A stretch of DNA of 63,837 bases, the filler included, from Welwitschia mirabilis (lineage: Eukaryota): the NCBI GenBank assembly GCA_051453625.1. It is 4 parts of one record of this genome, joined end to end, with 100 filler letters (N's around TTAATTAATTAA, not from the genome) between each part and the next. Parts side by side here need not be neighbours in the genome. Positions count along the whole stretch, not along the records: positions 19,750 to 41,636 come from JBOZIK010000001.1; 3 more parts are not named here. One strand, 5' to 3'. Below are positions 1-63,837 of the stretch, in pieces (the first letter of the stretch is position 1; every line of letters begins with the position of its first letter). Under the pieces are notes generated by a model. That model did not search any database and was not told the origin of the DNA. It worked only from the letters and a program-made list of their open reading frames with translations. The position numbers and the translations under genes were made by a program.

Positions 1-3000
1 GATAATTAAAGGTGTCCCTAAACTGAATGTGTCTCAAGGAAGGGTATGTGAAGCATGTGTTAAGGGAAAATTAGTCAGGTTTAGCTCCTCAAGCAAGAGA
101 GATACAACATCAAGCAAACCTCTGGACCTCATTCACATGGACTTCGTAAGACCAATCCAAACAAGAAGTATTGCTGGCAGGAAATATTTTCTTGTCATGG
201 TTAATGACAATCCAAGATATTGTTGGGTGTGTTTTATACCTAGTAAAGATGATGCCTTTGACATGTTTGTTAAAGTATGTAGTAGAATTCAAAAGGAACA
301 AGGTGACTATGTCAAAACCATTAGAACAGATAGAGAAGGTGAATTTGATAATGATAAATTTGAGAATTTTTGTAGTACTAATGGTATTAGGCATCAATTT
401 TCAGCTCCTCGTACTCCTCAACAGAATGGTGTGGTGGAAAGGAAAAATCGAGGCCTAATTGAAATGGCTCGAACAACGCTAAATAAATAATCTTTACCAC
501 ATCATTTTTGGGCAGAAGCAATCAACATAGTACGTTACATCTCCAACAGAGTTTTTCTTCGCTCAGGAACAAAAAGAAGTGCTTATGAGCTTTGGTATGG
601 TAAAAGACCAAATGTAAGTTACTTTAAAGTTTTTGGAAGCAAGTACGCAATTCTTAAGGATAAGAGTCATTTAAGTAAGTTGAATCAAAATCAAATGAAG
701 GTTTTTTTTTTGTCTTGGCTACTTATCAACTAGTAAAACATACCGAGTCTTTAATAAACCCTCAGGTAAAATGTAAGAGTTAGCTCATGTTAAAGTTGGA
801 TATGAATGTTAATTTTGTAGCTCTAGACAGGAATGATGACATGGACTCTATAGCTGCAATACCAACACTAGCACTACTTCTGAAGATAGACCATCATCCT
901 CAAACAACAAATAAAGTTTGGAAGATGCTCAAATGTTTCACTCTTTGCCGCAAAGAACCAAAAGAGATCATCTGATGGAAGTCATAGTAAGTGATCCCAA
1001 TCTTGGCACCACAACTGGGAGTGGTAAGCGTATCAGCCCGAGCTTTTTGTGTTTTCTTTCTAGTTTGGAACCCAAAACCTTTCAGGAAGCAAAGAAAGAT
1101 GAAGCATGAAGTTGGCTATGCAAAATGAGCTACATCAATTTAAAAGGACCAAAGTCTAGGACTTAGTCTCTCCTCTTCAAGGAAAGCACATTATCAGAAC
1201 AAAATGGGTGTTCAAGAATAAAAGAGACAAAAATCACAACATAGTGCAAAACAAAGCTCAATTGGTTGCTCAGGGATACAATCAACAAGAAGGTATAGAC
1301 TATGATGAAACGTTTGCTCAGGTTGTCAGGTTAGAAGCCACACAAATGTTATTAGCCTTTGCTTGTTTTCATAAATTTAAATTATTTCAAATGGATGTCA
1401 AAAGTGCTTTTCTGAATGGGTATATTAATGAGGAAGTTTATGTAGCTCAACCCCCAGGCTTCATAGATCATAAATTTCCTAATTTTGTGTATAAACTGAA
1501 CAAAACCTTGTATGGATTAAAGCAAGCTCTTCGAGCTTGGTTCAATAGGTTAAATACTTTTCTTGTTTCAAATGGATTTGGTTAATGTAATGCTGATCCC
1601 ACTCTATTTATCAAACATGAGAATAAAGACAAATTGATAGTGCAAATTTATGTTGATGACATAGTGTTTGGATCAACGAAAATCGTGCTTGCTTAAGAAT
1701 TTGCCACACTTATGCAGGAGGAGTTCGAAATGAGCACGGTAAGTGAATTAAATTTTTTTTCTTGGTCTTCAAATTAAGAAGTTAAAAGAAGGTATATTCA
1801 TAAGTCAAACAAAATATACCAGAGGTATCTTGAAAAAATATGATATGATCAATGGGAAATACTAAAGGACATCTCTATCCACAAATGCTAAAGTGAGTAA
1901 AGATGAGCCTAAAAACCAAATAGATTAGAAACTTTTTAGAGGCATAATAGGAAGTCTCCTGAATGTTACAACATATAGGCCAGACATAACTTATAGTGTT
2001 GGTGTGTGTGCTAGGTATTAATCAAATTCTAAAAAATCCCACTATGTTTGTGTCAAAAGAATTCTTAAATACTTGAAACACACTCAAAATTTTGGTTTAT
2101 GGTACCCATATGACGCTACACTTGGTTTTGTTGGATATAGTGATGCAGATTGGGCAGGTTGCATTGATAACAGGAAAAACACAAGTGGAGCCTCTTTTTA
2201 TATGGGAAATTGTCTTGTTTCTTGGCTGAGTAGAAAACAAAATACTATTTCCTTGTCTACAGCAGAAGCTGAATACATAGTTGTCAGAGCTTGTTGTGCT
2301 CAACTCACCTAGATGAAACAAATGTTAACTGACTTTGGAGTAAAGTTTCAATGAGATCAAGGTGTACTATGACAATACAAGTACTATTGGTATCACAAAG
2401 AATCATGTTCAGCATTTTTGTACCAAGCATATCGATATAAGGCACCATTTCATCCTAGATCAGGTACAAAATGGTACTATTGAATTTGAATATATTGATA
2501 CTAATCATCAAATTGCAGACATCATGACCAAAGCCCTTATTGAAGAACGATTTATCTTTCTAAGGAAAAATCTTGGCATAGAGGCCTACCCCTTTGAGGT
2601 ATGAACTTTATTACTCAAATTTCATTAGTGCTAACATTGTATATTATTTGGGCAAACATTTCTCTCCCTGAAATTGTCTTGGCTCATTTTGCAAAAAATT
2701 GTATTGTCTGATCAAAACTCTTCTTACTCTAACGTGATCGCTCTCACCTGATTAATTCTGTATTAATCCCAGACATTCACTTTTGAACTGGGTCAAAAAT
2801 TTTTCTTTGACAACCAGACGTCCCCTCTCCAAGTCTCAAATGTCTGCTTTTGCACGAATTTAAAAAGTTCTTGTCTTTATAACCCGGACGTCTGCAGCTT
2901 CAGCATCTGATGACCCCTCTTCTTAAATTCCTTCTCCTCTTCTTTCATCTTCCTCTCCTTCATTTCTGTACTTGAATTTTTTCCACATTTTGTATCAACA

Positions 3001-4509
3001 TTTTGTAATCATCTCCACCTTTTTACATATCAACATTCTGTAATCACCTTAATACAAATTGTTTTTGTCCTTTAATTTGTATCTCCAATTGTTTTTTCAC
3101 TAATGACAAAGGGGGAGAAAATATGAGCTCTTAATTGACATTTATTTGCAATTGCACTTTCCGCTTTTATACTTAGATATATACATATGAAGCTAACCTC
3201 TGATAACAAGATCTAGATATATTGTATATATTAAGTTATAGGAATCCAATCTCCCAACTAGTGGATGTGCCTTGATTTTTTTTTTTTAAAGCTCTGAAAG
3301 GAGAGCACAAATTCAGGGGGAGCACAACGATCTAAAATCAAACTTTCAGATTTCCTTATCCAAATATCTTATAAAGTTTGTCATCATTGAAAAGGGAGAG
3401 ATTGTTAGAAAATTATATTTCAATGATGACTTAAGGTGTGAGATCAGGAAAAGGCAGCAGACTAAGCAATCTGAGACAAACTGAGTGACCATTAGTCTTA
3501 GGATGTCCGCCTAGAGAAACTAGGACGTCCAACCATATATGCTGCTTTTTATATTGGTATGTTAACTCTGAGAAACCGGGATGTCTAGACCTGTACACTG
3601 ATCTTTGTACTAGCATGTCCACCCTGTGAAACCAGGACGTCCAACCTTATAAGCTGGTTTTTATATTGGGACGTCCGCCCTGTGAAATCAGGACATCTGG
3701 GCTTGATTGCGGACCTGTAATACTGGGATGTTAGGTTTGTTATTCTGGGACGTCCAGAGCCATTCTCAGTTTTATCAGAAGCTCAACTTTAAAACTGGGA
3801 CATCTAGAATTTATTGATGGGACATCCGGCAACACAATTGTGGCCATGGAAAGTTACCCATTCAGAATGTTGGTTCGAGGACTCCAATGCACTAATGTCT
3901 CAAATCTTCTCTGGCACACTACCCAACATTAGAGGAATTCTCTATAAAGTTCTCAACAGCTATTTTTTTGAAGAGCTTTATAAATCTGTATTTATCTCTT
4001 ATCCAAAACATTTTTCTGAGATTCTAAAAGAGACAAACTATTGTGAAATTAATTTGTACTTAAATAGTGTCATCAATTTCTCTTCTTGTACTACATTGAG
4101 CAATTCTCTTTCCTCAGAAGATCTCTTATTCTGTTCTCAAAGCTAATGTACTATGCGAAAAGTATGGCACCACACCATCAGACATTCTCTCTTGTATTAA
4201 TCTAGAAATAGCTCACAGAGTTGAGCCTGGTGTTAAAGTTGAAGATCCCTAGTGAAAGGGGCATTGTATGTAACCTTTGGAGTTAAGAGAATCAGGAGGC
4301 TGATAACAGTTGTTGCCCCCTGAGAGTGGAGTAGGCTTTAGGCTGAACCACTATAAATTGGTGGTGCACATGTTCTTTTCTTTCTTTTTTAAGTTTTGAT
4401 TATCATTCGTCATAGTTTTAACATTTGCTTTATATTTAAGTGGTATAATTGCAAAATTTTCAGTATTACCCTATTCACCTCCTGTCTAGGGTGCCATAAG
4501 ATCCTAACA
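1..4509 (+). mobile_element. Ty1/copia LTR retrotransposon, Sirevirus (SIRE/Maximus)-like, 5' part outside window, decayed pol
   Basis: Copia order: integrase (LDLIHMD, IRTDREGEF, TPQQNGVVERKNR, 29-490), RT (LVAQGYNQQEGIDYDETFA, QMDVKSAFLNG, YVDD ~1650), RNase H (GYSDADWAG, SLSTAEAEY, TKHIDIRHHF; stop 2604). Multiple PPTs follow, then a 3' LTR. Many stops and frameshifts. Confidence 0.95.
3403..4509 (+). repeat. 3' LTR (~1.1 kb) of the Sirevirus-like element
   Basis: Starts TGTTAG right after PPT AAAAGGGAGAGAT and ends CTAACA (6-bp inverted termini). C-rich ATTCACCTCCTGTCTAG motif near the 3' end; repeated GGACGTCC-like palindromes at 3500-3830. Confidence 0.85.
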
Positions 4510-6780
4510 GCAACTTTGTCAGAATTCTTAAGCGAGTGGAAAACTTTATGATTGTGAACCATGTGGTCTTGAATACTTTGGTAGGGTAAGAAGGCAGCTT
4601 GATTTAAGCGAACTGTAGAGGGGAGCAGAGGCTGCATCCTAGAAACCAAAACTTTTGAAATAATCTATAAATGACATTACAAACACCTATGGATCTGGAT
4701 TCTTTTAAATCCAAGGCATCCTTCTTTTTGGAAATCATAACAATGTTTGTGTTGTTCACTTCTTGGGGGATTCTCCCTTGCTTCAAAACCTCATCAAAGA
4801 CATTCTCAGTAAAGGACCTATTATCATATACTTCCAGCAGCCAACTGTTCTCAAGGAAGAATTGAGACCTCTTACCTCTTTTCACCTCCTTTTCTTAATA
4901 ATATGGGCTCTATGATCGAAGCACCACCTCCCCTTTACTTCTAAGGCCCAAAAATGTTCCCCTAATCATTGTTCTGAGATGTGGGCTTTGTTAATCCTCG
5001 ATAGGATTCTATTATCCAATACTCTTTTAGTAGACAAGGTGAACTCTACTTTACACAACTCTGAGTCAACCAGATTCACCTTTTCTGTGAATTTTTCAAA
5101 GTGATCTGCCCCTGCCAAGTTCCAAGGACCTCCTCCTTTCTTTTACAAGAAAATCTGGTTTGGTTAAAGTCATCAATGATGATGCAATTCTTCCCAAAAA
5201 TGTTTTCCTCAATTTCCCCCCATACCTATTGTTGAAGGGTTACATGTTGTGGCCAATAGAGTTTGGTTAAAGTTCTCTTTCTGTTTCAAAAAATTTGATA
5301 CCATCTATTAGTGAAAAAGGTAGTCATACCCCCTACTTGCCCTACACTACCATTAATCACTACATTCCATTCATTAGAAAAACTTCCAAATGATAAAATA
5401 TTACTGACCTTCATTTCCTACAAACATACCACTTTTGGATTGTACTTCATAATCATCTCTTTCAGAGAAGTGATTTTGGCCCACCCCTTACACCCTCTAT
5501 ATTCTAACGGATCACTATCATTTTTATACTTCTTTGAGTTTTTCCCTTAAAGTGTTCCGGGTTATTTGTGGCCCATCTGCTATATTTTCCTTTTGCTGCT
5601 CACCGAGCCTTGAGTCCTTCGCGGGCGCCTGACTCTTTGACTAGGATTTTCACTTTTTGAGGTATCATTTTGTTAACCCTATCCAATTAAGCTACTGGTT
5701 TCCTCCCACTCTTACCATTTTATCTCCAATTTTTTCATTCTTGTCTTGCTCCTTCTTTGGTTCCTCTTTCTTAATGTTGTCAGCTTTATTCTGTTTTGGC
5801 TGGGTCTTCATTTGCTTTGACTTCCACAATATTCATTTTGCCCCCTTACTCCTTACATGCTGGAAACCATCTTTGTCTTATTTTAAATCAACAGTTGTTT
5901 GTAGGGTGCCCAAACATGATGCACACTACACATGCTTCAATTCTGCACGACTCTTTTAAGTGCCCTTTTCTCCCGCACTTCCCACAACCTTGCTTTTTGA
6001 GCTTAGGGAAAAAGTGCAAGGAATGCATTAGTCGATTGGAGCCTTCACACAAGATAGGAATGTTCTTGTATTCCATCTTTACTTTATTGGTGCAATTCAA
6101 ATGAAAATTTTGAAACTCTAGTTTCTTTGGTAGCACTAAATTTACCAACGCACAAGATCTAAGCAAGACCATTCTTGTTCCACTGATTGTGACTGGGTAA
6201 AACTTTGTTAGGTTTCTGGGTTGCTTTGTCAGACATTCTCTAAATTCCTGATTTCAGAAGGTTAGACTAAAGCCCAGCAGCCTTATCTAGACATGAAGCT
6301 TTCTGAATATCTTGTCAAAATGTTTTCCTGGGGTCCGTCTGGGTGGGGCCGAAACCCTTGCCCCAAGCAACCATAGAGCTGTGAGCATGATTATCATTTA
6401 AAATCTCCTCATTCTCAAATTTGAAGAGTACAAGACCCTTCACTAATGCTGTGACTTTCATAGAACTGATTCCTGTCCATCTTATTGCCACTGACTTTCT
6501 AATGGCATCCTTATTAAGTGTTGGCCCAGCAGACACAAAACGCCTCACTAGGCTAAACTTAAATCTCTGCTTTGCTTTGACACAATACTCTGAAGAAACT
6601 TTAAAAACTCCCATCTTCTTAAAAGTACTTCAGATCTGGTTTCACCACCATTTGAAAATGCTAACTCAAAAGGCAGCAAAAGACCAATAAAAAAGAAAAC
6701 ATACCTTACCCATGCAAGCTGTGCTTTCAACCAAAAATCCTTGCCCAGAAGCCAAGATCAGAAAACTTCCCCAACTATCA
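4510..6780 (-). mobile_element. L1-clade LINE remnant (ORF1 with DUF4283-like region and zinc knuckles; ORF2 EN and RT N-terminus), truncated at the Sirevirus LTR
   Basis: Minus-strand frames: 6614-6315 (IRWTG...GLVLFKFENEE, DUF4283-like); 6172-5888 (CGKCGRKGHLKESC and CVVCIMFGHPTNNC); 4885-4510 (FFLENSWL, NNTNIVMISKK, RSIGVCNVIYR, NQAAFLP). Confidence 0.85.
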
Positions 6781-6988
6781 AGAACTTCAATTTGGAAATG
6801 TATTTGCATTTCCACACAACTTGCTATAAAACATCATCATCATTAGAAGTAATATCATAAAAGAGTACACAATACTAGCTGAAGTAGTAAATTTAGTTAC
6901 CTAAGCAATCCACTGAATCCTTCCCCAAGTCCTCAAAAAAGTAGTTAAAACAGTGTGCAGCACCAAAAGTCTAATAAACGTGGGGATA

Positions 6989-7380
6989 TGTAAGGATACT
7001 TGAATTAGCTATGTTAGGCCTCTCCTCTCAACCTCGTGCTAGCGGCAACATTTGCAGTGGCACTATCTATAACGATTTGTGATTAATCATAAAGGTATTA
7101 ATGTCACATTTCAAATTTAAAATCCTTAACTGACCATTTAAAATACTATTATATCCTTGTGCTACTCAATGTGTATGTAACATTTTGTGAATCAATCTTC
7201 TTGACTAGTATCCTTAATTGTGAATATAAATACTCTATATTCTTAATTCATCATCAGTATAACCCTCATCAGATCACTTAAGTGTCCTGACTAAATTCAT
7301 TCTCTCTATGTACTTATTTGTGTTCTCTTTCTTGGCTTTGATCTTAGTATGTATGCTTATATCATTTCCATTGAGTTACA
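6989..7380 (+). repeat. LTR-like direct repeat, copy 1 (partial diverged copy 2 at 9520-9672)
   Basis: TGTAA...TTACA termini and an internal TATAAATA. Bases 7096-7248 align with several substitutions to 9520-9672. Confidence 0.5.
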
Positions 7381-7431
7381 TGTAATATATTATCATGTAT
7401 TCTAGGTGAGATTAGACACATGATATTTTTA

Positions 7432-7863
7432 GAGTAGTTTGCCTCATTGAATCTAAAGGAGGGGCAGAACATAGTTACTTTTACATTCTCAACAAGAGTT
7501 TTTGGAAGTCAATAGGTTAATGATTGGATCTATCTGGAGATGGAACACAAAAATTATTGTACCAGATGTTAATGGCACAATTACTAAATCAAATGTTATG
7601 TTTTTGACTAATTTGTACATCTTGTTGGAAAGGACTGGACACAATCAAGTGTTGCATACCTTGTTTCTGCTATCAAGGAAAATGGCTATTAGTTGTTGTT
7701 CTTAAGTGCCCGTGCTATTGGGCAAGCATATCTTACAAGGTAGTTTCTTATTAATGTAAAATAGGACAACAAGAGTTTACTAGATGATCCATTTGTAATG
7801 TCTCTAGATGGCTTGTTTCCATCCTTGTATCATGAAGTTAAACAAAGAACTCCTCATGAATTC
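7432..7863 (+). pseudogene. Processed lipin / phosphatidate phosphatase (PAH, LNS2 domain) pseudogene, block 1
   Basis: Translates (with stops and shifts) as ASLNLKEGQNIVTFTFSTRVLGS...YLWRWNTKIIVPDVNGTITKSNV...LVGKDWTQS...IKENGY*LLFLSARAIGQAYLTR...[19 protein letters not shown]. This matches the plant PAH1/PAH2 C-LIP region with a decayed DVDGT motif, and no introns are present. Confidence 0.9.
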
Positions 7864-9201
7864 ATTAATGGAAAGAAGGCAACAGGAACATTTCATACCA
7901 TGCAATTATGAAAGAGAAATTCATAACTATGAGGGAATACCCCACCAGCATTAGGAATATTAGTAAAAAGTTATTCTTTCATAGGTTTAGATAAATTATC
8001 CATGTACAAATTCACACCTATAGAAGAAAATATTTTTGAATTAAAGATCACCAATGTTTTCCATTATGGATAATATAATTCAATAAAATATTGATGAAAA
8101 GCAATTCTGGGGCTTATTATTTTCTTAAAAACTTGGATTTGCTCATGTAGTGAATGCATATCTAATAAAGAAGAGCATCACTTTAGAAATAAATGCAACA
8201 AGGTTTAAAGAAGTTCAAGAGCCTAAATTGAAGAATGACCATCCATCAACAGTATCTTAGACAAGTTTACAATAAACCTGATCAAACTCTACTGGCATGT
8301 CAATGCATGAGGATATTTTCGGATTCTCAAGTTCTTCCAAGAAATGAAGAAAAACCTTCACAGAACACAAGCATAACATGCAATCAATGCCATCTATTTA
8401 GATGCAGTTAGTTTCCATTCAAATTTTGATGTTGGATATGGATATGAGATTGCTTTAGGGAAAATGAAAGAATCTCCTGCAATATTAACTTCTAATAGAC
8501 AAGGCTTCCCTATAATCAAATGTATTCTATGTTCATGCCTATTCAGGGGACATGTAGTTGCTAAATTAGTTCTTTGATGAATTCACAGAGAGTCAATACT
8601 TCAACTAGCAGATAAGAGTCAATGATAAAAAATGGTGGACAGTGCAGTTAGCAGACATAATTCTCTAGAGAGGTATGTCATTGGAGTGAAGATGTAATAA
8701 TGAAAATCCATGTTTTTGATGAAGATAGATGAAGAAGTAATCTCTTGCAGTCAAATTTATCCCTCGTTCTTCAAAGTTATCTAACTGAGAAACGTGGAGA
8801 TCAAACAGCTAAGAGAAACTAAAAGCACACTCTCAAGTTAATGGATTTTTTTTAAAATATTCTACCTGCCATAACATATTACAATTTTTTAAGAGGTAAC
8901 AAGACTTTAATAAGCGAAAAAGGAAAAGGCACAGTGGAGAAGAAGAACAATAGAAACACAACAATATCAGGTCAGAAATAGAAGAAGATACCATAACCAA
9001 AAAAAAAACATACATTAGAGGAGGCAATCAGAAGGAATACCACAGAGGATCAGAGGCATATTAGCAAGACACAAAGAAGAATACTATGGAGAGATAAGGC
9101 ATCCTTTGAAAGAGGAGTAGAAGACACAAAAGTGAAGATAGAGGAATTTAGAAAAAGAAGAAGTGGATTAAGAGGAAGAATACCCTATGTCAAAGAAAAG
9201 T

Positions 9202-9419
9202 TACAACCCAAAGGGTGAGATGCTGATGAAATTAGTTACTTAAGAGTTGGAATACCAAAAGGAAAAATCTTCATTATCAATCCAAAGGGTGAGATTGATG
9301 TGAATCATCATGTTGTTACAAAATCATATGCTTCCCTTCATGGACCTGTGAATGAAATATTTCCAGCAATGTTTTCTATAGAACAAAATAACTTTAATTC
9401 TTGGAATTATTGGAGAATG
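9202..9419 (+). pseudogene. Processed lipin/PAH pseudogene, C-terminal block 2
   Basis: YNP...[67 protein letters not shown] matches the conserved plant lipin C-terminus. Runs into an N gap. Confidence 0.9.
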
Positions 9420-9519
9420 NNNNNNNNNNNNNNNNNNNNNNNNNNNNNNNNNNNNNNNNNNNNNNNNNNNNNNNNNNNNNNNNNNNNNNNNNNNNNNNNN
9501 NNNNNNNNNNNNNNNNNNN

Positions 9520-9672
9520 TATTAATGTCACATTTCAAATTTAAAATCCTTAACCGACCATTTAAAATACTATTATATCCTTGTGCTACTCAATATGTAC
9601 GCAACATTTTGTGGGCCAATCTCCTTGACTAGTGTCCTCAATTGTGAATATAAATACTCTGTATTCTTAATT
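9520..9672 (+). repeat. LTR-like direct repeat, partial copy 2
   Basis: Diverged copy of 7096-7248 (ATTAATGTCACATTTCAAATTTAAAATCC...TATAAATACTC). Confidence 0.7.
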
Positions 9673-12600
9673 ACTCTAGTGACCTCAACATAAAGAGTAG
9701 AATACTTTGCCTAGAGAGGATGAAAGCATGAAGTGGATGAGGATTCTGTCTCTAGATTCAACCCCTTCATCCCTAGATATGGAGCATTCACTTTCAACCC
9801 AAGCATTACAGTGATGTGCTAAACTACATAAGGGTCTTTCTGTACTGGTTTCAAAAGTGGTGTATGAATGTAGAATTAAAAGGCAAAACAATCAACACAT
9901 CTCAACTTCATAATGAAAAGAAACTTTTAAGTTGAATTCATACTGAATGGCAAGTTGAAAATTTTCAATGCCAATATTTTTTCAATGATCAATTGGGCTC
10001 AGTCATGGGCATTCTTGTTTGCCCATTTCACAATCCTCTCAATGTCAACTGGGATCCATATGAAGTACCAAAGGGCACNNNNNNNNNNNNNNNNNNNNNN
10101 NNNNNNNNNNNNNNNNNNNNNNNNNNNNNNNNNNNNNNNNNNNNNNNNNNNNNNNNNNNNNNNNNNNNNNNNNNNNNNNNNNNNNNNNNNNNNNNNNNNN
10201 NNNNNNNNNNNNNNNNNNNNNNNNNNNNNNNNNNNNNNNNNNNNNNNNNNNNNNNNNNNNNNNNNNNNNNNNNNNNNNNNNNNNNNNNNNNNNNNNNNNN
10301 NNNNNNNNNNNNNNNNNNNNNNNNNNNNNNNNNNNNNNNNNNNNNNNNNNNNNNNNNNNNNNNNNNNNNNNNNNNNNNNNNNNNNNNNNNNNNNNNNNNN
10401 NNNNNNNNNNNNNNNNNNNNNNNNNNNNNNNNNNNNNNNNNNNNNNNNNNNNNNNNNNNNNNNNNNNNNNNNNNNNNNNNNNNNNNNNNNNNNNNNNNNN
10501 NNNNNNNNNNNNNNNNNNNNNNNNNNNNNNNNNNNNNNNNNNNNNNNNNNNNNNNNNNNNNNNNNNNNNNNNNNNNNNNNNNNNNNNNNNNNNNNNNNNN
10601 NNNNNNNNNNNNNNNNNNNNNNNNNNNNNNNNNNNNNNNNNNNNNNNNNNNNNNNNNNNNNNNNNNNNNNNNNNNNNNNNNNNNNNNNNNNNNNNNNNNN
10701 NNNNNNNNNNNNNNNNNNNNNNNNNNNNNNNNNNNNNNNNNNNNNNNNNNNNNNNNNNNNNNNNNNNNNNNNNNNNNNNNNNNNNNNNNNNNNNNNNNNN
10801 NNNNNNNNNNNNNNNNNNNNNNNNNNNNNNNNNNNNNNNNNNNNNNNNNNNNNNNNNNNNNNNNNNNNNNNNNNNNNNNNNNNNNNNNNNNNNNNNNNNN
10901 NNNNNNNNNNNNNNNNNNNNNNNNNNNNNNNNNNNNNNNNNNNNNNNNNNNNNNNNNACTTATCAATAACGTGTTGTGTGCATCTTGGAGAATGTGATAA
11001 TGCAACATCCTAGCCAGGTACCTCAGCAAGATGGAACTCTGTTCGATGCACTCTTCCTTCGTCTCCTTTCCACATCATTTTCATTTTACCTTGTTTTTCC
11101 TGTCAACATCATTTTATCTTGTTCTTCTTCTACCCATGATTTTGAAAAAGTACCTTTGAAACTTGAAACAACAAATGGGATGAATTTTCAATGTTCTTGG
11201 AGAAAACTACTATGCTTAATTAAAAGTTGCAAGCAACCAATAATCTAAATATTTAAGTACCCTCTGAAGTTCAAACATAGAAGTCAATTAATTGTGAAAC
11301 AAACTCATCCCTGTTGGGTAACCTATTGTGATGAACTCATACCTGACTGATAAAGTTACTGTGGAAAATTACAATGATTAGAAAATAGAATCCTCAATCT
11401 CCAAGAATTGAAATAAAACCAAACTTGGAACACTGAAGTTGGTTTCAAAGAAGTTGATGTAAACAAAAACTTCATTGAATCGAAAGAAAAGAAAACTTGA
11501 TAAAATGTGAATCCAAAATTATTGGAACGGTCGAGTAATTTAGAGCAGAGATAATTCTCAAAGTTTGTTTTAAAATTGAAGGAAACAAAGGACACAAGTG
11601 CAAGGAAAACCACAAAAGAAAGCAATGCCACTTTGTTTCTTAATATGTTATGGCAGTGTGCAAAAATATGACAGAAAAGGGGTTGATAAATTGTCATATC
11701 TTATCTTTTCAAAATGAAATAACCCTAGCAATGAATTATAAGATAAATTTGGAGGGGAAAAAGCCTATGTTGAGAAATCATAGCATCCACATACTGTCCA
11801 CTATTCCTTGGTCACAGTGTTGTAACCATGCCTTACATGTGTTGTACATCAGTTCGTGGCATGGGCAATACTAAAGGCATGTCTTGAGGCCAACACTCCC
11901 ATGAAAGGCAGAGATGTTTAAACGTGATGAAGAGAAGGCAAACCAATTGCCAACATCAACCACTTGAGCACATGAGAACAAGTCAAGTTGCAATTTGAAA
12001 ACAATGATTACACCTGCAAACCATTAATCAATACTTAAAACAGATATTACTAAACATATTGTTAAAAAACCTATTTATCAAAAGACTTCTGCTACATTGG
12101 TACAGCTTCAACTGTGACATTTAATGATGGCCGTTCTTTTGGCTTTGTAGATGATGGAAGTGTTACTAGTGCAAGTGGGTTTGAGGGCACACTGGTAGCT
12201 TGAAGTCTCACCATAGATTTGGCTATCTTTCAATACAATAGTCATTGAATCTCAGTTAGTCAATGAATAATGCAAAGCCAAAATCCAAAAATTAAACTAA
12301 AAACACAATTTTAGAAAGTATGCTTACTAATCAACGCTGCACAAAACATGAAATTTTACTTCCTTTTCTTTCTTGTTTGAATTTCTTAAATGTGTGCCTC
12401 TTGTTTCTTGGATGACCATAGAAGTGTCATTAGGGCTGAGTCTTTTCTTCTCAGTGTCAAGTCCCCACAATTTGTTAAAGTTCATGAAGTTCTTTAGGAG
12501 GCTTTTGGTGGATGCATGAGATGAGTATTGTTCGACTATCACATAAACCACCTCCTACCAATGCCACGTGAATGGTAGACCTTACTGAAGCAAGCATAGT

Positions 12601-15539
12601 AGAAACCACAAATCTAAGTCAGCTTCTTCACCTTGTTGTCTTTGTGCAAATTGCCCTTAATACTCTTGCAAATCGGAAGATCCCATGTGAATTATATTCG
12701 TCCTTCCAAAATCAATTTCAGAACCTTTAACTAGGCAAAAGGTAAGGCCATTTTCGTGGTGCCTTCCATGGCTCCAACTTACATTGGATAAAACTAGTAA
12801 AAGGCTCTAATTTGGACATCAAATAATTTTACTCCATGTTTAACGGTTGTCATGCCATCTTTGTTTTCTTGGGTCCAACGATGTATCAAGATGACCTGTT
12901 ATGCTAACTTCATCGATTTCACGCCACAGATGGGGAGGTTGAGGTTGATTTCTAATCTTATACCATGCCATGTCTAGTAATATTTTTGGCCCTTGTAGCC
13001 CCTCATCATCTCAGTGGGCTCATCCTCTTATTTCAAACATTCTAGTTTCTTCCCACACTCTATACCTTGAGTTGTGACCATGGCAAGGAAATAGGGATCA
13101 ACATAATGGATGGTGCCTTGTAATATTCAATCTATGAAGGTGTCCCCATTGGATGTATAATGACCAAAGACACCTTTGGCTGGCTTTCACTTGAAAGACT
13201 AACATTAGATCTACGCCTTCAAAGTTAGTTGTTATGCATATAATAATCTAAAAAAGTCTCTCAATAATCTATATAATTAAATGTAAAATATTTTAAAAAT
13301 TAAAATATTAAATTTAATCTTTGCTAGCTATAGTGAGTTGTTCTAGATTTTGACTAACTATTAAGCCCATTATCGTCTTACTTGAATGTAGGGTGGATTA
13401 ATTTCATGACTCGCAAGGTTCAATATAGCTTATGGCTTGACAACATATAGTTAATATCTTTTAAAAACTTAATAGCCTACTTTGGTAATGAACTGTCATC
13501 GAAGGTTACTTTTGCTAACAATTCTTTTAGATTACCCAATTAGCTATTTTATGGATAGACTCTTCTTGGAAGAAGTTACAGAATTAAGGGACAAGGAACA
13601 TGATCCCCAAGGTATATATTGTCCCCTTCTCTAGGAAATCCTTGGCGAGGAAAGTGTTATCTCCCTGAAGTGAACCCTTAGAATACTAATGTTCTTACAT
13701 TCCAAATCCACTCTAGATTTTATTTTACTTTATTTTATTTTTGTTTTGTTTTGGTGCACTAATCAAACCTTTTTTCTTTTTTTCATTGCTTTGGTGCACT
13801 ACTCAAACCTCCCCTTTCTTTAAGGAATCTCCATGCTCTCGCGTTGCCATGGCATTAGATAGAATCAACTTGACTAGGAAATGCAAGGAACATGATGTAA
13901 ATGACTTACACCAGATTTGTGTTAGTCATGGCACACCAAAATCCAATGGTGTAGTCACTTAAATGAAAGCTTTGAAAATCCTAAATGGCTATGTTGAATA
14001 ATATGTCTTAATCATTTGACATATCATTTCATGTTGTAAACTTAATGGTAACAAGGAAATTTGAGAAAGGTATGCTCAAATATTGTATAATGCATAATTT
14101 AGTCATGATAGAATGACTATTCTACGAAGATAAAAGGTACCTTTACATAATAGAATATGAAATCTTAAGTAATACCTTTAAAATATGCACTAAGAGTCAT
14201 ATTCATAAGAGAGGCTAGTGTGGTGATATTGTAATTTGTGGGACACTCATCCTTCATTTTATAAGGTCATGGGCTTTAACCTTTGGATTCCCTATTTAGT
14301 ACATTCTAGAAGAATCTTTGTTTTTCATAAGAATTTTTTGAGTAGTTAAAAATAGAATAAATGTTGTAGTATTAAGATAGATAGAAAGCATAATAAATGC
14401 TTATTTACTAAAACTGGTAAAAATTAGTTAATGTGAAAAGACATTACTTGAATAGTCATAACCTTTAAGTGTCACGCATAAAAATAAAAATTAATAAGAA
14501 TGAAAATAAGAAATAAAGAATAGGAAAGAAATAAGAAATAATAGCAAATAGGGAAAACACAGAAAAAAAGAAAGAAGATGAAGTTAAAGATAGATGGCGT
14601 GATGCAGGAATCTTAAACATGTTTGGATTCCAAACATGGTAGTACCAAATGAGCTACAAGTATGTGAGATCCATCGTCATCATTCGCCTGACAATGAAAG
14701 CATTAACAAATTTATTTAAATTTTAAATGTAATCTTGTATTGCTTAAGAAACACAATACATGTTTGATTTTCTCATTTATGAGTATTATATGTGATCTTC
14801 CCGTAATATGCGTGATGCATACATAGTAGATGCTTTGAGTGTGTTTCGAAATCAACACTTAGTTCGACAACATCACAATAAACCATGAAACATCACATCT
14901 AATAAGGTTTAGTATATATATACATAGCTATGAAGTTTGTAAACTTCCTGCTCGGAATGAGATGAGCATGTAAACAGGGAAGTGGGGTGATAACAAACGT
15001 ACAAAATGATTGCATATGACTTTGCTAAATTGACTATGCATGCTATGTGTTATTGTATATCATTATATATTTTGCACATATAATATATGCATCAATGCGT
15101 ATACACATGCTTCAACCCCTTTATGGCTTACCTTCATCCATTTTTATGGTTTTCTCATTTTTTTCTTCATGTTTTGCACATTTTTATGGATTGTTATTGT
15201 CTTTTGGATTCGCACATACCATGGTTATGTTTGTTTTAGCTAGACTTTATGTTTTATAATAATTATTTTTATCATGGTTTTTAACTAATTCTATCTATGA
15301 ATGTTGTTCAAGTTTTTTGGTGCAAGTACAATATTAGACAATGATGTGCTACATTCTCCTTGCCTTTCCCTTTGTGCATAAGCAAGAAGACATCCACATT
15401 ATCTAAATTAGTAACTAGTTGTTGGTTAATCTTGGCTCTCTCGAGTAACTTGGTCTTGCAACCGTTATTATTTTAAAACCTAATTATATCACTAACCTAG
15501 AGCATGGAGTCAAGCTTCCATATTTAACAACAATCAACA

Positions 15540-16800
15540 ATGAAACTTTTGACGATACAGAAGGCCGTGTCAACAACATTTCCATTGGTTCTTCAAAACA
15601 AGCTCATGAACTTAAGACTGATGCATCCCTTCCTTCGTCACAGGAGCTTGTTAACATTCTTTAGCAAGGTACATTTACAGCCATTTAAGGAACACATTGT
15701 TATACCTCTATCTTTAATGACATGTTTAGACTCCGAATGGATGTTTATGTTAATAATATTATATGGAAGTCTGACCTCATACATCATCATCCTCCACATC
15801 TTGACATTATGTTGAAATGAGCTTTAAAGTACAAGTGTGTTAACTTGAATGAATGTACTCTAGGAGTTGAGACATGTAAAATGTTTCTCTACATTATTTC
15901 TAGAGCATAGCATGCTTGGTAATTCTATAAAAACTCAATAGTCATGATATGATACTCTTTGGTAATCTTAAAGAGCCTTCATGGTTTGGAGTTAAATTGA
16001 TGCAATGTGACATTCCATCAAGCATTTTTTAGATGAGTGTAAATTTTCTTGCAGCTATTAAAGAAGGGTGTAGAGTTTCATTGGGATGGAAATGCTAATA
16101 AGCCTTTAATGACACCAAGAGTACTTAAGCCAATCTCCCAATCTCGCATCCATTTGTTAATGGTGAGATTACATTTAGTTTAGCACCATAAATCATTCCC
16201 TTGTAGCATTATTTGTCATTGTGGTCAAGATAAAATTGATAAGTCCATTATTACATTAATCATACGCTTGTTGCTTATAAGCTAAATTACACAAGCATGG
16301 AGCATTCGTGTCTCTATCATGCCTTTGTATTACAAAATTGAAGACATTAACTCTTCATAACTAGGTGTACGTCATTTGCAAAACAATCTCTGTGGATCCC
16401 TTGACATTGTTACTTTCAACAACACTCACTTTGCTTGATGGCTTTATGCCATTTTGAATTTGTTATGTATCTTCTTTTTCAATGTTCAATAAAGGGCAAG
16501 CACTTGTTACTAAATTGGTTGTGGCTTTGTTTTTCACCGCCAAATCTTGTGCACATGAATTTCGTAAGTACATGTACACTCATCTTTTTGCAATTAGACT
16601 TAGATGGATCCCCTAATGTCAAGCACGCTAGTGCAACTTATGTGTTTTTGATGCTATCACTTAATCATTTGTGGCTATGTAGATCTTCTTCCTGTCACTA
16701 ATAACATGGCTGAATATGAGATGATAGCCAATTGTCTTATGCAAGCATTGGAAGATCTATGGGTTAAAGGCCATTCTTAATTTTATCATCTATCAAAATT
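15540..16800 (+). mobile_element. Highly decayed Ty3/gypsy pol remnant, Tat/Ogre-like (RT, RNase H, additional RNase H)
   Basis: IFNDMFRLRMDVYVNNI (decayed YVDD), EYLSQSPI, YYINHTLVAYKLNYTSMEH, SIKG, LDGS and TNNMAEYE. The last two motifs are typical of the Tat additional RNase H. Confidence 0.7.
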
Positions 16801-17250
16801 TTTATAACTTGTTAACTTAATTGTTAACATTCTGTTATTTATTTGGACATTAACATGTCAGTTCCATAAATGTATCTTCAAGTGTAACAATCATATCCAA
16901 TGAAATTTAGAGATTTCCATCAAGGTGAATAACTTGGCTTTTAATTTAGTACCGTCATAGTTTCCAAACTTTGGGAAGTCATTTATAAGGTTATTAATAA
17001 TTTAGTATTTATATAAATTGATCTAAGAACTCTTTCATACTATATTGTTAATGAATATTGCAAATTCTATTTTTGTTTTTTTAATTTCTTTTTGAAGGTC
17101 TTTTTAAACCATAATTTTTTTTACATAAAATAACATTTTGATTATCATAAAATATCTTTCTTGTAGGTTGAACGCCTTCATGTACACATTGTAATGAATA
17201 ACATAACTATTCCCATTTTCAAGGTATACTGATTACGACCCTATATTTAG

Positions 17251-17461
17251 GACAAGGGCCCTATCTCATTGGTTAAATTTAGTCACTGATTTCCTTGTGG
17301 TTGGGACTTCAAATCCCAAAGGGATGTGTGGGTTGTCCCACCCAAATCCTGCATCATTCTCATGGTGGTGGGCATGAACATAGCCCCATAGGATATGATC
17401 AATGCTTCTGTATGGTGTTGGCATTTCCTACTCGCTTTTGAAAAAAAAAAAGGGGGAAAAA
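17251..17461 (+). mobile_element. tRNA-derived SINE with A-tail and target-site duplication
   Basis: Box A-like TATCTCATTGG (17262), box B-like ACTTCAAATCC (~17307) and A-rich tail 17441-17462. Flanked by GACCCTATATTT (17237) and GACCCTATGTTT (17463). Confidence 0.7.
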
Positions 17462-18759
17462 AGACCCTATGTTTTAAATCTTATAAGATAAGGAAAGTTG
17501 TCGTCTATCCTTTAGTTAAAGTACAAAATTCTATAACTTTAATTGGTTGAGAGAATCTAAATACAATCATATAAGGACAACTTACAAGACCATACATTAA
17601 ACATATTTTAAGATAATCAAACATGAAAACCAGCACGTATTCATCTTGTATCATACATTCTTTGATTGTTTTTATTTCGTTTACATGTGAAAATATTTTA
17701 TAATTAATATACAAAATTGGTTAAGAAAACATGTAATCAAAGATAGATACATGTTTCTTTCATGCTTAACTATATGGAAATATGTTTAGTATATGATCTT
17801 GTTAGTCATCTTTTATTGCTTACATTTAGATTCTCTTAGCCAAATATAGATATATATTATACAAATAAATAAGCAAGTAATAAGCGCCAATTTTTTAATA
17901 TAAATGAATACTGGGGACATCCTAATTCTAATCTCTATAATATGCAACAAAAAATATCTTGGAAATGTAATTTTTCTATTTGCTCATGTATTTCGTCAAT
18001 CAATTCCCACAATATTTATTGATAACGTTGTTTGTCATGTGGCATGATATCCAGCTTATCATCTTTTCTCTTTAGTAATCATATCCTTTCATCTCAAGGC
18101 TTTTTCTCTTATAAATAATTAAAAACTCTTGTTATATTGATTTTGATATATATAAATAAATAAGTGAATCTATTATTCTTTGTTAATCATTGGGGTAAAT
18201 GTTGAACTCAAAACTTTTAGTAACTAGACCACCCTTTAAAAGAATAGCCACCACAATTGCCCAAACGAAAGATATAATTATGCCCAAACTCTTATAACAT
18301 GCCAAGATTCCATAGATCTAAACCCATAACCTCTTACATGAAGGATGAGTATCCTAGTAGTTGGAGCACCATCCCATTAACATTTTTTTTTTTTGGTTGG
18401 TTTTTTGTAAACTAATCTTAAAAACCTTTACCTTAATCATAAAGTAACCCCTGTAGACAAAATAATAACTTATGTTGAAGTGTAAACCATCAATTTTAAC
18501 AATTAACCCTTAAAGATGCCTTATGCATTTCAATATGCTTAGTCTTTAAAGCAAAACTTACAGGTGATAGGTTATGTACTTCATAATGAAAGTAATAAGA
18601 AGCTATGTATTATCCATTATACTAAGAAATACTAGGAAAATCTTATGAAAAGCATTTAAATTATATTTGAAGCATGATGATGCCATAATGCAATAATTAT
18701 AATAGATGCAAATGAAATTACACAATCAAACAAGACACTGGAATGTGTAAGTTTCACAA

Positions 18760-19450
18760 CAATGTATCGAATGGATGAAATAATTCCACACTTGAGGAGA
18801 ATTTAATATTTTAATTATGTAATATGGAAAAATGACATTTTCCTCCCAAATCAATAAAACGAAGAAGCAAACCTTTGTAATGAACCCATGGTAATTTTGT
18901 ATACCAAACATGCCTAATAGACTTAAAATATTTAATTATAAAGTTTAGATCCTGTGCGAAGAACTAAAAATCTTCCAAATTCGAAATTCTGAGGTATGAT
19001 GGAGGCATAAATATTATATTATAAAGTTTGAAGCCTAATTAAAGCAACAAGGAAAAAGAATGAAATAACTACAACATATTCTTCATAGAAAAATGGTATT
19101 GTAAAAAGAAAGAATAGGAACTTACTAAAAATGATCAGATGCATCCTATATAACCTTAGGATTCTAAATTCCTTTGGTTTAAGTGAGTAGACTTAGCCAA
19201 TGATATTCTAAATACGAAACCATTTGTTAGCTTAGAAGGAAGGGTATAAGTCTAAAAATGATCTATTTAGAGTTTGTTCATTGTAATAGATTATTTGGAT
19301 GTCATTATATTTACATACCTATAGAGGAAAAATCCGATTACAAGGTTGCTTACATACTATGATTCACATATTTCAAGGAAAGCATGTGTATCAAATCTAG
19401 GGTATGAAAGGAAGCAAGATAATAATCTTAAGAGATGTTGAATTTGAAAA
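18760..19450 (+). mobile_element. Decayed Ty1/copia integrase fragment
   Basis: NGIVKRKNRNLLKMIRC at ~19090 and LRDVEFEN at ~19430. Confidence 0.6.
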
Positions 19451-19749
19451 CTCACTTAAGCAAAGACTTGTGTAAAATCCCATACTGGTAGAAAAAGGCA
19501 CAGCTTTAAAATCAAATAATTTTCAAGTACACAGAAAGATGATATGTAGAAAAAATAAAAGAGATTGGCCTCAATAAACACGTGTGAGATATGCCGCAGC
19601 CCTAGATTATTGATTCTTAATTCAAATAACACAAACCTTGCTTTCACTTNNNNNNNNNNNNNNNNNNNNNNNNNNNNNNNNNNNNNNNNNNNNTTAATTA
19701 ATTAANNNNNNNNNNNNNNNNNNNNNNNNNNNNNNNNNNNNNNNNNNNN

Positions 19750-22700
19750 AAGAATACTACAGTCTATCCAAAGGAAAAGAAGGAAAAAGACAGGGAATAT
19801 AACCCCTTTCAACACTTTAGTGAGGAAGAGCTCAAAGATACTCAGCAATCCTAGAATCCAATAAACATAGATGAGTCAAATGATGTTGAAGTTCAGATGA
19901 AAGGAAAACCCAATAATAGAATCCTCCGGAAGAGGAAACTACAGAAAACATGGCCAAGAGCTCCCAAGAAACCATTGAAGACACACTGAAAAAGGTTAAA
20001 GGGTATCCAGAAAGGGGCAAAAACAAACCTGATGGATTGCCTTACCTGGAATTGCAGGGGATTAGGGTCCTCCTACAAGAGAAAAACCCTAAGAGATCTG
20101 ATTAGTGAATTTAATATTAAAGTAGNNNNNNNNNNNNNNNNNNNNNNNNNNNNNNNNNNNNNNNNNNNNNNNNNNNNNNNNNNNNNNNNNNNNNNNNNNN
20201 NNNNNNNNNNNNNNNNNNNNNNNNNNNNNNNNNNNNNNNNNNNNNNNNNNNNNNNNNNNNNNNNNNNNNNNNNNNNNNNNNNNNNNNNNNNNNNNNNNNN
20301 NNNNNNNNNNNNNNNNNNNNNNNNNNNNNNNNNNNNNNNNNNNNNNNNNNNNNNNNNNNNNNNNNNNNNNNNNNNNNNNNNNNNNNNNNNNNNNNNNNNN
20401 NNNNNNNNNNNNNNNNNNNNNNNNNNNNNNNNNNNNNNNNNNNNNNNNNNNNNNNNNNNNNNNNNNNNNNNNNNNNNNNNNNNNNNNNNNNNNNNNNNNN
20501 NNNNNNNNNNNNNNNNNNNNNNNNNNNNNNNNNNNNNNNNNNNNNNNNNNNNNNNNNNNNNNNNNNNNNNNNNNNNNNNNNNNNNNNNNNNNNNNNNNNN
20601 NNNNNNNNNNNNNNNNNNNNNNNNNNNNNNNNNNNNNNNNNNNNNNNNNNNNNNNNNNNNNNNNNNNNNNNNNNNNNNNNNNNNNNNNNNNNNNNNNNNN
20701 NNNNNNNNNNNNNNNNNNNNNNNNNNNNNNNNNNNNNNNNNNNNNNNNNNNNNNNNNNNNNNNNNNNNNNNNNNNNNNNACAAAAATGCAAGATGGCATG
20801 AAATTAGAAAACCTTAAACAATAGTGGAATATCTTTACCTCTGCAACACAAGGAAACTTAGGAGGTCTCATAACCCTCGTGAATAAGGAGGCAGAATTAG
20901 TTAACAGCAGCAAACATCATCTAACTATCTATTTAAAGGAAGAAGGATGAACCATAACAAACATTTACAGCCCTTAGAACAACTCGACAAAGCCTCTATC
21001 TTAGAAGATCTTCAGAGGATAGTGGTGGATAAGACTAAGTGNNNNNNNNNNTGGGGGATTTTAATCAATGTCTACATTGCTAGGAGAAAACAAGGGGCGA
21101 AAATTGGAACAATAGAGGAGCTGCAATTCTTAGAGACTTTATGGTGCAGAATGCCCTTTCGGATGTACTGCCTATAGGGTGTAAATACACCTAGTCCAAT
21201 AGAAGGACGCGAGGCAACCAAGTAAGGTTCAAGATAGACTGAATACTCAACAGAAAAAATGTTGTAAATCTCCCAATTGAAGCTTGTGGGCTGAACAAAA
21301 TAGCCTCAGATCACTTATTAAATATAGAATAGGGGTAATAACCCCACCTAGAGCCTCTTTTCAAATGGAACACTATTAGATCACAAGGACAGAAATCAAA
21401 GCGCTAGTCGAAAAGATATGGAGTTAATATAATGACATTCACCCACTCACTTTTCTCTACGGAGGATTAAACACCCTTAAAGCACAAATGAAGGACTGGA
21501 GAAGGAAGGATAAGGAAAGATTTGAATTAAAAAAAGGACCTAGAGGAAGAGTTATAGAGAATTCAAACTGACCAAGAAGACGAAGGAGATTAGGACTACC
21601 TCCAAAGTAAGAAATACCGATGCCTCATAGAACTCCAGGAAATAAATGCAGATGAGGAAAATTACTAGAGGAAAAGATCAAGGATTAAGTGGCTTAAGGA
21701 GGGGGACAGACATACCAAGTTTTTCTTCCAGCAGACCAACTAGCACAAAGCAGATAACAAAATATGGAGGCTCATCATTAAGGAACAGATAGTCGAAGAT
21801 GAAGAGGACATAATGAAGAAAATTCAGACCTACCTCAAGAATACATGAGAGTGGGACAATATCACCCCTGACTTTATTCTAGAAGATAAGAGAATTTCTA
21901 TTAAGGATAACGCTAATCTAACTAAACCCCTAGGCAGAGAAGAAATTTAGTCAGCAGTGAGATCAATAAAGAATAATAGAGCTCTAGGGCCAGATGGTTA
22001 GCCAGTCGAGCTATTCAAGACTTACTTCCCTATTATAGAGGACGACCTTCATGATGTAATGCAGGATATCCTGAATGATAAACGCATCCCCAGGGAAATG
22101 AATAAAATTAGGGTTATCCTCATTTCCAAAAAATGGAATGCCAACAAACTAGAAGACTACAGAGCATTAGGCATCTGCAATGTTCTATACAGGAACTTTG
22201 TAAAAATAACAGTATGCCATATCGCCCCCTTGCTCCCCAAAGTGATCTTTGAGAACCAAGCTGGCTTCATCTGATCCAGGTACATTCAGGGCCAAATTAT
22301 CTTAATCCATGAAATTATTCATTCTATTAAAAAGTACAAATTTCCTTTAATTATTGCTAAATTAGACATAGCAAAGGCTTATGACTCTGTTAGCTAGCAA
22401 GCATTAGGTTGTATTCTTAGAAATACTAGATTTAACTTAGATATCATTAACTTATGGTTAGATATGCAAGATTATACTGAATTCAAAGTAGAAGTTAACA
22501 GCCATAGATCCAAGTCTTTTTTAGTAGGTCAAGGATGAAGGCAAGAGAACCCTTTATCCCCAAATCTTTTTCTATTTGTTATGAATCTCTTATAGGGATT
22601 TCTTAAAAGCAATGGAGTAATAGACATAAAAATAGGAAGTTAAATGTTTATTAACAATCACTATGTTAATGATATAATTATCATGATCAAAGCCTCCTGC

Positions 22701-25262
22701 CAAAAAGAAAGAGCCATCAAGAACTCCATGAATCTCTTTGCAGAAACCATGGGCCTTTGAACTGGAATAAATCTAGAATTCACATTGTGGGCAGAAGCAT
22801 TACCATATGGAGTGATATCACCAGAATGTTAAATATCAAAATGGGAGACCTTCAGGACATCTACTTGGGAATCCCGCTAGGGAATTGACACAAGAGCCTA
22901 ACTTGGAATTACATCCTCGAATCAATCCAGAGACGATGCAACACCTAGCAGAATAAATTTCTTTCTTCCAAAGCAAAGATCATTCTAGCAAATTCTTGCC
23001 TGATATCTTCTTTAAGATACATTACCTTCGTTATCCCTCCTGCCCTCGCCTCAAGAACATTATCGAAAAATCAATAAAATATTGAAGGATTTCATTTGCT
23101 CAAGAGGTAAAGATAGAAATCGCATTCACCTCTGCAAACGGGATATTATAGCTCGTTCTAAGGAGTCAGAAGTTTGGAGAGTTAAAAGGCCAGAAGATTG
23201 TCTTCTCATAGATGTACACCAAGTTCTCAAAAGACTATCCAAGGGAGGGCAGCCTTGGAGTGATCTTATAAATTACAAGTATCCTACTTGAAACAATGAA
23301 GAGAGGGAGTCTTATCTCAGGAAACACCTCTGCGAAGATAGAGGAAACTTGATGGAATTAAAAATTTGTAATGAAGACACCACTAAATAGATTCTTATCA
23401 AAACGTATGGGAAAAATGATGCTTGTAAAAATTTTTGGAAGGGGCAAATTTCATATAAGATTAAGATATTCTATTGGTTAAAGGAACGCAACCGAAGTCT
23501 TGTAAGGGACCAATTACTCAAGCGAGGCTTGCAGGTTGACTCCACCTGCACATGGAGCTCTAAATTAATGATAATTATGATGAGATATTCCAGCCACTGT
23601 AACGTATCTGAGACATGCAAAAAAGATGTGATTCGACTGACTCTGTGGTAGATTTGGCATACACACAATAAATTGATATTCAATAGTACCCCCTCCCATT
23701 CCTTATAAATACAGCTAAGAAGATTAAGTGGTCTCACTTGCAAATCAAGGCAGCTATGGGGACACCTCCAACTATTGAACTAACAGATCCTAGCTTGTTC
23801 GAAGGGTGCCTTGAGCTCTGGGATTAGGTGCAGGATTTAGAATGGAAAGCTCTCTCGCATAAGCTCAAAGGAGAACTGGAGACCAATATTACTACGTTTT
23901 ACAGAAGATGGAGAGGGCAAAGAACTACATTTAGGAGAATCTCCATTTAGATAATAAAAGGCTCTATTTCTCACCTCTTAGACATACCAGTGGCAGGGGA
24001 AATAATTCCCATTAGAAGAAGAGGGTAGTGGAAGGCCTCCCATTTCTTTTCAAGTAGTGCCGCAAAATTGCCTAGTGGCCATATCAGCCGTAAGGTGCTT
24101 ACACCCCCCTAGGGTTTAGAGGTTGAGATAATAGACCACTATTTCATATAATCCGAATGTTGTTTAAAATTGTTAGACCTACATTTTACCTTCCTCAAAG
24201 CTTTAGACCTAGGTCCTCAGGTTAACCTTCATCTCTTCTTTATTCAGGATTTTCAGACTTTACAACGCAAAGACTTAGCAAGATACTCAGGACTAATTAT
24301 GGCTCTCTAGAAGGCTACAAGAGACTAGAGGGCAAGTGAGGCCCCTTCCCCACCCCCCACCCCTCCCTTATTCCCCTTAGTGACATAACTCTCAGGAGAC
24401 TCCTTCCAAGGAAAATCGAAGAGGAGGGTTACAGCTGATGAACCTCTCATCCTGAGGGGGATTCTGAGTCGAGAAGTCCCCACTCTCAAAGAGGGGCAAC
24501 TCTGCCCTAGGAAGTTCAGACAGAAAAGGTGAATTTGCCCCCAAAGCAGGAAGAGATAGTTCAGGAAAATTCCCCAGCTGAGTCCCAAGAACAGGAGCAA
24601 CAGTTCCAAGGTCATGACTAAGAGGCCTCTGAAACAGAGGGTAGCCTTAATCACAATTAGGAGTCGAATTCGCCATCAGGTTTCTTCTTAGAAAAGAGAC
24701 ATCAAGAGCCTCATGAAGATATTGACATGGACCTTGTGAAAAGAGAAGTCTTGTTTGCTATAATCGATCATTTGAAAAGATGCCCTTTTGTGACTTTGGG
24801 AATCTCACACAGATCTCAACTACAAGCTATTAAGTCAAGTTATCAGAAGAAGGCACTCAAATTGCATCCAGACAAGAACCGGGTAGGAGCTGAGGAGTTC
24901 AAGGAAGTAAATCAAATGTTTGAGGTGTTAGTAGATAAAATGGGACAATTCTTGCTTAAGCACCATCATGGCAACTTCTTCCCGATTTGCAAAGGATATT
25001 AATCCCTTATCTTTTCTAGTTATCCTTAATTCAGTTTTAGTTTTTACTAGCTCTTACTTAATCATATTTATTAGGGGCACTATCGTCCCCAGTTTGGCCT
25101 TGTATACAGCAGGTTCCTGTGACTATAGTAAGATAGTTTTCTTTTTGCTAATCAGGTTCTTTTTCCTCTCAAGTCAAGGCGTTTTCACTCTCCTATGTGA
25201 ATTCTCTAGTTTAATATAATACCCGTTTCTCTCGGGGGAGGAAAAAAAAAAGAAAAAGAAAA
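19750..25262 (+). mobile_element. L1-clade LINE (ORF1 end, ORF2 EN-RT-zf-RVT plus C-terminal extension ending in a J-domain), 3' UTR and A-tail
   Basis: ORF2 start MDCLTWNCRGLG (20032); ASDH (~21303); RSRIKWLKEGDRHTKFF (~21680); ALGPDG; YRALGICNVLYR; KLDIAKAYDSVS; RQENPLSPNLF; YVND (~22660); YLGIPL; zf-RVT FWKGQISYKIKIFYW...LW*IWHTHNKLIF (23430-23680). A-rich tail at 25242-25262. Confidence 0.9.
24727..25002 (+). CDS. J-domain (DnaJ/Hsp40-type) coding segment inside the LINE 3' region, probably the C-terminus of ORF2
   Basis: CPFVTLGI...AIKSSYQKKALKLHPDKN..AEEFKEVNQMFEVLVD corresponds to J-domain helices I-III with HPD at 24865-24873. 91 stop-free codons, no intron. Confidence 0.85.
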   Translation: MDLVKREVLFAIIDHLKRCPFVTLGISHRSQLQAIKSSYQKKALKLHPDKNRVGAEEFKEVNQMFEVLVDKMGQFLLKHHHGNFFPICKGY

Positions 25263-28049
25263 TGAAGCATAGGATAAATCATTGTTTAATAAGTATTCAA
25301 TTTAAGGATGGTCAAAACCAATGAGCGATGCATCTAAAGACATAGATCATCTTTTTAGGTATGTAACTAAAAGAACAAGAAGCTTTGATATAAGGATATG
25401 TTCAAGCATGGCTTGTTACAAGCACTTTCACAAAATAATGCTTCATTTTATTTAAATAAATTTAGTTTAATAATAGAATCAATTCATAGTATTTTATGAA
25501 GATTTGTAAAGTTTGTTTACATACTACTATAATAGTATAAATTTTAGTATTTACAAATGTGATATTATATTGCATATGTAATAGCATTATGAAAATTGGT
25601 ATTTGATATTTTTTTAATGGCTAATAAATAATTCAAGGCTAGTTAATAAAAATAAATGTAATTAAGAGGAGGTAATGAGAATCAAGAAAAATATAACATA
25701 CAAAGATGGAAAACAAATTAGTGGCTATGAGTAGTGAACAATTAGTATCTTAATTAGTGAACAAAATTAATAAATAATTAATTAATATATAATTATAATC
25801 AAGATTAACTAAGTTATTAGTATATGGTATAATGAAATAAAATACACAAAAGTATCTCTAGAAATATCTAATGACAAAAGTATATGAGCATGGTCAAAGA
25901 GATGTAACATAAAGAAAGATGATAAGGCTTTGAAAAAGATGGGTAAAGAGATTATGTGAGAAAGATAAGTATGAAAAGATATTTCTAAAAAGGATAACAT
26001 ATGTAGAAAGTTCCCTTCCCCTCCCCCTCCCCCACCCCCCCAACAAAGTTTCAATATTCCAACTTTAATTCAACAATTTTCAATATTTTCAAAATTCCAG
26101 GTGAGAATGTAGAAGATACGAAACTAATATTTTACTAAAGATATAAAATATTTAAAGTTTAATTAATGGTAGACATTTAAAGGTCTAAAATATCTCCCCT
26201 TTCCAAGGCCTATGTATACCCATTCATCCCATTAACATAAACAACAAGACAAACTCCTAAGGTGGAACATCAAAGAAGAAGATCTTATATAAAGGTTATT
26301 TTATAGAACTATGTTAAATAATACCTATGTTATTTAGTAGATAACCTTATTATGTTACAAAAGACAATATTTCTTGTATAATGTAAATATTGTTATTGAT
26401 CTAAGGTTCTTGTAATAATAACTTTATTCCATTCGAAGTTAAAGACATCATAATATAATGTTATTTTCTCAGAGTTTCAATTATACTTATTAATGTTGAG
26501 TAGTCATATAAATGGATGAATGAAGATTCTAATTGCTACATGATGTAAACAAGTCAAAATCATCATTATAATGAGCTACCTATCTTCACCCATTTTCTTA
26601 TTACTAAAAATCTAAGAAGAATTCTTTTCTATATAAATATCCTTAACAAAAAACCGTCCGTTATTCCAACACAGTTAAAGCATTTCTTAAAGTCAACATA
26701 TTGTAGTGTACATGCAACCATTATAATGCCTTGTTATCAATTATAGAAAAGTTCCAAGTGACATTTTCCTTTGTTGTTAAGTATGTGTTAACTTACTTGG
26801 AAACCTTATTTATATGCCTTCCAAGGTTATACTTATAGTAAAAGTATTATACAAGAGGTTTAAACTTGTGTATAGTTGAAAATATGACCACCATTCACCT
26901 CTATGGTTTCATTGGTAGAGACAAGCTTCCACATACAATGTAAAGCATGACTAATGGAGTTGTTAATAGTGGTATATATTTAGTGGTAATTATGGTTAAG
27001 ATTTTTATTATGATAATAGCATCTATTTTTGGGTCCCTCATTGACCTTTCTGGTTACCTCTATGAGAAGAGGCTCCCACATAGTACATAAAGTGTAACGA
27101 AATAAAGACGAAATTAGTGGAGAGATTCCTACTATTAAGGTTATGGTATTCTTTGTTGTTCTAACCTTATGTGAAACCTCGTTCTTAAGTCATGACTTCT
27201 ACAACTCAAAAATGGATATCATTAATCAGTCATATTACTCACTATTTTCTTCTTGCTAATAATATATTATTGTATTTATATTCGTTCCTTAATCCTGACA
27301 TGAGTCATTATTAGAATGTGATGTGGCTAATACTAATTCTCATGTACTAAAGTTAGGAATATCTATAGGCAGTTCAAGGCTACATTATTGAACAATAACA
27401 ATGATGTAATTTCTATGTTGACATCATTTCTTCTTTAAGTGTGAGATTATGGGTGTTTTCTTATAATTATTATATTTATTATGTTACAAAGGATAATGGA
27501 AGTAATGGTTGAAAGTGTATTTGATTCTTATATTTAATTTGTTAATGTTACTTAACACAAAATGATTGCTAAAGATATTTGTTTGATTATTAAGATGGAT
27601 TTTGAAAATAATAATCAAGATAATAATTTTAACAAACAATGTAATCAGTATGAGTACATAATATGACTTGATCAATTTATTATTCACTAAGTATGCGATA
27701 GTACTCTTTTTGAATTATTGTGCTTCCCTAAGAACTAAATGTAATTCTAATGATTGAATGGCTTTTGTATTAATTTTTAAGCAAAATTTAAATTGTACTT
27801 ATATTTAGGGGTTTAATTAAGTTGGGTGTATTAAAACAAACATGCACCTTGGAGTAAATTTCTATAAAAATTTAATAAATGGCACTAGACTAATGACCAA
27901 AATAAAAAGCAAAAAAGGAGTACCAACCATGTAACTTTGAATGAAACAGCAACAACCAAATCAAGGAGAAATTCAGTAGAAAAATAATGTATTGTGACAT
28001 CTTTAAGAAAAGTGGATATCACAAAACTAATATTATAAAGCTTAACAGT

Positions 28050-30050
28050 ACAAGATTTATTTTAATCTCATTCGTACGAGAAGATGATTTAAATTTTGTT
28101 TTAAAGCAAGCTGTTATAATATATTGTCTCATCAAAAAGGAAGAAAAGAAATCTTTTGCACATTAATTGAATGGAATATTCTGACTACCTTCAAAGAATC
28201 TAACACTTGACTTCATGGCCCAAATTCGAAATATGTTATTCAAGCATCAAAGAATAGATTATGTTAACCTAAACACATTAAGTAGAGTAAAGGAAATCTT
28301 CGGTGAAATGCTTAGGTTTCAAAACCAAAAGCAATACTCTAGAGAAGTTGCTAAATGTGAGAAGAACATTTATTCTCATTTAAATACATAATGTAGGAAA
28401 AAAGAAAAAGATAAGAAACATGAATTAGTGCAATTGGGATGCATATATTTAATCCTTAATTGATGATTACTCTAGAATGATATCCAACTTATTTTCCAAA
28501 TAGTAAATAGTAAACAATGAATAAATCATCCCTTAAAAGGGTTATGGATTAACAAAGTAGAAAAATATCTATCGAATGAATTCAAGATGAAACTAGATCA
28601 ACTAGTAATCAAGTATAAATTAACACTCTCATATACTTCACAACTAGATAATGTAATAAAAAGAAAAAATTAAACAATCGTGAAAATGATAATATCCATG
28701 ATGTACAAAACCAAAATTCTTATTTATGGATAGAAGTAGTTACAATTGTTATATACTTATAGATCATGTTATAAATATGAATTCAAAAAGGAGAAACACC
28801 CATTAGCATATGATTTAGCACATGAAACATGTTGGTCCATATATGAATTTTTTGTAACAAATATTTCATTCACATCCATGACTAACAACAAATAATCTAG
28901 AAAATAATATGAAAATTTAATGGCTATTTCAGTCCTTTACATAAAATAAAAGTTATTAAGATTAACATACTATCAAAAAATGTCTTCCAGAGGGCTGAAT
29001 GGAAGGTTGAATGGAGGGCAATGTGTTGGCTACTACAGAGGCTTCCCAGATCAGATCCAAAATACATGAGAAGCTAGAAACAACTTGTATTATTTCATCT
29101 CTGCATAATCAAATATGATTCGCTAAACTTTCAGTGCTACATCCGGATTGGAAGTCCTTAGAATAGAGTTGCTCTGAGATACTAGTCCTCCCTCCACAAG
29201 CCTGGGAGAAATCAATTTTTCAAAATGTAAGTTATTATTTCAAGAGATGTGATTTGAATGGACACATTATAGTTTGCAAATAAAGGAAATCACAAATAGA
29301 AGATGTAAATTTATTCTTTGACCAAAGGGAGATAACTCCAAAGGTTGTTCACAAGTAGAAATTAATCTAAAAAGATTAATAATGCTCATAAAATATTTGA
29401 AACCTAGAGAAAATGTAGTGCATAATAAAATTAGCAATGCATCTCAAACTATAAGAAAACTATGTTCAATTCAAATAAATGAAATCATAAGGAATGTAAA
29501 AATGTGGGATAACTTTAAAACTTCAAAATTAAAAGGAATGAAAGAAATATCTAAGTTGTTGATAAAGAACAAAACTTAACAACAATGAAATCACAAAGTA
29601 ACTAATAGATACTTAAATGGGTATCTCAAATAACATACAATAAAGAAAAAATAAAAAAACCTTTATACCAATAGAAAATATATAAGTATTTTATGTTATT
29701 TCATTATTTACTATGTAATATGGATGGAAGATTTGGAAGTAGAAATCTTTATCATACAATGTTAGGTCAAGTAACTACAGATCATGAAAGTTTAGTACAT
29801 AAACTAAGAAAATCCTTACATGGTTAAGAACAAGATGATCCAACCTATTTTACAAAAAGGAATGGCTTCTTGCCACACATGGGTTTTCAAGAGATTGTGT
29901 GTAGATCCCAATCTAGATCCCAATCTATGTAAGAAATGATAAGACACTGTGTAAGAAAGTCATCCTAGTCATGCTATGTATTGATAACACTATCATCCTA
30001 GGAAGCACAAAACCATAATTGGGAAAACAACAAACACCTCTAGTTAAAAT
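28050..30050 (+). mobile_element. Very old Ty1/copia pol remnant
   Basis: Residual motifs SYLWIEVVTIVIYL (FWAEAV), KVIISRDV, LVHKLRKSLHG (KLRKSLYG) and LCIDNTIILGS (LYVDD). Confidence 0.55.
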
Positions 30051-31592
30051 GTTAGCACAAAACTAGTTATCGAGCTTAACGTATCATATAGTTGATTAAA
30101 TCCCTGATCGTTAGGAATAAGCTTCAAAGTCTTAGGTTTGAGCCTTGTGATATATAGATTAGCGTGTGCTTCTACTCATGTATTAAAGGTGTACTCAACC
30201 TAAGCTTTAATCTTTTGGGTACACATATAGGAGAGAAATGGACATTGAATGACTAACTCCTAAATTGACATGGATCATTCATGCATGTTCATTAGGTCAA
30301 GCAGAGCATTCACTTAGTGAGTGTGGGTCAATTTCTTATTAATTAACTTCTTCTTCTTCTTGAGGGGGAAAAAATTATAAAAAGATAAATAATATTATTT
30401 TTCATGCATTGTATTTCTATATCGTATTTGTAAATCATATTAATTGTAATTAAAAAGAGTCTAGACAAGAGCATTGAAAGGTTTGTTCTTCATTTCAATC
30501 TTTTGTTTTCCTTTTTTTGTTTTGTTGGCTTGAAAATTTAGATTCTTATTTTCTTAAACTAAGCTTTGTAAGATAAAACATCTCCTATTACATTTACTCT
30601 TTTGTTTAGATGCTACCTCAACAATATGCAATATATTAATGTATATATTATGAAATCATGTATAACATTTATGGAGGTCTTAATTACATATGAACATTCA
30701 TTAAAACTTGAGTTACTATGAATGGTGTTGTCATATTAACAATTGCTCTTATCATATTAACAATTTTATTATGCCTTCTTTATGTACAAAAATAAAAGAA
30801 CACAAAGTGTGGTAAACCAAAAAAGGCCCAAGCTATATTTTAACACAAAAACATAAATATATCAAAATAGGTGTAGACACTATAGCTTTTCATATATATT
30901 ACTTTTGTTAAGTTGAGGGATATGTTGTCATATAATTGAATTTATGTAGAAAATAACTAGCAAGTTAAAAGAAGAAAAATGTCATAACTCTAAAACTAAG
31001 AAATCCATTATTAAAAAAGGAAATTCTCTAGTGCTTTTGCAGTGCAATAATAAAGGCCATTCATTTTTCAACCATTTTTAGGCATGACAATAATGGTACA
31101 AAATTGTATATTCCAATAATGATAGTTGTAAACGCTTAAATGTTCTTATTGAGACATTTTTGAGAAATTGAACTCACAACCACAAAGTCATAGGAGCACT
31201 ACTCTATCGATAAGATAAGAACATAGTCCTAGACACCTAAATGTCAACAAGTTATAACCAGTAAAATCATCTCTTTATTATCCAATTACTCTATGAATGT
31301 TGAACAAGTCTACTAGATTAAAGATCAATAGCTAAAAAGAAAGATTTTTTAAGAAATTGATTGACAGAAACTATATTGAACTAGTCAAAATTTTTGGTTT
31401 AATTGACTGCATGAATATTCATAAGTGACCTAAGAGCTAACTATAAACTGACTAATTCTTACTGTTACTTGTACCCAAAGTGTCAAAGCTCACACCTCAT
31501 AAATATAAGCAACACTAAATTTGTTAATGTATATATATTAACACACATTAAAACAGTACCAAAATAGTTTCAAGATTTTTACTCAAATAAAA

Positions 31593-32332
31593 AAGTTGGT
31601 ATCTTGACCAAGTTGGTATGTTGACCAGCGGGTTATGACGTCACTGGACAAGAAGCGGAACTGGTCAACGCTAAAATTTCCTTGTGGGAATCGCCAATTC
31701 CGGAACCCTAAAAATCATCGAAATTGAGTTTGAGTTGAAGAAACGATTTAATACGAGAGCTGTAATAAAAGGCAAGTCACTTGCCGGCCGAGGTAGGTCA
31801 ATGTTCATCAGACTCCAGTATCCCACTCTGAAACATCCGAAAATGCGTCGCGGACTGAAATTCAAATTCTTGGTATTTGTGGTTGTGGCAAAATCCGCAG
31901 GCCAACAACAAACTTCTGAAAAAAATATTAATAAGGAGATGCACGGCAGGGAGCGTTCGGGTTAGGCGAGAGGAGATACGAGATATATTGTTTGCAGAGA
32001 CACCACATTTGTTGGTTGGATTGGATGCCTAACACTCTCTCTCTATGAAAGAGATGCGGAAGCAAAATTAATTGAGACATTTACTGGTAATCCGCTGAAT
32101 CTCGATACGTGGCAAGGTCTTTCCTGCGGGCCATTAACGCCACAACTGCACGCAGGCAGTGGCTTGTTCGCTTGGACTTGCAGAAGGAAGGAGAGACAAG
32201 AAACGGAATGCAAGTGAAGGGAGGAGACTTAACTTTGGAGTGGAATTGGGTTATTGCAGGTTTTTAAGAGACAACGCCAAGTGAAAGTGAAGTGCAGTGC
32301 AGTAAGTAAAAGTTGATGCGGAGGAGGCGGAG
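31593..32332 (+). promoter_or_regulatory. Putative promoter / 5' UTR of the BODYGUARD-like gene (start of CpG-retaining island)
   Basis: Abrupt rise in GC and CpG near 31620. 17-bp tandem duplication 31593-31626; TGACGTCA at 31636-31643; ABRE-type ACGTGGC at 32107-32113. The TSS was not determined. Confidence 0.45.
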
Positions 32333-32930
32333 ATGGCATGGCAGAAGAGGTTGCGGGATGGTTTTCTGAAAGTCTTAGTGGGATTTCTGAGCTTTTTGGT
32401 GTTCGGCTTCTTCGATATTTTGGACCCCGTTCTGTGCATCGTTTATAAGATTGTTGATTATGTTGTTGAAGCTGAATGGAAGGCCTGTTACTGTTATTCT
32501 TCTTCTTATCAGCCGAGGAAAACATCTGTTAATGGCGATGAGGATTTCTGCAGCAGACGCATTGTTCTGGACTCTGCAGACACAAAAATTGTCTGTCATT
32601 GTCTTCCCGAGGACGGAGAAATGTCGGAGACGCTTTTCCTCAGGAAGTCTGTTGTGCGGGAAATTGTTAAATTGTTTTTGAGGAGGAGGGAAGCAAAGAT
32701 TTTCCCTGCGTTTACTGTGCAACCCGCCATTGTTGAAGGCCTGCACAAATCTAATGGTTATAATCAGAAGCAGAAGAAGAGTAAGAGAAGGGAGAAGAAT
32801 GGCGGTGATAGATTTGCAGAAGAGATTGTTTGTAGAGAACCGCGGTGGTCCGACTGTAACTGCGACACCTGCGCTTCCTGGCGATCGAATTCCAAGGAGA
32901 GTCTCTTCTGCAAGATCCAGGGCATTTCTG
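32333..32930 (+). CDS. BDG: BODYGUARD-like alpha/beta-hydrolase (putative lysophospholipase, cuticle formation), exon 1
   Basis: FLSFLVFGFFDILDPVLCIVYKIVDYVVEAEWKACYC...SETLF...RWSDCNCDTCASW is the characteristic BDG N-terminal region. Phase-1 donor G|GTGGGT. Confidence 0.92.
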
Positions 32931-33744
32931 GTGGGTTTACTTGCATTTATCGTATTTCGTTGCTTATAAAATTTTCAGAAAACTTAAGATACATCAAATC
33001 GACTAAAGACGTTGCTAAAAATTCAAGACCAATACTCTGATAATTGAGAAACTCAGAGCTAACACGATAACCATGCTTCCATTTTTGTCTTCTGGAACTT
33101 ATTTCTTCAACTTTGGTTTTCGATGGCTTGACTCAGTAAATGTATTTCTCAGAACCGTCCGAAATTCTCTTTATTTTGCTAAACTTTGTTTTCCGTTAGT
33201 TATGAAAAGCTGCCCGTGCAAGCTTCAGAGCTTTGCATCCGCTTTCAAAGTCTGGGCATCGTTCGTTGCTTCAAAAATATTTGCTTGAAAAGATCAGAAG
33301 CTGTCTGAAGATACGTTCAGATTGCCGAAATAACGACACCTTCAGTTGCTTACAGTCTTAATCTAAGCCGAAAGCCAATTCCAACTTTCCAGTGATCATC
33401 CCAGGGAAGAAAAACTGAAAGTCGTGTAACTGATATGTGATAAGGTCTTCTTCTGCTTCGCTCAAAACCCTAATCCGCCATCTCAGTCTTTTACATCCAC
33501 CTCCGACTAAGCCTGTAAATGCCAACACTCAAAACATTTGGTTAAGCCCTCTGATGCGTCTCCTGAGAACTCTCCGCTTTGAACACGTAAATGAAAACTG
33601 TAAGCTAATTACTCATATCTGAGCCTGCAAATCACGCTTGAAAAACTAAAGAAAACATTTGATTGCACTCTCATTTCTCCATTTACTATTTCCGCTCTAA
33701 ATTTGACGCAGGATAATCTCATTTTTCATCAAAATTCTTTACAG

Positions 33745-34091
33745 GGAATGCGAAGGAGATCACAGAAGGCGCGACGGACGTGCTGTTCATCCACGGCTTC
33801 ATTTCATCGTCAACATTTTGGACGGAAACGCTCTTTCCAAACTTCTCGGAGGACGCCAAAAGCAGTTACAGGTTAATAGCCGTCGATCTGCTGGGCTTCG
33901 GCCGCAGCCCTAAACCGCGTGACTCCATGTACACGCTGGACGAACACGTGGACATGCTAGTGACGTCAGTGCTGAGGCCTCACCGAATCAGATCCTTCCA
34001 CGTCGTCGCCCACTCCCTCGGCTGCATTATCGCCCTCGCGCTCGCCGCCCGCTTCCCCGACGCCGTCAAATCTCTAACGCTTGTCGCTCCG
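33745..34091 (+). CDS. BDG: BODYGUARD-like hydrolase, exon 2
   Basis: Acceptor TTTACAG| keeps frame. DVLFIHGFISSSTFWTETLFPNF, AVDLLGFGRSPKP, nucleophile motif VAHSLG; donor CCG|GTAATG. Confidence 0.95.
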
Positions 34092-34211
34092 GTAATGTAC
34101 GCCCATCCCTTAAATTTTTTCCCAAATTTTTAAAAACAAAATTATAATGAAAAAAGTGTGAAATTAAATGAAATTGAAATTGAAATTGAAATTGAGATGA
34201 ACGAAACGCAG

Positions 34212-34417
34212 CCATATTTTCCAGTGCCGGAAGAGCACAAGGGAAGGGGGAGTGGGTACGTGTTGAGACAGCTGGCGCCGAGGAAAGTGTGGCCGTTGAT
34301 TGCGTTGGGGGCGTCGATGGCGTCGTGGTATGAGCACGTGAGTCGCACCATCTGTCTCCTCATCTGCAAACACCATCGCTTCTGGGACTCCCTCTTCCGC
34401 TTCCTCACCTTCAATAG
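34212..34417 (+). CDS. BDG: BODYGUARD-like hydrolase, exon 3
   Basis: Acceptor GCAG|; PYFPVP...LAPRKVWPLIALGASMASWYEHVSRTICLLICKHHRFW; phase-2 donor AG|GTAATT. Confidence 0.93.
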
Positions 34418-35269
34418 GTAATTCTCTTGAGAGTTCTTTCTTTATTTAAATTATTTTTAGATTTTTTAAAATTTTAAAATTAGTTTGACTATTATATATA
34501 ATATGCTAAATAACTTACATTAGCTAAAATAATTTCCATGATCGTATAGCGTTTACACCCACAAATGATGTTTTCCATTTATAAAAAATTGTAATATTTA
34601 GTGATTACATGTTCTCAAGGAAAAATCTCTCAATCAATCATGTAAATTCAAAAACTTTATGACAGATAAAATAAATTTAAAAAATTCAAGAATATTGTAT
34701 TATGAGTTTTTAAGCTAAGAAACAGTTGAATATTTAAAAAATGTTAAATAAAAAAAGTTAGAAATCCCATGTAAGGCTTCTAAAATGTTTTTTTGAGTAA
34801 AGCTAACCTTATATTAATCAAAATGGAAGAGCATTACAGCAAAGCTAAAAAGAATTACATAGAGAAAGACAGTATCTTCAAAGGGAAATAGTGAAAATGA
34901 AGGGATTAGCCATGAGAGTCTTTCTAAGTTCTATAGTGTGAAGTGTCTTGGAGTTCAAAGCCCATAAAATTTTAAAAATTAAAATATACTCATTTTTAAA
35001 AATATATTTGCTAACCATCAAGTCAAGTAAATCAATGTCATGTGAAAGTGCTATAATTCTTATGAATTAACTTCTTTTATATAAAATGTATTCACATGTT
35101 TAAAAAATTTTTAGAACATATACTAAAATTCTCTTACACATTTACATTAATATTCTAGGAGAATTTCAAACTTCAAACTTTTAGTGTTATACCTCTCTTT
35201 GAATATATAGCCATTATGATCTTCCAAATTAATGGTTTAACTACACTTATAGCCTCATAAAATGTTAAG

Positions 35270-35900
35270 GCATTTAAAGGTTCAAAACCTCCTAAATGGA
35301 GTATGAGTATTCCAATCCTTACACTATGATATTAATTTTAAAACTTCTAGTGACCAAGCTTCACCTAAGAGCACAACTACTATCATTGCCTACATGAATA
35401 ATTTAATCTTGCTAAGGTCTTATAATGTGCTAAGTGGAGCATCCAAAGATTCAAGTTCATGAGCTTCTAAATGGAAAATAAGTGTCCGACCTATTCGACT
35501 TACATGCCATTAGTATTTATTTTCTATTGATATTCTACTTATAATAATGAATTAGTTATGTAAGATTTTATTCTTTAATAAATGTTAAATCTTTTATAAT
35601 TTTAAATTATAATTTTATTAGTATTTTTAGAGTGTTATAACCTATAGGAAATTACCTAATAACTAAGCTTTTTCTAGCATTGTAGTTCTTTATGCATTTT
35701 AACTTTATTTTTATTTTAGGGCTATTAGAATTTGAGACTTTGCACGGTGATGCCTAATTGAGAGTATAGTCACCATTTTCATTTAAATAAATGATTTAAT
35801 TATGCCTAGGGCCTTATAGTGTACAAAATGGTGCACGTAAAGGTCTAAACTTATGACTTCTCGTATGGAGGACAACTATCCCAAATTAGTACTATGCAAT
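35270..35900 (-). mobile_element. Three decayed tRNA-like SINE heads in BDG intron 3 (same family at 14222-14285 + and 18315-18372 -)
   Basis: Shared core resembling GGAYACTCATCCTCCAT-n-AGRAGGTCATGGGTT at ~35275-35328, ~35448-35508 and ~35840-35897. Confidence 0.55.
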
Positions 35901-36335
35901 AACAAATTAAGTTGAATTTAAAAAATAAATAGTTACTTAACAATCCTTAACAATTAAGTAAGGATAAGAATAATAATAGTATTATTTCAACATTATAAAC
36001 ATTTGAATTTTTAATTTTAAGAATTGGAGTTATATTTTAATGGTAGAGCGGCGCTCTCTTGACTTTGTGATTGTGAGGTCAATTTTATAATATAAATTTC
36101 TGATTTTAAAGTTACTTCCTCTATTTTTTAAATATTAGAATCTATTTATAAAGGGGTAAGTCCCTTCTCAAAAAGAAAAGCCAAATACTCAATTAATAAT
36201 TTTTGGATGTGTTACTGAAAATAGATAATTAAGGTCAATAGCTTGGTTGGATGAAACTGATGAAGCTATGCCTTGAGCAACCCTTTTGTAAACTTAATTA
36301 TTTAATTAAGAAATTGCAATGTACATCTGTTTTAG

Positions 36336-36657
36336 GGTAAGGACATATCTGATAGACGGATTCATGTGCCACACGCACCATGCGGCCTGGCACACTCTGC
36401 ACAACGTCATCTGCGGCACGGCCACCAGGATGGAGGACATGATAGACCAAGTGCGGAGCATGCGGTGCAGCGTGAGCATATACCACGGCCTGGACGACGA
36501 GCTGTTGCCGGCAAGCTGCAGCAGAGCCCTCAAGTCCAGAATAGCACACGCTCGTCTCAAGATCATCCCCAACACCGACCACCTCACCATCGTTGTCCGC
36601 AGGCAACACACCTTCGCCAAAGAGCTGGAGCACATTTGGAAACATTCCAACCGTTAA
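36336..36657 (+). CDS. BDG: BODYGUARD-like hydrolase, exon 4
   Basis: Acceptor TTTTAG|; YLIDGFMCHTHHAAWHTLHNVICG...IYHGLDDELLP...DHLTIV (catalytic Asp/His region); TAA at 36655-36657. Spliced CDS is 1473 nt, 490 aa. Confidence 0.95.
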
Positions 36658-37948
36658 TCTCATTTCCATTACAACATTTATCTTAAATCAAACAAAACAA
36701 AAACAAAAACAAAAACAAAAACACACTTTAGAATTAAAGGATGTTTATGTTATGGTATTTGTGAAAAGGGAATGCATTTGGCCTTCATATCAGTGTAATT
36801 GCCATCATCACTTTCCTCCACTTTTCCTTCTTTAATTGTATTTTTGTGAGCCCATAAATGTTTTTGGATGACTTCTGTCTGGCCTCTTAAAAGTATCAAG
36901 AAGAATAATCATTTCCAAGGTCCCTTGTAAGAGGGATTTGGGAGGATTCCCTTGTAAATGAGATGGTTTCTTTAAAAGTAAATTGCTAAAATTTAATAGT
37001 ATGTTAGCCTTGGTTTTGCCTTGTTAATAGAGGGACTATCCTTATTTGTAGTGAACAATTTTTAATGATTGACTTCCCCACCCTCATTTGTAGCAAACAC
37101 TATTTAAAGTAGTTTGTAAAAGTATAGTTCTTTAGAATCCTTAAGTATTGTTTGGCGTGGTTATAACATGTTATATGACTCTTGTTTACTTTAATAAATG
37201 TTTAATTAAAAAGATTGAAAACTATATAAATCATTGAAATGTCAAAACCATATTTATTTGTAGTCAACAAGAATTCAATGTTATATTTAGAAGTATAACT
37301 TGATGGGATTCTTAAATATTGTTTGACGTAGTTAAAGCATTGGATATGGTTCTTAACATAATATAATAAAGCTAGAGAGGTCATTGAAATGTCCAATACA
37401 ATAGCAAAAAGAACTAGAAGTGGTATTCCACCCTACCTTTTTTTTCCATCAACATGATTTCTTCACTAACTAAGCAATTCTTTTCTCATAAATTTCAACT
37501 TCTGTATTTGTTCCTAATAACCGTTGGAATGCCTATTTCTTTCCTAAGAGAGTTATTCACTCATAAATTCTATAGATCTTTAGTATGTCACTTTGGTTTT
37601 CCTTTAAAATCAAAAGAAATTGATAGTCACCAAAATCCTTAATATTGGTTTTTTAGAAACATCCGATATAAAGAACACCTACTTTAGAATTATAATAATA
37701 ATATTTAATAGTGAGTTGGCCTTTGATTTTCACTTCTAGATAGCAAGATTACTATTAGTTGTTGTAAATACAAATCACATACTACTTTCATATAAAAGAT
37801 AACATTTTTACAATTTTTAAATATATTATCATTTGACATTGTCATGTCATGGAATGTAATTTTTATTTTCTTATAAAGGTATGAAAAACAAAGAAAATTA
37901 AAAAGATGATGCTGAACTTAATATTTTTAGTGATCACACATTCTTATG

Positions 37949-40900
37949 TGTTAAGTTGATGTGGCTCAAACTTGAGCCCACATCCCAAAGGCGTCCCTCA
38001 CCAAGGTGGCGCCTCGAAAGGGTCANNNNNNNNNNNNNNNNNNNNNNNNNNNNNNNNNNNNNNNNNNNNNNNNNNNNNNNNNNNNNNNNNNNNNNNNNNN
38101 NNNNNNNNNNNNNNNNNNNNNNNNNGGCCTGTTCGACCCTTCACCTATTGTAAGTATGTCAAGTTTGAGCCAAGGTGGAGATTGTTAAGTTGATGTGGCT
38201 CACACTTGAGCCCACATCCCAAAGGCGTCCCTCACCAAGGTGGCACCTCGAAAGGGTCATCTGCCCATCGTTTCTGGCTGAAACCGATGGGCATATTGCA
38301 TTATAAATAAGGTAAAACCTTATGCCAGAGAGAGAGAAATTGACTGATTGGCCAACAAGTGGTATCAAAGCAGGTTGGTCGTGTGGGCAGGCTTCATTTG
38401 CAGGCAGTTTCATTTGCAGGAAGCTCTTTTTGCTGTCAGTATCATGTTGACAGTATCATGCAACTCGCGGACGATCTAGGCCTTCTCAACAGCGTTGTCG
38501 AAACTGGCTTGCTTGTCAATCCGCCTTCCCATCCGTTAAGTGCCTCTTAAGCGCCTCAGTCGCCCCCGCGCTCAGCTGTCGGTCCTTCATTCGTTGCTGC
38601 ACAAACTGGCCCTCACAATCTGGCCCTTTCCTGCCCCTTTCGTGCCTAAGTGCGAGCGCCGTTTGTTCAGCTCCTAGGTGTTTTCCTTCCTGCAACTCAC
38701 TTCGTTCTTTCCAGCCGCTGCATTCTTTTTCGCCGCTTCGTTCTTTATAGCCACTGCGTTCTTTTTTCGCCATTTCGTTCTTTCCAGCCGCTGCGTTCTT
38801 TTTCCGCTGCTTCGTTCTTTCCAGCTGCGCGCTGTGCAAATCCTAGGCATTTCCTGTCAGCAACTCATCGTCGTTTCTTACCTATAGCTCGTCATCGTCG
38901 GCAGCCTCTTGGAAGGCAATCGGGAATACGGTGTTCTTGAAGGATTCTAAGCCTGAAGAAAACTGCATGCGTTTTGGGATAGAGGAAAGAAGTGCTGGAA
39001 GACCTTTCGTAGCTTCTTGTGAGTCTGCCCTCGCCGCCTCCTACGCCCGTCTCTCCGCACCTCCCGTCTCCACTTCTCATCACGGTGTGCTTGCTACGGT
39101 TCCTTGCCTCGTCTGCAACATCTGCAACGTCACCTGCACGCCCATCAGAAACAAAACATAGGCAAAAGACACTATTTCAAGTTTAGATCTATAATTTATT
39201 TTGGAGGTTTTATTTGTTTATTTTTAGTCATAAGAGTATAATTACTATCCATTTAATGACACTAGCTATTATAGTGGTTCTTATGGTTTGCCTTATAGTA
39301 ACCTTTGATTGTTACATTTAGGTTTACAATGACTTGACTATAGATTATTTTAAAATGGCTTTACTAAATACTCTTAATAAATGTTATAGATTCTATTCAA
39401 TTCATCTAAAATATTTAAGTTTTATTTTACTCCCTAAATTACATAATNNNNNNNNNNNNNNNNNNNNNNNNNNNNNNNNNNNNNNNNNNNNNNNNNNNNN
39501 NNNNNNNNNNNNNNNNNNNNNNNNNNNNNNNNNNNNNNNNNNNNNNNTTTCTGGCTGAAACCGATGGGCATATTGCATTATAAATAAGGTAAAAACCTTA
39601 CGCCAGAGGGAGAAGAAGATAGTGTATTATGAGAGAAATTGACTGATTGGCCAACAAGTGGTACCAGAGCAGTTTGGCCCTGTGGGCAGGCTTCATTTGC
39701 AGGTAGTTTCATTTGCAGGAAACTCTTATTTGCCATCAGTATCATGCTGACAGTATCATGCAACTCGCGGACGATCTAGGCCTTCTCAACAGCGTTGTCG
39801 AAACTGGCTCGCTTCTCAATCTATCTTCCCATCCGTTAAGCACCTCTCAAGTGCCTCAGACACCCTCGCGCTCATCTGTCGGTCCTCCATTTGTTGCTGC
39901 ATAAATTGGCCCTCACAATCTAGCCCTTTTCGGCTCCTTTCGTGCCTAATCGCCAGCGCTGTTTGTTCAGCTCCTAGGCATTTTCCTTTATGTAACTCGA
40001 TGTCATATTTTTTTTGCCGCTGCGTTCTTTTTCTGCTACTTCGTTTTTTCCAGCTACGCACTATGCAACTCCTAGGCATTTCCTACTGATAACTAGTCAT
40101 CGTTCCTTACCTGTAGCTCATCATTGTCAGCAGCCTCTTGAAAGGCGGTCGGGAATACGGTGTTCTTGAAGGATTCTAAGCCTGAAGAAAACTGCATGTG
40201 TTTTGGGATAGAGGAAAGAAGCGCTGGAAGACCTTTCGTAGCTTCCTGTGCATCTGTCCTCAATGCCTCCTATGCCCATCTCTCTGCGCCTCCCGTCTGC
40301 GCTTCTCATCACGGTTCGCTTGCTACGGTTCCTTACCTCGTCTGCAACGTCTGCAACATCACCTGTGCGCCCATTAGAAATAAAACATAGGCAGAAGATA
40401 CTATTTCAAGTTTAGATCTATAATTTATTGTGGAGGCTTATTTGTATATTTTTAATCATAAGAGTATAATTACTACCCATTTAATGACACTAGCTATTAT
40501 AATGATTCTTATGGTTTGCCTTATAGTAACCTTTGGTTGTTACATTTAGGTTTACAGTGACTTGACTATAGATTATAGATATATGAGATTTTAGTTTTAG
40601 TACTTTTATTGCNNNNNNNNNNNNNNNNNNNNNNNNNNNNNNNNNNNNNNNNNNNNNNNNNNNNNNNNNNNNNNNNNNNNNNNNNNNNNNNNNNNNNNNN
40701 NNNNNNNNNNNNNNNNNNNNNNNNNNNNNNNNNNNNNNNNNNNNNNNNNNNNNNNNNNNNNNNNNNNNNNNNNNNNNNNNNNNNNNNNNNNNNNNNNNNN
40801 NNNNNNNNNNNNNNNNNNNNNNNNNNNNNNNNNNNNNNNNNNNNNNNNNNNNNNNNNNNNNNNNNNNNNNNNNNNNNNNNNNNNNNNNNNNNNNNNNNNN

Positions 40901-41636
40901 NNNNNNNNNNNNNNNNNNNNNNNNNNNNNNNNNNNNNNNNNNNNNNNNNNNNNNNNNNNNNNNNNNNNNNNNNNNNNNNNNNNNNNNNNNNNNNNNNNNN
41001 NNNNNNNNNNNNNNNNNNNNNNNNNNNNNNNNNNNNNNNNNACAGGGAAGCAAGGAGGAAACAACCTCAATAGTTCACAGAAGTAAGTATCATTAAAACT
41101 GATATTGAAGGTGATGTATTATTATCGAAATATTCTACTGATGCTAGAAGTTCATTCAATTGGACTCTTGATTCAGGTTGCACTTTTGACATCTGTCCTC
41201 ATCGGGACTGGTTTATAACTTTGACATCTATTTGCTTTGGTATTGTCTTAATAGGTAATGATACCCAGTGTAAGATCAAAGGACTAGAAACTATTCAGAT
41301 CAAAAGTAATGATGGAGTTGTCAGGACTCTTAAGGAGGTACACTTTGTTCCTGAACTTAAACGAAACTTAATCTCATTAGGTACTCTTGAATCAAAAAGG
41401 TACAAATATGTCACTGAAGGTGGAGTGCTTAAAGTTATTAAAGGTGCTCTTGTTATGTTTAAGGCTAACCGTTATGATATCCTATATGTTTTACAAGGTT
41501 CTACAGTTATAGGTTCTATAGCTATTTCAACTTTGATGCCTGAATCAGACGTGACTCGCTTGTGGCACATGTGATTAGGTTACATGAGCGAGAAAGGTAT
41601 GCATATTCTTAGTAAGAAAGATCTCCTCTGTGGTTA
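37949..41636 (+). mobile_element. Tandem Ty1/copia (Tnt1/Tork-like) with ~175-bp LTRs and a long non-coding leader; broken by gaps
   Basis: LTR start TGTTAAG at 37949. PPT GAGCCAAGGTGGAGAT, LTR 38183-38357 (TGTT...AACA) and PBS TGGTATCAAAGC 38360. A further LTR end at 39656 with PBS TGGTACCAGAGC. Protease and pre-integrase WTLDSGCTFDIC...FVPELKRNLISLGTL...LWHM*LG at 41160-41636. Confidence 0.85.
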
Positions 41637-41735
41637 NNNNNNNNNNNNNNNNNNNNNNNNNNNNNNNNNNNNNNNNNNNNTTAATTAATTAANNNNNNNN
41701 NNNNNNNNNNNNNNNNNNNNNNNNNNNNNNNNNNN

Positions 41736-41736
41736 N

Positions 41737-41770
<34 letters not shown>
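41736..41770. repeat. (GA)n microsatellite at a contig edge
   Basis: Read directly from the sequence. Confidence 0.95.
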
Positions 41771-41775
<5 letters not shown>

Positions 41776-42498
41776 GTATAATGAAATAATAGCTGAGGGT
41801 GCTATTAACCTAAAGACAGAATGAAAACCCTTGGCCTAAGAGGAGGCTATGAACATGAGAAAAATGAGTCAACAACATGTGAAGTTGAGGGAAAGAGCAC
41901 TTCCATTATCAAAAAAGGAGGACACCACTATTGAATTAGGAATGTCCATGAAGAAAATGATATTTTACTCTCTTAAGATCCCTTTCATCTTGTGCCTTTA
42001 TTCTTTACATTTATCCTCTCATTAAAAATGAAAACCAAATCTTAAGAACTAGTGTTTTAGCAAAGCCAACCTACATAACTAGAAGAGAAAATAATAAAAT
42101 GTAGAGAAAAGTAGATAGAAAAATAAGAGGATGATAATAATAAGAGGATGCCATCAAAAAAGAGAGTGTCAGAGTAGAAGAATTGTGTAAGGAAGTGACC
42201 AATGGACTATTTAGAATGTAGAAAACTACTTTTAAAAAACATCATTACATCCTAAAATGAAGTAATTTGATGGCCATTTCCTTCAAAAAACCTACACTCA
42301 AGCACAAAGAAATTAATGCTTGGTTTTTCAAATAATAATTAGTAAGAAAGAATAATGCAACATCATACAATTTTATATCTATTATTTTTTTAAAGGAGGG
42401 TTGTTAATGTGTTTAATACAAAACTATATAAAAAAGACACACTTTAGCAGAGCCTAAAAATAGAGGTAAATGCTAATTACACCTCCTCAAGATAATAG

Positions 42499-43564
42499 TG
42501 TTGTGTTGCCAATTTAAGATTATTTGATGGGGTTTTATGAGTTGTTTTATAGGACTTTTATACAGGTTTAGTTGCAATTCTGAGGAATTTTGGATATACA
42601 AGAGGAAATCTCAGAAAAGTATGAATCTTACCCAAATTTAGTGTATTAAAGGCACTTTCTGATGCATAGAGCTTTGAAGAAGGATTAATAACAAAAATGC
42701 TAAGTTCTCTTCAAAGAAACGATTAAAGAAGACCATCATCCCCTCCGTCATCCCCATGACAGGCAGGACAATGATTGCTGATGTGGACTAGTAAGTCATC
42801 ATTTTGAGAATATTTTATAATGTGCTATCATCCCCCATGTTGTATGGACAACAGTTTGGAGAACACTAACATGTAACTAACTCTGACAGCAACTTGTAAC
42901 TATTTTGTCTGTTTCTGAGTCATTTATAAGTGCACCTAACCATACCTACTACTTGTCCTTTTTTGCTGTATTTTTTTATAAATAAATCCCCCTTCAACTC
43001 TCCTCCTCATATTCATTGCATCAAAAATCCTTGTGATAGGATGTCAAAGGGTGGAAGATCCATCTGCGTCTATTGTAGAAAGACATGCACTTAATGTAGG
43101 GCTGTGTACCCTCCATTGAGACCTGACTATTTTGTAACCCAAATTTTGTTACTATTTTAATATAAAACTTGGTTTAATTTTCATGTTTTCATCTTAGGTT
43201 TTTTTATTATACTTATGGTTTATGATTGCTCTTGATCCGGTGTCAATTTTTTAGATGACATAGATCATCAAGGGCAGCCTTTGTTAAGGTTGAAAGCTAG
43301 TAGAATTGGGGTTATTTTTGCATTGCATGTCAGTTTAGATTGCATATTGCAATTTGCATTATACTTTTATTTTTTGCATTATTATCTATTTTTGGTTCCT
43401 AGTTTTATTTTCAAAGCAACCTAAGTCTCATACTCATATAAGATATAACATTTCGAGTCTACTCCCACTATACTAGTATGATGTATTATGTAAGCTATAT
43501 ATTTTGGTTATAAATAGCAGGATCTCTTTGAATGTAAAATCTTGCATAAATACACATAGCAACA
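42499..43564 (+). repeat. ~1.07-kb LTR-like dispersed repeat, copy A (partial copy B 43812-44364; copy C ~45792-46923)
   Basis: Three mutually alignable copies (TTATTTGATGGGGTTTTATGAG..., GTGGACTA..., TATAAATAA...). A and C both end AAATACACA-nn-GCAACA. Confidence 0.75.
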
Positions 43565-45791
43565 TCCACCTACAAGAATTAAAATACTTTCCAAATCTAA
43601 TTTATAAATTGTAATTAAATCAAATTTAAAACTATTATTTACTTTAGTGATAAGAGCCATAGTAAGAGAGGTGAATGTAATGAAAGATATCCTTTTGTTA
43701 TTATCTGAGTCTTTCTTATCTAATTTGTTACTATTACAAGTGATCATATTACTTTTATTTTTTTATAGTATACTTTAATGCCTTTTTCTTTTTGTTATTT
43801 GAATACTTAGTTGTTGTGTGCTATTGCACTGCCAATTTGTGATTATTTTATGAGGTTTACAAGCTATTTTTTTAGGATATTTATAAATGTTTAGGTGTAA
43901 TTATGAGGATTTTAGAAGATTACTAATAAAAATGATAAGTTTCTCCTCAATAAAATCATTGAAGAAGACCATCATTTGTTCTATCGTTTCCACAACAGGC
44001 AAGACGATGATACCATTACTTGCTAATATGGACTACTAAATCACTACTAAGTCATCATTTTGAGTCATATTTTATGATGAGCTATCATCCCATTCATAAT
44101 CCAGATGATAACCGGGATGACACTGATATATAACTGACTCTGATAGTTGAACCTTAACCATTTTGTTTATTTCTTATCTATAATGAATGCATCTTACCAT
44201 GACTTCTCTTTTTCATTTTCTACTATGAGTTATTATAAATAAGTCCTTCTTTGACTCTTGTTCTCACCTTTGTTACACTAGAAGTTCTCATGATAGGAGA
44301 TCGAAGGATGAAAGATCCATCTTAAGTGTTGCAAGAAGATGTTTCTTTGATAAAGGTTGTGTATNNNNNNNNNNNNNNNNNNNNNNNNNNNNNNNNNNNN
44401 NNNNNNNNNNNNNNNNNNNNNNNNNNNNNNNNNNNNNNNNNNNNNNNNNNNNNNNNNNNNNNNNATTTGCTAAAAGGATTAAATCATAATTAATATAAAT
44501 ATGCTAAGAGGATATTTTTCTAAGATCTTTTCAAAATGGAACTAGGGTATATAATAGAAGTCTATACTATTTCTTTTAGGTGTTCATGTGATAAAGAAAT
44601 AATAGGAGAGGTAGTGTTAGAACTAATACCAAAATTATCCACTATAAGGCTAGTAACTTTAGCACCTAAAAAAACCCCTCATCTTAAGAAGAAGAATTCT
44701 AAACCTAAGTAGACCAAATTTCTATCATGAGGTAGAGGTAAAGAAAGAAGCTTAACAATGGAGAGAAGTCTCAAGATGTTCGTGTACAGTAGGAGCTATA
44801 AGGAATAAATTTAAAAGATCCTATTTTTCTAGAATAGTAAAGGAAAATTTTGGAATAATTTAAGTAATAGAGAAATCAATGAAAGCAATCTAAAGTGATA
44901 GCTGAGTAATTAAAGAAGGGAAAAATTAATAAATATCAATCATTGGTATTTAGAAAATGAAAAGGAAAAGAGAATTATTTTGTAATAAATTTATATATAT
45001 TTTTTAATGTTTTATTAAGGGATTAATAAGAGTTTAAACTTGAGGAAAACTAATAAGCAATAATTTTTTTATATATTTTACTTAATATTTCTTTTTTCAA
45101 TATCTATATATTTAATGTTAGTTATTAATATTTTAAGTCTAGTATTTTAGTATGTTATTGATTAGTTACATTATAAATAATTATTATAGGTACAATATAC
45201 CACTTGGAAAGATGAGACAGAGGCTTAAATGGAATGGCTAAAGTGTAGAAACAATCTTTACCATCTAACTATTTGCTAGAAGCAAGAAGAAAAACATCCC
45301 AAGAAGAATTCAATAATGTTAAAGTATAAATGCAATGATAGGCAAATAGAAAGGGATATTTTTGTAAAGGAAAAACTAACAATAGAGCTTTGATGAAGGC
45401 TTAGCAAGAGGATAATTTAGTGCATCCTAAAAACGATTAGTAGGAATCTCCATAAGTTCTAGTACAAGTTGCAAAGAAAAAAAACTAATTACTATTATTT
45501 CATTTCTATATAATTATGAATTCATTTTTAATAGAAATCTAAAAAGAAAGTTTACTATAAATCTTTAGTTACATTCACAAATGAAAAACTAATATTATCT
45601 TTAATTATTCTTTAATATCTATGATTAAGTAGGTATTATGATTTTTTATAGTACTTCGAAATAAGCATTATTTTAGTACTTTATTAAAAGCTTTAATGAT
45701 TTATATTTACCCCCAAATGATGTACATTATTTATACGATAAATAAATGTTTTTCAACCTGAGGTGTTCATTATGAATACTATAAAGACTTA

Positions 45792-46923
45792 TCTTGTAGT
45801 GCATTTAGAACTGAGTAATTTAAACTTTGACAAGTCTTAGTTTGTGTTGTGCTACCAATTAGTGGTTATTTGATGGGGTTTTATGAGTTGTTTTGTAGGA
45901 CTTTTATATAGGTTTAAGTACAATTATGAGGATTTTAGAGATATAAAAGGAAATCTCAGAAATGTATGATTCTTATCTAGATTTAATTTATTAAAAGTTC
46001 TTTCTAATGCATAGAGCTTTGGAAAAAGATTATTGACAAAAATACTAGTTTCTCCTTACGAAAATAATTAAAGGAAACTGTTGTCTCCTACACTATTCTC
46101 ATGACAGGTAGGACGATGACTGTTGATGTGGACTACTAAATCACTACTAACTCATCATTCTAAGTTATTGTTTATAATGTGTTGTCATCCCCATTGTTGT
46201 CTAGATGATAGTCTTGACAACACTAACATGTAACCAACTCTGATAGTAACCTTTGGCCATTTTTTCTATTTCATTTATGAGTGCACCTAACCACACCTAC
46301 TGTTTGTCTTTTTCTATTATAAGTTATTATAAATAAACCTCCTTTCGACTCTCCTTCTCATTTTCATTACACCAAAAATTCTTGTAATAGGAGATCGAAG
46401 GGTGAAAGATTCATCTTGAGTGTTAGAAAAAGATGTGCACTTGGTGAAGGGCTGCGTATCTTCCATTGAGACCTAGCTATTTTATAACCAAGATGCTTGT
46501 TATTCTTTCTTAATATAGACCTTGTTCTATTTTCATATTTACATTATAGATTTTCTAATTATTCTTATAGTCTATGTTTCCCTTGATTTGGTTATAATTT
46601 CTTAGGTGATATAGATTATTAAGGGTAGCCTTTGTTAAGACTAAAAGCAAGTAGTAATTAATTCATTTTGCAGTTGCATTTAGAATAGTTTCATCTTGAA
46701 TTATGCATTTTACTTTATTTCTTTGCATTTGTTAGTTATTTTTTATTCCTATATTCTTTTACAAAGTAACCTAAGTCTCATCTCATAGAATTCAATGTGA
46801 ATATGACATTTTGGGTCTAGTTTCACTTATACTAGTGTGATGTATTATGTAAGATATCTATTTTGGTTATAAATGATAGGATCTCTTTAAATGTAAAAAC
46901 TTGTACAAATACACACTGCAACA
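45792..46923 (+). repeat. LTR-like dispersed repeat, copy C
   Basis: Aligns along the length of copy A and ends ACACACTGCAACA. Confidence 0.75.
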
Positions 46924-46999
46924 AATAACATAAAAAGAATTAAAGCATATTAAATATTTAATTAGTAAGTAATAAGAAAAGATCTTTAGCAACTACTTT

Positions 47000-49900
47000 G
47001 TTATCTTTGTATTAAATATTAATTAAAGAAATGATAATCGTTTAATTCCCTCTAATAAAAGCATTAATTCGATTTCCCTAAAAGAAATCCTAATAATGGT
47101 GATTTTAGAGAAAGGATATGATTTTTATAAACAAAAAAAATCACCAATTATTAAACTAATTTCTGAAAGTATCTTGCATAAGAATAAAGAAAGTATAGGA
47201 GAAAGAGCTTCCAAATACGTTGAATAACCAATACAAAAGTTGCTTAGCCACACAACACTTCTAAAAAACATGCTAAATGGATTCACTAATTTTATAGATT
47301 GGGCATCAAATGGGATTAGTCTTGCTAAATTGAATCTGCCTATCAAATAGAAGATCTTAATGAAGAAAAGACAAAAAAAAAAACTTAAATTTTATTTGCA
47401 CTTTGTACAAAATAGAGCCTTCCATTTATCCTCTGATAAATCTAAATTTCATCCTTATTCATTCAAGTATAAAGGTTATATCCATTTTCTAGCCAAGAGT
47501 AAGATTTTAAGAGAGAAAAGTGACACATTTTTTGACTAGTTGGCCATAACTGTTCATCTATCCAAGAGTTATTACCATTAAGCTAATTGGAATTACTTAG
47601 AATGGACTCCACATGTATGAGAAATGGAAGATATTCCATCTAGAACTTTTATTTGGTTTTATAAGATTACCAAATGAAGAATATAGCTCCTTGATTTTTG
47701 GCTAATAGTTCATTGATATGAAAAAGGCATTTTTAATCAAAAGTTCTAGATTTAGATTGAAATTTTGAGCTAAAGGTAAGGAGTTAAATTCAAAACCAGG
47801 GACCACCAAAAGAAGTGTAAATTCAAATTATATTAAAAGATATCTTAAGGCTTCTAAGAGAGATAGATTTAAACTTTATTCTAGCATTTTCATATTTGAT
47901 TTAAAAGATAAGAGCCTAGTAAATTTCTCCTTGATCACAATCCGATTACTCTAATGAGAGTTGTTTTAATGAAAAGAGGGAGAAATTTTTACTTGATAAA
48001 AGTAATATATAAAAAGAACGTTTAAGCTTCACTTCCATAGAAGGATCAAATAACTCATTTAGAGGCTAGAAGATGATCTTATCTAATGATAAAAGAAATG
48101 TCACGGCCTTCAACAATTTTATTTATGAGAGAGATATGCTAGGCTACATAATGAAAAGCTTTATGATTTTCCTTGTAATCCTAGAGAAAACACCAAAGAA
48201 GCTTGTTGATAAAATATGTGGCCTTCTTTAAAAAAGCCATAAAAGAAATATAATAAATGGGAATTACACTCAAGATATCCTTTGTAATCACCAAACTTTC
48301 TGAAAGAGAAAGAGGCTTAAAAGGACACTTAAGAATTTTATCTTAAACTTGTTTGATCACATATTATCCAAAAGAGTTGTGAGTATGTTGAAGAGCTAAG
48401 GGAATTTCTAAAAGACAAAATTTATCTATTAGATAAATCCACCTAAAAAGAGAATTATTACACCAAGATTATTGAAGCAGAAAATTACTTCTAATGGCTT
48501 AAGTTTTATCCATATTAATTTTGGAGTTAGATGTCTTATAGTAAATGGAAATCACCTCAAAAGCAACTTGAACATTTTGCTTACTTTCCTTCAGAGAAAA
48601 AGGTATTATTAGTGAATTTACTATGAATAACTTTTTAATCATCTAGAAGTGAGACTCCTCTAGGAATGAAATCATGCTTCTTAGCATTAAGCATGATTTT
48701 TAAAAAAATCTATTGCGATCATAAAAAGATAAGATGCTATTTGTCTAATAGATCTACCTAGCTTGAAATAAGAAAAGAATTAACCATTAATATAGATAAA
48801 GACTTATGCATCTGATAAAATCATTCTGATATAATCTTCAAAAGAACTTATAAGATTATGATGCTTGATAAGGCATAAGAGATATGTTCAATCTACTTTA
48901 TCATAATCTTTTTGGAAAGAATTATAAGGTTAGTTCATGCATTTCATAGCTATAACAACATTGTCTTATATATATTTATTTTTTACAAATGTTATTTGCT
49001 CCCTTCTACTAAGACCATAGAGAAAGTTCTTTAATTTAGTAATATTATGTCTTGTGATAATTTTGCAAAGAACATTTAGCAGACTAATTAACCTCCAATT
49101 ATTGATTAGAAAAGCATCATTGAACTTAGGAATAAATTTAACTATGATTTTATTCAATGTTTTACCCAAAGAGTCTTTTCGAAAAGCTTCTAAGTAAACT
49201 TGATAAGCATCATTAATTATATGTCTTTAAAAATGTTTAAAGAATTCTATAGAAAAACCATCTATACCTAAAGCTTTTAATCCTTTAAGTACTAGACATC
49301 AATAGTAAGCTTAACCTTTGATAACTAATTGTTTGTATCATAAATAGATTTGTTAAAAGAGAGAGTCATACTAAAATAAAGATTTAAAATTTTCATGCAA
49401 ATTGATCCTTTCTTCAAAATCTTAGAATATTGAGAGTAAAAATTTGAGAGGGTGTCTTCCTATATAATGAATAAGCCTTTATCTAAATGAATGGTATTCA
49501 TTTGGGTAAAGGAAAAATTTCATTTTAGAAACTGAAAAAAATTAGGAGAGACTGAATTACCTATATAAAGCCAAGAAAAATAAGCTCAATATTACTGATT
49601 GCAAGCCTTCTAATGCTTGATTTGTCATAACCTAGATTTAGTCAAGAATAAAATTGAAAAATCTGAGTTTATACCATTTCCTCATTGATCTTAGATTGAT
49701 AGTTTAAATATTAAAAATTAGTTCAGTATTATAATGTTAAGTGTTTCTAGCTAAAATCTTTTCAACATGCTTAACTAAGCATCAGACTCTAATAACAGCA
49801 TCATTCCACTAGTTGATCTAACCATTATTATTAGTAGACTTCAAAGATAAGTTCTAGAAAAAGAATGAGATTGCATAGGGGTCACTACATGAAAAAAAAA

Positions 49901-50697
49901 AACAAAAAAAAAGTGTTAAAAATGAAGAGACCCCAAGAAAAGGATGAATTACTACAACTTTAAATCAACTAAGAAATTGAAGAATGATTAGTTAACACTT
50001 GAGAATAATTCGCATGAACTAGTAGATCTTTTTTGATTGAAAATGAGCTATATTATTATTAGATAAGTAAGCTCAATTAAGGCAAGATGAGATATAGGAA
50101 TTACCTATTCAAGCATTATTCCAAGTAAACCATCCTAAATTGCTAAAAGTTTTATAATTATAATTACCATCTTGAAAATTAAAATTATTTTTAAACTAGA
50201 TTTAAGCCAATAATTCCAAAAGATCTGATCCCCTAACTCTTCCTTCTTTTTTATCATAAGAGTTTTCAACCATATTAAAGTCATCAACCATGACCCAAAT
50301 GGTCTTTAGTAAGGTTTGAGTAAGATGAATCTACAAATTAGTACCATCCTAATCTTGACAAGGATGATAAATACATAAGAAACCAAAAATATGGTTTAAG
50401 TGAATAATGTGAATTCAAACACAATTTCCATTATGATCTCTACCAAGATCTAGGGTATGATTTGTTCAATTATTATAAAGGATGAGAGCTACTCATTCCT
50501 TACAATTTTCATGATGAATAAAATTGAACTAGCCATTAACAAAAGGATTCCAATAAAAGGTTTAAAAAATAATGGCTTAAATTTTAAATTGCTACAAAAA
50601 AATTACATTAACTCTTTTAATTAAAAGATGGTTTTGGACTATTCTTTTTCTAAGGAGTTCTGAGAGGCCAGTCACATTCTAAGATATGTAATTCATG
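47000..50697 (-). mobile_element. Very decayed L1-type LINE ORF2 (EN + RT)
   Basis: Reverse strand: MNYIS*NVTGL (EN start, 50697), WVMVDDFN (GDFN, ~50290), FIPK...NWRLISLLNVLCKII (RT, 49130-49050). Confidence 0.8.
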
Positions 50698-52861
50698 TTG
50701 AAATTCTTGTTTTATTCTAATGTGTATGGGCCTATGAGTCTTGCTTCTATTGGTGGCTTACTTTATTTGGTACTTTTATTGATGATTATACTAGGAAGAT
50801 TTGGATGTACCCTCTCAAGTTCAAATATTTAGTGTTTTTAAGGCTTTTGTTATTAGGGTTGAAACTCAAACAGGTCTAAGGATGAAATGATTGTTGATTG
50901 ATAATGGGGAGGAGTGTACCTCCAAGGTCTTTGGTGAATATTATAGCAATAAAGAAATACGTACATTCATACTCCTCCAAGTATACCATACGAAAACAAC
51001 ATTACTGAGAGATGCAACAGAACTTTGTTAGAACATGCCAAATCGATGGTTATAGCTACAGGTCTGTCCATGGTTTTTTGGGTAGAGGCGGTGGTAATAA
51101 CTCAATATTTGGTGAGCAGGTTTTCTCACTTCTCTTTTAGTAATGGGGTTTTATAGATTTTATGGACTAGTAAAAATGTTTCTTATAAGCATCTAAGAGG
51201 TTTTAGATGTGATGACTACATGTACATTTAAAAGAAGAATATAACAAAATTACAAAACAAAGCCAAACGGTGCATATTTCTTAGATATGATGAGGATGTC
51301 TTAGTTACAGAATGTAGGATCTTAAGGTAAAATGAGTTATCAGGTCTTGTGATGTTAAATTCAAAGAACATAATGTTCCATGACCATCAGGATGGAAATG
51401 AAGGGACTTCTGATTCTGGCATTCTACAGGAGTCTATTAGTTTTTAAAAAGATGTTGAAATAGAGGTTGAGCAGATTCCTAAAGAAATACATGAAGAAAA
51501 TGTTTTAGAAGGTGAAAATCATCAAGCTAAAAATGATGAAACTCACTTGGATAAAATGGAAGAGTAGCTCGAAGAGGATGAATCATCTCTTTCTATATGA
51601 CATTACGTGAGGCATTCAACTAGAGCTACATGTTCACTAGATAGGTATTCTCCATTATTACATTATGTTCATTATACTAATTGTGGAGAGCTTGAAATAG
51701 TACAAGAGGCTTTATCTTATGTTGCTGCTGCCAAGTGGAAGGCAACTATGGAGAAGGAATGGAAATCTTTACAGGACAATAAAACTTGGGAGTTGGTTAC
51801 TTTGTCCAAGAGGCACAAAGCTCTACATAGCATGTATATCTTTAGAATAAAAGATGAGGCTTATGGGAAGAAGTACTACAAGACTAAATTGGTAGTAAGA
51901 GGTTATGCCCAAAATCCAGGTATTGATTTTATAAAAATCTTTCTCTTGTTGTAAAGCATTCATAAATTAGGATAGTTCTTTCTTTGGTTGCTTGCTTAGA
52001 GATAGAACAATTTGATATTAAGATAACATTTCTAAATGGGGACCTTGATGAAGAGATCTATTTGCATCAGCCAAAGGGGTATTTAGACCAGCAAAGTTAT
52101 AATCTAATTTGCAGGATATAAAAGAGCTTATATGACTTGAAACAAGATCATAGACAATGGTATAAAATGTTTGATACATTCATGAAGGAATAGTATTTCC
52201 AGAGAAGTTAGTTTGACCACTATGTTTACTTCTTTGGAAGTGTTGCACATAAATGTGTCATTCTGCTTTTGTATGTAGATGAAATGTTGGTTGTAAGGAA
52301 TAATGTGACTAAAATTAAACATTTAAAAACAACCAATGAGTAAGCAATTTGAGATGAAAGATGTTAGACAGGCTAATAAAATTTTGGGGATGAGGATAAT
52401 TAGAGAGATAAAGCAAAATAAGATGTGGCTTAGCCAAAGTGATTATATTGGCAAAGTTCTTCAGTGTTTTGGCATGTTAGATGTAAAACTAGTAAGTACA
52501 CCATTGGCATCACATTTTAAGTTGTCAAAAGAATATTGCCCACATTCAAATGAAGAACTTGATAAATTTGAAAAGGTTTCCTACACTTCTACAGTGGAAT
52601 CTCACATGTATGCAATGATATATACTCCTCCTGATATTGCTTACATTGTATGAGTGGTTAGCAAATTTATGATAAACTATGGTTGGAACCATTGGCTTGT
52701 TGTTAAGTGGATTCTTAGATATTTGAAAGTAACACAAAAGGACTACTTATGCTTTTGGGGTGGTGATTTATCCATTTAAGTATTTTTGGATGTAAATTTT
52801 GCAATAAAATCGAATAATAGATGTTCTTCTACTAGTTATGTATTCACGCTCACAGGGGTAG

Positions 52862-54348
52862 TATTACAATCCAGTTTTGGGTTGATCTTAAAAGCATGAA
52901 ATTCTTTTAGATTAAAACTAAATTACATTATAGTACATAAACATCATAATGGATTGATTAGATTATGACTGAGAGACTTACCTCTCTGTTACCCATAGGA
53001 TATATATCCAGTGAACTATGTAATGATAGCTCTCCTAGGTAATACTATAACCATTCTTAAGGTTAGTTAAAAATCCAAATTAGGAGTACATAAAAGAAGT
53101 GTATAGGTTATGATCAAGTGGTTGGTTGCATCAATAGCTAAGAAACCATGCTTATGTAATCCTCATCTGGAGGAGTTCAAACCATACATAGTTCTATCTT
53201 AGACCTTGTTCTAATCTCTATCAACATGCATAAAATGAATCAAAGTCATTTATGTCAATAGGCATGTGAAAATCCTAGACATGAAAGACTGCAAGGAATG
53301 ATGCAAAAACTCAATATTCAAATCAACATCAATAGGTATTACATACATATAAATAGACATATGCATAATAGCTATATATGTAAAAGTATAGGAGACAACC
53401 TATCAAGATCTCTTGAGGTTGTAACATCCAATCCTATTAAAGAATCCTAATGCATGAATAAAGATAATACACATGTATATTAATATAAATCAAATATATG
53501 GGCACCCAAACATTTATATATAGTAAACCCCCTGGTCACTTGGCCAAAATATCTATTAATAACCTCTATTACCAAGCATAAGAGACCCCTCATATCTCAC
53601 TAGCGTCTTGGTAAAAGCTAATGGGGGAAAAGTATCATAATAGTATGTCATTACAGTGAACTCATGCAAAAATATGATTAACACATACACATGCATACAT
53701 ACACATGCACACATCATTTCGGCAGGGTACCCCTTAGCTCCTTTTTCTATAACATAACATAATGAATCTAATAATATATAAAAATAAAATGCCAAAGATA
53801 ATAGCCTGAGTGCCACTTATTAAGTCACTAATCTTAACAAACTTAATTCAGGAGAAATCAAAGGATAAAGGTCACTAATCAAATGCGTAATTATTTTAAT
53901 GAGCATCATAGAATAATTACCTAGAAAGCGTTAAGAATACTAGAAGCAACCATGATCATTGGAGACTGTGCTAAGACCTGCATCATTGTATAGCTATACT
54001 ATGCATAACATAATTGCATTAATCATAAAAAAACACCATTATCATAGGTTGAAAACACATAACTACTCCTTTTAAAATGCTAACATAATAAAACTAAGTC
54101 TATAAATTAGATTACTCACAATGCTAATTGAATAATAAGTGGGAATTCAATCATATTATGTTCTATATACATGTATGTTTATCTATCTCTAAGGGCAATC
54201 ACAAACTATATATGCTTTCTATTGGGTTTAAGGTAGTTTCCAATTTTTTGTCATGATTTTTATTAACAATATCTTCTAGATCATTTTGACTTGATCGATG
54301 TCCTTATTGACAAAAATTGACATGTGTACGCGCGCGCGCGCCTGCCCG

Positions 54349-54390
<42 letters not shown>

Positions 54391-56882
54391 AAGTTATTAA
54401 TTGTAGTTCTTAATGTCTTAATTTAATATTTTAAACTATTTCATTACATATAACTTTACTTCAATGATGTAATTTACATTGTTACTAGAACTACGGCTTA
54501 AGTGTTTTCCATTCCTTATTATTAACATCATTTCCTTCCTAGGCTAGGTACATAAATAAATTAAGACCAAGTAGGTATTGATAGAAGTGTAATCAGTGGA
54601 GAAGTGCAATGGCCTTTTTCTCTATCCCCAATCCCTCCTATCCAAGATAGGTTAGGAGAATGATCACAAGGCCTAATGAGGTAAAGATGATACATTCAAG
54701 GTTTTTAACATTTCAAATGCTAAGACAAAATAAATTTAATAGGCAAGACTGAAATAGTACTAAAAGAAAAAGCCATAATCTTAATAATACCACTAGCATC
54801 TTAAAATCTTAATACAAGAAGTGTATTTGGTTCATAAGCTCTCTATCTAAAACACTATAATAGGTAAGTTAAGAAACTTAAATACTAGTATAAAACAAGT
54901 ATGACATAGAGAAAATTAAAGATGTTGCCCTCACAAGATTATCAAGTACTTTTGATAGAATGGAATAAGATAAATGAAGCTTAAGCGCATTGAGATGTAT
55001 TGCACAATGAATAGTGGAATAAAACGTTAAAACAAGTAGATATGCATATAGAAAAGAGGCTATGTAGCTTATCACTTCGATAATTTACTTAGGAAACAAT
55101 TTATGTGAAGCAGACCCAAAAGTTATTTTGCGAGTCATTTTAAAATTTTAAAGGCCTAGGTTATTTCAGGAAAACAAACAATTTTATATAATATGTCCAA
55201 AGGTCATATTATATATATTCACCTCATGATTCCTAAGATCAAAGGATTTCCAATGAATAATTATATCTTACGTATCTAGTAGTACTATCTTTTAAGCATT
55301 TGTTTTAACCATTATAATTATAATTGTACCTTAGGTATCTATATGATTTGCTTGATGCTATTGATTCTCTCTTTACGTTCTTAGTTCTCGCTTAGATTTG
55401 CTTGATTAGTGATGATCCTTTGGGGGCGTAACACTACAAATCCCTATCATGTCATACAGTAGCAAGGTTTTTCACAGAGCTAGTAGAATGTGTTATGCTT
55501 GATAAATTAACATAGTGTTAACACATTAGTAATGATTGTGAACAAAGCAAGGATTGTGTCAAAAATAAAATAAAATATTCTCCTATAGTCTACAAGAATT
55601 GTAGTTACATAGAGAATGAAAATTTAGAGTTGCTTGTTCTTACTTGTAGAAAGGGGACCATTTGCCCCGTAAGCATTGTAGTCAACGCTCGTCGTAGTAT
55701 CTCGTGGAAGCACCAGATATCTGTTTGCCAGCGCAGGCGAGGGGCGCAAGGATACCACCCTGGTAAAAGCCATGACAGCCATTAATGAACAGGCGAGATG
55801 AGAGAACATAGCTAAAAGGAGCCACAGAGGAGGTTTGGCTCTGTAAAATGAATGCTGTAGAGCGAAAAGCCCTTCTGCTCAAGGAATATCGTCGCTACAG
55901 TGTCTCCTAAAGCTCTTCCTACGATCCCATCTTGTGATGAAGCTGGATGACAGGCCATGAATGATGCCATCGCCTGTGATGCCGACATTGGAAGCGCCCT
56001 GCACTAAAATGACGTAACAGCGGCTGCTTTCACATGGGAAATCCCTGTCTGAGGATCCTTATAAAGCCAAACCAAATTCAATGATCAGAAGCGCTTATCG
56101 GGTTCGGAATTCGGGTTTGGGAATCTTGAAAAATTCTCAATTCATTCACTTGAAAATTTAGTATGGTTTCAGCGATCTATAAAATTTTTGGAAGACAGCC
56201 CAATACAGTAAAGTCTATTGCCTCTCAAACAAGTAATTATTTAAAAATAGCAAAAACGTTTCAGAGAAGCAGTAGAATGATCATTTTCCCTGCTGGATTC
56301 AGAGTAGCAATGCACCAGTACTGTTTCTCTGCTATACAGAAAGGCATGCCTCTCATCTTTGTGGCTTCCTATATCACATCTCTTCCTCGACTTCCCTGTT
56401 AAGTCAAAAGCATCCACCGCTTGTGCGCCTGCATGACCTCTGTCTTCCATTTGCTTCTGATAACGCTTTCTCTGTTAGTGCATCCTCTAAAAACCGATTC
56501 GTTCTCAGCTTTCTCTGCCTTGATTTTTCTCGTCTCTAATTCAACTTCTATCTTCTCTAATGCCCAAGAAAAATAATCACTAGATCTTTGATACTATCAT
56601 CGAAGCTCTATTAGGATCTCACCATACCAATTCTTGCAGGTTAGTCTGTGGCTAAAAATGGAAAGGAAAGAAGTATTTATAGATCTGCTACACGAAGAGA
56701 CAGAGAGTAAATTTATGGCCTCTGAAGCTTCCTTGTACTTCCTTTTACTTGCTTCTCCTCAAACAGATTCTCTGGGATGTTATTACTGCACCTCATGAAT
56801 GATGATGTTTTCATGGCACACACTTCAATTTTATGAACGGCACATGCCCCAAAGCAACTATAGGGAAAATTGAGGTGTTATA
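52862..56882 (-). mobile_element. ~4.0-kb solo LTR (Tekay/Del gypsy-like termini) nested in the copia RNase H
   Basis: Termini TATTACA...TGTTATA (decayed TGTWACA...TGTTACA). 5-bp flanks GGTAG/GGCAG; the copia frame rejoins across it. Minus-strand TATAAATA at ~56674-56681; no pol motifs inside. Confidence 0.75.
54328..54386. repeat. (CG)n followed by (CA)n microsatellite
   Basis: Read directly from the sequence. Confidence 0.9.
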
Positions 56883-59800
56883 GGCAGTAATTAGTTGGTT
56901 GTCTCAATTGCAACTGTTAGTGACTTTGTCTACCACTAAAGCAAAATATGTGACGCTTATAGAAGCTTGCAAAGAGATTATTTGATTGCACATGTTTCTT
57001 ACTTCATTTGGTTTAAAACAAGGCAAATATTCTGTGTTTTGTGATAGTCAAAATGCAATACATTTTGATAAGAATTTTAGCCTTTTATGCTAGAATAAAA
57101 CACATTGATATTAGATTTTATTTTATAAGAGAAATTGTTGAATGTGGATTGATTAACATTCAAAAGATTCATACAAAGTTTAATGTTACTGATTCTCTTA
57201 CAGAGGTGGTGGTAATGCAAAAGCATAACTTCTATAAAGAAAAGCTTGAAGTTGCCAAACCTAAGTAATGGACAACAAAGGGACACTTTGAAGCAACGCA
57301 TCTCTTTTAATTCTTAGAGGCTAGTTGGATTTGTCTTCAAGGGGAAGAATTGTTGGAGTTGAAGTTAAATCCTCTTTTATATCTTCTAGTTTTTTTCCTT
57401 GTTGTAGCACTTTGTTTGTAAAGTGTATTTCTCTTTTATATTATAAAGTGAGAGGGGGTTATTTATCAAGTCAACATAAAATTAGGTTTTTAAACCTAAA
57501 GTGAGCCTATTTAAAGAGAAGGGTTTTGAGGAAGAAGTAAGACATTCTGAACACTCTAGCTATTGAGGATGGCTTGTGTCTTTGGATTATTTCTCGAAAT
57601 CTAAAGAAAGCTCTGCATTGCTTTCGTGGTTTTTCCCCACATTAGGGTTTCCATGTAAATTTCTGTGTACTGTTTTACTTTTTGTTTATCCTATTTTTCA
57701 CTACTATTTTTAATAATAGGTCACTTTAGATCAGTGCATTATGAACCACTTCAAATTAATGCAAAGAGGATTGCCTTGGATTGTGATCCAAAGCCTTCAG
57801 ATAGAGATCTAAATAGAATTGCGATTCAGAACCAATCAGAGCTTTTTTCCTAGATCAAGATCTAGATCGCCCCAGATTGTAACATGGACTTGCATTTCAC
57901 AACTATGGCTTACACTATTCTAGAGTGGACCCTCTTATAGATTCATTGTTCTTATACATTTCAAATTCTAAATTTGGATTGTGCAAAGGCTACATCACTC
58001 AGGATTAATATTTAAGTAGATAGCCGCCATGGCAACTAGTCGTCACGAGATCTATGAATAGACTAAAACTCAGCCATTTGCTATGTTAGGGGTGACTGTA
58101 GGAGATTAGTTACTACCTATCTAAGGGGTGAATAACCAACGCACTATTAAAAAAAAGATGAAATTAGTCATGCACAATAGGCGTATGACCTTGCTAAAAC
58201 CCATGAACATTTCTTCTTTTCTGCCAAGTCATGAACATTTCTTCTTTAGCACGAACAGAATTTCTTTGTAGTGCACAGACAAAGTGAACTAAGTTAGGTA
58301 AACTATGAACATTTCTTCTTTGGAGCTTTACGATAGATGAATAATGAAGCGAATGAACTGAACGAAGATAGGAAAAACAAAGAGGCAATGAATGAAGAAC
58401 AACAAAGACAAATGAAGACAAATAGCAAACATCAGGGTTAGGTCTTTGGCTTGGTCTTTACTACTATCTTTGCATCATTAGCTACACATTCATAAGCTCA
58501 TTTTTCACATAAGTATACATATACAATTTCATTTGCGTCCAAGTTAAATAACTTTTGTATGTGATTGAAGAAGGATAGGAAATTCACATGGTCTTCTTAC
58601 ATTGTCTTCTATTTTCAGGCTTTGTTCAGCTGACAAACTTCTTAAGTGTCTTTTTAATAGACTTTTATTTTAATTGCCCAAGCATTCTATGTTGTTGAGA
58701 TAAGGATTTATCTTCCCACACGCACTAGTTCATCTTCCTTTTGTACCAGGAATTAAATTCTGACCCTAGGATAATATCCCATGGTTCTATATGGTAATAG
58801 AGATGGGTTACTCACCCAGTTATCTTAAGAAATGTAGATTTAGGATGGTAAATGCTGTAAATAGTATGCTAGAAAATGAAATAATTGTTATGTTTCTTAT
58901 CTCACTTAAAATAAGAAGGAAGAATAAGAAGTAACCTATTAAACTCTTAAGTGTAGTTTGGTCATTGGGGATATCTATATCTGAGTCCAAGAATGAGCAT
59001 AGTTTAGGTGATCTTTCATGACATTAAGCTAAGGTAGCTGAGAAGTACCTATCAAGGTACACTGTAGAGGTATGAAGATAATACCTACAGAATTTCCTTA
59101 CAAAATATGCAACCTACACGTGACATCCATTAACATCATAAAATTTTTGCAATGAGAGAGTATTTGATTAGCAACATGATAAGTAATTAAATAAATAAAA
59201 TAATTATATATTTACATATTATATGAAGGTCAATAAGTAAAATCACTATAATGTGATTACATCTGACAATGAACTGAAGAAATGAGAAAATGTTATACTA
59301 TGAGATAAAAGATGGTTTATGAAAATACATCAACTTAGAGTTTTTACAATAGAATTCAAAATCTAACAATATTTAGATATTACATAACAATGTGATAATA
59401 TATGACAAACTAAGTAATCCATCATTTTCTGAAACTTTCTTCACTTGTAGATAAAACTATTAATATTTCTTACATCATGGTGAATTAGTAGCCATAATAT
59501 AAAAAATAAATTTGTTGTTTCACATTTAAAGGCAATTGTCTTAATCCATAAAAGGATCTGTTTAACTTACAAACTAAAAATTTGTTTTCATGTTTACTCC
59601 AAACCTTTTTAGTTTTATGATTTAAATTTNNNNNNNNNNNNNNNNNNNNNNNNNNNNNNNNNNNNNNNNNNNNNNNNNNNNNNNNNNNNNNNNNNNNNNN
59701 NNNNNNNNNNNNNNNNNNNNNNNNNNNNNNNNNNNNNNNNNNNNNNNNNNNNNNNNNNNNNNNNNNNNNNNNNNNNNNNNNNNNNNNNNNNNNNNNNNNN

Positions 59801-60744
59801 NNNNNNNNNNNNNNNNNNNNNNNNNNNNNNNNNNNNNNNNNNNNNNNNNNNNNNNNNNNNNNNNNNNNNNNNNNNNNNNNNNNNNNNNNNNNNNNNNNNN
59901 NNNNNNNNNNNNNNNNNNNNNNNNNNNNNNNNNNNNNNNNNNNNNNNNNNNNNNNNNNNNNNNNNNNNNNNNNNNNNNNNNNNNNNNNNNNNNNNNNNNN
60001 NNNNNNNNNNNNNNNNNNNNNNNNNNNNNNNNNNNNNNNNNNNNNNNNNNNNNNNNNNNNNNNNNNNNNNNNNNNNNNNNNNNNNNNNNNNNNNNNNNNN
60101 NNNNNNNNNNNNNNNNNNNNNNNNNNNNNNNNNNNNNNNNNNNNNNNNNNNNNNNNNNNNNNNNNNNNNNNNNNNNNNNNNNNNNNNNNNNNNNNNNNNN
60201 NNNNNNNNNNNNNNNNNNNNNNNNNNNNNNNNNNNNNNNNNNNNNNNNNNNNNNNNNNNNNNNNNNNNNAAAGGATCTAATGTCATGTCTTAATCCAAAA
60301 TAATCTATATATTTCATCTTTGATTTATCAACATTGTTCTCTTGCTTATGTGTTATTAACTTTTAAAAAATAAGCCATCATTAAGCCATGTCTTTTCAAG
60401 TGGACCATCTCTAGTCCATACTCCATACATCTTCATGAGACTGCCAAATAGATACATCTTGAAAGGGTTCATCATGCATAGAATTATAAAGACTTCATCA
60501 ATAGTAATGATGGAAATGCTTTTCATACCTTGAGATCACTTTGTCCAACCATTTTAATTACTTATTTTTCAATATTCTTTACTAATTTCTAATTTCCATT
60601 CCTCAAAAAATTGCATTTAAGGGTGTTCCTTAGATATTTAAATTATGTTTTTTTTACTTTTAATTAACTTTAATGTTTTCTTGGTTTTAATGTATGACAA
60701 TATCTAATTTAAAATTTGCAATTGATCTCTATTTACAGTGATTA

Positions 60745-62700
60745 AACATACTGAGGAGGGATCCAACATGACAACATTGTACACAACTAGATCATAAGAA
60801 TTCAGATGTGCTAAAATGCAATTATTGTTAGGCCACATTTCGTGAAGATGTAAACTGAATGAAATATCACATTACTGAACTACTTGATTATGATGTTATG
60901 CCTTGCCCTAACTTACCCAACATTTCCATGATAGAAGAAATGCATACATATTTAAACTGTAGAGAGGAGTAAAAGAAAAACAAGGTAAGACTTGTAGATC
61001 TTTAAGCACAAAGGCAAATAGAAAGAGCTAAGAATGGTTTTACAACTAAGCATAGAGCCTTTATGTCCAGAATTAGAAAGAGAACAATTACTGGTTGGGA
61101 GTGTATAACTATAGATTCAAGGGCACATGCTTCTTCTTTCCCTCCTAATGTAGATAATGCTACTGAGGCTTAGCATGAGAATGATATTTATCCTCCAATT
61201 TTAGTTCCATACTTGGCTCAACTTCTTAGGGATTATATTCTTATCATCGATCCATTCAAGGCAGTCATGTTGATCTAATGCCTCCATGTCATGGTTCTAA
61301 TACTCAACAGACAATTAAGACAAGTATGCATGCTGAGGAGGATGTATTCAGGAGAGCATATAAGATACTTTTATAAGTTTGGTATTCACAAGGCTTACCA
61401 TTACATGCATTTATAAGTTCCATGTTTTAGAGGGTTTATGATGCTACTAGTGAGTGTGGATTAGGTAATTTCAAATCTTTCACCTACACAGAGATATGGT
61501 CATTCATATTAGATGATGTCAAACATGATATTAAGGACATGATAATCCATTATAAAGAGGTTTGGAATAAATTTGGATGTAGCATTCTTGTAAATGGTTA
61601 GAGTAATAGACAAGATAGAAATCTCATCTATTTTTTTGTAGCATCAAGTTCAAGAGTAATGTTCTTGAAATCTGTCGATGCCTCAGATAACATAAGAATT
61701 ACTAAATTTATGTTTAAAGAGTTTTAAAAAGTAATTAAAGAAGTAGAACTTAGCAACATTGCCTAGGTAAATAGTTCTTATTTAATTTAATAAAACTCAT
61801 TTGATCCTTCTGAATACAAAGTTGTAGTCTTCTACTTTTGTACTTAGCCTTATTTATTTTGTACTATGTAGGTTGTCATAAATAATGGATCTACTTATAA
61901 GGCAATAAGTAGATTACTCATGCATCATTATCCACATTTTTATTGGACTTCTTGCATAGCACACGATATTAATATTCTTCTTTAAGACCTTGGAAAATTA
62001 TCTTAGATTAAAAGGTAAATAACTAAATATTTCTAATATTAAGATGTAGTGTTAGTGACACATTAAGTATTTTTTTCATGTAAATCATAATGAAAATATG
62101 ATATATGATGATATGACTTAAGGATTGACAAATTATCATTTATTATTGTTTAAGTGGTGCAAAGGGAAAAAATTGTATCAAAATTTATCTACATGTTCAT
62201 CATCTTTTTCATCAGTACTCTAATGACAAGGAACTTCTTAGGCTTGGTTACATAAGGTTTGTGACAAAGTTCATATTATTAGATAGCATGCAAGTAGTAA
62301 ATCAAATATTAATGGTGATGTTTTGTAATCCATTGTGGAGTAATGATTAGATATTTGCTTCACTTCATCATACTTTTGAGGCTACTCATGTGACGGACAT
62401 TGTTTTTGATTATTTTGATTATCCAAGCAAATTTTGGTTTGAGATGAAAAATGTCTTATAGGTAAGAATCATTATTTTTATATTCTCAAATACTGAAACA
62501 CATCACCTTTAATTTTTTAATTTGCAAATTTGAATGTCATATTTACTTATTTACATCTTTGCAATTTGTAGATTACCTAACCATTAGTGCTTATTCTTTA
62601 AAAGGTAGATGAGTAAAGACCTTTTCTTGTATATTTGTATAAAGCTATGTCAAGGTGAAGGAGGACATTTGTTCCTATCTTACAAAGAGTGGTCTTCTTA
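60745..62700 (+). pseudogene. hAT-superfamily transposase pseudogene (BED zinc finger + DUF659-type region) with introns
   Basis: DPT*QHC...LKCNYC...MKYHI (BED); WNKFGCSILVNG*SNRQDRNLIYFFV...MFLKSVDAS; VVINNGSTYKA...YPHFYWTSCIAHDINILL*DLGKL. GT-AG introns at ~61767-61871 and ~62462-62571. Confidence 0.88.
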
Positions 62701-62800
62701 NNNNNNNNNNNNNNNNNNNNNNNNNNNNNNNNNNNNNNNNNNNNTTAATTAATTAANNNNNNNNNNNNNNNNNNNNNNNNNNNNNNNNNNNNNNNNNNNN

Positions 62801-63837
62801 TGGCACATGCTACCCTTTGGTTACTAGGTTGTTCTATTCGAATGCCAGGTATGATGCATCCCAGTCCACGTTCATTACCTCTGTTTTTGGCCAAGAAATG
62901 CATATTACAGTAGATCTGGTAGCTTCCCTCACTGGTCTTCTAAGAGAAAATTAGGAAGAGTACTGGCCCATGGTAGAATCATTCGAGGAGAAAGATGTAG
63001 CTACTCACCATGTGTGTGACACATACATTACATGGAAAAAAACACTCAAAGCTTCCCAACTTCTTCCTCAATTTTGATTGCTGCATCTTATCATGTCTTA
63101 CAACTTCCTCCCAGTTTCAGGGCACAGAGATGAGTTCTCAAACTATCAAGTCTATATTATGTATGCTCTGGATTAGAGAAGAGATTTAGATGCTATTGCA
63201 ATCATTCTCAAGCACATGGTAAACCAACTCCAATCACACAAATAACATGCCCTGCCTTATCCTTTCCTTATCACTCAGATTTATCATCACTTTGACATTC
63301 CTCATCTTGTTAGGTAGGAGATCCAAAAGCCCATGGAGCCTATAGATCATGACACATTGTCAAGGATGCACATTTTTGACGAACCCACTGCTTCTTCTAG
63401 GCCTAAGGTAAAGGCCTCTCAAACATCAAAAATTCTTCACCTTCTTCATTGGATTGATTCACGAAATCATAACATCAAGAGGTCCTGATTGCCAGTGGAA
63501 CTACTGTTGCTGATATCTCTTTGAGTGAGGAAGCTTAGACTTCTGAATCTTCAGAGTCTAATTAAGTCTTTGTGTGCTCTCTAGTCTTTTTGTGTTCTCC
63601 CTATCCTTGATTTCATTAAAAAGGGGAAGAAACATTTGTAACATCTGTGTCACTTCTGTTTATTATAAGTTAGTCAGATTATAATGTTCAGATGTAATGA
63701 AACTTATTTGAGTAATACAAAGAAGCTTATTTTTATGCAACTTACTTATGTTTTTCCTGATGATTTTTATATATACAAAACTCATTTAAATTCAATAATT
63801 TTCCAAGTTAAATGAGTTAGGAGGAGAACCCAAATGT
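62801..63837 (+). mobile_element. Env-like / extra ORF remnant of an LTR retrotransposon (Sirevirus-type 3' region) followed by a PPT-like tract
   Basis: LLHLIMSYNFLPVSGHRDEF...YIMYAL...IILKHM...HALPYPFLITQIYHHFDIP, then AAAAAGGGGAAGAA at ~63618. Confidence 0.6.

Follow-up and report, generated by a model that had tools for sequence, protein, structure and literature searches.

A J-domain between the reverse transcriptase gene and the poly(A) tail of a decayed L1-type LINE of Welwitschia mirabilis

Overview

We analysed a window of 63,837 nucleotides (the whole stretch of DNA, filler included) from the Welwitschia mirabilis assembly GCA_051453625.1, and found a canonical Hsp40-type J-domain between the reverse transcriptase (RT) gene and the poly(A) tail of a dead plant LINE. 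This poly(A) also marks the end of a multi-copy repeat of which the J segment is a part. On balance, we give about an even chance to the reading that the locus is a copy of an old plant L1-type LINE subfamily, in which the 3' region past the ORF2 stop carries the J-domain cassette as a part of the element. The cassette can be read as a short independent frame (ATG at 24727), not as a demonstrable extension of ORF2. As to its origin, an extension of ORF2, a separate ORF and a passenger are each possible.

Architecture of the LINE

The features of the element, all on the plus strand, are as follows.

19750-20031 (+): upstream of the ORF2 start, probably inter-ORF sequence or the end of ORF1; the contig begins at 19750
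20032-20125 (+): ORF2 start and first residues, candidate APE-type endonuclease (Exo_endo_phos E-value 0.18; tblastn E-value 0.014)
21594-22838 (+): reverse transcriptase domain, decayed (RVT_1, E-value 6.1e-15, 55.9 bits; 9 homologues)
22757-23056 (+): ORF2 continuation in a shifted frame
23391-23651 (+): zf-RVT zinc-binding domain of ORF2 (PF13966, E-value 1.7e-9, 38.6 bits)
23652-23958 (+): ORF2 tail, with a double stop TAATAA (23952-23957) overlapping AATAAA (23953-23958)
23959-24726 (+): spacer, free of domains and of any significant open-frame remnant (depth 60-603)
24727-25002 (+): J-domain frame, ATG to TAA, 91 codons, open upstream to 24661 (PF00226; depth 755-1007)
25003-25241 (+): T-rich 3' untranslated region common to paralogous copies (X1 record 5; depth 169/211)
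25242-25262 (+): A-rich tail (19 A of 21), where the repeat gives way to unique flank (depth beyond 2.0/6.2)

The 5' end of the LINE is cut by a joiner (N44-TTAATTAATTAA-N44, 19650-19749), and the remaining sequence holds no candidate target-site duplication longer than 8 nt. About 31-45 residues of the endonuclease region are readable before an N run (20126-20779); residues 1-31 of the homologue P0154 align to the ORF2 start by tblastn with 38.7% identity over this short alignment. RVT_1 and zf-RVT (E-value 2.1e-7) share one read-through frame (20781-23651), all nine RT homologues (9/9) align to 21594-22838, and identity to the best of them is 32-33%. The RT matches plant proteins carrying PF03372, PF00078, PF13966 and PF13456. 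Nine in-frame stops interrupt the RT core (21681-22754), which nevertheless retains a significant open-frame remnant (9 stops versus 36 and 35, P < 0.0002). Downstream of it, tblastn alignments of P0152 and P0159 run in frame 2 at 22757-23056 and in frame 3 upstream, so ORF2 has undergone indels, and indel variants occur in contigs at 22762 and 23042-23064.

A non-LTR RT and zf-RVT, a hallmark of plant L1 elements, are thus both present, and a poly(A) stands at the boundary to unique DNA as in L1 elements (depth at 25237-25391, 2.0/6.2 in X1/X5, the contig sets described below). Pfam searches found no RNase H remnant. Contig depth falls 4-6 fold at the double stop and AATAAA (23952-23958), from 690/1036 to 167/157 (X1/X5), and because these signals coincide with the drop the double stop is probably the natural end of ORF2. 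No Rfam family matched 19750-26500 at an E-value threshold of 0.1, and a search for notable internal repeats returned none. Another L1-type LINE fragment, which carries no J-domain, lies elsewhere in the window (4604-6629, minus strand; 42% identity over 52 RT residues).

Identity and conservation of the J-domain

The open frame at 24661-25002 (+; 113 codons) matched the Pfam DnaJ profile PF00226 in a profile search (E-value 6.4e-13) with 49 bits, well above the curated cut-off of 27.8 bits, over residues 44-93 (approximately nt 24790-24939); in the read-through frame the DnaJ score was 46 bits. As the preliminary description had proposed, the domain keeps an intact HPD tripeptide (24865-24873) and lies on the same strand as ORF2, RVT_1 and zf-RVT also being on the plus strand. 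In an alignment of 32 sequences it retains 5/5 invariant columns (G25, H47, P48, D49 and L68). The closest solved J-domains are of class A/B (2och, dnj-12, E-value 6.7e-10; next DNAJA1 and Sis1). The frame stops at 25000-25002, 14 codons past the domain, and 239 nt separate this stop from the A-tail, in agreement with the roughly 240 nt given before.

There are no stops in the 113 codons of the J frame, against 9 in 358 for the RT core; at the RT-core rate 2.8 would be expected, and a hand calculation gives P(0) ~0.06. DnaJ scores 46-49 bits here versus 78-106 in five intact J proteins, RVT_1 55.9 bits versus 85-128 in five homologues, and zf-RVT 32-39 bits versus 64-66 in two homologues. By this measure J appears to have kept about as much of its profile score as domains under selection, a soft argument since profile scores vary among intact J-domains.

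The region between ORF2 and the J-domain

The J open frame lies ~1.1 kb downstream of zf-RVT and in another frame in this copy (position mod 3 = 1 for J, 0 for ORF2), so that J is not an added domain in frame with ORF2 here. The preliminary description had read the J frame upstream through an E/Q/S-rich linker as an extension of ORF2, and had taken the ancestral product to be an EN-RT-zf-linker-J polyprotein. The data do not bear this out. Shuffle tests found no significant open-frame remnant in the spacer and linker (P = 0.15, 0.61 and 0.33): the linker was indistinguishable from non-coding DNA (P = 0.61), and P = 0.33 was obtained for spacer plus linker with one frame switch allowed. No Pfam family was detected in the three frames of 23600-24727, and the double stop lies between zf-RVT and J. 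The earlier remark that each interrupting stop is one C>T step away from a sense codon carries no evidential value because it is true of every TAA, TAG or TGA. No A-tract was found between ORF2 and J (23652-24726). The spacer includes a C-rich tract at ~24330-24375, and its E/Q/S-rich frame-1 stretch spans 24512-24726.

Contig depth in two related plants

We compared the locus with DNA contigs of two related plants, A and B (X1/X5), retaining contigs with a likeness of at least 80% and summing their depths, a sum that by the method's own statement does not equal copy number. Depth (X1/X5) was 395-933/550-1036 over the C-terminal part of ORF2 (23067-23996), 85-315/60-219 over the spacer (23997-24461), 281-325/230-603 over the linker (24462-24771), and 1007/989 and 888/755 over the J block (24772-25081). 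Exact-match contigs had a depth of 4.6-6.8, so that the J block stands at ~150-200 times their depth in both organisms, and depth between the RT and the A-tail was always above the single-copy level. A J depth of 755-1007, compared with 4.6-6.8 for exact matches and 2-6 in the flank, therefore places J in a multi-copy repeat ending at the poly(A). It also speaks against the one-off alternatives raised earlier, a single transduction or an adjacent retrocopy, and against a host exon, J being multi-copy in both organisms with no near-identical host DnaJ among the 475 protein hits described below.

Because both plants contain many repeats of the J segment, the segment probably moved together with the element; we infer from depth alone that RT and J are linked in other copies. 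Depth over J is 3-10 times that over the spacer, which could reflect conservation or a separate, more abundant J-bearing repeat. Among diverged paralogue contigs, X1 record 5 covers linker, J and UTR (24443-25217, 147 differences), X5 records 11 and 12 likewise extend across linker, J and UTR, and X1 record 6 covers 24708-25125 with 543 unaligned letters upstream of 24708. In records 5 and 11 likeness breaks off at 24443-24445, and 49 letters past this point are unaligned. Four X1 contigs (24.1 of a depth of 71) and three X5 contigs (20.2 of 51.2) carry a variant with 1 nt inserted behind 24442. Among the listed loose ends of the DNA runs, all of them at or before 23066, no sharp common junction is apparent, and none of the 16 contigs listed from more than 26,000 pieces bridges zf-RVT to J. 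No RNA data set was listed as containing the stretch. Two RNA runs gave 106 and 22 reads, nearly all less than 90% alike, which indicates neither expression nor silence of this copy; in run X14, 4 reads came from an expressed J relative and matched only 24772-24836.

Searches for relatives

Using the J frame as a query, an exhaustive phmmer search returned 475 hits with an E-value of at most 0.001. The best match (59 bits, ~32-59% identity) is a protein with six J repeats. Among the best 10 of the 475 hits there was no RT fusion, only ordinary or multi-J proteins, and 10 hits chosen for naming came from scattered taxa that indicate no donor. Conversely, PF00226 was present in 0/9 RT homologues. 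Word searches of protein libraries with the J frame matched nothing of similar or greater length, and neither they nor phmmer found a close host DnaJ relative of the J segment, and J queries in the ESM Atlas retrieved generic J clusters only. No second copy of the LINE or of J was found in the window (blastn, tblastn), and no family member elsewhere in protein libraries or in metagenome, genome and viral contigs. Two candidate loci from a 20-mer scan (L001 and L002) were chance matches, sharing just those 20 bases.

Origin of the cassette

Under the reading that we weigh as about even, the present copy would be old and methylation-decayed, and a master copy would have taken up the J-domain portion of a class A/B-like host Hsp40, from its transcript or its gene, by read-through or by template switching during reverse transcription. 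Since priming of L1-type elements starts at the poly(A) and additional 3' sequence is tolerated, each later retrotransposition may have copied the cassette as well. If translated in active copies, it would give a minimal J-protein stimulating host Hsp70 near the LINE ribonucleoprotein (RNP). That the cassette was ever under selection is possible, though we lean slightly against it; alternatively it would be a neutral passenger. A stronger version, which we regard as somewhat unlikely, is that the LINE family encodes its own J co-chaperone, as the last part of ORF2p or in a third, small ORF, selected while the family amplified to the order of at least 100 copies. Such a protein might recruit Hsp70 for RT folding or RNP assembly, or act as a decoy against J-protein-dependent silencing of the MBD5/6-SILENZIO type, a pathway described from Arabidopsis in the excerpted text of PMC8616336.

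A single EN-RT-zf-linker-J polyprotein, in which a C-terminal J module of ORF2p would recruit Hsp70 in cis so that the RT or RNP could be folded or remodelled, would account for the shared strand, the single poly(A) unit and the multi-copy state. ORF2 is itself frame-shifted, so that in a dead copy a difference of frame does not settle the matter, and the insertion variant behind 24442 alters how the spacer and J frames relate to each other. With 8 stops in 252 codons, the best spacer frame resembles the RT core (9 in 358), and in the insect element TRAS a helicase has been added beyond a spacer of over 300 aa (PMC4686597, in the text excerpted). Against it stand the three non-significant shuffle tests, the empty Pfam result in every spacer frame, the double stop and AATAAA at the depth step, and the lack of J among the 9 RT homologues and of RT among the best 10 J hits; we consider it improbable.

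Alternatively, the J unit could form a family separate from the LINE, a poly(A) retrocopy or SINE-like element that arose from a host DnaJ mRNA and was mobilised in trans; at this locus it would then have come to adjoin the LINE 3' UTR by chance, or through a single template switch that produced a chimera. The depth of J over that of the spacer directly upstream (60-315) points this way, as do the two paralogue contigs that lose likeness at 24443-24445, the unaligned letters of X1 record 6, and a frame that ends soon after J, with a T-rich, UTR-like stretch and poly(A) behind it, much like an mRNA 3' end. Yet 23652-24443 shows neither an A-tail nor a target-site structure belonging to the LINE itself, depth is alike on both sides of the dip at 24307-24461 (219-315 versus 230-281), and no common 5' junction appears at the support of the listed loose ends (at least 27 contigs). 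In addition, the J-domain of host class A/B proteins is N-terminal, for which reason a 3'-anchored retrocopy would not normally end just past it. This explanation is unlikely in our view. Least credible, to a degree that leaves it hardly any weight, is a single-copy host feature beside the LINE (a DnaJ gene exon, a one-off 3' transduction or a lone processed pseudogene). The AATAAA at 23953-23958 could be a weak signal that was read through, and the X14 reads attest an expressed J relative, but the J-block depth in both organisms, the ~80% alike paralogous contigs spanning J, the missing internal A-tail and the lack of a near-identical host protein all speak against it.

Comparison with known systems

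Plant L1-clade LINEs have an APE-RT-zf-RVT organisation, some with a C-terminal archaeal-type RNase H; the present element likewise has RVT_1 and zf-RVT in one frame followed by poly(A), but it lacks an RNase H remnant and carries J 1.1 kb after zf-RVT in another frame. Non-LINE sequence between a LINE body and its terminal poly(A) arises in L1 3' transduction and in template-switch chimeric retrocopies, and a non-LINE segment occupies the same position here; unlike in a 3' transduction, an internal A-tail is missing, and rather than being confined to a single insertion the segment occurs in multiple copies in both organisms. With the polyomavirus T antigen, whose J-domain is N-terminal and proven functional, the element shares a canonical HPD J-domain on a selfish replicating element, known here from sequence alone.

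In the excerpted texts of PMC5203782 and PMC4686597, RNase H in plant LINEs is a known domain gain at the ORF2 C-terminus; PMC4686597 further indicates that this end tolerates foreign domains. ORF2 proteins of LINEs are known to have acquired few foreign domains, RNase H in plants and a viral helicase in moths. Insect TRAS/R1 LINEs, with a C-terminal tobamovirus-like SF1 helicase, resemble the present element in having a foreign domain after a complete LINE domain set, behind a spacer without detectable similarity (more than 300 aa in TRAS, ~360 codons here; PMC4686597, excerpted text). In TRAS the helicase shares the ORF2 frame and is conserved throughout Lepidoptera, whereas J is off-frame in this copy and its conservation is suggested by depth. 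A literature search of titles and the opening parts of abstracts found no description of a J-domain in a LINE, and nothing joining a DnaJ domain, ORF2 and a retrotransposon.

If the cassette was selected, this would be a retrotransposon bringing its own Hsp70 adaptor, and the chaperone dependence of target-primed reverse transcription would become directly testable. If it was a passenger, the locus would still be a record of how a plant LINE multiplied a fragment of a host gene to many copies.

LINE body and J-domain segment

The window contains three N44-TTAATTAATTAA-N44 joiners (19650-19749, 41637-41736 and 62701-62800) carrying stops in six frames. It is therefore plant DNA in the form of concatenated contigs, so that features on opposite sides of a joiner need not be linked, and the contig carrying the LINE and the J-domain starts at 19750. 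Reading 20781-23651 (+) as a single frame, with stops as X, we detected RVT_1 (Pfam, E 6.1e-15, 55.9 bits) and zf-RVT (E 2.1e-7, or 1.7e-9 when taken alone). RT homologues aligned to 21594-22838 (9 of the 9 found), with a best identity of 32-33% and with sources including Pinus taeda and Tanacetum. A putative endonuclease was readable only in the first residues past the ATG at 20032 (E 0.18 with Pfam, 0.014 with tblastn), positions 20126-20779 being N. ORF2 is internally frame-shifted, 22757-23056 aligning to homologues in a different frame, and frame 0 (that of ORF2) terminates in TAATAA (23952-23957), overlapping AATAAA.

The preliminary description had placed a J-domain with an intact HPD 3' of the RT and zf-RVT, on the same strand and ahead of the A-tail, and the profile searches bear this out. 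The open frame 24661-25002 (+) matched the Pfam DnaJ profile (E 6.4e-13; 49 bits, the cut-off being 27.8). HPD is intact at 24865-24873, and an alignment of 32 J sequences shows each of its five invariant columns preserved in the frame. Its best solved relatives are class A/B J-domains (dnj-12, E 6.7e-10, then DNAJA1 and Sis1). The stop at 25000-25002 is followed by a T-rich stretch and then by the A-tail (25242-25262), and the cassette reads as a short frame that opens with an ATG of its own (24727).

Multi-copy status of the J segment

We surveyed depth with contigs at least 80% alike, taken from a single DNA run of organism A (X1) and a single one of organism B (X5).

Summed contig depth along the element (X1 / X5); summed depth is not copy number.
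21517-23066, RT bins: 1461-5874 / 1725-8343
23067-23996, ORF2 C-terminal part: 395-933 / 550-1036
23997-24151: 167 / 157
24152-24306: 315 / 219
24307-24461: 85 / 60
24462-24616: 281 / 230
24617-24771: 325 / 603
24772-24926, J block: 1007 / 989
24927-25081, J block: 888 / 755
25082-25236: 169 / 211
25237-25391, A-tail and flank: 2.0 / 6.2

Contigs matching this copy exactly (records 4, 7, 10 and 13) had depths of 4.6-6.8, against 755-1007 in the J block. At 150-200 times the exact-match depth in both organisms, the J segment is not private to this locus. An exon present in single copy is thereby ruled out, as are an isolated retrocopy and a one-off transduction, the two counter-cases named in the preliminary description, and a single-copy feature of any kind is barely credible. 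Diverged contigs bridge linker, J and 3' UTR (X1 record 5 over 24443-25217, with 147 differences and 7 gaps); others cover 24708-25125 (X1 record 6, 87 differences), 24445-24843 (X5 record 11) and 24552-25049 (X5 record 12). The A-tail marks the exact end of the repeat, which makes the J segment the 3' portion of a retroposed family; X5 record 13 is identical over 25099-25698, so organism B carries the same insertion. Beyond the unique flank, the AT-rich stretch 25392-25700 returns to multi-copy depth (78-231 in X1 and X5) and probably belongs to a different repeat family.

Depth falls 4-6 fold in the bin directly after the TAATAA, and the two together form the pattern expected where a conserved coding region ends. 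Transitions account for most differences between copies: in X1 they occupy 1319 of 1665 places, 884 of them being C>T or G>A, a bias that fits decay through cytosine methylation. The RT motif contains an in-frame TAG (22394-22396) whose last position is read as G in about a quarter of the contig depth (22396; 906 of 3733, X1), so the TAG is either common to most copies or has repeatedly arisen at a CHG site.

Source and maintenance of the J-domain

A phmmer search of the J frame against 1.84 billion representatives gave 475 matches at E <= 0.001, the best at 59 bits, with identities of 29-59% over about 50 residues. No near-identical host DnaJ was found among these representatives. The best 10 of the 475 matches are all ordinary or multi-J proteins, none fused to an RT. 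The protein libraries evidently lack this genus, given that relatives of even the abundant RT reach no more than 32-33% identity there, and the absence of a LINE-J protein from them weighs little. In the RNA run X14, four reads matched only 24772-24836, their flanks running on as related but different J coding sequence; judged by sequence, they represent an expressed J relative and not this copy, and this relative is a possible donor lineage.

Three indirect hints, none of them a selection test, suggest that the J-domain was maintained. The J block is covered 3-5 times as deeply as the linker and 3' UTR that flank it, and to the same depth as the ORF2 C-terminal part, as if subfamilies had diverged in the flanks but remained similar in J. 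J also retains about half of the typical profile score (46-49 bits, against 78-106 in five intact J proteins), like the selected domains RVT_1 (55.9 bits, against 85-128 in five homologues) and zf-RVT (32-39 bits, against 64-66 in two homologues). Finally, the 113 codons of the J frame contain no stop, where the RT-core rate predicts 2.8 (P ~0.06, hand calculation).

Relation of the J frame to ORF2 and alternative explanations

The preliminary description had proposed an ancestral ORF2 protein continuing through the linker into J as one EN-RT-zf-linker-J polyprotein. In this copy the two frames differ, ORF2 being in phase 0 and J in phase 1 (position mod 3), a difference that is not decisive alone because ORF2 has internal frame shifts. 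No Pfam family was detected in three frames of 23600-24727. Comparing stop counts with shuffled sequence, we found no open-frame remnant in 23687-24442 (best frame 8 stops against 16 and 18, P = 0.15), in 24443-24726 (P = 0.61), or across both regions with one frame switch permitted (P = 0.33). The same comparison gave 9 stops against 36 and 35 for the RT core of this dead copy (P < 0.0002), and for the J block one stop, its own terminator (P = 0.027). This copy thus lends the fusion no support. An extra base behind 24442 in four X1 and three X5 contigs alters the frame relation between spacer and J and keeps the fusion reading alive. We consider a true ORF2-J fusion quite improbable.

A separate J retrocopy family, merely joined to the LINE here, is an alternative that we regard as rather unlikely; a more abundant independent J repeat would also account for the depth peak. 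The most likely account, which we hold with middling confidence, is a LINE subfamily with a J-domain cassette in its 3' region: the J-domain part of a host Hsp40 gene would have been captured there once, and the cassette would then have been copied with each round of the element.

Neighbouring features

1160-2312, 41074-41574 and 51601-52653 (+), Ty1/copia fragments (RVT_2, E 3.6e-44 and 4.8e-10; Pol beta-barrel domain, E 3.5e-25)
4604-6629 (-), second L1-type LINE fragment (weak DUF4283 ORF1 match, E 0.0079)
32306-36657 (+), host gene, apparently intron-containing, with an alpha/beta-hydrolase exon (Abhydrolase_1, E 1.5e-27 at 33717-34133)

The RT piece of the second LINE is 42% identical to the RT of the J-bearing LINE over 52 residues, and no J-like sequence was found near this fragment. 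The open frames 38451-38750 and 39751-40089 (+) resemble each other and lie 1300 nt apart, in DNA of raised G+C content (0.41), which suggests a direct duplication of about 1.3 kb.

Comparison with known LINEs and J-proteins

Literature searches found no J-domain within a LINE. According to excerpts of the sources, plant L1 ORF2 gained an RNase H (PMC5203782, PMC4686597), insect TRAS elements gained a viral helicase placed after a spacer of >300 aa, and the ORF2 C-terminus tolerates foreign domains (both PMC4686597). The J-domain at this LINE is a real observation; the fusion architecture and a function are putative. As the Arabidopsis J-protein SILENZIO works with MBD5/6 in transposon silencing (excerpt of PMC8616336), a decoy role against silencing may, speculatively and by analogy, be suggested as an alternative for the LINE J-domain.
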